From a virus, in the IMG/VR virus record IMGVR_UViG_3300029516_000012: DNA of 40,916 bases, one strand, 5' to 3'. The position numbers were made by a program, and so were the translations under genes. Below are positions 1 through 40,916 of the stretch, piece after piece (within the stretch, counting starts at the first letter, position 1; each line of letters opens with the position of its first letter). The notes under the pieces were generated by a model. The model was not told the DNA's origin. It searched no databases and saw only the letters and a list, made by a program, of their open reading frames with translations.

Positions 1-79
1 GGACGTGCCGCGCTGGCGGGATATTCGTACATTGACGGGAGAAAGTTTTTATGAAAAGACAGGACTACGAACAGTTGAC
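1..79. repeat. Terminal direct repeat, copy 1 (identical to 40838-40916). Marks a circular or circularly permuted genome; likely an assembly overlap.
   Basis: Read directly: both ends spell GGACGTGCCGCGCTGGCGGGATATTCGTACATTGACGGGAGAAAGTTTTTATGAAAAGACAGGACTACGAACAGTTGAC. An ORF open at the 3' end continues in frame at base 2. Confidence 0.95.
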
Positions 80-649
80 GTTATTTCGGGCGGATTCCCC
101 TGCCAGCCACACAGCGTTATCGGGAAACGGCTTGCAGAAAATGATGAACGGCACTTATGGCCAGAGTTCCTGCGAGTTATTGACGAATTGCGGCCGAGGT
201 ATGTTGTTGGCGAAAATGTTAATGGCATCTTATCTACAATACATGAGTCCATTTGCACCGATTTGGAAAAAGAAGGATACGAAGTCTGGACGTTCAGTAT
301 TCCGGCTTGTGCTGTCGGAGCGCACCATGAAAGATACAGGGTTTGTATTCTTGGCATCTCCAAGGGCAAGTCAGGACTTCAAGCCGATCCGCAGGCAGAC
401 ACCACAGGAGCACAGCGGAAAACACGGACAAACGCTGAGCGCCAGCCTTGGAATTATCTTCCCGGAACGTATTGGGCAGTACATCACCCCCCAGTTTGCG
501 GAATGGATGATGGGATTCCCGATTGGATGGGGGGATATCCGCAGTACAAACAGTGGATGCAGTGTTACGGAAACGCCGTAGTCCCCCAACAGTTTTACCC
601 GATCTTCCAGGCCATAGCGGACATAGAGAGGGGAATTATACATGGATGA
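2..649 (+). CDS. dcm: DNA (cytosine-5)-methyltransferase, C-terminal part. It continues 40662-40916 across the circular junction.
   Basis: Frame-2 translation carries motif IV GGFPCQPHS, motif VI GENV, motif VIII-like HHERYRVCILG and motif X YGNAVVPQ. No restriction endonuclease gene is seen nearby, so it looks like an orphan methyltransferase. Confidence 0.9.
   Translation, partial: DVPRWRDIRTLTGESFYEKTGLRTVDVISGGFPCQPHSVIGKRLAENDERHLWPEFLRVIDELRPRYVVGENVNGILSTIHESICTDLEKEGYEVWTFSIPACAVGAHHERYRVCILGISKGKSGLQADPQADTTGAQRKTRTNAERQPWNYLPGTYWAVHHPPVCGMDDGIPDWMGGYPQYKQWMQCYGNAVVPQQFYPIFQAIADIERGIIHG
51..581 (+). other. 176-codon +1-frame ORF nested entirely inside the methyltransferase gene. Either an overprinted or recoding candidate, or a chance open frame.
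   Basis: ATG at 51 is preceded by GGGAGA (37-42) with an 8-nt spacer. Its translation contains DSPAS, SPRASQ and ITPQFAEWMMGFPIGW, the last being motif-IX-like text for C5 methyltransferases. See findings. Confidence 0.25.
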
Positions 650-911
650 TATCAAATTAGCCCTGCTTGGGAATCAAGAGGCGGCCAAGCGCCTGACGGA
701 TGCGGGGGTGCGTATTCCGTGCAGATGCGGGGCAAAGGGAGAAATTATCACTATGGCGAAATATGGTGAGAACAGATGGAAACCGGCGGTTATCCGTTGC
801 CCTAAGTGCCATTACGAAGCGTGCCTTACTGTCTGGAACACCCGCGCGCCGATTCTGAGCGCGGAGGAGATGGAGATGCTGGAGGCGCTGAAAGATGGCA
901 AGGGCGATTGA
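642..911 (+). CDS. lar: Lar-family-like restriction alleviation protein (small zinc-ribbon protein)
   Basis: 89 aa with CxC ... CPKC cysteine pairs followed by TVWNTRAP, the WNTR signature typical of Lar-like proteins. Its ATG overlaps the dcm stop. Confidence 0.55.
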   Translation: MDDIKLALLGNQEAAKRLTDAGVRIPCRCGAKGEIITMAKYGENRWKPAVIRCPKCHYEACLTVWNTRAPILSAEEMEMLEALKDGKGD

Positions 912-1377
912 TGCAGACCGACTGAAACAGGCCATAGACCATGATTATTATGAGCATTACACCAAATATCACGATAGCGACCAAACAGCCCTGATTGATA
1001 TGGTGATGGACGATATTGACGAGATGCCCACCCTCACCCCGCCGAACGAGGCGCTGACGCTTGGACTGGTCGATAAGTATGGCGCACCTCTGTATGCAGG
1101 TGACACCGTGGCTGCTGACAAATTTTTTATGTACGCTATCCGGTACGGAAGCCACAATGTAAACCCGAAGCAATGTGAACCCGCCTATCAGGTCGGGTGG
1201 TATCTGGAAATTGTTTGGGCACTCTACAACGAAGACAAAACGTATATCGGGCACACTGAGGCGCTGTATGACATTGGTGGAGTGGCTGCCAGATACCCGG
1301 CCCATTGTGCGGACACTACGGAGGGAGTACAAAACCTGCTGTTGTATAAGCACCGCCCGCCGGAGGTATCGCCATGA
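895..1377 (+). CDS. Hypothetical early protein
   Basis: 160-aa ORF in a tightly packed co-oriented gene string, overlapping its neighbours by a few bases. The C-terminal half (YAGDTV...) is faintly YopX-like. Confidence 0.55.
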   Translation: MARAIDADRLKQAIDHDYYEHYTKYHDSDQTALIDMVMDDIDEMPTLTPPNEALTLGLVDKYGAPLYAGDTVAADKFFMYAIRYGSHNVNPKQCEPAYQVGWYLEIVWALYNEDKTYIGHTEALYDIGGVAARYPAHCADTTEGVQNLLLYKHRPPEVSP

Positions 1378-1601
1378 GACGCCAATACACCCGCCAGGAG
1401 CTAGAATCCATCACCCAGGAGACCGCAATCTACATTGAGGGGGCAGGCATAGCTCAGCTCCAATGGGGCGGTTTGGAGATTGCTCAGGGCGTGAAGGACG
1501 GGTACCTATACTGCAAGCATATCAAACCGTTTAGCCTGGATCTGTACGACAAATACTGGACGGCCTGGGATGGGCCGCCGGAAGAGGTGGAGAACGCATG
1601 A
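1374..1601 (+). CDS. Hypothetical protein
   Basis: 75-aa ORF with ATGA-type overlap to both flanking genes. Confidence 0.55.
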   Translation: MRRQYTRQELESITQETAIYIEGAGIAQLQWGGLEIAQGVKDGYLYCKHIKPFSLDLYDKYWTAWDGPPEEVENA

Positions 1602-1840
1602 AAACGATTTGCATTACTTGCAAAAATGACTGCAATAACGCCGGTACAACGGCCAGAATTTCTTGGTGCCCTCAGTACAAACCAGGACGAATTTTGTCCA
1701 ACGCCGACCGCATCCGGGCCATGAGCGACGCAGATTTGGCGAGATGGCTTGAATACGAGGGTGGAGGAGCCTGTGCAGAGGTTTATGGGTGGCTGGCGTG
1801 GCTCCAGCAGCCAGCGGAGGAGGGCAACAATGGACATTGA
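1598..1840 (+). CDS. Hypothetical Cys-containing small protein
   Basis: 80-aa ORF with start overlapping the upstream stop. The NADRIRAMSDADLARWL text is common in small phage proteins of unknown function. Confidence 0.55.
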   Translation: MKTICITCKNDCNNAGTTARISWCPQYKPGRILSNADRIRAMSDADLARWLEYEGGGACAEVYGWLAWLQQPAEEGNNGH

Positions 1841-1949
1841 GAAGCTGGATATAAACGCAGTATGCTTTGGTATCCTTTGCAATTTTACCCCTGTATGCGG
1901 AGAAGAACGAGCAAAAGAGGCGGTTGAGAGGAGGACAACAAGTGGATAA
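1830..1949 (+). CDS. Small hypothetical protein (39 aa)
   Basis: ATG at 1830 sits 5 nt after GGAGGAGGG and overlaps the upstream stop. This is the downstream part of track ORF 1749-1949. Confidence 0.3.
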   Translation: MDIEKLDINAVCFGILCNFTPVCGEERAKEAVERRTTSG

Positions 1950-2361
1950 ACCAAGAATTGCGCAGGTGCTGGGAGTAGAGGTCGGAGAGGATGTCAAATA
2001 CCGACATACAGATGGAACAGCAGAAAATATTTGTGTTTGTGAGGATGGGCGGGTTATTATTTCTTCTCTTTCATGCAAAATGTCAACCGTTGCTGTACTT
2101 ATAAATGCCATCAACCACCCAGACCGCATCATCCGAAAGCCCCGCTGGACGGAGCAGGAGGTGGAGAGGGCGAAGGCTATCAAAGTGCTATATCCAGTTG
2201 TTAAAACATTGGCATACGTTGATATAGTGGGACAGACATTTTACATGTATGATGACGAAGACAACTATAAGGGCAGTCTTGATAACCTTGATGAAACGTT
2301 CCCTACGCTGAGGAGCATAAGGCGGGCCACATTGGACGAGATCATCGGAGGTGCCCAATGA
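1942..2361 (+). CDS. Hypothetical protein
   Basis: Track ORF 1867-2361. The in-frame GTG at 1942 follows GAGGAGGA and fits the gene packing better than the ATG at 1867. Confidence 0.5.
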   Translation: MDKPRIAQVLGVEVGEDVKYRHTDGTAENICVCEDGRVIISSLSCKMSTVAVLINAINHPDRIIRKPRWTEQEVERAKAIKVLYPVVKTLAYVDIVGQTFYMYDDEDNYKGSLDNLDETFPTLRSIRRATLDEIIGGAQ

Positions 2362-2777
2362 CCAGAGAAATACTTTTCAAAGCCAAGCGGCTGGATAATG
2401 GCGAGTGGGTGAAAGGAAGCTTGATTTCGTTTGCAGATGGAGGGCGATCGATTTTACCATCTGAGAGTGCCGTGCTTTACAAGAAGGGCGAGTCTCTTTT
2501 TTCTACTGTAAATTGCCTTGAGGTCGACCCTTCCACGCTCTGCCAGTACACCGGCCTGACCGACAAGAACGGCGTGAAGATTTTTGAGGGTGATATTTTG
2601 AGCTACAACGGATCAAGAGAGCCAGTTATTTTTAACACAGATCTCAGAATCCCATGTTTCACAACTGGAATTGGAAGCGGAAGCAGCACCCCACTACATC
2701 CGTACAAACTGAGCAAGCGCCATTTTGTCATCGGCAACATCCACGACGGGGAGGGCGGACAGCATGAGGAGGGATAG
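2358..2777 (+). CDS. YopX-family protein
   Basis: ILFKAKRLDNGEWVKG ... YTGLTDKNGVKIFEGDIL ... VIGNIHD matches the YopX N- and C-terminal signature text. Confidence 0.8.
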   Translation: MTREILFKAKRLDNGEWVKGSLISFADGGRSILPSESAVLYKKGESLFSTVNCLEVDPSTLCQYTGLTDKNGVKIFEGDILSYNGSREPVIFNTDLRIPCFTTGIGSGSSTPLHPYKLSKRHFVIGNIHDGEGGQHEEG

Positions 2778-2780
2778 CAC

Positions 2781-2999
2781 TTGAACGAGTTCCGGGAGAG
2801 ATTGAAGAAGTTGAGGGAGAAGGAAGGGACACAGCCCTGTGTTCTCGCGGAGCTATGTGGCATCAGCAAGAACTCAATTTTGAGATATGAGCGGGATGGA
2901 GTGATTCCTGAAATAGTATCTGTTGTAAAAATAGCAGACCATTTCAATGTATCTGTGGATTACTTGCTAGGAAGAACAGACGATCCAAAAGCAATGTAA
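2781..2999 (+). CDS. XRE-family helix-turn-helix transcriptional regulator (TTG start)
   Basis: 72 aa. LRERLKKLREKEG..QPCVLAELCGISKNSILRYERDG..P ... LADHFNVSVDYLLGRTD is a textbook HTH_3 pattern. Confidence 0.8.
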   Translation: MNEFRERLKKLREKEGTQPCVLAELCGISKNSILRYERDGVIPEIVSVVKIADHFNVSVDYLLGRTDDPKAM

Positions 3000-3187
3000 C
3001 CTTCAGAAAATAGATGGTATACGTGAAGAATGGGATGAATTAGTTTCCCCCATAAATGTAGCGTTGCAAGATAAACTCCGCTTTGAGCATCCAATTACAT
3101 ACCGAATTTATAGAAGCTGGGAAGATTTAGAAGAATACCAACTTATAGGAATATCTAAGGCGAGAGCTGCATTGGAGGGCAAGAAAA

Positions 3188-3795
3188 ATGTTTAGCTTTA
3201 GTGATAACAGAAAAACAGTTAGCGAAATATTTACAATGTTCGATGAAAAAAAGCTGATTGTTGATGATAGCTATCAGCGCCGTTCCGTATGGAGCGAAAA
3301 AGACAAAGTACGTTTAATAGAAACTATTTTACTCCAATTAGTTATTCCAGAACTTTTTTTCTGGAGGGCTGACACTGATCCCGAAACGGGTGCATCTATT
3401 ACGCATATTGTTGATGGACAGCAAAGAATAAAGGCAATCTATTCTTTCATCAACAATGAGTTCAAGTTGAAATCGCAATTTTTATTGGATGACAGCATTA
3501 AGAAAGCTTACGCAAATAAATATTTTAGAGATTTAGATACTGAAACGAGAAAAACTTTTTGGAATTACCCATTAATGATAATAGAAATTGATTCCAAAGC
3601 AACTCGTGATGATATCATTACTATGTTTAATCGTCTTAATCTTACAGATTATAACCTAAACGATCAAGAAAAAACGGAATAGCGTATCTGGCGAATTTGC
3701 GGCACTTGCAAGGGAAATTTCTAACAATCCGTTATGGGACGAAAGGCGGCTATTTACTGGCCCGGATGTAAAGCGTATGAACTTTTCATTATTTC
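3188..3795 (+). pseudogene. DUF262 (GmrSD/BrxU-type N-terminal, ParB-like) domain gene, frameshifted and 3'-truncated
   Basis: DDSYQRRSVWS ... HIVDGQQRIKAIY is the DUF262 signature. The frame stops at TAG 3680-3682, just after an A6 run (3669-3674). With one A fewer the reading continues QEKRNSVSGEFAALAREISNNPLWDERRLFTGPDVKRM. Family-like text ends at the AT-to-GC composition break near 3795. No DUF1524/HNH half is present. Confidence 0.65.
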
Positions 3796-4630
3796 ACAGA
3801 AAAAGTTGCTGTGATTCCCTCGTGAGGGAATCGGAGAGCATGGTATATGCGAAAATGGGAGTGTGGGAGCGTGTGCCCCTGCGCTCCCATTCCCCTTCCT
3901 CCTTCACACGGATGGGGTGGCGTCGGTGCATCTGCCGCCACCCCCTCTGTGTGCAATATGCCGCCGGTCGAACACCACCCCACTATTCGGGGCATGAGGG
4001 GTCGCACCCTTCGGGCGGCGAATGACGGTGGAAAGACACTACACCAGATTGCTGGAGCGTCTAGGCGCTGGGAAGAGTAAGACGCGAGCCGCCTGTCATG
4101 GGGGCGGAGCTAAAAAAGCGGTGGCAGCTATGACCTGCCCCGGTGTGCCGACACATAGAAAGCGGCTGCGCCCGGCGGAGCGTGTAGAGACGGAATCCGC
4201 CGATATGCAGGAGCCAGAAGCAGGGTGATCTCCAGGCTGTGCAACTCAGTCCGCCTGCTATATTGGGTCGCTCCCATCCGTGGAAGCCGGACGCTTGTGT
4301 AGGGCGATAGCTACCAGCGCTATCCCGCTGAAAACTACCCTGCGAGTGGCTAATCATGATGTCGCCGCCAAGGCTAGGGCGTGACAATCTAAGCGGGAAG
4401 CGCACATATACCGAGTGCAGTAGCAGAAGCGGAAGCGGCGGCCCGTTACGTCGCGGACGTGTGGCGGCTCAATGCCGCCTCTCGGCTCCAAACGCAGATG
4501 GAAAGCAAAAGAGGTACTGCGCGATTAAATTAAATGCCAATGGGCGGCTGGACAACCTACTGTCCGCCATATGCCGCTCCTCGCCACCTGAGGCGGGCGG
4601 TGGCACCACAAGCGCACGAGCTGGAGAGGG
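3796..4630. ncRNA. Candidate large structured non-coding RNA, class and strand unassigned
   Basis: No credible ORF; the six-frame ORFs of 60-114 aa are Arg/Pro/Gly/Cys-rich and lack SD sequences. GC is about 63 percent (3901-3960) against 25 percent in the adjacent islet (3301-3360). Perfect local stems are dense: 3813-3820/3825-3832, 3864-3871/3882-3889, 3914-3922/3936-3944, 4173-4179/4196-4202, 4463-4468/4474-4479, 4583-4588/4599-4604. CCC-UUCG-GGG lies at 4007-4015. Confidence 0.4.
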
Positions 4631-4657
4631 CAAAAAAGCCGCCCCAGGAGGGGCGGC
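4631..4657 (-). terminator. Rho-independent terminator of the minus-strand operon 5326-4662
   Basis: GCCGCCCC-AGGA-GGGGCGGC (4638-4657) is preceded on the + strand by A6 (4632-4637). This gives a hairpin plus U-tract when read on the minus strand, immediately after the stop at 4662. Confidence 0.8.
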
Positions 4658-4661
4658 AGGA

Positions 4662-5141
4662 TTAGCTCAGAATTTCTTTCAGCTTGTCCAAATTCCCGGC
4701 ATTGGGGCTGACCTTGCCGCTCTCCCAGCGGGATATCACGGCCTGGTTAACGTCCATCGCATCCGCAAGCTGGGCTTGAGTCAAGCCTTTGGCCTTTCTG
4801 GCGGCGGAAATATCAAACTCGACAGACGCAAGGGGGCGCTTGCCTTTACCGGCAAAATAGCCTAACTGCCAAGCCCCCTGCATTTCAAGGGGCTGGAACT
4901 TTTCAGACCCTCCCTCCACGGGCGGGTCAATGCTGGTGATCTCGCAAAGCGCCTCAGCAACCTGCCGGTCGAGATCCCTCTTTAGGAGGCCAAGCCTGTG
5001 AGCATCAGAAATGACTCTGGCGAGTGCTGTATACGGGCGCTGAGCGGCAAGGGTGAGATCCCCTCCGATCTCCTGCGGATATGCCGCCGCGTTGAGCCGA
5101 CCGAACACCCAGCCAAACACGTATGCTCCTCTGTTTGTCAT
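4662..5141 (-). CDS. DNA-binding protein with a C-terminal XRE-type HTH and an unknown N-terminal domain (candidate secondary repressor)
   Basis: The C-terminus KGLTQAQLADAMDVNQAVISRWESGKVSPNAGNLDKLKEIL is an HTH_3 pattern. The ATG at 5141 sits 10 nt after AAGGAGG and shares one base with the upstream stop. Confidence 0.75.
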   Translation of the reverse strand: MTNRGAYVFGWVFGRLNAAAYPQEIGGDLTLAAQRPYTALARVISDAHRLGLLKRDLDRQVAEALCEITSIDPPVEGGSEKFQPLEMQGAWQLGYFAGKGKRPLASVEFDISAARKAKGLTQAQLADAMDVNQAVISRWESGKVSPNAGNLDKLKEILS

Positions 5142-5326
5142 CAGCAACCGACCTCCTTGAAATAACGGTATTCCATTTCGTCATAAACATTGACCTTGAT
5201 CTCAACCTTGCTGTCAGGATACTGGGAGGCATAACGAGCGGCACAATCCTCGGCTCCCTTCTTGTCGTCCATATAAGCACCCATCATCCAGCCGTCTTTG
5301 CAAACGCAATATTCATAGTGTTTCAT
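5141..5326 (-). CDS. Small hypothetical protein (61 aa), first gene of the minus-strand operon
   Basis: ATG is preceded by GGAGG with a 7-nt spacer and follows a consensus promoter. The gene is translationally coupled to the HTH gene. Confidence 0.6.
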   Translation of the reverse strand: MKHYEYCVCKDGWMMGAYMDDKKGAEDCAARYASQYPDSKVEIKVNVYDEMEYRYFKEVGC

Positions 5327-5368
5327 GACTTTACCTCCTATATTGTTCCTTTTACTTTTTATGACTTA

Positions 5369-5396
5369 ATTATATCATAAAATATGATATTGTCAA
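5369..5396 (-). promoter_or_regulatory. Near-consensus sigma-70-type promoter with an operator palindrome in its spacer
   Basis: The minus strand reads TTGACA (5396-5391), a 16-nt spacer, then TGaTATAAT with an extended -10 (hexamer 5374-5369). The spacer holds the inverted repeat ATATCAT-N5-ATGATAT (5372-5390). Confidence 0.65.
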
Positions 5397-5417
5397 TACA
5401 TATTTTGAAAAATATTT

Positions 5418-5560
5418 GCCGCCCCGCAGTTGCAGGAGACGGGGGTGGCCCAATGAGAGGAAACGCATGGCGGGATATTCCCCCGCCGCCTCTCAAACAA
5501 AAGATCAGGGCTAGGCCGACGGGCCGAAAAGGGAGGTGCCACCTTACTCCCCTGCCCTGA
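5418..5560 (+). promoter_or_regulatory. Structured GC-rich 5' leader upstream of the antirepressor gene
   Basis: Nested stems: 5418-5425/5442-5449 (contains a G-T wobble valid only in + sense), 5455-5460/5489-5494 enclosing 5469-5474/5482-5487, and 5505-5511/5554-5560 enclosing 5514-5517/5522-5525 and 5531-5535/5547-5551. Confidence 0.35.
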
Positions 5561-5604
5561 GTCAACATAAAGGTGGGAAATAAAATAGAAAGGGTGGTAT
5601 CTAC

Positions 5605-6243
5605 ATGAACGACTTGATGATTTTTAAGAACCCTGAGTTTGGGGAGATTCGTACTGTGGAATTGGCCGGGGAGCCGTGGCTGGTGGGAAAGGATGTAGCC
5701 GAGGCGCTTGGGTACAGCAATCCGCGGGATGCGCTCGATCGACACGTGGATAACGAGGATAAAGCTGCCGTCGGGATTCACGACGGCAGCCAGTCCAGAA
5801 ACATGACCATCATCAATGAGAGTGGCCTGTACTCCCTGGTGTTGTCCAGCAAGCTGCCTGGGGCAAAGAAGTTCAAGCGCTGGGTGACGAGTGAGGTATT
5901 ACCCAGCATTCGCAAGCACGGAGCTTACATGACCTCGGACACGATCGACAAGATGATAAACTCTCCGGAGTTTGGCATCAAACTGCTTACTGCGCTGAGA
6001 GACGAGCAGGATAAGAGAAAGGCACTGGAGACTGAGCTGGATAGGAGCAAGGAGTGGTACTCCATTAAGCGTGTAGCAAATCTGAACGGAGTATCACACA
6101 AGAAGTTTGACTGGAGGAAACTAAAGAGCGAAAGCTCAAATATGGGTTATGAAGTAAGAAAGATTTTCGACGCCAATTATGGCGAAGTCAATACTTATCA
6201 CATGAGAGTGTGGGAAAAAGTATATCCGAACATGGAGCTATAA
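5605..6243 (+). CDS. Phage antirepressor, BRO-N domain protein
   Basis: MIFKNPEFGEIRTVELAGEPWLVGKDVAEALGYSNPRDALDRHVDNEDK is the BRO-N/AntA-type N-terminal signature. Confidence 0.85.
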   Translation: MNDLMIFKNPEFGEIRTVELAGEPWLVGKDVAEALGYSNPRDALDRHVDNEDKAAVGIHDGSQSRNMTIINESGLYSLVLSSKLPGAKKFKRWVTSEVLPSIRKHGAYMTSDTIDKMINSPEFGIKLLTALRDEQDKRKALETELDRSKEWYSIKRVANLNGVSHKKFDWRKLKSESSNMGYEVRKIFDANYGEVNTYHMRVWEKVYPNMEL

Positions 6244-6320
6244 TCAACCCACACGGGTGTATCGCTTAACAGGCTGTGACGGCTGGCCGGATCCGAGCCA
6301 GTGCTCGACAGTAGGCGGCG

Positions 6321-6350
6321 AAAAGCATTTAAAAGCATTTAAAAGCATTT
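6321..6350. repeat. Three perfect tandem 10-bp repeats (AAAAGCATTT) plus degenerate copies to about 6368. These are helically phased A-tracts.
   Basis: Read directly: aaaagcattt aaaagcattt aaaagcattt caaaagcaaaacattt. The site lies about 230 bp upstream of terS. Confidence 0.9.
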
Positions 6351-6577
6351 CAAAAGCAAAACATTTCAATCCACGCACCCCGCGAGGGGTGCGACGAAAC
6401 TGTTCGCCGAGAAATTACTTATGTTTTCCAGAACCAAGCCAATGCGAAAACGCTTATCGATTCAAGAGGTACGTTTTCTTTTGGCACTCTTGACCGGATG
6501 GTTAGAGAAGAAGAAAGAACAGGATTCATATCAGAGGCGCAGAAGAAAAGAAGAAAAAGGTAAGACGAGGTGGTGAC

Positions 6578-6997
6578 ATGGCTGCACGGCTGACAGACAG
6601 ACAAAAAAAGAAAATTGTGGCTGATTATCTGGAGACCGAGAGCTATAACGCCACGGCGAAAATCAATGGGGTTTCCAAAGATACCGTTAAGCGTGTTGTG
6701 TTAGGTTGCGAAGGATTCGCCCAAAAGGCGCAACAAAAAAAGAGACAAAACACGCTTGATATGCTGGCCTTCATGGAGACCCGCAAGGAGAAGATGCAGG
6801 AGGCGATCGACCTACACCTGATGGCGCTGACAGACCCGGAAAAGATAAGTGATGCCGGTTTGTCTCAAATCGCCACTTCTTTCGGGATTATCGTTGACAA
6901 GGCCACAAAGAACACAGCCAGCGGGAACGACAGTTTGAATAAACTGGACGGGCTGTTGAAGGAGTTCAGGGATGCTGTTAAGTCTGAAACAAACTGA
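6578..6997 (+). CDS. terS: Terminase small subunit (putative)
   Basis: 139 aa, immediately upstream of and overlapping terL. The N-terminal HTH-like text is YNATAKINGVSKDTVKRVV. Confidence 0.6.
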   Translation: MAARLTDRQKKKIVADYLETESYNATAKINGVSKDTVKRVVLGCEGFAQKAQQKKRQNTLDMLAFMETRKEKMQEAIDLHLMALTDPEKISDAGLSQIATSFGIIVDKATKNTASGNDSLNKLDGLLKEFRDAVKSETN

Positions 6998-8180
6998 ATT
7001 TGTCCGAAAGGGGCATCACCGCTGGAACTTTAAGGGAGGGGCTACTCGTTCGGGGAAAACATACCTTGATTTTCGGTGGATTATCCCAATCCGCATCCGG
7101 GAGCGCGTCGGGAAGGATGGGCTGACGGTCATCCTTGGAGTCACCAAGTCCACCATTGAGCGGAATGTGCTTGAGCCTATGCGAACGATCTATGGTGATG
7201 CTCTTGTTGGCACGATCTCCAGCGACAATACGGCGTGGATATTTGGGGAAAAGTGCTACTGCCTTGGAGCTGAAAAGGTTTCCCAGGTCTCGAAAATCCG
7301 CGGCGCGTCCATCAAATACTGCTACGGCGACGAGGTGGCAGACTGGAGCCAGGAAGTCTTTGAACTGCTGAAAAGCCGCCTGGATAAAGCGTATTCATGC
7401 TTTGACGGTACGTACAATCCACAGGGGCCGAATCACTGGCTGAAAGTGTTTCTGGACAGCAAAGCGGATATTTTTAGCCAGACGTACACAATTGATGATA
7501 ATCCGTTTCTCCCAGAGGCTTTTGTGGAGAACCTAAAGCGGGAGTATCGAGGAACGGTTTTTTACGACCGTTATATTTTGGGACGGTGGGCGCTGGCCGA
7601 GGGACTAATCTACCCCATGTTTGGCGAGAGCAACATCGTGGACGAGGTTCCGGAGAATGGAGAATACTATATCTCCTGCGATTATGGCACATTGAACCCG
7701 TTTTCCGCCGGGCTGTGGTGCTGGGACGGCAAAAACGCCACCAGAATCCGGGAGTATTACTATTCCGGGCGGACGGAGCAGATCAGCAAGACAGACGAGG
7801 AATACTACACGGAATTGGAGAAGCTGGCTGGGGATTTGCCGGTGCGATCCGTAGTAGTTGACCCATCGGCAGCTTCGTTTATCGAGGTCATCAGACGGCA
7901 TCGGCGGTTCCGGGTACAAAAAGCGGTCAATGATGTGGTTCCCGGCATCGTCACCACCAGCCGCTACATTCAGGACGGGACGATCAAAGTTAACCGCTCC
8001 TGCAAGGACGGTATCCGTGAGTTTGGGCTATACCGCTGGGACGATAAATCCACGGAGGACAAGCCAATCAAGGAGAACGACCACGCCATGGACGATATTC
8101 GCTATTTTGTAATGACGATTCTGCGGCACAAGGTACGTAAGGCAAGCCAGCCGCAATATATCCTGCTGTGGGGGAGGTGA
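6972..8180 (+). CDS. terL: Terminase large subunit (PBSX-type)
   Basis: Walker A GGATRSGKT near the N-terminus, C-terminal nuclease-like DHAMDDIRY, and position upstream of the portal gene. Confidence 0.9.
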   Translation: MLLSLKQTEFVRKGHHRWNFKGGATRSGKTYLDFRWIIPIRIRERVGKDGLTVILGVTKSTIERNVLEPMRTIYGDALVGTISSDNTAWIFGEKCYCLGAEKVSQVSKIRGASIKYCYGDEVADWSQEVFELLKSRLDKAYSCFDGTYNPQGPNHWLKVFLDSKADIFSQTYTIDDNPFLPEAFVENLKREYRGTVFYDRYILGRWALAEGLIYPMFGESNIVDEVPENGEYYISCDYGTLNPFSAGLWCWDGKNATRIREYYYSGRTEQISKTDEEYYTELEKLAGDLPVRSVVVDPSAASFIEVIRRHRRFRVQKAVNDVVPGIVTTSRYIQDGTIKVNRSCKDGIREFGLYRWDDKSTEDKPIKENDHAMDDIRYFVMTILRHKVRKASQPQYILLWGR

Positions 8181-8184
8181 TTTT

Positions 8185-9606
8185 TTGCTTACATATCAGG
8201 ATTTGCTTGCTGTGGGTGAGGATGAAAAAGCCAGAATGGATTTTATCTGGCGGGCGATCAATGAGCACGAAGGCAGCAAGGCATATCAAATGGCAGCTGA
8301 CGCAGAACTGTACTTTAAGGGCGAGAATCCGACTATCAACCGCTATGAGAAAATCATATATGACATGCAAGGGCGCGCCCACATGGATATGTATACGGCC
8401 AATCACAAGATCGCATCCTCCTTCTTCGGCTTTTACGTGCGGCAGGAGGTATCCTACCTGCTGGGCAACGGCGTGACCTTCCAGAACGAGGCCACAAAGG
8501 ACAAGCTGGGGAAGAAGTTCGACCTGGAAATGGTCAAGGCTGGGAAATACGCCCTGATTGCCGGCGTGTCCTTTGGGTTCTGGAACTTGGACCATGTGGA
8601 TGTGTTCAAACTGCGGGAGTTTGTCCCGTTATATGACGAGGAAAACGGCGCATTGATGGCCGGTATCCGCTTCTGGCAGGTATCTGATGACAAGCCGCTG
8701 CGGGCCACTCTGTACGAGGTGGACGGATACACGGACTATATCCGGCGAAAAGGCGAGGACATAGCGGTACTGAAAGAAAAACGGCCGTATATCTTGCGCC
8801 TGCGCACGTCCGAAGCTGACGGGACAGAAATTTACGACGGGCAGAACTATCCGTCCTTTCCTATCGTGCCGCTGAAAAACGGCGATGATGGGTTATCGGA
8901 GCTGACGGGAAAGCGGAACACGCTGGACGCCCTTGACCTTTGTACATCCAACATGGTCAACAATGTGGACGAGGGGAATTTGATCTATTGGGTGCTGACC
9001 AACTGCGGCGGCATGGATGATTTGGACGATGCGAAGTTCCTGGACAAGGTACGCACGGCGCATATAGTTCACGCTGGGGCAGATGGAGACGAGGGGGCGA
9101 CAGCGGAGCCGCACACCATTGAGGCCCCATTTAATGGCACAAACGTAACCATTGATATGCTTAAACGCAAGCTGTACGAGGATTTCCAGGCCTTCGATAG
9201 TTCGGCGGTGTCGGCGGGCAATCAGACGGCCACTGCCATTGCGGCAAGCTACACGCCGCTTGATTTGAAGGCGGATGACTTTGAGGCAAGCGTTACGGAG
9301 TTCATTCTAGGCATTTTGGAATTGGCAGGCATTAACGATTCGCCAAGCTATACGCGCAACCGCATAATCAACCGAGCGGAAGAGACGCAGACCATTCTTA
9401 TGGGCGCTGAGTATTACGACGACGAGTACATCACCAAGAAGCTGCTGACCATCAACGGCGACGCTGACCAATTCGATGCACTTATGGAACGCAAAGCAGC
9501 CGAGGAAATGGAGCGGGTAGAGACAGAACCAGACTTCCCGCCGCAGGAGGAAACCGAGGTGACGGAGGATGCCGAAGCCGGACAGGGCGCACCAGTGGAC
9601 GGATGA
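8185..9606 (+). CDS. Portal protein (SPP1 gp6-like)
   Basis: 473 aa with a TTG start after GGGGAGGTGA, directly after terL. The acidic C-terminal tail is typical of portals. Confidence 0.8.
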   Translation: MLTYQDLLAVGEDEKARMDFIWRAINEHEGSKAYQMAADAELYFKGENPTINRYEKIIYDMQGRAHMDMYTANHKIASSFFGFYVRQEVSYLLGNGVTFQNEATKDKLGKKFDLEMVKAGKYALIAGVSFGFWNLDHVDVFKLREFVPLYDEENGALMAGIRFWQVSDDKPLRATLYEVDGYTDYIRRKGEDIAVLKEKRPYILRLRTSEADGTEIYDGQNYPSFPIVPLKNGDDGLSELTGKRNTLDALDLCTSNMVNNVDEGNLIYWVLTNCGGMDDLDDAKFLDKVRTAHIVHAGADGDEGATAEPHTIEAPFNGTNVTIDMLKRKLYEDFQAFDSSAVSAGNQTATAIAASYTPLDLKADDFEASVTEFILGILELAGINDSPSYTRNRIINRAEETQTILMGAEYYDDEYITKKLLTINGDADQFDALMERKAAEEMERVETEPDFPPQEETEVTEDAEAGQGAPVDG

Positions 9607-10585
9607 AGAACTGGAAAGGCTGGAACGCCGAATTTCCCGCGTTTACCGTGAGGCGTGGGATGACCTGGAAAAGACCGTAATCGACTATTTTAACCGCTTT
9701 GTTGTGCGGGACGAGGAAATGCGGAAGCTGATCGGGACGGAGATAAATGGGAAGGTCTGGACAGAGCATGACTATGAATTGTGGCGGCTGAACCAAATAG
9801 GGCGAGGAGAACGTTTTGGCGATTTGGCCGTAAAGGTGGCAGAACGGTATACAAAAGCCAACGAGGTTGCTCTTGCCTATGTCAACGACACCACGCCGGG
9901 CATATACACCCTCAATCGAAATTATGCGGCCTACACCATCGAAAAGGTGGCCGGAAATGTGGGCTTTACTTTGTGGGATGAATCCACCGTGCGGCGGCTG
10001 ATTGTGGAAGAACCTGATCTGATGCCCTACTACCCAAAGAAAAAAGCCTTAAAGCGGGGTATTGACCTGAAATGGGGCAAGAAGCAGATTACCAAGAGCG
10101 TCACCAGCGGGCTTTTGCAGGGCAAGAGCGTGGGGAAGATAGCGAAGGACTTGCAGGCCAGGGTGACGGAGATGAACCGGGCCAGCGCCGTGAGAGCGGC
10201 CAGGACAGCGGTTACTGGGGCGCAGAACGGTGGGAGGATGGACAGTTACAAGGCTGCCTCTGATATGGGCATTAAGGTTAGAAAACGGTGGGTAGCCACC
10301 AAAGACGGGCGCACGCGGCATGCCCATCAAAAATTGGACGGCCAGACTGTGGAATGGGACGAGCCGTTTACCTCTGACCTAGGAAAGATACGCTATCCCG
10401 GAGACCCAAGAGCCAAGCCTGCAAACGTCTATAACTGCCGTTGCACCATGCGGACAGTAGAAAAGCCGGACATTGAGGCTGAACCGCGAAAAATGCGTGT
10501 GCGTGACCCGAAAACCGGGCGGAATGTGGTAGTGGAGGCAATGACCTATGAGCAATGGGAGAGGTGGGTGAAAAGCCGTGGCTGA
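9569..10585 (+). CDS. Minor head protein, Mu F-like / SPP1 gp7-like
   Basis: VATKDGRTRHAHQKLDGQTVEWDEPF ... YPGDP ... NCRCTM is the Phage_Mu_F signature. Confidence 0.85.
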   Translation: MPKPDRAHQWTDEELERLERRISRVYREAWDDLEKTVIDYFNRFVVRDEEMRKLIGTEINGKVWTEHDYELWRLNQIGRGERFGDLAVKVAERYTKANEVALAYVNDTTPGIYTLNRNYAAYTIEKVAGNVGFTLWDESTVRRLIVEEPDLMPYYPKKKALKRGIDLKWGKKQITKSVTSGLLQGKSVGKIAKDLQARVTEMNRASAVRAARTAVTGAQNGGRMDSYKAASDMGIKVRKRWVATKDGRTRHAHQKLDGQTVEWDEPFTSDLGKIRYPGDPRAKPANVYNCRCTMRTVEKPDIEAEPRKMRVRDPKTGRNVVVEAMTYEQWERWVKSRG

Positions 10586-10988
10586 TTTGGGCGGCGTGGT
10601 ATTTGACGATTACAGCGCCGATGTGCTGGATGCCATGCATGACGCCGTTGTACAGGCACTGGAGCGGTGCGGAGAACAGGCGGAAGGGTATGCCAAAGAC
10701 TTGACTCCTGTTGACACTGGCAACCTCCGTAACAGCATCACCCATCAAGTGGACGATGGTGAAAGCACCGTTTACATCGGAACCAATGTGGAGTATGCGC
10801 CCTATGTGGAACTGGGCACAGGCAGATATACAGAAGGAGGACGGCCCACGCCATGGACCTACCAGGACGACGAAGGCAACTGGCACTGGACGGCGGGAAA
10901 TCCAGCACAGCCTTTTCTCAAACCAGCGGTGGCCGACCATGCGCAAACTTACAGGAACATCATAGAGGATGAGATAAAAAATGGATGA
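10578..10988 (+). CDS. HK97 gp10-family protein
   Basis: LTPVDTGNLRNSITHQV ... VYIGTNVEYAPYVELGTG is the characteristic gp10-family text. GTG start. Confidence 0.7.
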   Translation: MADLGGVVFDDYSADVLDAMHDAVVQALERCGEQAEGYAKDLTPVDTGNLRNSITHQVDDGESTVYIGTNVEYAPYVELGTGRYTEGGRPTPWTYQDDEGNWHWTAGNPAQPFLKPAVADHAQTYRNIIEDEIKNG

Positions 10989-11127
10989 AAGGCAAATCAA
11001 AGCCATTGAGGCCGTTCTCGCAAAAGGGGACAGAATAGAGTTGATTCCCGTGAAAGATGGTGTTAAAATTATACATGTCAAGCGGGAAGAGCTGAAACAG
11101 AATATTGCTCCCGCCTCTAAGCGTTGA
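10981..11127 (+). CDS. Small hypothetical protein (48 aa)
   Basis: Below the track length cutoff. The ATG overlaps the upstream stop (ATGGATGA), and the translation is MDERQIKAIEAVLAKGDRIELIPVKDGVKIIHVKREELKQNIAPASKR. The SD is weak. Confidence 0.35.
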   Translation: MDERQIKAIEAVLAKGDRIELIPVKDGVKIIHVKREELKQNIAPASKR

Positions 11128-11141
11128 GGCGGAAGGCCCGA

Positions 11142-11192
11142 GCGTGGGTGACTGACTACAAATCGTAGTTGGTTGCCCGCGCTTTTTCTTTT
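11142..11192 (+). terminator. Rho-independent terminator inside the head module
   Basis: An 18-bp stem (11142-11159 / 11165-11182) whose several G-T wobbles are valid only in + sense, a 5-nt loop, then TTTTTCTTTT (11183-11192). Confidence 0.65.
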
Positions 11193-11271
11193 GGTAAACA
11201 CCGCAAAGGACAGCGGTTTTTATATCACAGTCGCCCCCAAGGGAACGGGGCCGAAGAAAAGGAGACTGATT

Positions 11272-11886
11272 ATGGCACTGACCAGACGAGCCCTCAAAGC
11301 TATGGGCATTGAGGACGAGAAGATCGACGAGATCATCAACATGCACACCGAAACCGTGGACGGCCTGAAAGCCGACGTGGCGAAATACAAGGCCGATGCG
11401 GAAACCCTGCCCGGTATCCAGAAGCAGTTGGAGAAGGCGCAGGCCGACCTTGAGGCTGGAAAGAAGGACAGCTATAAGGTCAAGTACGAGGCCCTGAAAG
11501 AAGAATTTGAGGGCTACAAGAGCGAACAGACCAAGAAGGAGGCCCGCAGCGCCAAGGAAAAGGCGTACCGGGAGCTTCTGAAACAGGCTGGAGTGAGCGA
11601 GAAGCGGCTTGACGCCGTGCTCCGGGTGTCCGATGTGGACAGTGTGGAGCTGGACGAAAAGGGCACAATCAAGGACGCAGATAAGCTCACGGAGAGTATA
11701 AAGAGCGAGTGGGCGGATTTTATCGGCACCACCTCCATCCAGGGCGCACAAACTGCCACACCTCCGGCCAGCACCGGCGGGAACGGCATGACGAAGGCTG
11801 ACATCTACAAAAAGGATGACCATGGCCGGTATGTCATGTCTGCCGCGGAGCGCCAGAAGGCGCTTATGGAAAACCAAATTACATGA
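11272..11886 (+). CDS. Scaffolding protein
   Basis: ATG at 11272 follows AAAAGGAGA. The protein is charged and coiled-coil-rich (KADVAKYKADAETLPGIQKQLEKAQADLEAGKK...) and sits immediately upstream of the major capsid gene. Confidence 0.8.
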   Translation: MALTRRALKAMGIEDEKIDEIINMHTETVDGLKADVAKYKADAETLPGIQKQLEKAQADLEAGKKDSYKVKYEALKEEFEGYKSEQTKKEARSAKEKAYRELLKQAGVSEKRLDAVLRVSDVDSVELDEKGTIKDADKLTESIKSEWADFIGTTSIQGAQTATPPASTGGNGMTKADIYKKDDHGRYVMSAAERQKALMENQIT

Positions 11887-11900
11887 AAGGACTGAATTAA

Positions 11901-12830
11901 ATGGCTGCTACGAAAGTTGAAAGCCTTACCAATCCGAGGGACTCTCTGCCCAACACTTATACCAGCGTGACGGCCCGCGAGGTGGATTTTGTCACCCGAT
12001 TCAATGATAACTGGGAAGCGCTGCGCACCATCCTGGGCATCATGCGTCCTATCCGCAAGACCCCCGGCACGCAGCTGATCTCTTATACCGCTGACGTAAC
12101 CCTGGAGGACGGCGACGTGGGCGCTGGCGAGGTCATCCCGTACAGCAAGGCGACCATCACACAGGCCACCAAGGCAGACCTGACCATCAAGAAGTATGCC
12201 AAGGCCGTTCCCATCGAGGACGTGGACAAGTATGGCGCGGAGATCGCCGTGGAAAAGAGCGACGACGCTTTTCTCACTAAGCTCCAGAACGTGGTGTTGG
12301 GGGACTTCTACACCTTCCTGAACACCGGTTCTCTCACCGGCACCGCAACCACCTGGCAGGCCGCCCTTGCAAAGGCCCAGGGCGAGGTTCTGAACAAGTT
12401 TGCGGTTATGGCGAAGGATGTCACATCTGTTGTTGGATTTGCCAACATCCTGGACGCCTATGACTACCTGGGCACGGCGGACATTACTGTCCAGACCCAG
12501 TTCGGCATCAACTATGTCAAGGACTTTATGGGGTATTCCACTCTGTTCCTGCTTCCTGCTACTGTTTCCGGCAATGCAGCCATTGCGCGGAACACTGTGA
12601 TCGCCACCCCTGTGGAGAATATCGACCTGTATTATGCCGACCCTGGCGACAGCGAGTTTGCCCGGCTTGGTCTGAATTATACGGTACAGGGCGAGACCAA
12701 CCTGATTGGCTTCCACGCCCAGGGCAACTACTCCACCGCCGTGGGCGAGACCTACGCCATTATGGGCATGAAGCTGTGGGCCGAGTATCTGGACGGTATT
12801 GCCAAAATCACCGTTTCAGCGGGGGAATAA
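11901..12830 (+). CDS. Major capsid protein
   Basis: 309 aa directly after the scaffold gene and followed by a stable stem (CCCCCG/CGGGGG, 12833-12865). Size and position fit an HK97-fold major capsid protein. Confidence 0.8.
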   Translation: MAATKVESLTNPRDSLPNTYTSVTAREVDFVTRFNDNWEALRTILGIMRPIRKTPGTQLISYTADVTLEDGDVGAGEVIPYSKATITQATKADLTIKKYAKAVPIEDVDKYGAEIAVEKSDDAFLTKLQNVVLGDFYTFLNTGSLTGTATTWQAALAKAQGEVLNKFAVMAKDVTSVVGFANILDAYDYLGTADITVQTQFGINYVKDFMGYSTLFLLPATVSGNAAIARNTVIATPVENIDLYYADPGDSEFARLGLNYTVQGETNLIGFHAQGNYSTAVGETYAIMGMKLWAEYLDGIAKITVSAGE

Positions 12831-12906
12831 CGCCCCCGTCCGAAACCGGCCTCGTCGGGTCGGGGGTAGCCGGTAAGGCAAGAGTAGGCAGAAAGCAGGT
12901 GAAATA

Positions 12907-13278
12907 ATGGCGTACACACCCACTACATGGAGCGACGGCGATCTGATTACCGCCGAAAAGCTCAACAAGTTGGAATCTGGCGTGCAGAATGAGCAGGTCG
13001 GACCGCAGGGCCCCAAAGGGGAAACCGGAGCGCAGGGGCCCCAGGGAGAAAAAGGAGACCCCGGTGAAACGGGACCTCGGGGTCCGAAAGGCGATACTGG
13101 CACCGCCGGCGCAAAGGGCGACAAGGGAGACACCGGAGCGGCGGGCGCTGCTGGTGCCGACGGAAAATCTGTTAAGGCCATTGCACTGACCACAACGGGC
13201 GGCGCAGTGACCGGCGGCACCTGTACGCTCAGCGACGACAGTACCATTCAGATTACCGTGACAACCACAGAAGCATAA
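12907..13278 (+). CDS. Collagen-like triple-helix repeat protein (candidate head fibre or decoration protein)
   Basis: 18 uninterrupted G-X-Y triplets (GPQGPKGETGAQGPQGEKGDPGETGPRGPKGDTGTAGAKGDKGDTGAAGAAGAD), flanked by an N-terminal TWSDGDLITAEKLNKLE motif and a small Thr-rich C-terminal domain. Confidence 0.85.
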   Translation: MAYTPTTWSDGDLITAEKLNKLESGVQNEQVGPQGPKGETGAQGPQGEKGDPGETGPRGPKGDTGTAGAKGDKGDTGAAGAAGADGKSVKAIALTTTGGAVTGGTCTLSDDSTIQITVTTTEA

Positions 13279-13290
13279 AAGGAGGGCGGC

Positions 13291-13716
13291 GTGATGCTGG
13301 AACAAGTTTTGCGACACCTGAACAACTGGTTTTTGGTGCCTGACGGCATTCACTCCGGGGAGTTCACAGTGCAGGACGGCAGCATTACGCTGCCCTTCCT
13401 GCAAACAGGGCAGTATTTCAGGGTGATGGGGTCTGTCTTTAATGACGGCCTCCACCAATACCCAGAACAGGACATGACCGACGAAACCTTTGACGGCGCT
13501 GTTTGGGCGCTGTCAGTGCCCAAATCGGTAATTTCCCTAGCGGATGAAATCACCGTCTGGAATGAGAAAAACGGGACTCCGGGGCCGTATACCAGCGAGA
13601 GTTTTGGTGGCTACTCATACAGCAAGGCCACCAATGCAAGCGGCGTGGCCGTGGGGTGGCAGGATGTGTTTAAGAGCCGCCTGAACACATGGCGGCGGAT
13701 AGGGGGCATTATATGA
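13291..13716 (+). CDS. Head-tail connector protein (assigned by position)
   Basis: 141-aa ORF between the capsid genes and the head-closure gene. No diagnostic motif was read. Confidence 0.5.
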   Translation: MMLEQVLRHLNNWFLVPDGIHSGEFTVQDGSITLPFLQTGQYFRVMGSVFNDGLHQYPEQDMTDETFDGAVWALSVPKSVISLADEITVWNEKNGTPGPYTSESFGGYSYSKATNASGVAVGWQDVFKSRLNTWRRIGGII

Positions 13717-14063
13717 GCCTATTAGACGATTTTGCGCGGGCTTGCGTACTGATGGAAAAGAAGCGTGTTTCCGACGGCGCGGGCGGCTACATCGTGGAGT
13801 GGACGGAGGGGGCAGAGTTCACCAACTATCAAGACCTAAACAGCTCCATGGAGGCCAGACGGGCGGAAAAGGAGGGCGTGACGAGCCTGTATTCCGCCCT
13901 GGTGGACAAGGCTGTACCCATTGAGTACAACGACGTATTCAAGGACAAGACCACCGGGGAGACGTACCGCGTGACCTCCAACCCAGAGGATAAGAAGGCC
14001 CCTCGTTCCTCCACGCTGCCGCTAAAATACTTCACTGCGGAGAGGTGGGCTTTGACCACATGA
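13713..14063 (+). CDS. Head closure / head-tail adaptor protein (SPP1 gp16-like)
   Basis: ATG at 13713 within track ORF 13689-14063. The text ...DGAGGYIVEWTEGAEF...TGETYRVTS... resembles head-tail joining proteins. Confidence 0.55.
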   Translation: MSLLDDFARACVLMEKKRVSDGAGGYIVEWTEGAEFTNYQDLNSSMEARRAEKEGVTSLYSALVDKAVPIEYNDVFKDKTTGETYRVTSNPEDKKAPRSSTLPLKYFTAERWALTT

Positions 14064-14386
14064 TTGTGAACATTCTTGGAACAAAATACAGCGTTTCTTT
14101 TGTTTCGGAAGAGAAAGAACCCCGATTAAAAGATTGTGATGGCTTTTACGATGAAACCACAAAAGAAATTGTGGTGGAGAATTACAAGCGTGGAGAGCCG
14201 GGAAGCAAGGGCAAGTTGGAATTGCAAGAACAAAAAAATATCCGCCATGAAATCGTCCACGCTTTCTTGTTTGAGAGCGGATTGGCTGAAAACAGCGATT
14301 GGGCGCAGAACGAGGAAATGGTGGATTGGATTGCAAAACAGGGTCCAAAGCTGATGAAAACATGGCAGGAGGCCGGAGCTCTATGA
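14060..14386 (+). CDS. Small HExxH-motif protein (putative zinc metallopeptidase-like) inside the head-tail joining module
   Basis: IRHEIVHAFLFESGL contains HEIVH. The ATG at 14060 overlaps the upstream stop (ATGA). 108 aa. Confidence 0.55.
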   Translation: MIVNILGTKYSVSFVSEEKEPRLKDCDGFYDETTKEIVVENYKRGEPGSKGKLELQEQKNIRHEIVHAFLFESGLAENSDWAQNEEMVDWIAKQGPKLMKTWQEAGAL

Positions 14387-14751
14387 CCAAAAACAAAGCT
14401 CTCTACGCCTGGCTTAACGAATTCATGCCCTTCTACCGGGCGTCCTCTGTGCAGAAAGATGTGGTTATGCCCTATGGCACCTACGAATATACCGACGGAG
14501 CCTTTGACGCCGGGGAAATCGGCCTGACGGTCAATCTGTGGTTTAGGACAGAGAGCGAGGCAATCCCAGACGAAAAGGCGCAGGAATTGTCCAAGCGCAT
14601 TGGTTACGGCGGCGTGTACATCCCCTGTGATGAAGGATATATTTGGCTGAAACGGGGCTCTCCATGGTGCCAGAGCCTCACATATGAGGAAGATCCCGCA
14701 ATTAAACGAAGATACATAAATATTACTGCTGAATATCTGACATTCAGCTAG
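14383..14751 (+). CDS. Tail completion / tail terminator-like protein (assigned by position)
   Basis: ATG at 14383 overlaps the upstream stop. 122 aa, immediately upstream of the tail tube gene. Confidence 0.5.
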   Translation: MTKNKALYAWLNEFMPFYRASSVQKDVVMPYGTYEYTDGAFDAGEIGLTVNLWFRTESEAIPDEKAQELSKRIGYGGVYIPCDEGYIWLKRGSPWCQSLTYEEDPAIKRRYINITAEYLTFS

Positions 14752-14764
14752 AAAGGAGGCCCAC

Positions 14765-15337
14765 ATGGGCAAATTTACTGTAATCCCGCAAAGCACATTC
14801 GAGGAAATGCAGCTTGACGCGGGCGTGATTTTGAAGAAGTTCACCCCAGCGACACCGACGGCTCCGGCAGATGAAGATATTGTATGCCCGACCACCGGCG
14901 GCATCAATATTTCCTGTGTTCCTACTTACTCCGACTTGGGGGAGGATGTGGACAATTGCCCGGTCAACACCAAAGAATTGAAGCATCTGGACGGTTGGGA
15001 GTGCAAAGTGTCGTTCACCTCCCTGGGTACATCCACGGCTAGTATCAAGCTGGCCCTGGGCGCGGCTGACGTGACTGGAAATAAGATCGTGCCCCGGCGT
15101 GACCTGAAGCAGACGGACTTTTCCGACCTCTGGTGGGTAGGAGACCGAGCGGACGGCGGCATGGTTGCCGTGTGCCTGAAAAATGCACTGTCTACCGGCG
15201 GCTTTACGCTCCAGACCACGAAGAACGGCAAGGGGCAGGTCTCTGTGGAGCTGACCGGCCATGTGTCCATTGACGCGCAGGACACTATGCCCATGGAGTT
15301 TTACAGCGCCGCGCCTGCCGGGGAGGAAAGTATCTGA
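14765..15337 (+). CDS. Major tail (tube) protein
   Basis: 190 aa, directly upstream of the chaperone pair and tape measure. The order matches the canonical siphovirus arrangement. Confidence 0.7.
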   Translation: MGKFTVIPQSTFEEMQLDAGVILKKFTPATPTAPADEDIVCPTTGGINISCVPTYSDLGEDVDNCPVNTKELKHLDGWECKVSFTSLGTSTASIKLALGAADVTGNKIVPRRDLKQTDFSDLWWVGDRADGGMVAVCLKNALSTGGFTLQTTKNGKGQVSVELTGHVSIDAQDTMPMEFYSAAPAGEESI

Positions 15338-15705
15338 TGAAACTGTCTGAACTGAGCACCGAGCGGGCAGCGGACGTGCTGTGCGAGGTTACGCCCTATA
15401 TTGCCAATATCACCGGAGACAAGGCCCTCCTGGATGAGCTTGCAATCAAGTTTGACAGCAAGGGGAAAAGCGTTGCGGAGCTTTACACCTTCTCGGCCCA
15501 TAAATACGCTCAGCTTGTCCCAATTCTGCTGAAAGACCACCGGGCGGACGTGTTCGGTGTATTGGCGGCGCTGAACGAAACTACAGCGGAGCAGATTGGA
15601 AAACAGAAGGTCATGGAGACCATCAAGCAGGTTGGTGAGCTGTTCCGAGACAAGGAGTTGCTGGATTTTTTCAAATCGTTTGGGCGGGAGGAAAAGAGCG
15701 AGTAA
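15337..15705 (+). CDS. Tail assembly chaperone (gpG-like)
   Basis: 122-aa acidic protein between the tail tube and tape measure genes. It contains a slippery heptamer near its 3' end. Confidence 0.7.
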   Translation: MKLSELSTERAADVLCEVTPYIANITGDKALLDELAIKFDSKGKSVAELYTFSAHKYAQLVPILLKDHRADVFGVLAALNETTAEQIGKQKVMETIKQVGELFRDKELLDFFKSFGREEKSE

Positions 15706-15971
15706 TCCTCTGCCTGCTAGCCGTGCGGGGCATGGGGGTGCGGACCATCCTGGCGGCACTCCCTGCCCTCATCAATCAGGCGGAAAAAGAACAAGCGTAC
15801 CGGGTTTATGTAACAGACGCCTTGAAAATCATCGGGGAAAACACGGCGAAATACGCTGGCGGTTCTTATATGAAGGTCAGATACCTGGATGTTGAGAACC
15901 CGAAGCCGGAGGAAATCAGAACGCCGGAAGAAATTGTTGCGCATATGAAACAAAAAATCGCCTCTGTCTAA
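15337..15971 (+). CDS. Tail assembly chaperone -1 frameshift fusion product (gpGT-like)
   Basis: The -1 frame is open from 15639 to the stop at 15969-15971. Slippage at T_TTT_TTC (15666-15672) joins ...ELLDFF to QIVWAGGKERV...MRGMGVRTILAAL... Confidence 0.5.
15666..15672 (+). promoter_or_regulatory. Putative -1 programmed ribosomal frameshift slippery heptamer
   Basis: T TTT TTC fits X_XXY_YYZ phasing in the chaperone frame (codons 15667 TTT, 15670 TTC). Confidence 0.5.
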
Positions 15972-15995
15972 GCGTTGATGGGGAAGGGCTAAGCG

Positions 15996-18035
15996 GTGCC
16001 GCGAAAGGAGGTGGCACCCATTAATCTTTTTGATTTATTTGCGAAAATCAGCCTGGATACCAGCGAGTACGACAGCGGTGTTAAGGATGTATCTAAGAGT
16101 GGGGGTAGCCTCGCGTCTAAGCTAAAGAGCGGCCTTGCGTCGGCTGGCAAAGTGGCTGCGAAGGGTATAGCGGCCATTGGAACTGCGGCCTCTGGCGCTG
16201 TGGTGGGGCTTTTGGCCCTGGAATCCTCGACAGAGGAATATCGAGTTGCAATGGGCAAGCTCAACACCGCCTTTGAAGCGGCTGGGTATGGTGCGGAAAC
16301 CGCACAGCAAGCCTATAACGCCTTTTACGGCATCCTGGGGGATACGGATACCGCCACCGAAGCAAGCCAACTCCTGGCGAAGCTGGCAGACAGCGCAGAG
16401 GATGTGTCTACTTGGACGGATATCGCTGCTGGTGTTGCCGGTACATTTGGCGACAGTCTCCCCATCGAGGGACTGATTGAGGCCAGTAATGAGACGGCAA
16501 AAGTGGGGCAAGTTACCGGCGTGCTTGCCGACGCCCTCAACTGGGCGGGCATCAGCGAGGACGATTTTAATGCCAGGCTTTCCGCCTGCTCCTCTGAGAG
16601 TGAGCGGAATCAGCTCATCATGGATACCCTGTCAGGAACCTATGATGAAGCCAGCGAAGCCTTTTACCGCAATAATGAGGCGCTGGTAGAGAGCCGAAAT
16701 AACCAGGCACAGCTTGACGCAACCCTAGCCACTCTTGGGCAGACCGTTTCCAACGTAAAAAACCGGCTGCTTTCAGAGTTCCTTCCGGCAATCTCAAATG
16801 TGGCAACAGCGTTCTCCGGCATGTTGAGCGGAACGGCTGGGGCAGATCAGCAGTTTTCGACGGCGGTGCAGGGACTGGTTAATGTAGCGGTGTCGAAGTT
16901 GCCTGAGTTTCTAAACATGGGCGTTCAGATTTTGTCCTCCCTTGCCAGCGGCATAGTGCAGAGTATCCCGACACTGGTTGCAGCGGTTCCACAAATTGTA
17001 GCCGAAATTGGGGCGGCATTAACCGAACTGCTTCCGCAAGTGCTGGATATGGGTGTGCAGCTTCTCGACCAATTTACCAGCGGGATTGAAACTGGTTTGC
17101 CCGATATGGTGTCCCGTATTCCTGAAATCATCACGCAGTTCCTGAGCTACATCACAGAGCAGCTCCCAACGGTTCTTGACAAGGGTGCGGAACTGCTGAA
17201 CAATCTCGTGAACGGCATCCTCGGGGCCATACCGGAAATGACTGCGGCCCTACCGGAAATCATCACCGCCTTTGTCCAGTTCATCACGGACAACCTCCCG
17301 ACGATTATTGAATCGGGAATCAACATCCTTTTAAACCTAGTTTCCGGCATCATCGGCGCAATTCCGGATCTTGTCGCATCCATCCCGCAAATCATCAGCG
17401 CAATAACGACGGGCATTGCCAGGGCGCTACCCAAAATCATCCAGTCCGGCGTTTCGCTGCTCCAGAAATTTATTGAAGGCATCCTTTCCAATATTCCCGC
17501 GCTGGTGGCCGCTCTTCCCCAGATCATCAGCGCCATTGTGGAGGGCATCGGGGCGCTGATTGGCGGCATTGTTGACGTGGGCAAGAGCATTGTGGAGGGG
17601 ATCTGGAAGGGCATCCAGGAAATGGCTGGATGGATTTACGACAAGGTTACAGGGTTCTTTTCCGGCATTGTGGACGGTGTGAAGGACTTCCTTGGAATCC
17701 ACTCTCCCTCTACGGTGTTTGCCGACATGGGCAAAAACATGGCTCTTGGTCTTGGACAGGGCTGGGACAATGAATATGACCGTATCCGCCGGGATATCGA
17801 GGGTGGTATGGACTTCGGCACCGCAAGCGTGGACTTTGCGTCGTCCGGGTTGGGTGTGGCGTCCGCTGGTATGGTCAACGGAGTTTCAGCATCTGTGCAG
17901 GGAGCAGGGATGTCTGGAGGGAGTATTACAGTTAATCTAATGATGCCTGACGGCACCAAATTCGCCTCCTATCTGCTTGGCCCCCTGTCTAACTACGCAA
18001 AGGCAAACGGTACGCCAATTCTCCACCCAACGTAA
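15996..18035 (+). CDS. Tape measure protein
   Basis: 679 aa, Ala/Gly/Ile-rich, with internally repeated segments (IPxLVAALPQIISAI-type repeats at about 40-aa period). Canonical position. Confidence 0.9.
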   Translation: MPRKEVAPINLFDLFAKISLDTSEYDSGVKDVSKSGGSLASKLKSGLASAGKVAAKGIAAIGTAASGAVVGLLALESSTEEYRVAMGKLNTAFEAAGYGAETAQQAYNAFYGILGDTDTATEASQLLAKLADSAEDVSTWTDIAAGVAGTFGDSLPIEGLIEASNETAKVGQVTGVLADALNWAGISEDDFNARLSACSSESERNQLIMDTLSGTYDEASEAFYRNNEALVESRNNQAQLDATLATLGQTVSNVKNRLLSEFLPAISNVATAFSGMLSGTAGADQQFSTAVQGLVNVAVSKLPEFLNMGVQILSSLASGIVQSIPTLVAAVPQIVAEIGAALTELLPQVLDMGVQLLDQFTSGIETGLPDMVSRIPEIITQFLSYITEQLPTVLDKGAELLNNLVNGILGAIPEMTAALPEIITAFVQFITDNLPTIIESGINILLNLVSGIIGAIPDLVASIPQIISAITTGIARALPKIIQSGVSLLQKFIEGILSNIPALVAALPQIISAIVEGIGALIGGIVDVGKSIVEGIWKGIQEMAGWIYDKVTGFFSGIVDGVKDFLGIHSPSTVFADMGKNMALGLGQGWDNEYDRIRRDIEGGMDFGTASVDFASSGLGVASAGMVNGVSASVQGAGMSGGSITVNLMMPDGTKFASYLLGPLSNYAKANGTPILHPT

Positions 18036-18049
18036 GGCGGTGAAAACAC

Positions 18050-18493
18050 GTGAATCAACTTGTATTGGATACCACAGGCACACCAGTTACCTTGCCGGAA
18101 AGCCAAAAGGGCGGCTATATCGCAGAGTTAAAACCGCTTTCCGTAGATGTGGAGATGGTCACCGGTAGGATTGTAAGAGAACTGCGCGGGAATGTATGGG
18201 TTTTGCGCTACCAATATGGATATTTCACGGATCAAATGAGGAACTCCGTGCTTTCCGCATGCGAAAAAGGGAGAGGACAGGCCATTACATGTTTGTTCCT
18301 TCCCCCGCACTCTGAACAGATGATCACATCAAAATTCATGATAACAGAGCTGACCTATCCAAAATTTATGTGGAGCCGTCAAGTTATGGGTGAAATTGTT
18401 GACGAAGATGGAGAGCCCATAGAAACCCTTGTTCCCGTCCCAATGTGGGGTGATTTCTCGGTAGAACTAAGGGAGGTGAAACCCAGTGATTAG
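18050..18493 (+). CDS. Distal tail protein-like (assigned by position)
   Basis: 147 aa with a GTG start, directly after the tape measure gene. Confidence 0.45.
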   Translation: MNQLVLDTTGTPVTLPESQKGGYIAELKPLSVDVEMVTGRIVRELRGNVWVLRYQYGYFTDQMRNSVLSACEKGRGQAITCLFLPPHSEQMITSKFMITELTYPKFMWSRQVMGEIVDEDGEPIETLVPVPMWGDFSVELREVKPSD

Positions 18494-20633
18494 TTCGACC
18501 ACAGCGTATCAGGCAGCGATTGTGGGCGACACCAGACGGATCTATTTACAAGCAGTCATAGATATTATTGACCCGGATATTACCTATGGCACAGTATCCA
18601 GCTCCGGCATGGCTAACGTATGCAAGTCGGAGCAAATTCACGACAAGGAGATGGAGATTGTTCCATACGCTACGCTTGAGGCTAACCGCTGGGCACTCAA
18701 CGGGCAGTTCAAGCTGTTTCCACTCCATGGGGCCGATCATATCGGCTTCCTGGGGGATACCCTGTCCGGCGCGGATGGGGTGTTTTCCCCAGCGGTGTGG
18801 GTAGAGGAGCATTTTTCCAATGTCTCCATCCTTCAGGCGTGCTCCATCTACTTCCCATCAGCGGATTGGGACGGAGTGCCCGCCGACTTTACTGTGGAGG
18901 TCATGCAGGGCAGAACGGCCTACTACACCAAGACAGTGACCGGCAATACTGCGTCCAGCATTGCATTGGACGGATTCACCGTTAACAACCCGGACGCTAT
19001 TCGGGTGACGGTGACCAAATGGTCGAAAGAAAACCGCCGTATACGGATACCTGAAATTATTCCGGGCCTGTATGAGAAGTGGACAGGAAATGAGATTGCC
19101 GTGTTTTCTCTTAAGCACCAGGGGGACGTATCCTGTATGACACTACCGTATGGCACATGTACCATCAAAATGGACAACTTGAGCCGCCGCTTTGAGCCGC
19201 GAAGCAAAAATGGCGTATTCCAATCCATCGAAGAGCGCCAGGGCATCCCGGTCTCTATAGGAGTACGGCTTTCGGACGACACGGTAGAGTACAAGCCAGC
19301 CGGCGTGTTTTATCAGTACTCCGGCGGCTGGAAAACCGGAGACAACGGCCTGACCATGCAGTGGGATCTGGTCGATATTGTTGGCCTTTTGGCTGATCGT
19401 GAGTTTATCCCGCCGTCCATCCTGCCTACCACCCTGTCTGGCTGGATTTCCGCCCTAGTGGCCCAGATGGGAGAAAATTTCGCGGGCATGTACGCGGTAG
19501 ACCCAAACTACGCAAGCGCGGAGGCAAGCGTCCGCGTGGCTGACGATGTGGTTGGTATGACATGCGGGGATATATTGAGATATGTCTGCATGGCGACGGG
19601 TACGTGGCCCAGGGCGGACGCAGAGACCGGATACCTGACCGCCGAACCCATGTGGAACCAGGGGAGTAAAATCACCCTGGACAACTTAATTGATTATCCG
19701 ACCATGAAAGCCAACACCGATATTGCCGCCTTGTTTTTTACGCTGAACGATGGGAATGACACCCAGTATGTGGTATCCGGAAACTCCACTGCCTCAAACG
19801 AGACAAAATCCATACAAAATCCGTTTATTAAGACGCAATCCCAGGCGCTGACTGCTGCGCGGGCAATCCTGTCCACCTACGGTGGGAACAAACTAGAGAT
19901 TGTAGGCCGTGGAGACCCGGCCTCTGAAATTGGGGATGTGGATACGGTCTGGTTGAATGAGAGCACCGCAACCACGGGCCGCAGAATACAGCAGGACTTA
20001 TCTCTCCAGGATGGAGTCCTCCGCAATTGCTCCAGTGTGCTGCTCCAGGCTGATGGAATCTTCCTTTATGATGGCATGGAGGTGATCACCTCCAGCGGCG
20101 TGTGGACAGCACCAGCCGGGGCCACACAGCTACGGATTATCCTGGTAGGCAAGGGGGAGGGCGGAGGCCATGGAGAGCCTGGCACCATGGGCAGGCAGGA
20201 ATCGGAAGACGGATATGGAGATAGTGAGCGTGGTGAATACGGCGCAGATGGTTCGGACGGCGTGGGTGGAAAGGTGTGGACAGCTACCATCGACATCAAT
20301 CCACAACAGTCATTTGAGGTGTCTTTTGATGGTTTTAATACCATTTTTGGCCCTTACTCTAGCGCAAACGGTAATACATACCCACAGGGTTACTCTGATG
20401 TAGCCAGCGGCGAATCATACGCCCGCACCGGCGTAGCGTCACCTAAGCCAGGCAGCGGAGATGGCGGAGCCGGAGGAAAGGGTGGAGCTCCAGGCTATGG
20501 CGTGTATAAGCATTACACGTGGGAGGGCGGCGGCGCTACTACGTTTAAGGTGTATGCCGAGCCAGAGCCGGGGAAACCCGGAGTGGCAGGGGCACAGGGC
20601 TGTGCCGTTATCTATTGGGACAAGGAGGGGTGA
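18486..20633 (+). CDS. Tail-associated (Tal-position) baseplate protein with a C-terminal glycine-rich domain
   Basis: 715 aa. GTG start follows GGGAGGTG. The C-terminus reads WTAPAGATQLRIILVGKGEGGGHGEPG ... GSGDGGAGGKGGAPGYG ... GCAVIYW, the same domain pattern as ORF 22003-23004. Confidence 0.7.
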   Translation: MISSTTAYQAAIVGDTRRIYLQAVIDIIDPDITYGTVSSSGMANVCKSEQIHDKEMEIVPYATLEANRWALNGQFKLFPLHGADHIGFLGDTLSGADGVFSPAVWVEEHFSNVSILQACSIYFPSADWDGVPADFTVEVMQGRTAYYTKTVTGNTASSIALDGFTVNNPDAIRVTVTKWSKENRRIRIPEIIPGLYEKWTGNEIAVFSLKHQGDVSCMTLPYGTCTIKMDNLSRRFEPRSKNGVFQSIEERQGIPVSIGVRLSDDTVEYKPAGVFYQYSGGWKTGDNGLTMQWDLVDIVGLLADREFIPPSILPTTLSGWISALVAQMGENFAGMYAVDPNYASAEASVRVADDVVGMTCGDILRYVCMATGTWPRADAETGYLTAEPMWNQGSKITLDNLIDYPTMKANTDIAALFFTLNDGNDTQYVVSGNSTASNETKSIQNPFIKTQSQALTAARAILSTYGGNKLEIVGRGDPASEIGDVDTVWLNESTATTGRRIQQDLSLQDGVLRNCSSVLLQADGIFLYDGMEVITSSGVWTAPAGATQLRIILVGKGEGGGHGEPGTMGRQESEDGYGDSERGEYGADGSDGVGGKVWTATIDINPQQSFEVSFDGFNTIFGPYSSANGNTYPQGYSDVASGESYARTGVASPKPGSGDGGAGGKGGAPGYGVYKHYTWEGGGATTFKVYAEPEPGKPGVAGAQGCAVIYWDKEG

Positions 20634-20635
20634 GT

Positions 20636-20797
20636 ATGTCCGAAACATGGACGCCGCTGGTTATTTCGGCCAGTTTTGCACCCAACCCCGTATCAGTCGG
20701 GCTACCCACCGTCCTGTCTGTCGTAGTCATCGACGCCCAGGGCGGAGAGCGGGAGGACCTCTGGCACAGTGGCGAGGTCCAGGCTGGGGAGGTGTAG
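20636..20797 (+). CDS. Small tail-module protein (53 aa) ending SGEVQAGEV
   Basis: ATG at 20636 follows GGAGGGG. The C-terminal SGE..GEV motif is shared with the next gene, which ends SGEIFCGEV. Confidence 0.45.
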   Translation: MSETWTPLVISASFAPNPVSVGLPTVLSVVVIDAQGGEREDLWHSGEVQAGEV

Positions 20798-20800
20798 TGC

Positions 20801-22000
20801 GTGGCGATTACCCAGGTGCGGGCGCAGTTCAATGGTCAGTGGTACATGCTGACCTACAACGAAGACGCCAGAGCCTATCAGACGGCTATCACGCCGGATA
20901 CATTCTCCGGCGGTCAGCCGGATGGGTATTACGACGTAACGGTAGAGGCTATCAACGACAGCGGCGTGGTGGTGACTACAGACGGGGACAATCTGCCGGG
21001 CCTTCGGTTGGTGGTGCGGGAGACCATCCCGCCCATCCTGACCCTGGTATCCCCGGAGGCGGGCTATGTGACCACTAACACGCCTGCGGTGACGTGGACC
21101 GCCCAGGACAACGATGGCGGCTCCGGTATCGACCCGGACAGCGCCATAGTGAAGCTGGACGGGAAGGCAGTTCCGGCGGAGCAGGTGTCCGTCACGGCGG
21201 GCGCAGGCGGGACGTATACCATCACCTATACGCCAGGGACTGCTCTGGAGGAGGGGCCGCACACCGTCCAGGCGGGCATCAGCGACAACGATGGGAACGC
21301 AGCTACGATGGAGGCAAACTACATTGTAGATACCGTACCGCCTGTGCTGTCCGCGTTGCTGTCCTTCGAGGAGGTGGTAACGGATGCCTATACGGTTACC
21401 ATTACGGGGCAAACCAACGATGCCACCGCTCCTCCAGTGACCATGACAGTGATGGACAACGGGGCGGTGGCGGGACACCCGGTCGTTGGGCCGGATGGAC
21501 GATTTTCCATCCTCCTGAATCTGGAGGTTGGGGAGAACAACGTCACGGTCGTTTCCAAGGACGGGGCGGGGCTGACTACCACGGCCAGCTATTACATCAT
21601 CCGCATGGTTACCGACCGGACACAGGCCGATGTGGACGCCCTGAACGACCGTGGGACATACAACGCCTCTGATCTCAACCGGGTCAATACGGCCATGGCT
21701 TATCTGAACGGGTGGCTTTCGGATGCGGGATACGTCACCGGATATGCCGGCCAGGGTATTGCCTGGGCTATAGATGACATCCCGCTACAGGCACAGATGG
21801 CGGACTACCTGTCCAACGTTGGGGCGATCGGTGGCACGTTCTCCCTTGCCAACGCCCCAGCGCTCCCGGCCTCGATGGAGCTTCTGACCCATGAAGGGGC
21901 CAATCACATTGAGCGGGTTTTGGTGCTGACCGACCAGATCCGCGCCCGCTTGAAGCGGTCGCCATTTATGAGCGGCGAAATATTTTGTGGTGAGGTGTAA
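20801..22000 (+). CDS. Tail fibre / baseplate protein with Ig-like repeats
   Basis: 399 aa with a GTG start. It has repeated beta-rich segments (PPILTLVSPEAGYVTTNTPAVTWTAQDNDGGSGIDPDS...; DTVPPVLSALLS...TVTITGQTND). The C-terminal text ADVDALNDRGTYNASDLNRVNTAMAYLNGWL is common in Firmicute prophage fibres. Confidence 0.65.
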   Translation: MAITQVRAQFNGQWYMLTYNEDARAYQTAITPDTFSGGQPDGYYDVTVEAINDSGVVVTTDGDNLPGLRLVVRETIPPILTLVSPEAGYVTTNTPAVTWTAQDNDGGSGIDPDSAIVKLDGKAVPAEQVSVTAGAGGTYTITYTPGTALEEGPHTVQAGISDNDGNAATMEANYIVDTVPPVLSALLSFEEVVTDAYTVTITGQTNDATAPPVTMTVMDNGAVAGHPVVGPDGRFSILLNLEVGENNVTVVSKDGAGLTTTASYYIIRMVTDRTQADVDALNDRGTYNASDLNRVNTAMAYLNGWLSDAGYVTGYAGQGIAWAIDDIPLQAQMADYLSNVGAIGGTFSLANAPALPASMELLTHEGANHIERVLVLTDQIRARLKRSPFMSGEIFCGEV

Positions 22001-22002
22001 CG

Positions 22003-23004
22003 ATGCAAGACGGAATCATAGCTGGTAATGGAAACAGTCGGTATTTAAAAACGGTGGCGGCAGCGCTTTCCCTGTATCCTACCTATGAGGATTTTATCAC
22101 GGCGCTGATCGCTGGGACATTTCCTATTGACCTGAACGGGATCAATGAGGCAGGGTGGTCGCAGAAGGGGACACCCCTGAACAAATTTACCCTGGTAAGT
22201 GACACCACAGAAACCAAGATATGGGGTTCAGCCGGGAACCATACAGTTGACCAGGTGTTCGGGAAGATACTTGGCTCAATCGGATATTATCTGATAAAGG
22301 AGTACACATCGCCGGGGAACTACACCTATACGTTCAACCGCAAACATGCAGATATTTTTGTGGTTGTGGTTGGCGCTGGCGGCGGCGGCGGTTCGCGTGG
22401 CGACAAAGGTGGTGGAGGCGGCGGCGGCGGAGCTGCGGCGTACTATCACATTTTGGACAGCGATAGCATCGAAAATAAAAATATTGTTATCGGGACAGGC
22501 GGTGCCGGGGCGAATGCATCAGTCGGAGACGGGGTTGCGAAGAGTGGAGGAAACGGAGGGACCAGCAGCGCTTTTGGGATTATAGCGCCTGGCGGGAACG
22601 GAGGTAATGGTAACGGTAGTGGCACGGGTGGAGGCGAACATCCTTGGACAGGCGGTAGCGGAGGCGATGGGGGCTACAATACCGGGAAACCGGGTGAGGC
22701 CGGTCCTAATCTTGATATTTTGGGGTTTAAATTTTTCTGCGGAGGCGGCGGAGGCGGCGGGGATGAAGCCCTTAATGACCCTCCTACATTAGGAGGGGCC
22801 GGAGGCGCTGGTGGGGGCGGTGCTGGAGGTGCGGGAGCTACCGGCCAGACCAATGCAACAAATGGTACTGATGGAACCCGCGGCGGTGGCGGAGGAGGTG
22901 CTGGAGCGGGATGGGCTTTCCGCTCCAGCGAGAATAAACCCAGCGGTAATGGCGGTAAAGGTGGCGATGGATATGTGGCGATTTACGCAAGAGGTATTTC
23001 TTGA
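22003..23004 (+). CDS. Glycine-rich-domain protein (candidate receptor-binding tip)
   Basis: 333 aa. YTSPGNYTYTF...DIFVVVVGAGGGGGSRGDKGGGGGGGG ... GGNGGNGNGSGTGGG ... NGGKGGDGYVAIYARG. Multiple GGxGG runs are separated by short variable segments. Confidence 0.7.
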   Translation: MQDGIIAGNGNSRYLKTVAAALSLYPTYEDFITALIAGTFPIDLNGINEAGWSQKGTPLNKFTLVSDTTETKIWGSAGNHTVDQVFGKILGSIGYYLIKEYTSPGNYTYTFNRKHADIFVVVVGAGGGGGSRGDKGGGGGGGGAAAYYHILDSDSIENKNIVIGTGGAGANASVGDGVAKSGGNGGTSSAFGIIAPGGNGGNGNGSGTGGGEHPWTGGSGGDGGYNTGKPGEAGPNLDILGFKFFCGGGGGGGDEALNDPPTLGGAGGAGGGGAGGAGATGQTNATNGTDGTRGGGGGGAGAGWAFRSSENKPSGNGGKGGDGYVAIYARGIS

Positions 23005-23282
23005 TGAAAACAGTCTATTTAAATGAGGATAACACTGTCCGCGAAATCATCCCGGAATATGCACTTCCGCCGGAGAAGTGGTATAGCGAGGCATTTGCAC
23101 GGCGCTGTGTAGAGGTACAGGACGATGTAGAGCAGGGGTGGCGCTACAACCCCGAAACAGGGCAGGCCACCCCGGACACAAGACCGCCGGAGCCCAAGCC
23201 GCCCACTGTGGAGGACATCACCCTGGACATGCTGGCCGAGCACGAGGAACGACTTTGTATGTTGGAGCTGACCGCTAACTGA
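23001..23282 (+). CDS. Hypothetical tail-module protein (XkdW position)
   Basis: 93 aa. The ATG overlaps the upstream stop, and the gene precedes an XkdX-like gene. Confidence 0.55.
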   Translation: MMKTVYLNEDNTVREIIPEYALPPEKWYSEAFARRCVEVQDDVEQGWRYNPETGQATPDTRPPEPKPPTVEDITLDMLAEHEERLCMLELTAN

Positions 23283-23296
23283 GAAAGGAGAACGCC

Positions 23297-23452
23297 ATGA
23301 CAACTGTATACAACCTTTGTAAACTGCTCATCCAGAAGAACCGAACCGACGGCCTCCAGGACAAGATGGATGTCTACCTGGCTTCCGACCGGCTCACCCC
23401 GGAGGAGTACCAAGAGCTGGCCGGGCTGCTTGCCCCGGAAGTGAGACAGTAA
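23297..23452 (+). CDS. XkdX-family-like small protein (51 aa)
   Basis: Below the track cutoff. The ATG sits 6 nt after AAAGGAG. The C-terminal ...DRLTPEEYQELAGLL resembles the XkdX ITxEEYxEITG ending. Confidence 0.5.
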   Translation: MTTVYNLCKLLIQKNRTDGLQDKMDVYLASDRLTPEEYQELAGLLAPEVRQ

Positions 23453-23492
23453 TCAACGGCGAAACCGCCGGATAAAGGAAAGGAAGCTTATT

Positions 23493-23855
23493 ATGAAAAA
23501 CATCAACTGGAACGAGCTCACCCCCGCCTGCTACGCGATCGCCAACGCTAACGATGTAGATCTGGGCGTAGGCGGCAGCATGGTGCAGAACAACATTCGA
23601 CACAGTAAGGCGGTGGACATCGGCGCGGAAAATCTGCCTGTAGCTTTCCGGCCTGACTGGGATGCCCTGGGCGCTGATGCAGATCTGGCTGCGGAAAATG
23701 ACTCGTTTAACGTCTGGGTCAGGAAGCGCCAGGGTAACGTCAAGGCCCTGGCCGCCCTGTGGAACGCAAAGGACTATCAGGGCATGGTTGAGCTAATGGA
23801 GAACGCCGCCGACCCCGGCCCCATCAACGGTGAGAAGCTCGAAAACCATGAGTAA
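23493..23855 (+). CDS. Hypothetical protein
   Basis: 120-aa ORF between the fibre genes and the endolysin. No transmembrane segment. Confidence 0.55.
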   Translation: MKNINWNELTPACYAIANANDVDLGVGGSMVQNNIRHSKAVDIGAENLPVAFRPDWDALGADADLAAENDSFNVWVRKRQGNVKALAALWNAKDYQGMVELMENAADPGPINGEKLENHE

Positions 23856-25224
23856 GTACATAGCGGTCATCACCAGGGCGGACATCACCCGCGCCGCCCT
23901 GGTGGAGGCCGGGGGGCGGTCTATGGAGCAGGTCAAGGCCGCCTGCGGGTGCCAATATATCCTAAACGCCTGGTTTTATGACACAATCACCGGGAGGCCC
24001 GTCGGCAACCTCAAGATTGATGGCACGGTCAAGGCGGACGCCGGATGGAACTGCCAGGGCCTCACCTGGGACGCGGGCGAGGACATCCGCATGGATCTGA
24101 TCCCGGATCGAGGCAGAGCATCCTATATCAGCGGCGTGGAGTTGCTGACGCCCACCAGGGGACCAGGTAAGGCCCTCAGCTACTCCCCGGAGTACGGGGG
24201 CACACGGGGGCGCTCCGCCGTCCTGCTGGCCGGGGCGCGGGTGATCCTGTACTGCTCCGGCGACGGCACGGCAGACGCCAAGACACCGGAAGGGCTGCGA
24301 GACGAGCTGGTGAGCATCGGCTGCCGGTACGACCAGGCGGCCAACCTGCGGGCCCTGGGCCTCGACGCGGGCAGCTCCTCTAACTGCGACTTTGGGGACG
24401 GCCAGCGTATCAGCAACGGTAAGCGGGTCAAGGGTTATCTGTGTATCTGGACAAAACAGGACGGCCAGGAGCCGCCGGAACAGGAGGACAAGCCTATGAG
24501 CAAGCACACTGTATGCCTAGACCCTGGGCACGGTCCGGGCAACGTCAACGGCTCCCCGGATGGCACCTACAAAGAATGGGAGTTTACGTGGGATATGGCC
24601 CAACGCATCAAGCCATTGCTGGAGGCCCAGGGGGTGGGCGTGGTGCTCACCAAGACGGCGGACAATTACCCCAGCCTGACTGAGCGGGCCAACATCAGCA
24701 ATAAGGCGCAGCCGGATTGCTTTGTGAGCATCCACACCAACGCGGCCGGGGAGGGAGGCTGGTCAAGCGCGTCCGGGCTGGAGATCTACACCAGCGCCGG
24801 GCCCATGACGGCCCAGCGCAATGTGCTGGCCTCCAAGCTGGTCAACGCCTTCCACGCCGCCGGGGTGTCCCTGCGGAGTAAACCTATCAAGCACAAGCTG
24901 TATACTGTGCTTGCCAAGACCGACGCCCCCGCCGCGCTCATTGAGTATGGCTTCCATACCAACAAGATGGACACGGAGTATCTCAAGGATAGCAAGTACC
25001 GGGACAAGCTGGCCGAGGCCACCGCAAAGGGTATCTGTGAGTTCCTGGGCGTAGCGTGGCAAGGCGAAACGGGAGAGGACAATGCGGAGGACACCCCGGA
25101 CATTTGGGCCGCTGATGCGTGGCAGAAGGCCAAGGACAAGGGCGTGCTGGATGGCACCCGGCCCCGCGATAATATGACCCGGCAGGAGCTGGCCGTCGTG
25201 CTGGACAGGCTTAATCTGATTTGA
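23848..25224 (+). CDS. Endolysin: N-acetylmuramoyl-L-alanine amidase (Amidase_3) with an extra N-terminal domain and a C-terminal SLH-like repeat
   Basis: The central text HTVCLDPGHGPGNVNG...FVSIHTNAAGEGGWSSASGLEIY is Amidase_3-like. The C-terminal DIWAADAWQKAKDKGVLDGTRPRDNMTRQELAVVLDRL is SLH-like. The roughly 220-aa N-terminal domain (ILNAWFYD...GRPVGNLKIDG) may be a second enzymatic domain. Confidence 0.85.
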   Translation: MSKYIAVITRADITRAALVEAGGRSMEQVKAACGCQYILNAWFYDTITGRPVGNLKIDGTVKADAGWNCQGLTWDAGEDIRMDLIPDRGRASYISGVELLTPTRGPGKALSYSPEYGGTRGRSAVLLAGARVILYCSGDGTADAKTPEGLRDELVSIGCRYDQAANLRALGLDAGSSSNCDFGDGQRISNGKRVKGYLCIWTKQDGQEPPEQEDKPMSKHTVCLDPGHGPGNVNGSPDGTYKEWEFTWDMAQRIKPLLEAQGVGVVLTKTADNYPSLTERANISNKAQPDCFVSIHTNAAGEGGWSSASGLEIYTSAGPMTAQRNVLASKLVNAFHAAGVSLRSKPIKHKLYTVLAKTDAPAALIEYGFHTNKMDTEYLKDSKYRDKLAEATAKGICEFLGVAWQGETGEDNAEDTPDIWAADAWQKAKDKGVLDGTRPRDNMTRQELAVVLDRLNLI

Positions 25225-25238
25225 TGGAGGTACATATC

Positions 25239-25511
25239 ATGGACATTTCTTCTTTGGGCATCACCGGAGTGGCGGTTATCACTGTGATCTGCTTCCTGGT
25301 CGGGCAGTTGGTCAAGGCCACCGGCCTGGACAACAAGTGGATTCCCATCATCTGCGGTGCGTTTGGCGCGGCGCTTGGCATCCTCGGCATGTTTATCATG
25401 CCAGAGTTTCCAGCCTCGGACTATTTGACCGCCGCCGCCGTTGGCATCGTCTCCGGCCTTGCGGCCACTGGTATCAATCAGGTCTATAAGCAGTTGACTA
25501 AGGAGGGCTGA
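25239..25511 (+). CDS. Holin
   Basis: ATG at 25239 sits 8 nt after GGAGG. The 90-aa protein has hydrophobic segments (GITGVAVITVICFLVG; IPIICGAFGAALGILGMFI; AAAVGIVSGLAATG) and follows the endolysin. Confidence 0.75.
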   Translation: MDISSLGITGVAVITVICFLVGQLVKATGLDNKWIPIICGAFGAALGILGMFIMPEFPASDYLTAAAVGIVSGLAATGINQVYKQLTKEG

Positions 25512-25846
25512 TGCCCATGGAGTGGGTAGGCCCACTGATTTCCGGGGCTGCCGTGGTTCTGGTGGCGATCATCGAGGCTGCGGCGGCCCGAGAGCGGAAG
25601 CGCATCAAATCTGACAACCAGAAGAGCGATGCCCTTATGAATGGGGTACAGGCTCTGCTAAGACGTGAAATCATTGCCGAGTACAACCATTATACTGAGC
25701 AAGGACATATCCCGATCTATGGTATAGAAAACGTGCTGGATATGTATAACGCATATAAGGCATTGGGCGGAAATGGCATGGCGACGAAGCTGGTAGAGGC
25801 CTTGAAGCAACTGCCCACAGAACCGCCGGAGGGCGAAAGGACGTGA
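25511..25846 (+). CDS. Membrane-anchored protein of the lysis cassette (BhlA-like topology)
   Basis: N-terminal transmembrane segment WVGPLISGAAVVLVAIIEAAAA followed by a charged helix. Translationally coupled to the holin gene. Confidence 0.55.
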   Translation: MPMEWVGPLISGAAVVLVAIIEAAAARERKRIKSDNQKSDALMNGVQALLRREIIAEYNHYTEQGHIPIYGIENVLDMYNAYKALGGNGMATKLVEALKQLPTEPPEGERT

Positions 25847-25850
25847 CTGA

Positions 25851-26102
25851 ATGAGCGCAAGGGCGAAGTTACCGGATCCGCTGGATAAGCTCTTGCGCTC
25901 TGAGCTGGAAACGGCCATCAAAGAGGCCTCGTTGTATCGAGACGATGAGTTGATAGCCCGCCGGTACATTATCGAAAAATGGCCGCAGATGGATATTGCG
26001 GCAGAGCTTGGATGGCGTAGGGCAACGGTAGGCGACCACATCAAGAACATCTTGCCCCGCGTGTCCGACGTTGCAACCAAGCTATACACAATCCGTACAT
26101 AA
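25851..26102 (+). CDS. Small sigma-70 region-4-like HTH protein
   Basis: 83 aa. DDELIARRYIIEKWPQMDIAAELGWRRATVGDHIKNI resembles a sigma region 4 / LuxR-type HTH. Confidence 0.45.
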   Translation: MSARAKLPDPLDKLLRSELETAIKEASLYRDDELIARRYIIEKWPQMDIAAELGWRRATVGDHIKNILPRVSDVATKLYTIRT

Positions 26103-26111
26103 GACGTACAT

Positions 26112-26150
26112 AACCCCGACTGGAACCGAACCCAGCCGGGGTTATTTTAT
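26112..26150 (+). terminator. Rho-independent terminator closing the late/lysis operon
   Basis: AACCCCGACTGG-N8-CCAGCCGGGGTT (one mismatch) followed by ATTTTAT. Confidence 0.7.
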
Positions 26151-26166
26151 GCGACAATATAGACAT

Positions 26167-26227
26167 GGAGGACGTGAGGATACAGGGTTGGTACACGTCG
26201 CCGCCCTCCTCACGGACTCCTTATTTT
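26167..26227 (+). promoter_or_regulatory. Second terminator/attenuator-like hairpin upstream of the cargo cassette
   Basis: GGAG-GA-CGTGAGGA (26167-26180) pairs with TCCTCACG-GA-CTCC (26207-26220) across a tandem GA/GA internal loop. It is followed by TTATTTTAT, the same tail as the terminator at 26144. Confidence 0.4.
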
Positions 26228-26395
26228 ATGGACAAGGACGTGTTGGATATGACTCTAATCGAGAGGATGGTAGCCGCTGGCATGTCCCGCGATTGTGCCG
26301 CCGAAACAGCGATGTGGTACATGGCACAGGGAGATGACGATGGACTGGAGGACTATGTGATCGCGCTGGAGACAAGCCATGTGGAGAAACCATAA
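26228..26395 (+). CDS. Small hypothetical protein (start uncertain: 26228 or 26249)
   Basis: Track ORF 26165-26395, but its first 20 codons overlap the hairpin. The C-terminal text is MTLIERMVAAGMSRDCAAETAMWYMAQGDDDGLEDYVIALE. Confidence 0.35.
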   Translation: MDKDVLDMTLIERMVAAGMSRDCAAETAMWYMAQGDDDGLEDYVIALETSHVEKP

Positions 26396-26756
26396 CGAGA
26401 ACCCGGACGGGCGCAACGTGGGAGATTGTACTGTGCGGGCCATCTCCACGGCCCTGGGGCAGGATTGGGAGACGACCTATGCCGGGCTGGCCCTGCAAGG
26501 CTACCTGATGGGTGATATGCCGTCAGCCAACCACGTGTGGGGGGCCTACCTGCGCAGCCGCGGATTTGACCGGGACATGATACCCAACTCCTGCCCAGAC
26601 TGCTACACGGTGGCCGACTTTTCCGCAGAGCACCCCCATGGGACCTATATCTTGGCCCTGTCCGGCCATGTGGTGTGCGTGCAAAACGGAGACTGGATTG
26701 ACACCTGGGACTCCGGCGGGGAGATACCACTCTACTACTGGCACAAGGAGGGATAA
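26379..26756 (+). CDS. Hypothetical protein with a papain/transglutaminase-like Cys...His...Asp arrangement
   Basis: 125 aa. NVGDCTVRAIS (Cys17), LSGHVVCV (His97), IDTWDSG (Asp110). This is a pattern reading only; no family was confirmed. Confidence 0.55.
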   Translation: MWRNHNENPDGRNVGDCTVRAISTALGQDWETTYAGLALQGYLMGDMPSANHVWGAYLRSRGFDRDMIPNSCPDCYTVADFSAEHPHGTYILALSGHVVCVQNGDWIDTWDSGGEIPLYYWHKEG

Positions 26757-26759
26757 GCG

Positions 26760-27212
26760 ATGCCATATCAATATGTGCCCGGCTATCAGCCGTACCCTTA
26801 CCAGCCGCCCATGCCGGATCAGCTTGCGCAGCTCCGTGGGGCGCAGTATCAGCCCATGCCGCAGCAGATGCCGCAGGCACAGCCACAGCAGGCGCAGGCC
26901 GGCGGACAGAGCATGGTGTGGGTGAGCGGTGAGGCGGAGGCGATGGCTTATCTGGTGGCCCCCAACAGCGCCGTGGCGCTTTGGGACAGCAACTCGCCCA
27001 CCATCTATCTCAAGCAGGCGGATGCCTCGGGCAAACCGTCCATCAAGGTATATGACCTCGTAGAGCGCACCAGCGGAGCCAGAACAGCGCAAGCCCCCCA
27101 GGGTGTGGAGTTTGCCACAAAGGCCGATTTGGAGGCTCTTGCAGCCCGTGTGGATGCGCTGGCGGCCCCGAAAACAACTGCGAAGAAAAACGCGAAGGAG
27201 GATGCGGAATGA
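26760..27212 (+). CDS. Gln/Pro/Tyr-rich protein with a globular C-terminal half
   Basis: 150 aa. 15 Gln and 11 Pro in the first 50 residues (MPYQYVPGYQPYPYQPPMPDQ...), then MVWVSGEAEAMAYLVAPNSAVALWDSNSPTIYLKQADASGKPSIKVYDL. Confidence 0.6.
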   Translation: MPYQYVPGYQPYPYQPPMPDQLAQLRGAQYQPMPQQMPQAQPQQAQAGGQSMVWVSGEAEAMAYLVAPNSAVALWDSNSPTIYLKQADASGKPSIKVYDLVERTSGARTAQAPQGVEFATKADLEALAARVDALAAPKTTAKKNAKEDAE

Positions 27213-27430
27213 ATCCCTTTTTCGGAGTCATGGGCGGCGGTGGCCGTCCCAACATGATGCAGCAGTTTCAACAGTTTATGCAGCAAATGAAGGGCAAAGA
27301 CCCCAATGCTATCATCAATGAAATGGTCTCAAGCGGAAAAATCTCGCAGGAACAATTAAACCACGTCCAACAGCAGGCCCAGCAGATGTCTGGCATGTTT
27401 GACGGGATGCGGGGAATGTTCGGCAAGTGA
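27209..27430 (+). CDS. Small Gln/Met/Gly-rich protein
   Basis: 73 aa. MNPFFGVMGGGGRPNMMQQFQQFMQQMKGKDPN...QQQAQQMSGMFDGMRGMFGK. The ATG overlaps the upstream stop. Confidence 0.5.
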   Translation: MNPFFGVMGGGGRPNMMQQFQQFMQQMKGKDPNAIINEMVSSGKISQEQLNHVQQQAQQMSGMFDGMRGMFGK

Positions 27431-27477
27431 TCAAAATCCCGGCCGGGTTTTGAAAATAAAAATAAAGGAGAATTTAC

Positions 27478-28206
27478 ATGAGTCTTTCTTCTGACGGCGG
27501 CACCGTTATGACGATGCCGGTTCAGCCTGCCTATCAGGGCGGCAACGGCGGTTTTGGATGGGGCGGGGACTGGTCCAGTTGGATCATCCTGTTCCTCATC
27601 TTCGGCCTGTTTGGCGGTTGGGGCGGCTATGGCGGCTTCGGCGGTGGAAACGGCGTGAACGGCCCCGGCTTCCAGGGGTACGCTACCCGCGCTGATATCA
27701 ACGAGGGCTTTGCCCTGAACGGCCTCCAGAACGGCCAGGCCTCCATCCGGGACGCCGTGACCAGCGGATTCCACGGTGTGGATACCGCTGTGTGTAACCT
27801 TGGCTATCAGACCCAGGCGGGCTTCAATGCCCTTGGCGCTCAGTTGGCCTCCTGCTGCTGCGACACCCGGGAGGCGATTCAGGGTGTGCGGTACGACCTC
27901 GCCACCACCGCCTGCGCTACGCAAAACACCATCCAGAATACCACTCGGGACATCATCGACAACGCCAACGCCAACAGCCGGGCGATTTTGGATTTCCTGA
28001 CTCAGGACAAGATCGCTACTTTGACTGCTGAGAACCAGAGCCTGAAGTTCCAGGCTTCTCAGGCGGCCCAGAATGCTTTTATTACCGCGAACCAGGAAGC
28101 CCAGACCGCCGAGTTGATCCGCCGCATCAACCCCATGCCTGTGCCGGCCTATCAGGTCCCCAATCCCTACGCCGGCTGCGGGTGCTATAATACCTGTGGA
28201 TGCTAA
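27478..28206 (+). CDS. Gly/Trp-rich membrane protein with Cys clusters
   Basis: 242 aa. ATG follows AAAGGAGA. It has one hydrophobic segment WSSWIILFLIFGLFGGWGGYGGFGGG, a CCC triplet (LASCCCDTRE), and ends AGCGCYNTCGC with 4 Cys in the last 10 residues. Confidence 0.6.
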   Translation: MSLSSDGGTVMTMPVQPAYQGGNGGFGWGGDWSSWIILFLIFGLFGGWGGYGGFGGGNGVNGPGFQGYATRADINEGFALNGLQNGQASIRDAVTSGFHGVDTAVCNLGYQTQAGFNALGAQLASCCCDTREAIQGVRYDLATTACATQNTIQNTTRDIIDNANANSRAILDFLTQDKIATLTAENQSLKFQASQAAQNAFITANQEAQTAELIRRINPMPVPAYQVPNPYAGCGCYNTCGC

Positions 28207-28269
28207 AACCCAATACATCAACTTCCGAGGATTCCTTGGATGTTCGGCCCCGTGCCGATTTTGAACCAT

Positions 28270-28300
28270 GCGGCGGGGCAATAGCCTCGCCGCTTATTTT
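28270..28300 (+). terminator. Rho-independent terminator inside the cargo cassette
   Basis: A 10-bp stem GCGGCGGGGC-AATA-GCCTCGCCGC, with one G-T wobble valid only in + sense, followed by TTATTTT. Confidence 0.75.
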
Positions 28301-28340
28301 AACCTGGTCGATTTCGACCACTTTAGAAAGGAATGATTTT

Positions 28341-28763
28341 ATGGCTGAATTTACTGGCGTATTTGTTCAGCAGGTGGCCGCCGGGCAGAATGTGTCCTTT
28401 ACTGAGACGCCTGTCAGTGGCTCTAACTGCATTGTCCACCGGGATGGCGCTGGGATTGTCACCCTCCGGGGGCAGACCAACCAGTGCCGCGCCCGCTACA
28501 AGGTCGTGTTTGGCGGAAATATTGCGATTCCCACCGGCGGGGCAGTTGGCCCGATTTCCCTGGCGATCGCCGTTGAAGGGGAGCCACTGGGCAGCGCTAC
28601 CGCCACGGTGACCCCCGCCGCAGTAGGCGATTTCTTTAATGTATTCGCTGCGGTATTTGTTGAGGTTCCGCGCGGCTGCTGCGTGACGGTGGCAGTACGC
28701 AACATCAGCACAGAAACGATTGAGGTCAGCAACGCGAACCTCATTGTTGAGCGCGTAGCCTGA
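28341..28763 (+). CDS. Hypothetical all-beta protein (C1q/TNF- or BclA-C-terminal-domain-like pattern; unverified)
   Basis: 140 aa. The ATG at 28341 lies within track ORF 28200-28763. Alternating hydrophobic beta-strand text: IVTLRGQTNQCRARYKVVFGGNIAIP...ISLAIAVEGEPLG...CCVTVAVRNISTETIEVSNANLIVERV. Confidence 0.55.
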   Translation: MAEFTGVFVQQVAAGQNVSFTETPVSGSNCIVHRDGAGIVTLRGQTNQCRARYKVVFGGNIAIPTGGAVGPISLAIAVEGEPLGSATATVTPAAVGDFFNVFAAVFVEVPRGCCVTVAVRNISTETIEVSNANLIVERVA

Positions 28764-28777
28764 AAGGAGAGGATACT

Positions 28778-29179
28778 ATGAAAGCACTATACGAGCTGAA
28801 AGAAAAATTCGAGATGGAGCTGGAAGAGCTGGCCCGGAAGGGTGAACTGGGTGCGGGCGACCTGGAGCTGGCCCACAAGCTCACTGACACCATTAAGAAT
28901 ATCGACAAAATCTGTGCACTGGAGGATGACGACGGCTATAGCCGGGCCGGCGATTGGGAGGCCGATATGCGCGGTACTTATGGCCGCGGCTCCAGCTACC
29001 GTGGACGCAAGCGGGACTCTATGGGACGGTATAGCCGGGATGGCCGCATGGACGGTTATAGCCACCACAACGCCAGAGAGTCTATGATGGAGCTGGCCCG
29101 CGAAATGATGGAGAACACATCCAGCGAGAGAGAGCGCGAAGCCATCCGCCGGTTTATGACTGAACTGGAACGGGATTGA
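28778..29179 (+). CDS. Hypothetical protein with helical ends and an Arg/Gly/Tyr/Ser-rich core
   Basis: 133 aa. The central text is YSRAGDWEADMRGTYGRGSSYRGRKRDSMGRYSRDGRMDGYSHH. Confidence 0.6.
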   Translation: MKALYELKEKFEMELEELARKGELGAGDLELAHKLTDTIKNIDKICALEDDDGYSRAGDWEADMRGTYGRGSSYRGRKRDSMGRYSRDGRMDGYSHHNARESMMELAREMMENTSSEREREAIRRFMTELERD

Positions 29180-29185
29180 TAGGGG

Positions 29186-29533
29186 GTGACCCCTTTGCTT
29201 GACCGCAAGGAGATAGATATTGAGATTGCCCGACTGGAATATGGGGAGAGCAGTTACCCGGCCTACGCTAAGCTTGCTAACCTGTATACCATTCGGGATC
29301 GGATGGACAGGGAGGTGCATCCAGCACCATACGAGGTATCCTACTCCGCTGCTCCGGCAGCCCTCGAGGATTCCTCGGTAGTTGGGGAATATGGAGACAG
29401 TGATTTCCTGCGGGCTGTCTCCGGTGTTGACCAGCACGACGCCTGGGCCATCATGGATGACCTGATGGACACGTTGCACACCGTCAATCCTCGCGTGTAC
29501 GAGGGTGTAATGCGCAAAATACGGGCACTATAA
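29186..29533 (+). CDS. Hypothetical protein (start GTG 29186 or TTG 29195)
   Basis: 115-aa ORF, the last gene before a strong terminator. The text reads ...GDSDFLRAVSGVDQHDAWAIMDDLMDTLHTVNPRVYEGVMRKI. Confidence 0.55.
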   Translation: MTPLLDRKEIDIEIARLEYGESSYPAYAKLANLYTIRDRMDREVHPAPYEVSYSAAPAALEDSSVVGEYGDSDFLRAVSGVDQHDAWAIMDDLMDTLHTVNPRVYEGVMRKIRAL

Positions 29534-29534
29534 A

Positions 29535-29570
29535 TCTAGGCCCCCAAAAGAAGGGGGCCTAGACTTTTTT
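29535..29570 (+). terminator. Strong rho-independent terminator ending the cargo cassette
   Basis: An 11-bp perfect stem TCTAGGCCCCC-AAAAGAA-GGGGGCCTAGA followed by CTTTTTT. Confidence 0.85.
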
Positions 29571-29653
29571 GCCAACTCGAAAAGACCTCAAAGGCGGCTC
29601 TTTGATTATATACATTAAAATTCAGTTCAACGATATTTAAATGGTCGGAAAAT

Positions 29654-29673
29654 TTCCACCACCATTTCCACCG
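29654..29673. repeat. Direct repeat copy A (candidate integrase arm-type site)
   Basis: TTCCACCACCATTTCCACCG matches TTCCACCACTATTCCCACCA at 29890-29909 in 17 of 20 positions. The two copies flank the putative attP core. Confidence 0.35.
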
Positions 29674-29734
29674 CCTTATGTTCCGTAATATGCTGTTTTT
29701 TGCTTTTATGATTATATGTTAGAGAAAAATAAAA

Positions 29735-29772
29735 ATCCATGAAACCCTTGCGATATCAAGGATTCCATGGAT
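29735..29772. repeat. 16-bp imperfect inverted repeat in the attP region
   Basis: ATCCATGAAACCCTTG-CGATAT-CAAGGATTCCATGGAT (2 mismatches), followed by TTCTTCTTTC. Confidence 0.5.
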
Positions 29773-29801
29773 TTCTTCTTTCGCCCTACAACCGGGCGTT
29801 T

Positions 29802-29829
29802 TGGTGGAGACGACAGAACTCGAATCAGT
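29802..29829 (-). mobile_element. Putative attP core: a tRNA 3'-end-like segment
   Basis: The minus strand reads ACTGA-TTCGAGT-TCTGT-CGTCTCC-A-CCA, which parses as T-loop TTCGAGT, T-stem 3' strand, 7-nt acceptor 3' strand, discriminator and CCA. Only the 3' part of a tRNA is present, and it lies 44 bp from the integrase gene. Confidence 0.4.
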
Positions 29830-29872
29830 TTGTTTTTTAATCCTCTCGCCTTAGAGCCGCAATGTATATAGT

Positions 29873-30934
29873 TTAGCCAGTTTTTCGACTTCCACCACTA
29901 TTCCCACCAGTGCCATCTAAGAGCGCAATCCCGCTATGCAACACTGTTGCATCTGTATGTGTATAAATATTAGCCGTTGTTTGGATGTCCGAATGCCCCA
30001 TAAGTTCCTTTGCTACATTAAGCGGAACACCTGCACGTTGTAGATCTGTGCAAAAGGTATGCCTCAGGCAGTATGGGGTCAAATCCTTTGATACAGGGCC
30101 TAGCGTCCCCAGCTCCTTGCGGAAGCTTTTCCATGCCCTGCGCATGGCGCTCTCAGTTTGGATAACCCCATTTTGGTTCGGAAAAACCAGGGCGAACGGT
30201 TCGCCTTTTGCCTCCTTAAGCCGCCAGCCGAGATCACTATGGATGGGGATGTCCCGTATACCTGAACTTGTTTTCGGGCCTTTTACATCTCTGGAGCCGC
30301 TCTCTTTCGCTGTGTGGACGTGTATCTCGTTATGCTCGAAATCTACATCTGACCAAGTAAGGGCTGCCGTTTCTCCTGGTCTCATACCAGTATATAGTAA
30401 TGTGAGCACCCATAATCCGGCCCGATGGTGCTCAGCAACAGCCAAAATGGCCTTGCGCTCGTCCTCAGTGATAGAGCGTCTTTTCCCCTCGTGATAGGTG
30501 GGCAGCTCCAGTAGCTCGGCGGGATCGTATGGGATAAGGCGGGATTGCCTGGCCCTGCGGAACATCTCCTGCAACACCATGCGCAGTTTTTTTACATGGG
30601 ATGCAGAGCGCCCGGCCTGCCCGTTAAGGATGCGCTGGAGGTGCACGTCTTTAACATCCTTCAATTTCAAGTGACCAATAGCGGGCTTGATATAGTTATC
30701 GTACTTTTCATCGTACATTTTCAACGATTTAGCTGTGAGCCCTTTTGGCTCCTTGTAGAGCTCCAGCCATTGCTTATACCAGGCGTTGACAGTCATGGAG
30801 CCGCCTACGGTTTCCTCACCGCGCTTTGCGGCGGCCAGCTTGTCCGCTAGCTTTTGCAGTGCCTCCAGCTCCGTTTTCCCGGTAGCTTCATACTTTTTCC
30901 CATTGTAGCGAGCCGTTTTTCGGATGTAATCCAT
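29873..30934 (-). CDS. int: Tyrosine recombinase / phage integrase
   Basis: ATG at 30934 sits 8 nt after GGGAGG, inside track ORF 29873-30982. The C-terminal catalytic text is LRHTFCTDL ... LMGHSDIQTTANIYTH (HxxR ... Y), and the N-terminal text is SAM-like. Confidence 0.9.
   Translation of the reverse strand: MDYIRKTARYNGKKYEATGKTELEALQKLADKLAAAKRGEETVGGSMTVNAWYKQWLELYKEPKGLTAKSLKMYDEKYDNYIKPAIGHLKLKDVKDVHLQRILNGQAGRSASHVKKLRMVLQEMFRRARQSRLIPYDPAELLELPTYHEGKRRSITEDERKAILAVAEHHRAGLWVLTLLYTGMRPGETAALTWSDVDFEHNEIHVHTAKESGSRDVKGPKTSSGIRDIPIHSDLGWRLKEAKGEPFALVFPNQNGVIQTESAMRRAWKSFRKELGTLGPVSKDLTPYCLRHTFCTDLQRAGVPLNVAKELMGHSDIQTTANIYTHTDATVLHSGIALLDGTGGNSGGSRKTG
29890..29909. repeat. Direct repeat copy B (candidate arm-type site; overlaps the int 3' end)
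   Basis: See copy A at 29654-29673. Confidence 0.3.
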
Positions 30935-31003
30935 TGACTTTACCTCCCATTCTGGTAAAATAGAAGGGTGATATGGCGGCAAACCTTATCACCCCTATGT
31001 GAG

Positions 31004-31043
31004 CCGTCCCTGGTGTTCCAGCACCGGGGGCGGTGTTTTTATT
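31004..31043 (+). terminator. Plus-strand rho-independent terminator lying antisense between int and the upstream minus-strand gene
   Basis: CCGTCCCTGGTG-TTCCAG-CACCGGGGGCGG gives 12 bp with two G-T wobbles, which would be A-C mismatches on the minus strand. It is followed by TGTTTTTATT. Confidence 0.45.
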
Positions 31044-31320
31044 GCGCTTTTTTCAGCTCCTCAATTTCACGGGAGTGCTTTCTGGCGATAGCCTCTAACG
31101 TATCCAGCCGTCCGTCAATGATGTCCATATCGTCCTCGCTAGGCATCCGGCGTAGAATTTCCTCTTGACCTTCGGCCAGTAGATTGAATTTCGTCTGAAC
31201 CTCTGTATCAAGCAGAGTTTTTACGTCTTGCATGATATCGCGCCTTTGCTGCGCCATAAGCTGTGCGATTGCCTGCAAATCTTTTTCATCCAGCATGTAT
31301 AAAACCTCCTCGGTTGTCAT
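31039..31320 (-). CDS. Hypothetical coiled-coil protein
   Basis: 93-aa ORF in the lysogeny operon between the lipoprotein gene and int. Confidence 0.55.
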   Translation of the reverse strand: MTTEEVLYMLDEKDLQAIAQLMAQQRRDIMQDVKTLLDTEVQTKFNLLAEGQEEILRRMPSEDDMDIIDGRLDTLEAIARKHSREIEELKKAQ

Positions 31321-31356
31321 AACCGCTGCTCTTGTAGCATTCCTGGGACGGTATTT

Positions 31357-31794
31357 TTATTGCTTTTCTAGTTTGACTGTTGTCGTAGTCCCTAGTGCAG
31401 AAATCTCATAGCTAATCTGTCCATCCTCATAAGTAAATGTCTTGATATTGTCCCCGGACGCTAAAAGGGCAGTAGAAGTTTTCTCTGTATCATTTTCAGA
31501 ATCCCAAGAATACGGCTCATCCTCATTTGTTGGTGCGGTATATGTTCCAGCCCAATACAGAGACTTGGTATCACCATTATCAGAAACCCAATACACGGTA
31601 ATTGCGCTTTCGTCAATAGTTGCAGACTGCCAAGAGTCTTCAGAGTTGCTATTTACCTGCTTCCACTCTCCAGTGAGGTCAGGAATCATGGGTTCAGCAG
31701 CCGCTCCGGGGGTTCCAGCAGACGTATCCCCTCCACATGCTACAAGAGATACACACATGATACTTGCGATTCCTAATCCAATTAGCTTTTTCAT
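31357..31794 (-). CDS. Prophage lipoprotein (candidate superinfection-exclusion or surface factor)
   Basis: MKKLIGLGIASIMCVSLVACGG is a signal peptide plus L-V-A-C lipobox. The ATG sits 7 nt after AAGGAGG. Confidence 0.8.
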   Translation of the reverse strand: MKKLIGLGIASIMCVSLVACGGDTSAGTPGAAAEPMIPDLTGEWKQVNSNSEDSWQSATIDESAITVYWVSDNGDTKSLYWAGTYTAPTNEDEPYSWDSENDTEKTSTALLASGDNIKTFTYEDGQISYEISALGTTTTVKLEKQ

Positions 31795-32240
31795 TTTACA
31801 TCCTCCTTATATTTACCGCCCACCCGGCGGCTGGATCACTAAAAATACAATTCTGCTACTAGATTGCCATTCTGTGGCAATGATCGGTTGATGTAGCATA
31901 TCATAAGCATAGTCCAATAATCTGTTCTTTTCTAAGGGAGCAATCTATTAGTGTATAGAAAAAAGCTACCACAATTTGGTGATAACACATATTGCTTGAA
32001 TAGAACAAATGTTCTATAATGATAAGCAAGGAAAAGAAAATTCCCAGCGTCGACAAAATTTTACATAATACGAACTTTGCATACGGTATAGTACAAGCAG
32101 GCACTACAAAGTGAGAAAGTCACAAAATGGGAGGAGAGAGCAAGATGACACCGAACGAAAAAAGGCTTCCGAACTTCGAAAAACTTACTAAAGCACTAAA
32201 TGAGAGAAAATCCCCTTATCGTTCTTTGCGTACTTTGGTG

Positions 32241-32603
32241 TTAATTTGCGAACCAGCGGTCAATAGCGTCCATAATTGCGAGCAAGAATCGAAGATCTGC
32301 GTCAGTTAGATCCCTTCCCTCTGGAACAATCCCAGCAGAAACAAAGGCCGATACAACTTCATCAACAGTCAATTCCCCTTCTTCATCTTCGGATGGAGTA
32401 GGGGGATTTTCTTTTTTGTCAAGATCATCAAGGGTATATCCCATTGCATAAACAAGGCTTTTCATCGTTTCAAGTGAGGGGGTTTTTGTAATACCTGATG
32501 TTATTTTCGCAAGTGTTCCTTTTGGGACTCCTGATTTTTCGCTTAACTCATCAAGGCTCATCCCTGATGACTTTCTCATTTCATTAAAAACGTCAAGCCA
32601 CAT
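32241..32603 (-). CDS. CI-like repressor (XRE-family HTH)
   Basis: The N-terminal HTH text is SGMSLDELSEKSGVPKGTLAKITSGITKTPSLETMKSLVYAMGYTLDDL. The gene diverges from a Cro-like gene across an operator-rich region. Confidence 0.85.
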   Translation of the reverse strand: MWLDVFNEMRKSSGMSLDELSEKSGVPKGTLAKITSGITKTPSLETMKSLVYAMGYTLDDLDKKENPPTPSEDEEGELTVDEVVSAFVSAGIVPEGRDLTDADLRFLLAIMDAIDRWFAN

Positions 32604-32623
32604 TTTCCTTACCTCCTGAAAAG

Positions 32624-32652
32624 ACTATATCACAACTGTTAGAAAAGTGCAA
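32624..32652 (-). promoter_or_regulatory. Repressor-gene promoter
   Basis: The minus strand reads TTGCAC (32652-32647), a 17-nt spacer, then TATAGT (32629-32624). Confidence 0.55.
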
Positions 32653-32660
32653 GAAAAAGA

Positions 32661-32676
32661 TTTCCGAGTTCGGAAA
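32661..32676. promoter_or_regulatory. Operator O1
   Basis: TTTCCGA-GT-TCGGAAA has perfect 7-bp inverted arms and fits the TTCCG-N4-CGGAA pattern. Confidence 0.65.
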
Positions 32677-32695
32677 CAGAAATTATAAAAATAGC

Positions 32696-32724
32696 TTGAC
32701 AGATTCCGTATACGGGAATATAAT
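32696..32724 (+). promoter_or_regulatory. Consensus early promoter for the Cro-like gene, with operator O2 in its spacer
   Basis: TTGACA (32696-32701), a 17-nt spacer, then TATAAT (32719-32724). The spacer contains ATTCCGTATACGGGAAT (32703-32719). Confidence 0.8.
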
Positions 32725-32734
32725 AAAGGCAGAA

Positions 32735-32751
32735 TTTCCGCAGACGGGAAT
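32735..32751. promoter_or_regulatory. Operator O3
   Basis: TTTCCGCAGACGGGAAT has the same half-sites as O2. Confidence 0.6.
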
Positions 32752-32763
32752 GGAGGTGAGACT

Positions 32764-32985
32764 ATGGCTGCGGTTTATCCTAATTTGGCCGGAGAAATCG
32801 CCAAACGTGGTATTAAAAAGTGTGTCCTAGCAAAAGAGGCTGGAATTAGCGACCGGGTTCTTCGCAACAAGATGGCTGGGAAGGGTTCTTTTTCAATCCA
32901 AGAAGCCATTGAAATCAAGAACAAATTTTTCCCCGATTACACGGTAGATGATCTTTTCCGCCGAATCGACGATCGGGGGGCATAA
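32764..32985 (+). CDS. Cro-like HTH regulator
   Basis: 73 aa. IKKCVLAKEAGISDRVLRNKMAGKGSFSIQEAIEI. It is the first gene downstream of the consensus promoter. Confidence 0.8.
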   Translation: MAAVYPNLAGEIAKRGIKKCVLAKEAGISDRVLRNKMAGKGSFSIQEAIEIKNKFFPDYTVDDLFRRIDDRGA

Positions 32986-32991
32986 CAAAAA

Positions 32992-33016
32992 CCGACGGGA
33001 GCGTCATTCCCGTCGG
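32992..33016 (+). terminator. Stem-loop after the Cro-like gene (weak terminator candidate)
   Basis: CCGACGGGA-GCGTCAT-TCCCGTCGG is a 9-bp perfect stem, but there is no clear U-tract. Confidence 0.4.
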
Positions 33017-33343
33017 CCTCTGCCCAAATTTGTTTACCCTATGTACCTTGCAGGCTTTCACCGCTTGTAATGACGCCACAAGCTTCTTGAGGCACCAAGC
33101 CACTTTTGCGGTTTTGGTTCCGCCAATGCCTTATCGCTGACAAGCCACAAGGAGTACTTGATACGGTGGGGTATGATTACCGGCATACCACCATGGGTTT
33201 TACCTCTTCTCTGAGTGCTCCGCCGTATCAGTTGCTACATTTTACGCCAGTTTACGTGCTTTGGCAACCACTATATGCGACCTTGCAGTAAGGGAGCAGG
33301 CATAGTCAAAAGTTGGGTCAAGTCGACCAACTCCTTTCTGTGC

Positions 33344-33360
33344 CTTCCGGCATCGGAAAT
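33344..33360. promoter_or_regulatory. Distal operator-like site O4
   Basis: CTTCCG-GCAT-CGGAAAT is an exact TTCCG-N4-CGGAA match. It lies about 600 bp from O1-O3, inside an ORF-poor stretch. Confidence 0.45.
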
Positions 33361-33559
33361 ATTATACCGCAGTTGGCAGAAAAATGCAATATTAAGGCTC
33401 ACCCATAGGGAGGTGAACGTGAGCAACTAAATAAAAATGCCCCGCCGGGTGTCGGAAGCACCCAGCGAGGCGGCAAACCTAATTGAAGCGACCAATCAGG
33501 CTTGCAGGAAGATTGTACCACATCCTCCTTCAAGCCGCAATAAGAAGGAGGAAAAAAGA

Positions 33560-33727
33560 ATGTCCGATTTGACCGTAAGAGAACTAAAGCGTGATGCGGC
33601 CCGCGTCAAGCACGAAGTGGACGAGCTGGATCGGGTGGCTCACGGAATGACCTTTGATGAACTGCTCCGGTTGCTGGCCGGGCAGAAGCCAGATAGCACC
33701 AATGGAGAAAAAGAAGCCCGCCCCTGA
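33560..33727 (+). CDS. Small hypothetical protein (55 aa)
   Basis: ATG at 33560 follows AAGAAGGAGGA. The upstream part of track ORF 33437-33727 lacks an SD. Confidence 0.5.
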   Translation: MSDLTVRELKRDAARVKHEVDELDRVAHGMTFDELLRLLAGQKPDSTNGEKEARP

Positions 33728-33752
33728 CGGGGCACGAAAGGAGGTGAGCGGG

Positions 33753-33917
33753 GTGAAGATCATCATCGAAGCTGATTCGAAAGAAATTGCTGACCTCGTA
33801 CTTACACTACAAAGCCAGCGGAATCAAGATGAAATTGCTAAGAACTATACGATAGATATCTTTGGAAACAAATACCTCGATTACGAAAGTGGGGGCCGGG
33901 GATGTTCCAATGGATAG
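33753..33917 (+). CDS. Small hypothetical protein (54 aa)
   Basis: GTG at 33753 sits 8 nt after AAGGAGG, within track ORF 33654-33917. Confidence 0.45.
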   Translation: MKIIIEADSKEIADLVLTLQSQRNQDEIAKNYTIDIFGNKYLDYESGGRGCSNG

Positions 33918-34054
33918 CTTTAGCTTTTGCGGCGCTTGAAGCAGGGTACATATTTATTTGTTGGTTCTTTGATGAGGAAATAAATGCGACAACGGTTTCT
34001 GTGCTTTCCGCAATAACGATTTTTTGGATAGCAATGCATTTCCTTGTTTCATAA
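33902..34054 (+). CDS. Small two-segment hydrophobic protein (50 aa)
   Basis: Below the track cutoff. MFQWIALAFAALEAGYIFICWFF...VSVLSAITIFWIAMHFLVS. The SD is weak. Confidence 0.3.
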   Translation: MFQWIALAFAALEAGYIFICWFFDEEINATTVSVLSAITIFWIAMHFLVS

Positions 34055-34190
34055 ATTTAAGAGCACAACAAAAAGCGCCCCGGCCAGTGCACCACCACCG
34101 ACCAGGGCATGACACCACGTATCGTAGCTACGAGGTATCGGAGACAGTATATCACATCCTCCGGCCTCTGGCAAGATTGGAGGATTTTTT

Positions 34191-34385
34191 ATGACCAAAG
34201 ATGGACAGCTCAACGAGAGCAGCACGAAGCGGGAGATTGAGAACCGCTTCACCAATGCACGCCGCGTCATGGACGACCTATGCCGGGCCTATTATGGGAT
34301 GACTTGGGACGAGCATGAGCGGTTACATGGGAAGGAGGAGAACGCAAATGAACGCACAGAGCGCAATCAGCCGTGCGATTGCTGA
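34191..34385 (+). CDS. Hypothetical protein
   Basis: 64-aa ORF with its ATG after TTGGAGGA. Confidence 0.5.
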   Translation: MTKDGQLNESSTKREIENRFTNARRVMDDLCRAYYGMTWDEHERLHGKEENANERTERNQPCDC

Positions 34386-34593
34386 GAAACGGCGGCTAAT
34401 GTTTGAACGCCACGGTGGAATCATGTCCTCCACAGATGTGGCGCGGGAGGTAGGCTACTGCCCGCGGGCATCCAGCGGCGACCGCTGGGCGGCGGAGCAT
34501 GATATACCCGCAATCCGCATGGGGCCTCGCAAGCGGGGCTATGAGACAGATTTGGTGGCAAAGGCCATCGTGCAGGGGAGGGGAATGGTATGA
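34348..34593 (+). CDS. Excisionase/MerR-like (HTH_17-type) DNA-binding protein (putative)
   Basis: ATG at 34348 follows GGAAGGAGGAG. The text MSSTDVAREVGYCPRASSGDRWAAEHDIPAIRMGPRKRGYETDLVAKAI resembles the Xis-type pattern. Confidence 0.45.
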   Translation: MNAQSAISRAIAEKRRLMFERHGGIMSSTDVAREVGYCPRASSGDRWAAEHDIPAIRMGPRKRGYETDLVAKAIVQGRGMV

Positions 34594-34709
34594 GCAAGAC
34601 AAGATATGAGCGCCGCCGGGCCCGCCGGGAGGCTGTGAGTGCAGCAGTGTTTGCCGCCTGCATTGTGATAGCCTGCGGGCTGCCGAACTGGGTGGAGTGG
34701 CTACTATGA
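34590..34709 (+). CDS. Small membrane protein (39 aa)
   Basis: Below the track cutoff. The ATG follows GGGGAGGGG, and ATGA overlaps occur at both ends. An Arg-rich N-terminus precedes AAVFAACIVIACGL. Confidence 0.4.
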   Translation: MSKTRYERRRARREAVSAAVFAACIVIACGLPNWVEWLL

Positions 34710-34936
34710 ACCGCTATCTGATTACGAGCGTCGCGGCCCTGTTCCTTTTACTGGCGCTGATTGCACTAGTTGAAATCATCTGGGGCCAGGAACCGGAGCA
34801 GCCAGCCATTGAGACCCCGGCGGCAACCACCACCCCGACCCCCACGCCCACCGGCCCGCTCACCATCCAGATCACCGGCCTGGAGGGCGCGGAGAGCATC
34901 GACGATGTGTGGGCGGTCATCACTATCCCACAATGA
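34706..34936 (+). CDS. Membrane-anchored Thr/Pro-linker protein
   Basis: MNRYLITSVAALFLLLALIALVEIIW followed by PAATTTPTPTPTGP. Confidence 0.5.
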   Translation: MNRYLITSVAALFLLLALIALVEIIWGQEPEQPAIETPAATTTPTPTPTGPLTIQITGLEGAESIDDVWAVITIPQ

Positions 34937-34988
34937 AAGCGCCGCTCCCCGGTGTGCAAGACCGGAGGGCGGCAAAAAGGAGAATAGA

Positions 34989-35207
34989 ATGAAACCTATC
35001 ATCATTAAAACATATCCAGTAACGGAAAGCAAGTGTGAATTGGTGCGATTACAGAAGGATGCGAATGATGTCGTAGCTTCCCTACAAAGGTGCTCTGGAC
35101 TCACAAAGGCCTATATCGTTTCTGAAATCATTCGGCAGGCCGCTCCTTATGTGGAATTCAAGTTACAGGAGGTAACATTCAGTTATGAACCCGATACAGA
35201 ATCCTGA
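34989..35207 (+). CDS. Hypothetical protein (72 aa)
   Basis: ATG at 34989 follows AAAAAGGAGAA, within track ORF 34770-35207. The upstream part of that ORF is Pro/Arg-rich junk. Confidence 0.5.
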   Translation: MKPIIIKTYPVTESKCELVRLQKDANDVVASLQRCSGLTKAYIVSEIIRQAAPYVEFKLQEVTFSYEPDTES

Positions 35208-35400
35208 TGCGCAGGCCCGCCCTCCGGTTTCACATTGTGGACGGTGTGACGGAGAGGTTTGGAGTGACGAGCCAATCTTCCAGTGGGATGGACAATGGAT
35301 TTGTCTGGATTGTTTCAAAGATTCTATTAAGGCAATGCTGGAAGACGACCCGGTTTTGCTTGCCTATGAAATGCAGGTAGAGGTGGTGAGATATATTTGA
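35185..35400 (+). CDS. Zinc-ribbon protein
   Basis: CGRCDGEV ... CLDC, that is CxxC ... CxxC. Confidence 0.55.
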   Translation: MNPIQNPDAQARPPVSHCGRCDGEVWSDEPIFQWDGQWICLDCFKDSIKAMLEDDPVLLAYEMQVEVVRYI

Positions 35401-35633
35401 AAGCCTCTGGAAATTGCGTGACCTTTTATAAAACAGGGAAAGCAACGGTGTTGGTTCACTATCCAAATGGGGATGTTTGTTGCAGATGGTGTCCGTATGT
35501 CCGATACGACGAAAGTCTACGGCGGCACCGCTGCTTATTCACTGGTGAATACCTCCCGTTCCCGTTAGAGACACGGGGAAATGAATGCCCGGTTATTTTA
35601 GAGGAAGGAGAAACAGAATGGGGATCCCAGTGA
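35397..35633 (+). CDS. Cys-rich hypothetical protein
   Basis: 78-aa ORF with a TTG start. It contains CCRWCPY...RHRC...ECP. Confidence 0.45.
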   Translation: MKASGNCVTFYKTGKATVLVHYPNGDVCCRWCPYVRYDESLRRHRCLFTGEYLPFPLETRGNECPVILEEGETEWGSQ

Positions 35634-36253
35634 TGGTATATGGACAGAGTGGGTCAGGAAAATCTACCAGTCTGCGTAACTTTCTGACTGACGAGGTTTG
35701 TGTAGTCAATGTCAGCGGGAAACCGCTTCCATTCAAGACAAAAATCAAGACATACAACTGTGACGACTACATGAAAATCGACACAGCAATTAGGACTGCC
35801 CCTGCCAAAGCGATTGTAATTGACGACGCTACATATCTGATGACCAATGAATTTATGCGTGGAGCTAAAACGACCGGCTACCAGAAGTTCACGGATATGG
35901 CACTGAACTTTTGGACGTTGATTCAAACAGCGATCCGACTCCCCGATGACAAAGTAATTTATTTCATGGGTCATGTAGACCTTGACCAGAACGGGAACGA
36001 GAAATTCAAGACTATTGGTAAACTGCTGGACGAAAAGGTCACCCTGGAAGGGCTGTTTACTGTAGTGCTAAAGACAGTCGTAACCGACGGGAAATACCAG
36101 TTTTCCACACATACAAACGGAGCCGATACGGTCAAGTCACCAATGGGCATGTTCTCTGAAAACCTGATTGATAATGACTTGAAGATGGTTGACAGCGCAA
36201 TCCGTGATTACTGGGGCTTGTCCCCATTGAAAAATGAGGAGGAACACAAATGA
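35618..36253 (+). CDS. AAA_24-type ATPase (Sak4-like recombination/replication NTPase)
   Basis: ATG at 35618 follows GAGGAAGGAGAA. Walker A VMVYGQSGSGKST lies at the extreme N-terminus and Walker B-like AIVIDDATY follows. Confidence 0.75.
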   Translation: MGIPVMVYGQSGSGKSTSLRNFLTDEVCVVNVSGKPLPFKTKIKTYNCDDYMKIDTAIRTAPAKAIVIDDATYLMTNEFMRGAKTTGYQKFTDMALNFWTLIQTAIRLPDDKVIYFMGHVDLDQNGNEKFKTIGKLLDEKVTLEGLFTVVLKTVVTDGKYQFSTHTNGADTVKSPMGMFSENLIDNDLKMVDSAIRDYWGLSPLKNEEEHK

Positions 36254-36819
36254 GACAGTATTCTGATGTAAAGGCCGCTCCCAACAAAGCCCGTGAAATT
36301 ATCCCTGCCGGCGGATATGTGGCGAAGGTAAATGCAGCAGTAGTCGAAACTACAGATTATGGGGATCGCCTTATTATTTATTTCGATGTAATCGAGGGCG
36401 ATTACAGAGGATTCTTCCAGAAGGACTATTCTGAGCAAAACCGAGAGGACAAAAAGTGGCGCGGAATCTACCGCATGTATCTTCCCAAAGATGACGGCTC
36501 TGAAAAGGACTCCTGGAGCAAGCGGACTCTTGGAAATGTGATCTGGTCATTTGAGGCAAGCAACAATGGCTACCACTGGGATTGGAATGAATCTGTCCTG
36601 AAAGATAAGCTGATCGGTGTCCTTTTCCGAAACAAGGAGTGGGAGTACAACGGACAGACTGGTTGGACTACTGAATGCTGTGCCGTTACAGACATTGAAA
36701 GCATCCGGGCCAATAAGTATAGGACTCCCAAGGACAAGCCCTTGTCTAACAAAACGCCCGCCGGGTTCACTGACCTTTCAAATGAGGAAGATAAAGACCT
36801 TCCCTGGGTAATGAACTAA
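36250..36819 (+). CDS. DUF669-like single-strand-binding-type protein
   Basis: It sits directly after the AAA_24 ATPase, a common pairing. The acidic C-terminal tip SNEEDKDLPW resembles the SSB DDDLPF tail. Confidence 0.6.
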   Translation: MRQYSDVKAAPNKAREIIPAGGYVAKVNAAVVETTDYGDRLIIYFDVIEGDYRGFFQKDYSEQNREDKKWRGIYRMYLPKDDGSEKDSWSKRTLGNVIWSFEASNNGYHWDWNESVLKDKLIGVLFRNKEWEYNGQTGWTTECCAVTDIESIRANKYRTPKDKPLSNKTPAGFTDLSNEEDKDLPWVMN

Positions 36820-37334
36820 TGCACCCGTGCAACGTGAACGTGGCCCTCAGTAGCATGACGGTTCTAGTCGATACAAGGGAACAGGATACGCCAAGCGCCA
36901 GGCGGCGCATGAAGCAAATCGGAGTCCCGATTGAGAGGGTTGCCCTCTCTTTCGGGGATTACTCCACAAAATGCAATGTCATAGATCTGAGAGACCAAGT
37001 TGCTATTGAGCGAAAGATGGACTTAGATGAACTATGTGCTTGTTATGGAAGAGACCGCAGCAGATTTACACGGGAATTTGAACGCGCCAAAGAATCCGGA
37101 GCAAAGTTATACATGCTGGTGGAAAACGCAGATTGGGAAAAGGCGTACAAAGGAGATTACCGGAGCCGGATGTCGTCCGCGTCTTTGGTAGCCAGTATGC
37201 AAGCATGGCTTGCCCGCTACAATTGCCAGATTCTTTTCTGCGCCTCGCAGACAAGCGGGAGGCTCATTCATGACATTTTATTCCGAGAGCTGAAAGAACG
37301 GCTGGAGGCCATTCCGGATGAAGATTGCGGATGA
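36819..37334 (+). CDS. ERCC4/Mus81-type nuclease (structure-specific endonuclease / resolvase)
   Basis: VDTREQ ... FGDYS ... VAIERKMDLDEL matches the GDxn-ERKx3D ERCC4 signature. Confidence 0.7.
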   Translation: MHPCNVNVALSSMTVLVDTREQDTPSARRRMKQIGVPIERVALSFGDYSTKCNVIDLRDQVAIERKMDLDELCACYGRDRSRFTREFERAKESGAKLYMLVENADWEKAYKGDYRSRMSSASLVASMQAWLARYNCQILFCASQTSGRLIHDILFRELKERLEAIPDEDCG

Positions 37335-37890
37335 AATCAAATCTCTGGTTACGATGCAGCAGGTCGCCGAATTTTATGGTTTTCAGGTGGGGCGGTCAGG
37401 GTTTATATCCTGCCCGTTCCACACTGGGGATCATACAGCCAGCCTAAAAATCTACGATGGCATCGGAGGCTTCCATTGTTTCGGATGTGGCGCTCATGGC
37501 AGTGTAATTGATTTTGTGATGCTGCTGTTCAACTTGAACTTTCAGCAGGCCGTCCTCAGACTTAACGCGGATTTCCATCTGGGGATATCCAGCAAAAAAC
37601 CAAACAGGTCTGAACGTTCTAAAATCTTGGAGGAACGGAAAGTTGAGCAGTGGGGCAAGGAGCAAGCAGAGGCCAATTTCCAGCGAATGATTTCAGAAAT
37701 GAGATACTGGGAAGAGGCGCAGGAAGTCTTCCAACCGGTCAAAACAGTAAATCGCGCATACTTCCATCCGTTATATGTTGAGGCCGTCAAGCGCCTCCCA
37801 TACATCCGGTATTGGCTTGACGAGTTTATAGAGAAGGGAGGCAAGAAAGAGTGGAAGAAATTCCAGCTTACACAAGAGACGACTACTTGA
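37318..37890 (+). CDS. CHC2 zinc-finger protein (DnaG-primase-type zinc-binding domain)
   Basis: CPFHTGDHTASLKIY...FHCFGCGAHGSVIDFV is the CHC2 primase zinc-finger pattern. Confidence 0.8.
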   Translation: MKIADEIKSLVTMQQVAEFYGFQVGRSGFISCPFHTGDHTASLKIYDGIGGFHCFGCGAHGSVIDFVMLLFNLNFQQAVLRLNADFHLGISSKKPNRSERSKILEERKVEQWGKEQAEANFQRMISEMRYWEEAQEVFQPVKTVNRAYFHPLYVEAVKRLPYIRYWLDEFIEKGGKKEWKKFQLTQETTT

Positions 37891-39695
37891 CAAGCACAGA
37901 ACCATTTGAGTATTTATACGCCCACAAAGAAAATAAATTTGAGTTGAAGCAACTTCTTGGCCGCATGTCGGCCCAAGCGCAAACTGTTGGTGTTCGGAAT
38001 TTAGCTGCGCTGTTTAAGGCATATTTGGAGACAGTCAGCGGATCTGTAGCGCCTGGGTTCAACAGGACAGACTTTACCGGTCAAGCGTTGGAGTTAGATT
38101 GCGGTGGATGGACGGCCACAGACACCGGAATTTACGGCACCGACAAGATGGGCTTTGAGGTCGTGGCCTGCTACCACCCCATCATGCCGGTTCAGCGGTT
38201 GGTAAACGTAGATACGCGGGAGCACAAGGTTATGCTTGCATACCGGCTTAGCCGCCGGTGGGACATTGTGATTGTGGATCGCAACGTAATTTCCGACAGC
38301 CGCTCTATCATCGGACTCTCCAAGTATGGAATCATGGTCAACAGTGAGACCGGCAAGGCCCTTGTACGATATCTGGCTGATGTGGAGCAGCTCAATTATG
38401 ACCTGATCCCGGAGGTATCCAGCGTGGGGCGGCTGGGCTGGATTGAGGAATATGGCTTCTCGCCATATGAGGAAGAACTGGTCTTTGATGGAGAGGAAAC
38501 CTACCGCACTCGTTTTGAGAGCATCCAGGAGCATGGGAGCCGGGAGGCCTGGCTGGACTGCGCGAGAGCTGTCCGGTCAGGCAAAACCCCCGGCAACGTG
38601 ATCGCCCGTATCGTTCTAGCCGCTTCCTTCGCCTCTGTTCTGGTGGGACCGTGCCGTTGCCTACCATTTTTTGTACACCTGTGGGGCGGATCGGAAACCG
38701 GAAAGAGCCTGAGCCTGGTTCTGGCCGCCAGCGTGTGGGCCAATCCAGAGATCGGCGTTTACATCCAGACCTTCAACGCCACGGAGGTGGGGAAGGAACT
38801 GGGAGCGGCGTTCTGCAATTCCCTGCCCCTCATCATTGACGAGCTCCAACTGGTCAAGGACAACCGGAAGGACTTCGACCGGATGATCTATCAGTTATCA
38901 GAAGGTGTGGGACGGGCCCGTGGCCGGAAGCAGGGAGGCCTCCAAAAGACACCTACCTGGAGGAACTGCGTCATCACCACAGGCGAATTTCCCATCATTT
39001 CCGCCAATAGTGGAGAGGGGGCAGTCAACCGGACAATCGAGGTGGACTGCCACGATACCAAACTCTTTGATGAGCCGAAAAAGACCGCCACCAGCCTGTA
39101 CGCCAACTACGGCTTCGCTGGGCGGGAGTTTGTAGATCACCTGATGGAGGATGGCGTGATAGAGCGCGTCCAGAAGCTCCAGGAGGACTTACAAAAGGCC
39201 ATTAAGACCGGTGACACTATGGACAAGCAGACGGCATCTGCGGCCCTTATACTGGCCGCTGACAGGCTATCAGAGGAGTGGATCTTCCAAGATGGCGTTC
39301 TCCTTCAGCCAGACGATATCCGGCCATATCTGGTATCAAAAGAGACCGTCAACCAAAACGCCCGCGCACTGCAATACCTATATGACTTCATTAACATCAA
39401 CCAATCCAGATTCTCGCCGGGTGCGGACGCCCACCAGGGCGAAGTGTGGGGCGATCTGGACGATGATTACGCTTATATCATTCGTTCCAAATTCGACCAG
39501 ATCCTTCAAGACGAGGGTTACAATGCCTCTGCTTTTCTCGGATGGGCGAAAAACAACAACCTAATTCTTCCGGGTAAAGATGGGAAAATGACCCGAACAA
39601 AACGGATTAACGGGCGAGTTTCACGTTGTATTTGGCTCAAAATGGACAATTATTTGAATGATTTTGAGGAAAACGTAGAGGAACTATTGCCGTAA
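37851..39695 (+). CDS. Replicative P-loop NTPase / helicase (DUF927-like N-terminal region, SF3-like core)
   Basis: 614 aa. GTG start follows GGGAGG. Walker A LWGGSETGKS and Walker B PLIIDELQ. It sits adjacent to the primase zinc-finger gene and an iteron cluster. Confidence 0.7.
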   Translation: MEEIPAYTRDDYLTSTEPFEYLYAHKENKFELKQLLGRMSAQAQTVGVRNLAALFKAYLETVSGSVAPGFNRTDFTGQALELDCGGWTATDTGIYGTDKMGFEVVACYHPIMPVQRLVNVDTREHKVMLAYRLSRRWDIVIVDRNVISDSRSIIGLSKYGIMVNSETGKALVRYLADVEQLNYDLIPEVSSVGRLGWIEEYGFSPYEEELVFDGEETYRTRFESIQEHGSREAWLDCARAVRSGKTPGNVIARIVLAASFASVLVGPCRCLPFFVHLWGGSETGKSLSLVLAASVWANPEIGVYIQTFNATEVGKELGAAFCNSLPLIIDELQLVKDNRKDFDRMIYQLSEGVGRARGRKQGGLQKTPTWRNCVITTGEFPIISANSGEGAVNRTIEVDCHDTKLFDEPKKTATSLYANYGFAGREFVDHLMEDGVIERVQKLQEDLQKAIKTGDTMDKQTASAALILAADRLSEEWIFQDGVLLQPDDIRPYLVSKETVNQNARALQYLYDFININQSRFSPGADAHQGEVWGDLDDDYAYIIRSKFDQILQDEGYNASAFLGWAKNNNLILPGKDGKMTRTKRINGRVSRCIWLKMDNYLNDFEENVEELLP

Positions 39696-39711
39696 TTGGG
39701 AATTCGAAGTT

Positions 39712-39903
39712 GTAACACCGTAACACCTTGTAACACCCTTTTTGATATGTTTCTATAAAATAAAAAAATTGCGTGCGCACTTTTTTTAAAAATTCAAAGT
39801 TAAAAAATAGGTGTTACAGGTGTTACAGTCCCTCCAATCCGTTGCGGCGCAATGTTTATAGCGTAACACCAGACGTGTTACAAAACGGTTACTTAGTGTT
39901 ACA
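39712..39903. repeat. Iteron cluster flanking an AT-rich segment: candidate replication origin
   Basis: Eight copies of GTAACAC / GTGTTAC. Three are direct (39712, 39720, 39730); then comes an AT-rich stretch (39739-39809) containing the palindrome GTGCGCAC; then come inverted copies at 39810, 39819, 39875 and 39897 and a direct copy at 39863. Confidence 0.65.
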
Positions 39904-39914
39904 AAGGAGAGGCT

Positions 39915-40247
39915 ATGATATTTCCATTTGAAAGAGAAGCTGAGCAAGGGGCCCCCATGCCGGACGGTTTATCTCTTCCAGATCAGCTTGCGTTCCGTTT
40001 TTTGTCCAGCATGTATGCAAGTATTAGAGCGGGATCTATAACCAGAGAACGGGCGATTTCTGATAAGGGGAAAATGACGTATCAATATAATATAGCAAAT
40101 GAATCCATGAAACAATGGAAGGAACTAGGGCAGCACTGGTCAAACATTATTAAGTATGTTGAGTTCGCACAAAGTCAATATAGAAAGAATCGTACTTTGG
40201 AAAATGCGGATGTACTAAGCAAGGCGTTAGATGGGGTGCTGATATGA
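39915..40247 (+). CDS. Hypothetical protein
   Basis: 110-aa ORF with its ATG after AAAGGAGAGG. Confidence 0.55.
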   Translation: MIFPFEREAEQGAPMPDGLSLPDQLAFRFLSSMYASIRAGSITRERAISDKGKMTYQYNIANESMKQWKELGQHWSNIIKYVEFAQSQYRKNRTLENADVLSKALDGVLI

Positions 40248-40672
40248 TCACCAGAGACCCCTACGGCATCAGCGGAGCGGTGGCACCCTGGCGCAGCCTG
40301 GACGCGATGGAGCCGATTGCGGAGCGCAGGATTACGGAGCGGGATACAGAGGAGGCCGAACTCTGTGGGCGGTGCCCGCTGCCGGGCTGCAACCCGAAAA
40401 GAGTTGGCTGCCTCCTACATACCAGGGCGAAAAGGCCAAAACCGTCCCGTGATTTGCTGGAGCGCATGGCGCTGGACGGGTATGGGCCGGAGACGATAGC
40501 CCAGGCCACCGGATACTCCATATCAACCACCACAGAGTATATGAAACAGTTTTTTAGGGCGGGACCATGTGAGCGCTGTGCGTCCAAGAGCATTTGTGAT
40601 GCAGTCGTCGGGACGTGTAGCCGTAAAGAGCGATGGAAAGCAATCAAGGAGGTGCCGAACGATGGACGATAA
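40244..40672 (+). CDS. Hypothetical Cys-rich protein with HTH-like text
   Basis: 142 aa with CGRCPLPGC and [10 protein letters not shown] clusters and [21 protein letters not shown]. The ATGA start overlaps the upstream stop. Confidence 0.55.
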
Positions 40673-40916
40673 GACGCGCGCCCTGCTGGGTGATCACGAG
40701 GCGACGAAACTGGCGCATCTCTCCCTCTTCTCCGGCATCGGGGGACTTGACCTTGCCGCCGAGTGGGCCGGATTTACCACCGTCGGACAGTGCGAGTGGG
40801 CGGACTACCCGACAAAGGTTCTGGAAAAACACTGGCCGGACGTGCCGCGCTGGCGGGATATTCGTACATTGACGGGAGAAAGTTTTTATGAAAAGACAGG
40901 ACTACGAACAGTTGAC
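40662..40916 (+). CDS. dcm: DNA (cytosine-5)-methyltransferase, N-terminal part (open at the window end; continues at base 2)
   Basis: From ATG 40662, the text [18 protein letters not shown] is motif I (AdoMet-binding FxGxG). There are 85 codons with no stop before the window end. Confidence 0.9.
40838..40916. repeat. Terminal direct repeat, copy 2 (identical to 1-79)
   Basis: See copy 1. Confidence 0.95.

Follow-up and report, generated by a model that had tools for sequence, protein, structure and literature searches.

A probable modular non-coding RNA locus in the tRNA island of temperate phages of gut Oscillospiraceae

Large structured RNAs of bacteria and phages that lack a known function are rare. 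For two of them, GOLLD and ROOL, recent work demonstrated nanocages composed solely of RNA, and their role in phages is unknown, partly because convenient genetic systems are lacking. In the case of the phi29 pRNA, two loops of each molecule are complementary across related phages and pair between molecules, which gives rise to a ring. RNAC and RNAD of phage T4 are co-transcribed with tRNAs and matured from tRNA precursors. These stable non-tRNA RNAs are encoded in the tRNA region of the phage and have no known role so far (PMC3014915). The large RNAs GOLLD and ROOL of phages are found near tRNA islands and assemble through kissing loops; GOLLD contains variable and conserved parts, pseudoknots and kissing loops, and its function is unknown (PMC12286853). 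For ROOL, a covarying loop-loop pairing later proved to be an intermolecular bridge within the nanocage (PMC12286853; PMC5737381).

Here, we analyzed a block of ~750 nt (within positions 3796-4630) of the IMG/VR virus record IMGVR_UViG_3300029516_000012, the 40,916 nucleotides of which are referred to as the window. It is probable that this block is the window copy of a conserved modular non-coding RNA locus, situated in a phage tRNA island at the junction of early and late genes, and that the phages carrying it are temperate phages of Flavonifractor and related gut Oscillospiraceae. The locus is non-coding, far better conserved than the flanking genes and read as a plus-strand RNA.

The locus has the genomic signature of GOLLD and ROOL but is related to neither in sequence or architecture. 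It shares with GOLLD the location in phages or prophages, the tRNA-island setting, pseudoknots and kissing loops. However, the conserved core here measures ~0.2-0.4 kb as against more than 800 nt for GOLLD, there is no match of sequence or structure to the model, the tRNA-like punctuation and the 3' CCA minihelix belong to the present locus, and the host range differs (Oscillospiraceae gut phages). ROOL is also phage-borne, located near tRNAs and equipped with multiple pseudoknots, three of them in its family model, but it has six multistem junctions, whereas the locus described here is a linear chain of hairpin domains. T4 RNAC and RNAD, compared by description only, are similar in being non-tRNA RNAs encoded within a phage tRNA region, but they are far smaller and come from an unrelated phage and host. 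The same covariation signature as in phi29 pRNA was observed for the loops of hairpins H3 and H4, which may pair within or between molecules; on the other hand, there is no Rfam match, packaging relies on normal terS/terL, and both locus and size differ. In tRNA-flanked sRNAs, MALAT1-mascRNA and tmRNA, acceptor/T-arm mimics are also present at the boundaries of a non-tRNA RNA, whose ends could be set there by RNase P or RNase Z, and the locus ends in an encoded NCCA as tRNAs and tmRNA do. However, neither ARAGORN nor Rfam calls any of its tRNA-like modules (T1, E and F), and the wobble lies at 4:69 and not at the alanine identity pair 3:70.

The block is GC-rich, dense in hairpins and devoid of any credible ORF. 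GC content rises from 0.36 (positions 3001-3500) to 0.61 (4001-4500), consistent with the jump at the left border noticed in a preliminary description of the window, which had also considered the block ORF-free. In agreement with the latter, the ORFs in the block are 43-169 aa long, and seven block ORFs compared with Pfam and PHROGs had no match at E<=1, except for one at chance level (0.16). Homologs of the block differ by 1-, 2-, 4-, 8- and 12/14-nt indels and by swaps of whole modules; reading frames are broken in homologs by these swaps and by the indels that are not multiples of three. An intact gene in homologs, which the same description had envisaged as the opposite outcome, was not found: no homolog has a long intact ORF at this position. 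The plus strand folds at -338.4 kcal/mol (z = -2.97 versus dinucleotide shuffles), and the minus strand more weakly (z = -1.91). Together with the compensatory changes in homologs, this fits the earlier impression of more stems than expected by chance; conservation with compensatory changes is stronger evidence than the folding z-scores.

All local stems listed in the preliminary description were located where it had placed them by reading the sequence (Table 1), yet several are not those conserved in the family. For example, the 4583/4599 stem is not conserved and is an alternative pairing possible only with the loop variant of the window, and the bulged hairpin at 4302-4326 is in competition with the closing stem that is conserved in domain D. 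The CCC-UUCG-GGG motif and a 9-nt complement (3907-3915/4274-4282) are likewise present but not conserved; like the 4583/4599 stem, they look copy-specific or due to chance.

We identified more than 230 homologous loci in two Flavonifractor plautii phages, IMG/VR and human-gut metagenomes, where the locus is abundant (116 metagenome loci); the block, for which a collection of homologs had been suggested, is conserved outside the window. In homologs it is kept between an HTH regulator gene and terS/terL. Among the 181 loci with domain D, a homolog of the HTH regulator lies upstream in 103 (median amino acid identity 45%), and TerS and TerL are found downstream in 41 (54%) and 45 (37.5%), respectively. 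The RNA modules are 82-99% identical in nucleotides, whereas the flanking proteins are only about 40-55% identical. YopX, Bro-N, terS and TerL genes in the window indicate a phage-encoded locus. A reverse-oriented HTH gene cassette with a strong terminator of its own lies between the RNA and the late genes in the window and 25 other loci. Conservation stops exactly at the ACCA ending module F, downstream of which a hairpin (4638-4657) terminates a minus-strand gene. A plasmid search gave no relatives, and a scan of genome contigs with a 24-nt core pattern matched only Muriventricola aceti; with this strict pattern, the family looks narrow. No prior description of the locus was found in the literature available without subscription.

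With 89 architectures in 109 loci, the family represents a mosaic of exchangeable modules. The preliminary claim of a structured RNA is supported on the plus strand by covariation, G-U wobbles and homologs, whereas its proposal of one large RNA of ~0.8 kb is not supported as worded: the modularity fits several small RNAs as well as a single monolithic one.

Table 1. Positions of modules, helices and motifs of the RNA locus in the window
Feature	Position	Strand	Remarks
Upstream inverted repeat GATTCCCT-CGTG-AGGGAATC	3813..3832 (stem 3813-3820/3825-3832)	+	Homologs: different yet still palindromic sequence in the same place; sequence read
Promoter-like extended -10 element TG-c-GAAAAT	3848..3856	+	Conserved spacing to GGGAG
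Module A1, 5'-terminal hairpin	3857..3889	+	
A1 core stem TGGGAGCG/CGCTCCCA	3864-3871/3882-3889	+	Sequence read
Repeat CGCTCCCAT(T)CC	3882 and 4269		Sequence read
Pyrimidine-rich (CU) linker with CCUCCUU	3890..3908	+	CU tract in all variants
Module A2, second leader hairpin	3905..3953	+	
A2 outer stem	3905-3911/3947-3953	+	
A2 inner stem GGGGTGGCG/CGCCACCCC	3914-3922/3936-3944	+	Sequence read
Module T1, tRNA-like unit	3959..4020	+	Without D arm, without CCA
T1 acceptor-like stem	3960-3965/4014-4019	+	
T1 anticodon-arm-like hairpin	3978-3981/3989-3992	+	
T1 T-arm-like hairpin	3996-4001/4007-4012	+	Covaries
CCC-UUCG-GGG motif CCCTTCGGG	4007-4015		Sequence read
Module B, core domain	4021..4143	+	Alignment of 47 distinct cores
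B: H0	4028-4030/4037-4039	+	Found independently by RNAalifold
B: S1	4044-4047/4068-4071	+	Double changes
B: pseudoknot stem (H-type)	4057-4061/4081-4085	+	Double changes; found independently by RNAalifold
B: hairpin H3	4089-4093/4103-4107	+	Double changes; found independently by RNAalifold
B: hairpin H4	4123-4127/4135-4139	+	
B: kissing loops GUCAUGG with CUAUGAC	4095-4101 with 4128-4134	+	Loop census
Module C, optional insert between B and D	4144..4311	+	C1 4144-4208, C2 4209-4263, C3 4264-4311
Stem CGGCGGA/TCCGCCG	4173-4179/4196-4202		Sequence read
C3 T-arm-like hairpin GGGUCGCUCCC	4265-4275	+	
Module D, long irregular hairpin domain	4312..4408	+	88 distinct variants
D closing stems	4317-4321/4399-4403 and 4323-4329/4392-4398	+	
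D inner stem	4337-4341/4376-4380	+	Recovered by RNAalifold
D conserved internal-loop strands CUGAAAACU, GUGACAAUCUAAG	4328-4336, 4381-4393	+	
Module E, tRNA-like unit	4409..4492	+	Optional in family; present/absent as unit
E acceptor-like stem	4410-4415/4481-4486	+	
ACGTC-GCG-GACGT hairpin	4448-4460		Sequence read
E T-arm-like hairpin	4463-4467/4475-4479	+	
Stem	4463-4468/4474-4479		Sequence read
E encoded U-CCA	4487-4490	+	
Module V, spacer with hairpins	4493..4567	+	Co-occurrence with E
Hairpin (in V)	4543-4568		Sequence read
Module F, tRNA acceptor/T-arm-like minihelix	4568..4608	+	3' boundary of conservation
F stem GCCGCU/GGUGGC	4573-4578/4599-4604	+	
F stem CUCGCC/GGCGGG	4580-4585/4592-4597	+	
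Stem	4583-4588/4599-4604		Sequence read
F terminal A-CCA	4605-4608	+	Sequences diverge immediately afterwards

For core B and domain D, the share of paired cells was compared with slid controls. Shuffle controls do not correct for relatedness, and many pairs are invariant because most covariation comes from a shallow clade. In core B, 98.6% of cells were paired versus 32-49% in slid controls, and five pairs showed double changes (47 cores). The loops of H3 and H4 occur in six complementary pair forms (in 151, 34, 15, 18, 2 and 2 loci), and non-complementary combinations were absent from all 235 loci. Since the H3-H4 linker comprises only 1-7 nt in most variants and the loops pair over 5-7 bp, which is hard to accommodate within one molecule, the pairing may be intermolecular. 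Another conceivable partner of the H3 loop, the AUGAC at the 5' end of core B (4023-4027), was rejected: it is constant when this loop changes, whereas the H4 loop changes with it.

Domain D had 92.5% of cells paired versus 31-55% in slid controls, with five pairs showing double changes (88 variants), 55 cells changed on both sides and many G-U/U-G pairs, such as 52 G-U at one pair; its tip is hypervariable. Some loci have D without B; of 167 loci, only 121 carry B upstream of D, and module F is found downstream in 96 of 150. Module C is present or absent among homologs as a whole block or in parts, with exact junctions at 4143|4312. Neither C nor V shows covariation because of too few variants (17 for C1, 4 for C2-C3 and only 10 for V); V occurs in most E-bearing loci and never without E. 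When the conserved single-stranded motifs GUGACAAUCUAAG and GUGGAAAGACACUAUAC were tested for possible trans targets by complementarity within the window, only self or chance-level matches appeared. The pseudoknot, the kissing loops and the D stems make up a complex pseudoknotted structure with covariation. Only ~200-400 nt recur as the core: the two kissing hairpins, in most cases with the pseudoknot domain ahead of them, then domain D and the 3' CCA minihelix.

The helices of modules T1, E and F are confined to acceptor-like and T-like ones, which do not amount to the cloverleaf of a tRNA. Modules A, T1, E and F show 2-4 covarying pairs each. The T-like stem of T1 occurs as GGAGG/CCUCC, GGGG/CCCC and GAGAGG/CCUCUC, and four pairs of T1 have double changes. 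The same number was found in module E (99% of cells paired; 45 variants), which is the final module ahead of an HNH gene in phage Castelnaud. Module F is represented by 67-78 variants; its inner stem covaries in locus L304 (CUUAUC/GGUAAG), its position 4:69 is G-U or U-U, and its 3' strand is similar to that of tRNA-Thr of the island. 

Real tRNAs accompany these modules in the family. The preliminary description, from which the tRNA connection, the pseudoknot and the kissing loops are absent, had stated that no tRNA is adjacent; this is true of the window, in which neither ARAGORN nor Rfam found any tRNA, but not of its homologs. Among the 104 loci with enough flanking sequence, tRNAs lie within 1 kb in 47; these are 62 tRNAs, all but one of them (61) on the plus strand. 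Real same-strand tRNAs replace or join modules in homologs: the place of T1 is taken directly by tRNA Arg-CCG, or slightly further upstream by Ile-GAU and others. Both the tRNA-Arg directly before core B and the tRNA-Ile, which lies a short spacer upstream, lack an encoded CCA; the downstream tRNAs of the island possess it. Phage Chenonceau has a tRNA-Thr without anticodon arm. AUAU or AUAC precedes each tRNA or tRNA-like unit. A role linked to tRNAs would not extend to the window copy, which is devoid of them.

At the 5' side, the upstream inverted repeat represents an operator or else a terminator-like hairpin belonging to the genes that precede it, and is not counted here as part of the RNA. 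Among the 84 distinct upstream variants listed, a NANAAT hexamer was recognized by eye at a fixed distance upstream of the conserved GGGAG, and locus L020 has TGgTATAAT at the -10 position. A consensus promoter scan gave no -35/-10 pair, and no -35 element was found. Judging from the -10 element, transcription would start at ~3862, a few bases 3' of it. The A1 hairpin is retained in loci L006, L020 and L001 despite their quite different sequences. For A1 and A2 together, 98.5% of cells were paired and four pairs had double changes (RNAalifold, 38 variants); the A2 stems show G-U/A-U/G-C exchanges among variants, and alternative hairpins occupy the A2 position in other phages. The CU-rich linker is present in all variants, with a length that varies by 12- to 14-nt indels. 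Its CUCCU may pair with the 5' GGGAG (3857-3861), a pairing predicted by RNAalifold at positions that hardly vary. A candidate reading of the linker is a free anti-Shine-Dalgarno mimic; RNAalifold instead pairs its CUCCU.

Comparison with known RNA families agrees with the class being unassigned, as initially suggested. The whole window had no match in Rfam 15 at gathering score, and at E<=10 over 3500-4900 only chance-level eukaryotic miRNA, snoRNA and lncRNA models were listed. Searches of 24 homolog loci (11 at E<=1 with permissive filters and 13 at gathering score) gave only tRNAs. Neither GOLLD (RF01998) nor ROOL (RF03087), which the block resembles in lifestyle and with which it had been compared from the beginning, had a covariance-model match in the window (E<=10) or in these 24 loci. 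The other families proposed for the search (group I and II introns, HEARO, OLE and raiA), as well as T-box, RNase P, Y RNA and pRNA, had no Rfam match at E<=10. A likeness to RNase P RNA (GGAAAG motif) was rejected, given the lack of an Rfam match and a core of insufficient size. No tmRNA was found in the window, L001 and L002 by a tRNA/tmRNA search, nor was there a tmRNA match in Rfam or a tag-peptide reading frame; ARAGORN with tmRNA search listed only tRNAs in 109 element loci. Because it matches no catalogued RNA family, the locus is a candidate for a new RNA among the large phage RNAs typified by GOLLD and ROOL.

Several other explanations should be considered. The block could belong to a plain phage tRNA operon in which no core RNA has a function and the non-tRNA parts are spacers, processing scaffolds and eroded pseudo-tRNAs, the tRNA-less window copy being a decaying remnant. 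The interleaving of tRNAs with modules in many homologs, the resemblance of T1, E and F to degraded tRNAs (compare the Chenonceau tRNA-Thr without anticodon arm and the tRNA-Thr-like 3' strand of F), the lack of a tRNA in the window and the highly variable module content are consistent with it. Nevertheless, this explanation appears rather unlikely: B and D are not tRNA-like and are better conserved than the flanking proteins, their pseudoknot and loop-loop pairing are kept via compensatory changes, which would be unexpected of a spacer or remnant, and tRNA-free copies nearly identical to that of the window were found in many independent contigs. A cis-acting leader of the late (packaging/structural) operon, for example one mediating RNA-based antitermination like HK022 put, is a still less likely explanation. 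In this case, the structured RNA close behind a late promoter would govern how far the transcript reads into terS and terL, or how stable it is. Its co-oriented position between terS/terL and the gene of the HTH regulator, a promoter-like motif followed at once by two hairpins, and the absence of a detectable plus-strand terminator after module F would suit such a leader, but a strict cis link is not kept where the reverse HTH cassette with its own terminator intervenes, the conserved ACCA 3' end and tRNA punctuation point to processed stable RNAs, and known put-type elements (~70 nt) are far shorter than this locus of several hundred nucleotides.

Cos and pac sites are often located just upstream of terminase genes, as is the block, and the module junctions behave as recombination points. 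Even so, it is very improbable that the locus acts at the DNA level, be it as a cos/pac site, an attachment/recombination site or an operator array: its stems tolerate G-U but not A-C, an asymmetry between strands, the pseudoknot and loop-loop complementarity would be meaningless in duplex DNA, and the co-oriented tRNA genes imply transcription through the locus. We assign an equally small chance to a very divergent GOLLD or ROOL missed by the Rfam models; these RNAs share with the locus the habit of phage location, tRNA island, pseudoknots and kissing loops (PMC12286853; PMC5737381), but a conserved core much smaller than either RNA and the failure of both models at E<=10 in the window, at E<=1 with permissive filters in 11 homolog loci and at gathering score in 13 more argue against it. 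A decayed protein-coding gene is the least credible of all, even though ORFs of up to 114-169 aa overlap the block and PHANOTATE annotated the corresponding stretches of Castelnaud and Chenonceau as small hypothetical proteins. For a protein-coding gene, intact or decayed, there is no family match and no frame kept among homologs, and the indel pattern and covariation exclude coding, the substitutions in stems being compensatory rather than synonymous.

If the block is a conserved modular RNA locus, as we favor, an extended -10 promoter of its own just upstream of the first hairpin would produce one precursor, which would be cut by tRNA-maturation enzymes. RNase P would cleave every tRNA and tRNA-like unit on its 5' side, and RNase Z would cut after the CCA-less T1 or the tRNA directly preceding the core. 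Besides the 5' leader and whatever tRNAs are present, the products would include a structured core RNA of ~0.2-0.4 kb (B, optional C, and D), which might act in trans during phage growth. As to the function of the core, our preferred guess is that it organises itself into an RNA particle like those of GOLLD and ROOL, with kissing loops joining the copies; self-assembly through kissing loops is plausible. We suggest only tentatively that the locus may represent a third, uncatalogued class of self-assembling phage RNA alongside GOLLD and ROOL, with a compact core that tRNA-processing enzymes would cut out of the transcript of a tRNA island. In such an assembly, the H3 and H4 loops would pair between molecules to give dimers or closed rings, and the 3' ACCA minihelix would serve as a tRNA-like handle, be it for the CCA-adding enzyme, for a synthetase or for a defence nuclease of the host that targets tRNAs.

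Castelnaud and Chenonceau are prophages of F. plautii YL31 that were induced in the defined OMM12 mouse microbiota (PMC10197239). Castelnaud carries a version of the locus and Chenonceau a reduced form, and the presence of versions in inducible prophages makes deletion, expression and structural tests feasible. The natural shuffling of modules amounts to a series of deletions already made, from which the indispensable parts can be recognized. The annotation of small 'hypothetical proteins' over the locus in deposited phage genomes is corrected as well. Finally, the tRNA-like punctuation suggests a general phage route to stable non-tRNA RNAs via the tRNA-maturation machinery of the host.

The GC-rich, hairpin-dense block at positions 3796-4630 of the window is a real structured phage RNA of unassigned class. 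All stems listed in the preliminary description were found by reading the sequence, and the reported jump in GC content was also recovered (from 0.36 at 3001-3500 to 0.61 at 4001-4500). The block had been described as non-coding, in agreement with our Pfam and PHROGs searches, in which no overlapping ORF (43-169 aa) resembled a known family. In addition, a conserved reading frame was ruled out by the differences among homologs, which comprise indels of 1, 2, 4, 8 and 12-14 nt as well as swaps of whole modules. The + strand has a folding energy of -338.4 kcal/mol, for which z is -2.97 relative to shuffles that preserve dinucleotides; the - strand gives z = -1.91. Because G-U wobbles are frequent and the + strand folds better, the RNA was assigned to the + strand.

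The Rfam search proposed earlier left the class unassigned. With Rfam 15 at gathering score, the whole window matched FuFi-1, RAGATH-31 and int-alpA, all outside the block, and there was no match within it; at E<=10 with permissive filters, region 3500-4900 gave only chance-level eukaryotic miRNA, snoRNA and lncRNA models. ARAGORN predicted neither tRNA nor tmRNA in the window. In homologous loci (13 searched at gathering score, 11 at E<=1), tRNAs were the only Rfam matches inside the element. No description of the element was found in the searchable literature, whose coverage is incomplete, and we consider it rather unlikely that it is listed somewhere. FuFi-1 (32986-33144, - strand, 126.3 bits) and RAGATH-31 (26167-26220, + strand, 81.6 bits) are Rfam motifs without known function. 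The int-alpA RNA (RF02996, 5504-5573, + strand, 51.8 bits) immediately precedes the gene for the Bro-N anti-repressor, and phage Chenonceau (locus L002) also has this motif 3' of the RNA locus (about 3430-3495).

Features of the window around and within the RNA locus; helices are given as 5' strand/3' strand
Feature	Position	Remark
C5 methylase	5-649	
YopX	2358-2777	
HTH_3 regulator	2781-2999	
GmrSD_N gene	3188-3682	AT-rich, frameshifted, truncated
'up' hairpin	3813-3832	
A1	3857-3889	
CU-rich linker	between A1 and A2	
A2	to 3953	
T1	3959-4020	
B	4021-4143	
S1 (in B)	4044-4047/4068-4071	
Pseudoknot stem (in B)	4057-4061/4081-4085	S1 loop to downstream strand
H3 (in B)	4089-4093/4103-4107	
H4 (in B)	4123-4127/4135-4139	
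H3 loop/H4 loop pairing		7 bp
C1-C3	4144-4311	
D	4312-4408	
D closing stems	4317-4321/4399-4403, 4323-4329/4392-4398	
D inner stem	4337-4341/4376-4380	
D tip		hypervariable
E	4409-4492	
V	4493-4567	
F	4568-4608	
HTH_3 gene	4662-5147	reverse
Small gene	5141-5326	reverse, 61 aa
Bro-N anti-repressor	5605-6243	
terS-like gene	6578-6997	
TerL	6972-8180	

The gene neighbourhood in the window is that of a temperate phage. BLASTN against phage genomes identified two Flavonifractor plautii prophages, Castelnaud and Chenonceau. In these, the counterpart of the block is flanked by a 'transcriptional regulator' gene on one side and by HNH or anti-repressor, terS and terL genes on the other, and PHANOTATE placed two or three very small hypothetical proteins there. 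A plasmid search for relatives of the block found none. Further loci were gathered by exact-pattern scans, which yielded 116 loci from metagenomes (almost all of them of human-gut origin) and one match among GTDB species representatives, Muriventricola aceti; IMG/VR loci are those among the matches listed in three such scans. Among 181 loci carrying domain D, 103 have a homolog of the window HTH regulator upstream in the same orientation (median position -655 nt, 45% amino acid identity), and TerS and TerL were found downstream in 41 (54% identity) and 45 (37.5% identity), respectively. The RNA modules share 82-99% nucleotide identity while these neighbours share 37.5-54%; thus, the block has stayed at one genomic position in phages with strongly diverged neighbouring proteins.

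Two flanking elements were also observed. The GmrSD_N/DUF262 gene (3188-3790, + strand, ~36% GC, DGQQR motif) has a stop at 3682; past an A-run (KKKRNSVSGEFAALAREISNNPLWDERRLFTGPDVKRM) at about 3668 it resumes in the +1 frame, to end close to 3790. Its appearance is that of a foreign gene of the defence type, inserted between the HTH regulator and the RNA locus and both frameshifted and truncated, and the same remnant is found beside the RNA in several IMG/VR homologs. Between the RNA locus and the anti-repressor/terminase genes, a reverse two-gene HTH_3 cassette (4638-5396, - strand) is equipped with a perfect promoter (TTGACA-16-TATAAT, 5396-5369) and with a strong terminator (4657-4638). 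It recurs at ~99% identity in 25 further loci and is missing from many, and therefore looks like a mobile module, either 'moron'-like or of an immunity type. The strong hairpin at 4638-4657, as terminator of the minus-strand gene, is part of this inserted cassette and not of the RNA locus.

Comparison of the window with its homologs revealed sharp and recurrent breakpoints, and 89 different module orders were present in the first 109 loci analysed. Modules C, E and V are optional, and the minimal form is A - (T1 or tRNA) - B - D - F (e.g., L087 and L101). The preliminary description had suggested a single large 0.8-kb RNA; a structured phage RNA it is, but one that is modular and tied to a tRNA island rather than one proven molecule. 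In L042, a second partial core B follows the first at a distance of ~680 nt, and L304 has two F minihelices, so tandem duplication occurs within the island. A hairpin motif, GGG-UCGC(A/G/U)-CCC, recurs in T1 (4002-4006), C3 (4269-4273) and homologs, as well as ahead of domain D in B-less variants (e.g., L227 and L236), and may serve as a common site of tertiary contact or protein binding.

The locus comprises a pseudoknot-plus-kissing-hairpin domain (B), a second conserved hairpin domain (D) and a CCA-ending tRNA-like 3' boundary. In 47 distinct core B sequences, fetched with a seed inside H4, the named structure had 98.6% paired cells versus 32-49% when the 3' partner strands were slid by 1-3 columns. 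Five pairs changed on both sides, for example in S1 (G-C/A-U/C-G), the pseudoknot (C-G/U-A and U-A/C-G/G-C) and H3 (C-G/U-A). RNAalifold independently found the pseudoknot stem, H3 and the small 5' hairpin H0, in which U-A is replaced by C-G in two sequences. Because the first seed lay inside H4, the loops were rechecked in loci fetched with a domain-D seed. There, too, the H3 and H4 loops were complementary. The pairing takes six forms, counted in a strand-oriented census of 235 loci: GUCAUGG/CUAUGAC (151 loci), GUCAUAG/CUAUGAC (34), UCAUGG/CCAUGAC (15), GCCAU/AUGGC (18), GCCUC/GAGGC (2) and GUCUC/GAGAC (2). The non-complementary combinations GUCAUAG with CCAUGAC and GCCAU with AUGAC were absent from all 235. 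The H3 and H4 stems differ wholly between forms (e.g., GGCAG/CUGCC, GUGGC/GCCAC, GGUGG/CCACC, GACUC/GAGUC, AUGGGA/UCCCAU and CCGAC/GUCGG). In some loci S1 and the pseudoknot are missing, and H3 and H4 are retained immediately 5' of D.

The loops form 5-7 bp, all seven H4 loop bases being paired in the common form, and the H3-H4 linker is 1-7 nt in most forms. Since a coaxial kissing complex would set the stem bases far apart, such a short linker makes it a serious possibility, on geometric grounds, that the loops pair between molecules, as they do in GOLLD and ROOL cages and phi29 pRNA. The locus behaves like GOLLD and ROOL but is not a member of either, as their models fail to match and size and topology differ.

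For domain D (88 distinct variants), 92.5% of cells were paired versus 31-55% in slid controls, with double changes in five pairs and 55 cells and with many G-U/U-G pairs. RNAalifold found the inner stem, and the internal-loop strands CUGAAAACU and GUGACAAUCUAAG are nearly invariant. A1/A2, T1, E and F each have 2-4 pairs with double changes; C and V had too few variants for covariation. The 3' end of C3, GGGCGAUAGC, is complementary to the 5' strand of the D closing stem, GCGCUAUCCC. In copies carrying C, the resulting pairing (4302-4326) and the closing stem (4317-4329/4392-4403) therefore exclude each other, a possible conformational switch.

This conserved locus of structured non-coding RNA, on the + strand, sits within a phage tRNA island. 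Genuine tRNA genes (Gln-UUG, Met-CAU, Ile-GAU, Thr-UGU, Arg-CCG, Ser, Trp and others) were detected by ARAGORN among the modules of homologs; of 104 loci flanked by 1 kb on each side, 47 had at least one, and 61 of their 62 tRNAs were on the strand of the element. A real tRNA can hold the place of T1: the 3' end of tRNA-Arg directly abuts core B, and tRNA-Ile lies ~60 nt further upstream behind a hairpin-bearing spacer. tRNA-Thr, Met or Gln occurs 3' of D and ahead of E or F, or else after F. Encoded CCA is absent from tRNA-Ile and most tRNA-Arg copies, i.e., those upstream of B, and present in the downstream Thr, Met and Gln tRNAs. Some island tRNAs were odd (L041, L042, L113 and L123, upstream of core B; L275, L292, L328 and L240), some being called by ARAGORN with anticodons of 2 or 4 nt ('tRNA-???(aa)', '(ga)', '(aata)') and one as a tRNA-SeC(tca)-like gene; they may act in suppression or recoding, or be additional tRNA-like decoys.

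None of the genuine tRNAs is left in the window copy, which keeps three tRNA-like units, each with AUAU or AUAC before it. T1 consists of an acceptor-like stem plus anticodon-arm-like and T-arm-like hairpins, without D arm or CCA; E combines an acceptor-like stem with a T-like arm and encodes U-CCA; F, a 12-bp minihelix of the acceptor/T-stem type, terminates in A-CCA. Conservation ends directly after the F ACCA in all 67 variants listed, and in Castelnaud E, ending in UCCA, is the last module before the HNH gene. In Chenonceau, B to E is replaced by a tRNA-Thr without anticodon arm, and the F 3' strand CGGUGGC-A-CCA resembles tRNA-Thr CGGUGGC-U-CCA; internal deletion of tRNAs has therefore probably given rise to the tRNA-like units. 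The Chenonceau minihelix (L002, 3119-3168), which retains acceptor, D and T arms and encoded CCA around a precise anticodon-arm deletion, may be an evolutionary intermediate towards the F type.

At the 5' side, a NANAAT hexamer was seen by eye upstream of A1 in the 84 distinct variants listed, most often as TG-c-GAAAAT (3848-3856 in the window) and as TGgTATAAT in L020; it stands shortly before the conserved GGGAG with which the first hairpin starts, and its spacing from this GGGAG is constant. It looks like an extended -10 promoter; a consensus scan requiring a -35 element gave no match there. Further upstream, an inverted repeat varies in sequence between phages and keeps its palindrome. Transcription would start at the -10-like motif, and the tRNA-maturation machinery would cut the precursor. 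Every tRNA or tRNA-like unit would be cleaved on its 5' side by RNase P. RNase Z, whose substrates in Bacillus subtilis are CCA-less precursors, would cut after CCA-less T1 or the tRNA directly preceding B, and 3' trimming would proceed down to the encoded CCA. The products would be a leader RNA, whatever tRNAs are present and a core RNA made up of B-(C)-D.

The locus is thus a modular phage RNA tied to a tRNA island, and a new RNA class within a kind that is already known. Similarly, two small non-tRNA RNAs without known role, RNAC and RNAD, come from the tRNA region of phage T4 (PMC3014915). Versions of the element are present in inducible prophages of a cultivable bacterium used in gnotobiotic models (PMC10197239), which makes the role of such phage RNAs directly testable.

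Follow-up and report, generated by a model that had tools for sequence, protein, structure and literature searches.

The 40,916-nucleotide stretch of viral DNA analysed here (the window, at its full length) carries a run of small genes between the lysis genes and the integrase, raising the question of whether these genes form one unit and, if so, whether it serves the virus or was acquired to alter a lysogenic host. The original prediction had described seven compositionally unusual small proteins encoded between strong terminators next to attP, in the position typical of morons, and had proposed lysogenic conversion or a spore-surface assembly. The seven ORFs (g1 to g7) were confirmed in the ORF list, all on the plus strand, and they constitute a regulated operon co-travelling in hundreds of gut phages. 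The region of approximately 25.85-29.56 kb forms a single conserved accessory operon that moves horizontally among tailed viruses infecting gut anaerobes, and the alternative of a set of independent morons in this region was rejected. The unit also includes a helix-turn-helix (HTH) gene, a small ORF and two structured RNAs that the earlier list lacked. Its features are as follows.

~25.85 to 29.56 kb, plus strand: the operon, from the HTH gene through the terminator
25851-26102, plus strand: p83, an 83-aa sigma-70 region-4-like HTH protein, the conserved first gene of the unit
26167-26220, plus strand: RAGATH-31 RNA (RF03101), a long hairpin followed by UUAUUUUAU
26228-26395, plus strand: small acidic ORF of 55 aa, from the ORF list
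26379-26756, plus strand: g1, a predicted 125-aa minimal papain-like Cys17-His97-Asp108 hydrolase
26760-27212, plus strand: g2, 150 aa, with a Gln/Pro/Tyr-rich N-terminus, a small conserved domain and a C-terminal helix
27209-27430, plus strand: g3, a 73-aa Gln/Met/Gly-rich helical protein
27478-28206, plus strand: g4, the 242-aa signature protein
28207-28340, plus strand: conserved structured RNA between g4 and g5
28341-28763, plus strand: g5, a predicted 140-aa stand-alone TNF/C1q-like beta-jelly-roll
28778-29179, plus strand: g6, 133 aa, with helical ends and an Arg/Gly/Tyr/Ser/Asp-rich core
29186-29533, plus strand: g7, a 115-aa acidic helical protein
29535-29563, plus strand: intrinsic terminator closing the operon, an 11-bp stem with 8 GC pairs and a following T run

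Every gene detected in the related IMG/VR loci was in the same order and strand (80/80 loci), the fixed order being HTH gene, RAGATH-31, small ORF, g1-g4, attenuator-like RNA, g5-g7 and terminator. The genes g1 to g6 were present in 73-80 of the 74-80 loci in which the position could be evaluated. Colinearity extended at only 30-50% identity to Butyrivibrio virus Ceridwen, Dulem viruses 33, 35 and 39, and the loci L090 and L091, and the order was kept in part in CPD1, Dulem 36 and bajarodcaudo 5. In one genome, an identical holin-amidase-cassette block was found in two different prophages. In the window, the genes of the unit are tightly spaced or overlapping, with gaps of -17, 3, -4, 47, 134, 14 and 6 nt, and ribosome-binding sites of the AGGAGG/GGAG type precede g2 to g6. 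As the earlier reading had supposed, the cassette genes travel together. It is very improbable that they are a loose set of unrelated accessory genes, such as morons or anti-defence genes, whose linkage is an artefact of closely related sampled phages. Such a set would agree with the dispensability of g7, p83 and the small ORF in some loci, the independent recombination of g5 and g6 alleles, the occurrence of g1 alone elsewhere and the finding that g4 is the only member to reach crAss-like phages, but the order g2-g3-g4-g5-g6 is kept at 24-50% protein identity and survives relocation to four different genomic contexts, the genes are joined by translational coupling or overlaps, and two conserved cis-RNAs are embedded at fixed positions.

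At the 5' end, p83 gave weak family matches (KORA/Sigma70_r4; phrog_3512 'sigma factor', E 0.001; TIGR02937, E 0.007) and was found in 67 of 77 related loci and in Dulem 33, with a weak match in Ceridwen (E 4e-4). A p83-like HTH ORF was also noticed by eye, unscored, in Dulem 35 and bajarodcaudo 5. RAGATH-31 reached 81.6 bits (E 1e-16), above the gathering score of 71.8, and nine of 11 related loci carried it in the corresponding place ahead of g1. As a 76-aa ORF starting from 26165 would overlap this RNA, the internal ATG is the likelier start of the small acidic ORF, which was conserved in 65 of 77 loci and is called as a 56-aa gene in the D. welbionis annotation; a family search gave no match. 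Of the strong terminators said to bracket the cassette, the one at the 3' end was confirmed, whereas the 5' side held the RAGATH-31 hairpin with its U tract, and a simple terminator scan detected only a weak hairpin there (26129-26143). No sigma-70-type promoter was detected ahead of the cassette in a crude scan tuned to sigma-70, supporting transcription by read-through.

The RNA between g4 and g5 consists of a covarying helix 1 (28221-28243), an invariant helix 2 (28244-28258) and a strong intrinsic terminator (28270-28293) whose U tract reaches into the ribosome-binding site of g5. RNAalifold predicted 23 pairs, seven of them with compensatory changes; 99% of the alignment cells were paired, compared to 30-44% when the partners were slid, and the folding z-score was -4.9. 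A competing antiterminator pairing was predicted in the nascent transcript. The RNA model was detected directly 3' of g4 in about 40 searched loci of the window type (Oscillospiraceae-like) with 61-134 bits, and L089, L090 and L091 gave weak matches at the equivalent site (E 0.007-0.06). No Rfam family matched this RNA, which is of an attenuator- or riboswitch-like architecture and undescribed before.

The protein g1 (phrog_3754, E 8e-32) had been taken for a papain/transglutaminase-like enzyme with a Cys17-His97-Asp110 arrangement. The AF2 model (pLDDT 96.7) indeed showed a papain-like hydrolase fold, in which a helix carries Cys17 at its N-end and a strand starting at His97 is followed by one that bears Asp108, and all three residues were conserved in the alignment of g1 homologues. 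The proposed acid was misplaced, as position 110 is Trp; Asp108 is invariant and Asp111 nearly so. The best structural neighbour was the Josephin-2 deubiquitinase with only E 0.12 and TM 0.45, and further weak neighbours, Tae4 and PaTox, were likewise papain-like. Neither Pfam nor NCBIfam gave a match, and no similarity to transglutaminase or Tgl was detected by sequence or fold searches. The g1 family comprises 1408 representative clusters, and in Bacillus, Geobacillus and Lak phages g1 is found apart from the other cassette genes.

The compositional features originally reported were accurate, including Cys17 and His97 of g1, 15 Gln and 11 Pro within the first 50 residues of g2, and, in g4, the CCC triplet (residues 126-128) and the C-terminus AGCGCYNTCGC. 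The g2 protein (phrog_21718, E 1e-34) had no PDB or Pfam match, and its conserved domain follows the pattern WV.GE..A..YLVAPN...L.DS....Y.K..D..G.P in an alignment reaching out to the C. perfringens phage CPD1. The g3 protein (phrog_22984, E 2e-33) was present in all 79 of 79 loci with a median identity of 81%. The g6 protein (phrog_28802, E 1e-12), with the conserved motif RRDSMGRYS within its core, was present in 73 of 74 loci at 35-100% identity and had homologues in Ceridwen, Dulem 33, Dulem 35 and L091. The least constant member of the unit was g7 (51 of 71 loci), which has homologues in Dulem 33 and Ceridwen and gave no match in family searches.

The guess that g5 resembles C1q/TNF- or BclA-type domains was borne out by structure prediction. 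Starting at a conserved MAEF inside a 187-aa ORF, g5 (phrog_20016, E 8e-68) was modelled by AF2 with pLDDT 91.4 as a TNF/C1q-like jelly roll of the BclA C-terminal domain/ExsF class. The best Foldseek matches were the F-BclA C-terminal domain, ExsF/BxpB and the BclA C-terminal domain, followed by TNF ligands (E 3.5e-7 to 1e-4, TM 0.70-0.77); the closest solved folds are those of the exosporium proteins BclA (C-terminal domain), ExsFA and BxpB. Other matches in PDB and BFVD were a cyanophage short-tail-fibre domain, the central spike knob of phi812 and fibritin whiskers. In the g5 alignment, Cys114 was invariant and Cys113 and Cys49 nearly so. Allele swapping was evident, as in nine of 26 loci g4 was at least 90% identical and g5 below 70%.

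The phylogenetically broadest member of the cassette is g4 (phrog_16490, E 6.5e-92), with relatives in at least 8000 clusters at 90% identity and tblastn matches in C. perfringens, crAss-like, Bacteroides and Methanomassiliicoccales viruses, the last being viruses assigned to these gut archaea. As viruses of Bacillota, Bacteroidota and Methanomassiliicoccales carry it, g4 is not tied to one envelope type. Its N-terminal part contains a hydrophobic segment (approximately residues 33-52; hydropathy maximum 1.64 at residue 36 in a 19-residue window) flanked by Gly/Trp/Phe, followed by approximately 150 residues of helix rich in Asn/Gln/Ala/Thr; beyond these, the alignment showed the invariant CCC, a P-x-P-AY motif and a C-terminal CGC tail. 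Several homologues have acidic residues before the hydrophobic segment and Arg after it. A sequence scan detected no hydrophobic or signal segment in the other cassette proteins. Profile matches to the fusion peptide and helix A of influenza HA2 were weak (E 0.013-0.2), and this borderline similarity may be purely compositional in origin.

These two proteins could be parts of a virion accessory fibre, with g4 as the trimeric coiled-coil shaft, g5 as the TNF-like distal knob and g2, g3, g6 and g7 as assembly helpers, similar to the knobbed tail needles of P22-like phages, the PRD1 P5 spike and fibritin. Such a fibre would adhere to host cells or gut glycans, which would account for its distribution over different virus morphotypes and host domains in gut ecosystems. 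TNF-like knobs, like coiled-coil shafts, are characteristic of viral fibres, the swapping of g5 alleles is like that of receptor-binding heads, and depositors labelled crAss and Bacteroides homologues 'spike' or 'viral fiber'. In addition, g4 adjoins tail or receptor-binding genes in some genomes: the cassette follows the receptor-binding protein in Dulem 36, g4 adjoins the phrog_5302 tail protein in vir335, and in vir215 and cr53_1 this tail protein is near g4 together with a reverse-transcriptase gene. In Dulem 35 the cassette sits within the head-gene module, between the head-morphogenesis and scaffold/capsid genes. We nevertheless regard the fibre as rather unlikely, as a 20-residue hydrophobic, Gly-flanked segment is unusual in a soluble fibre, shaft and knob would be separate polypeptides with genes split by a conserved terminator, the operon mostly follows the lysis genes outside the tail module, the matched PHROG families have no structural annotation, and no proteomic evidence was found.

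The genomic positions bear on the proposed role in lysogeny. In an integrated relative, a Dysosmobacter welbionis prophage, approximately 90 nt separate the end of the homologous cassette from three tRNA genes and host genes, so that the predicted adjacency to the attachment site held for this prophage; in the window itself, the integrase (29873-30982, opposite strand) lies 340 nt downstream of the cassette. This position as the final block before attR fits a prophage conversion cassette for an enzymatically cross-linked envelope or spore-surface assembly, composed of a transglutaminase-like g1, Gln/Lys-rich substrates g2 and g3, Cys-rich g4 and BclA-like g5. The exosporium-like fold of g5, the conserved triad of g1, the coat- or matrix-like compositions of g2, g3, g4 and g6, and the conserved g4 and g5 cysteines, which could cross-link, are also in its favour. 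Such an assembly is nonetheless improbable, given the lack of transglutaminase similarity in g1, its circulation independently of the cassette, and the absence of signal peptides, which leaves surface export unexplained, and of a detected promoter. Moreover, Ceridwen, judged virulent by its describers (PMC7372960), carries the same colinear cassette in a non-sporulating host, non-att positions occur in Dulem 35 and in Dulem 39, where the cassette follows an integrase, and the crAss-like, Bacteroides and Methanomassiliicoccales viruses with g4 have non-sporulating hosts. Its presence in Ceridwen and that of g4 in crAss-like phages indicate that the cassette is not lysogeny-specific. The original interpretation was thus partly supported, its moron, conversion and spore-surface aspects fitting poorly, and the cassette appears to encode an uncharacterised function of the virus itself, not an accessory for the spore coat or for lysogenic conversion.

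Our preferred reading, held at a probability of roughly 0.4, is a putative late, lytic-cycle, membrane-anchored stalk-and-knob assembly. The cassette is directly downstream of endolysin/holin genes on the same strand in the window, Dulem 33, Ceridwen, bajarodcaudo 5 and D. welbionis prophages, and the crAss-like clade has the conserved order holin, LysB-like, gp67, g4, which together link it to late expression and lysis. Two small membrane proteins are encoded within the Dulem 35 cassette, and one of them, with a coiled coil and a TM segment at the C-terminus, was read as XhlA-like, although a family search gave no support. Late in the lytic cycle, polymerase reading through from the structural-lysis operon would transcribe the cassette operon, and two terminator-containing RNA structures would gate first g1-g4 and then g5-g7, as suggested by RAGATH-31 and the covarying g4-g5 terminator element at fixed positions. 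We infer the membrane topology and trimeric state of g4 and its contact with g5: the Gly/aromatic-rich segment would enter the cytoplasmic membrane with the N-terminus out and the C-terminus in, and the long polar coiled coil would mediate oligomerisation of g4, probably into a trimer, an arrangement suggested by the hydrophobic and coiled-coil features, the flanking charges and the weak HA2 likeness. A g5 trimer would dock on g4, possibly at the Pro-rich, Cys-bearing tail, resembling ExsF/BxpB trimers, which hold peptide ends of their partners; the terminator between the genes disfavours a simple 1:1 co-assembly. The low-complexity proteins g2, g3, g6 and g7, without signal peptide, would gather round the complex on the cytoplasmic face, where g1 may process one of them. 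The complex may act at the membrane near the time of lysis or egress, or in exclusion of further infection, and the exchangeable g5 and g6 alleles would set its specificity. The stalk-and-knob reading is weakened by the location of the cassette away from the lysis genes in Dulem 36, Dulem 39 and C3_41T2LP, in the last of which recombination genes precede it, and by g4 being the only member shared with crAss-like phages, whose g4 neighbours gp64, gp65 and gp67 had no relation to g2, g5, g6 or g7 in profile comparisons. About a dozen small genes, over a distance of 3.5 kb, separate the CPD1 cassette from the lysis genes upstream. HNH homing-endonuclease genes were inserted beside g4 in four lineages, suggesting that the g4 locus is a conserved and frequently co-infecting target.

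The window represents a siphovirus-type temperate phage genome, in which the late genes run rightwards through the lysis genes and are followed by the cassette of seven small genes (g1-g7). The features of this region were as follows.

Features of the window from the lysis genes to the integrase
23830-25224, late gene (rightwards), amidase endolysin
25221-25511, late gene, holin
25511-25846, 111-aa membrane/coiled-coil protein at the end of the late gene run
25851-26102, +, 83-aa helix-turn-helix (HTH) gene, p83
26167-26220, +, RAGATH-31 RNA
26228-26395, +, small ORF
26379-26756, +, g1
26760-27212, +, g2
27209-27430, +, g3
27478-28206, +, g4
28207-28340, structured RNA between g4 and g5 (helices at 28221-28243 and 28244-28258, terminator at 28270-28293)
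28341-28763, +, g5, 140 aa
28778-29179, +, g6
29186-29533, +, g7
29535-29563, +, strong terminator closing the cassette
29873-30982, opposite strand, integrase, 340 nt downstream of the cassette

The cassette genes carried good ribosome-binding sites and were tightly spaced or overlapping. A crude scan between 25.8 and 26.4 kb found no sigma-70-like promoter, and inspection of sequences and hydropathy found no signal peptide or lipobox in any cassette ORF. As the first 18 codons of a 76-aa ORF upstream of g1 overlap RAGATH-31, the small ORF probably starts at 26228. Long ORFs were also seen antisense to the cassette, for instance at 27268-28281 on the minus strand, and were dismissed as the usual by-product of GC-rich coding DNA. 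The compositional details in the original prediction were exact, both for g2 (15 Gln and 11 Pro among its first 50 residues) and for g4 (a CCC triplet at residues 126-128 and the C-terminus AGCGCYNTCGC).

None of the seven proteins belonged to a Pfam or NCBIfam family, and searches of Pfam, NCBIfam and PDB sequences with g1-g7 gave nothing significant. The proteins g1-g6 matched PHROG families without assigned function (E 1e-12 to 6.5e-92), and g7 gave only a marginal PHROG match (E 0.079). Neither a paper nor a curated family describing any cassette protein was found in Pfam, NCBIfam, PHROG or the literature search. The closest known systems share with the operon a fold or a design principle, and it did not qualify as a member of any of them; we provisionally rate it as lying outside the known kinds of system.

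That the seven genes belong together, as the original prediction had supposed, was borne out by their neighbourhoods, in which the order was kept even in distant genomes. Scanning IMG/VR with g4 identified at least 579 siphovirus-like contigs. All detected cassette genes were colinear and on the same strand in the 80 contigs retrieved, and g1-g6 were present wherever the contig extended far enough. The cassette order was also kept in Dulem virus 33, Dulem virus 35 and Dulem virus 39, in two human-gut contigs (L090 and L091), and in Butyrivibrio virus Ceridwen at 30-51% identity. The order g2-g3-g4 was kept in C. perfringens phage CPD1, Dulem virus 36 and bajarodcaudo virus 5, followed by a different gene. 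In these three lineages, the TNF-like g5 was replaced by a 125-139-aa protein (L002 6544-6921; L176 6555-6938; L177 6746-7165) with an N-terminal Cys/Gly-rich segment, a beta-rich region and a conserved ADQ(I/L)RSR motif. Its architecture was reminiscent of endospore-appendage subunits, and no PDB or Pfam match was obtained for it. A ferritin-like reading of a 175-aa protein of CPD1 and a 259-aa protein of Dulem virus 36 found no support in Pfam.

Among close relatives, g3 and g4 were the most conserved members (median identity 81% and 83%, respectively), and g5 and g6 behaved as exchangeable alleles: g4 was at least 90% identical with g5 below 70% in 9 of 26 loci, and g4 was below 80% with g5 at least 83% in 14 of 33. 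We regard the cassette as one conserved, mobile and RNA-gated operon.

HNH endonuclease genes were located beside g4 or g5, at differing points, in Dulem virus 33, CPD1, Ceridwen, Bacteroides phage C3_41T2LP and the Dysosmobacter welbionis prophages; the gene adjoined g4 in CPD1 and C3_41T2LP, and in Ceridwen it followed g5. In several relatives, the window not being one of them, the interval between g3 and g4 was occupied by an HNH gene in the opposite orientation, next to which lay an int-alpA RNA (L001 7047-7685; L172 9162-9920; L053 and L068 at about 6850-6920).

Usually the cassette closed the late operon, behind the lysis genes, as in the window, Dulem virus 33, Ceridwen, bajarodcaudo virus 5 and the prophages of D. 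welbionis. For one integrated prophage of the latter, three tRNA genes and the host genes came next after the cassette, so that the predicted position next to attP holds for relatives; the integrase of the window lies 340 nt downstream. Other positions were also found. In Dulem virus 35, the whole unit was flanked by the head-morphogenesis gene on one side and by the genes for scaffold and major capsid on the other; an HTH gene formed part of it, as did two small membrane proteins, of which one was read as XhlA-like, although family searches gave no support. The cassette followed an integrase in Dulem virus 39 and a receptor-binding protein in Dulem virus 36. Ceridwen has been seen in the lytic cycle only, and its authors consider the phage virulent (PMC7372960).

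With its place at the prophage end between lysis genes and att, and with terminator-like hairpins at its bounds, the cassette resembles morons and lysogenic-conversion cassettes. It differs from them in its multi-gene order, which stays fixed in distant and in virulent phages and also where the cassette lies elsewhere in the genome, in the failure to find a promoter, and in its bounds, which are conserved structured RNAs and not plain terminators. Its presence was neither sporadic nor restricted to temperate phages, as the virulent Ceridwen was colinear, the cassettes of Dulem viruses 35 and 39 were relocated, and g4 occurred in crAss-like phages.

An identical holin-amidase-cassette block was carried by two distinct prophages of a single D. 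welbionis genome (L172/L174 and L173). The common layout reached from about 1.2 kb upstream of the holin, over the amidase and the cassette genes, as far as g5, with an identical g4 sequence, which suggests a recent exchange of the lysis-plus-cassette module. One of the two prophages had a P22-type portal and a 1637-aa protein after the cassette.

The original prediction had placed strong terminators on both sides of the cassette. The 3' one at 29535-29563 was indeed strong, but the upstream hairpin turned out to be a RAGATH-31 RNA and not a plain terminator. The match at 26167-26220 covered the full model length and scored 81.6 bits against the gathering threshold of 71.8. In 9 of 11 related loci, RAGATH-31 occupied the corresponding position, and nine loci besides the window scored 74.8-84.4 bits.

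The 134-nt spacer between g4 and g5 was more conserved than the genes around it. Its first helix showed compensatory changes in seven of the eight pairs, and 99% of the alignment cells were paired, compared with 30-44% when the pairing partners were slid; the second helix was invariant. The U tract of the following terminator runs directly into the ribosome-binding site of g5. A covariance model located the element directly after g4 in the roughly 40 window-type (Oscillospiraceae-like) loci searched, along with weak matches at the same place in three distant loci. Folding of the nascent transcript predicted that GGCCCCGUGCCG of helix 2 pairs with the 5' arm of the terminator in an alternative 9-bp pairing. 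This antiterminator pairing (-24.9 kcal/mol versus -16.9 kcal/mol) would last until the 3' arm of the terminator is made. The folding thus depicts a classic antiterminator/terminator competition in front of g5, so that expression of g5-g7 would need regulated read-through. As with attenuators and riboswitches, the element joins a conserved stem-loop to a terminator and an antiterminator that competes with it, and the 5' element of the cassette is a bona fide RAGATH; however, no Rfam family matched the g4-g5 RNA, which we consider a candidate for a new attenuator- or riboswitch-like element. The Rfam family 'ALIL' at 28291-28369 scored 19.9 bits against a threshold of 50 and was disregarded.

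Further structured RNAs accompanied the cassette in relatives. Two distant relatives carried RAGATH-21 immediately behind their g6 homologue (L089 6097-6173; L090 5745-5831), and a pair of type II hammerhead ribozymes was found no more than a few kb from the cassette of Dulem virus 39 (L175 9896-9963 on the minus strand and 12105-12169 on the plus strand). In view of these RNAs, the cassette genes may be part of the set of 'genes associated with twister and hammerhead ribozymes'. The operon provides a defined genetic context for the orphan motifs RAGATH-31 and RAGATH-21, and the trigger of the candidate attenuator or riboswitch class could reveal what these phages sense. Two other orphan motifs were detected in the window, FuFi-1 at 32986-33144 on the minus strand (126 bits) in the lysogeny/early region, and int-alpA at 5504-5573 on the plus strand.

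The structural model of g1, built from 56 sequences (pLDDT 96.7), showed the element order of papain-like enzymes: Cys17 occupies the N-terminal end of a helix, a strand begins with His97, and Asp108 lies on the strand beside it. These three residues were invariant or nearly so in two g1 alignments (A1 and A6). The predicted Cys17 and His97 were thus correctly assigned, but the conserved acidic residue was Asp108 instead of residue 110, which is Trp. A catalytic-type triad of this kind is common to all papain-like enzymes and is not specific to transglutaminases. Foldseek found no PDB structure matching the model at E < 0.001; the best match was the deubiquitinase Josephin-2 (E 0.12, probability 0.87, TM 0.45), with Tae4, TssM and PaTox ranked lower, and no transglutaminase was among the 50 PDB matches listed. 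Neither g1 nor 12 homologues matched Pfam or NCBIfam, a PDB sequence match was not obtained, and a transitive Pfam link via longer relatives was sought and not found. With its Cys/His/Asp placement and the size of a minimal catalytic domain, g1 resembles clan CA papain-like hydrolases such as Josephin and C39, but it fits no Pfam/NCBIfam family and its best structural match was only that to Josephin-2. The spacing of the triad resembles that of the ComA C39 domain; a Peptidase_C39 or C39_2 match was not seen. From the model, we consider the fold of g1 to be papain-like. The papain half of the predicted papain/transglutaminase likeness was thereby retained, and the link to transglutaminase or Tgl was supported by neither sequence nor fold.

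The g1 family comprised 1408 representative clusters. Bacillus Tsamsa/Kirov-type phages (in some as 'putative peptidase'), Geobacillus GBK2 and Lak megaphages had g1 as a lone gene among their early genes, so that its attachment to the cassette is a loose one. In bajarodcaudo virus 5, which lacks g1, the gene after the holin (L177 3481-4347) encoded Peptidase_C39_2 and a Cu_amine_oxidN1 wall-binding domain, presumably the endolysin; a papain-like lysin adjoins the cassette there.

The model of g5 was obtained from a 79-sequence alignment with a pLDDT of 91.4. The best Foldseek neighbours in the PDB were the C-terminal domain of F-BclA, ExsF/BxpB/ExsFA and the C-terminal domain of BclA, followed by TNF-family ligands. 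The BclA-CTD/ExsF fold was matched with TM 0.70-0.77 and E 3.5e-7 to 1e-5, at 9-17% sequence identity to structures of this class. Pfam and PDB sequence searches gave no match for g5. The model leads us to regard g5 as a TNF/C1q-like jelly roll, and the guess of a C1q/TNF-like or BclA-C-terminal fold for the 140-aa protein was right. The nearest models in BFVD were free-standing proteins of 130-145 aa from uncultured sipho-, podo- and myoviruses of the gut (TM 0.80-0.90), of which there are many, and at least 8000 related 90%-identity protein clusters were counted for g5. A concatenated g1+g5 profile, intended for both families, retrieved only g5 relatives.

The exosporium nap proteins BclA CTD, ExsFA/BxpB and F-BclA (PDB 1wck, 3twi, 8d02, 7r1m, 9h38, 9h3d) have the same jelly roll as g5 at a similar size of about 135-150 residues. 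In contrast to these proteins, g5 stands alone and is phage-encoded, including in phages of non-sporulating hosts; Gly-X-Y repeats were absent from its 140 aa, as was an N-terminal exosporium-targeting motif. According to the title of PDB entry 9h3d, ExsF trimers bind a terminal peptide of a partner protein, which is a plausible parallel for a putative contact between g4 and g5.

The cassette had originally been read as supplying a cross-linked spore-surface or envelope assembly. Its likeness to spore-coat cross-linking by Tgl/GerQ and ExsY/CotY, a Cys-His-Asp protein beside Gln-rich, Gly/Tyr-rich and Cys-rich proteins, is one of composition. The structural analogy stays, but no relation of g1 to Tgl or transglutaminase-core folds was detected, by which the enzymatic basis was lost. 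A match of g4 to ExsY or CotY was not seen either. Many hosts of cassette viruses are non-sporulating, one carrier is virulent, and the cassette is relocated in some genomes. As both the enzymatic and the biological bases are gone, we consider this reading improbable.

The signature protein, g4, was much more widely distributed than the other members and had at least 8000 related 90%-identity protein clusters, the named ones of which came from D. welbionis and Evtepia gabavorous. Homologues were detected by tblastn in C. perfringens phages, crAss-like phages, Bacteroides phage C3_41T2LP and two Methanomassiliicoccales-assigned viruses; the gene in the latter had been labelled phrog_16490 by the depositors too. 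The crAss-like homologues were annotated 'spike protein/glycoprotein' or 'outer capsid protein/viral fiber'. Across host groups, g4 kept a Gly/Trp/Phe-flanked hydrophobic segment, an invariant CCC and a P-x-P-AY motif, and the C-terminal CGC was kept except in the archaeal-virus versions. The hydropathy reached 1.64 at residues 36-54, ahead of a long helical polar region. We regard g4 as a membrane-type, coiled-coil, Cys-rich protein of viruses from three host phyla and two domains. A reading of its N-terminus as a YjcZ 'tiny TM' sporulation protein was dropped, as no NCBIfam match was obtained.

A query with the crAss-type g4 identified at least 597 IMG/VR contigs with the conserved order holin, LysB-like, gp67, g4, gp65 and gp64, of which gp65 was the variable member. 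The protein gp67 consisted of DUF7841 and an Arg/Gly-rich tail; DUF7841 was also found as a C3_41T2LP protein, and the literature search found no paper mentioning it. As hhalign of gp64, gp65 and gp67 against g2, g5, g6 and g7 gave probabilities below 1%, the presence of the whole module in crAss-like phages was rejected, with g4 alone in common.

When the g4 profile was compared with the PDB, the matches were weak, and all of them were to the fusion peptide and helix A of influenza HA2 (E 0.013-0.2). We treat this similarity, borderline and perhaps compositional, as a resemblance in design and not as homology. With HA2 and the spanins Rz/Rz1, g4 shares a layout in which a hydrophobic segment rich in Gly and aromatic residues precedes long polar helices of heptad-like pattern and a tail with Cys residues, and it often adjoins lysis genes; the N-terminal membrane anchor and coiled coil of spanins were both recognized from hydropathy and sequence. 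It differs from both in having no second membrane anchor. In further contrast to spanins, the cassette encodes no lipoprotein partner or lipobox, related prophages reside in Dysosmobacter and Evtepia (Bacillota), which are not diderm, and crAss genomes already carry a LysB/Rz-like gene. The host clade of the window and C. perfringens have no outer membrane.

The reading that we prefer, at a probability of roughly 0.4, is that the operon would be expressed late in the lytic cycle, and that a g4 oligomer anchored in the membrane would carry a g5 head and low-complexity partners. We favour it because the cassette is recurrently linked on the same strand to lysis and late genes, because signal peptides are absent from all partners of g4, and because the cassette occurs in a virulent phage and g4 in viruses of hosts with very different envelopes. 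Its main rival is a virion fibre with a coiled-coil shaft and a TNF-like knob. The fold class fits, as a coiled-coil shaft with a trimeric and variable jelly-roll head is also the design of P22-like knobbed tail needles, PRD1 P5 and fibritin, and tail genes were adjacent in four lineages. Here, however, shaft and head are encoded by two genes that a terminator separates, the hydrophobic segment of g4 is of the membrane type, and the genes lie mostly outside the tail module; a fibre therefore appears rather unlikely to us.

Returning to the membrane-anchored g4 oligomer, a bolder form of this reading would make g4 and its partners an unrecognised membrane machine of viruses of Bacillota, Bacteroidota and gut methanogenic archaea. 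A class-I-fusion-like trimeric stalk in the cytoplasmic membrane would bear an exchangeable TNF-like head and low-complexity adaptors under a riboswitch-like switch, with a role in release, membrane remodelling or superinfection control beyond the holin-endolysin models. This is an unlikely proposal in our estimation.

That g4 is found with monoderm, diderm and archaeal hosts alike suggests a general infection step, either at the cytoplasmic membrane or on the particle surface, which has so far gone unnamed in phage biology. If the operon acts as one functional unit, it would rank with the more widespread gene sets of gut viromes that are still uncharacterised. These readings are testable in Butyrivibrio fibrisolvens infected by phage Ceridwen and in D. 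welbionis J115, which carries the prophages.

In the Methanomassiliicoccales-assigned viruses, g4 (L178 5650-6573; L179 5659-6540) adjoined a phrog_5302 tail protein, and in vir215 a reverse-transcriptase gene was also nearby. The same neighbourhood was found in the crAss-like phage cr53_1, in the order tail protein, reverse transcriptase, holin and g4. The annotated genes at 2847-6647 of cr53_1 (L087) contained in-frame stop codons under the standard bacterial code, which were replaced by Gln for the alignments and are consistent with stop-codon reassignment in this crAss lineage.
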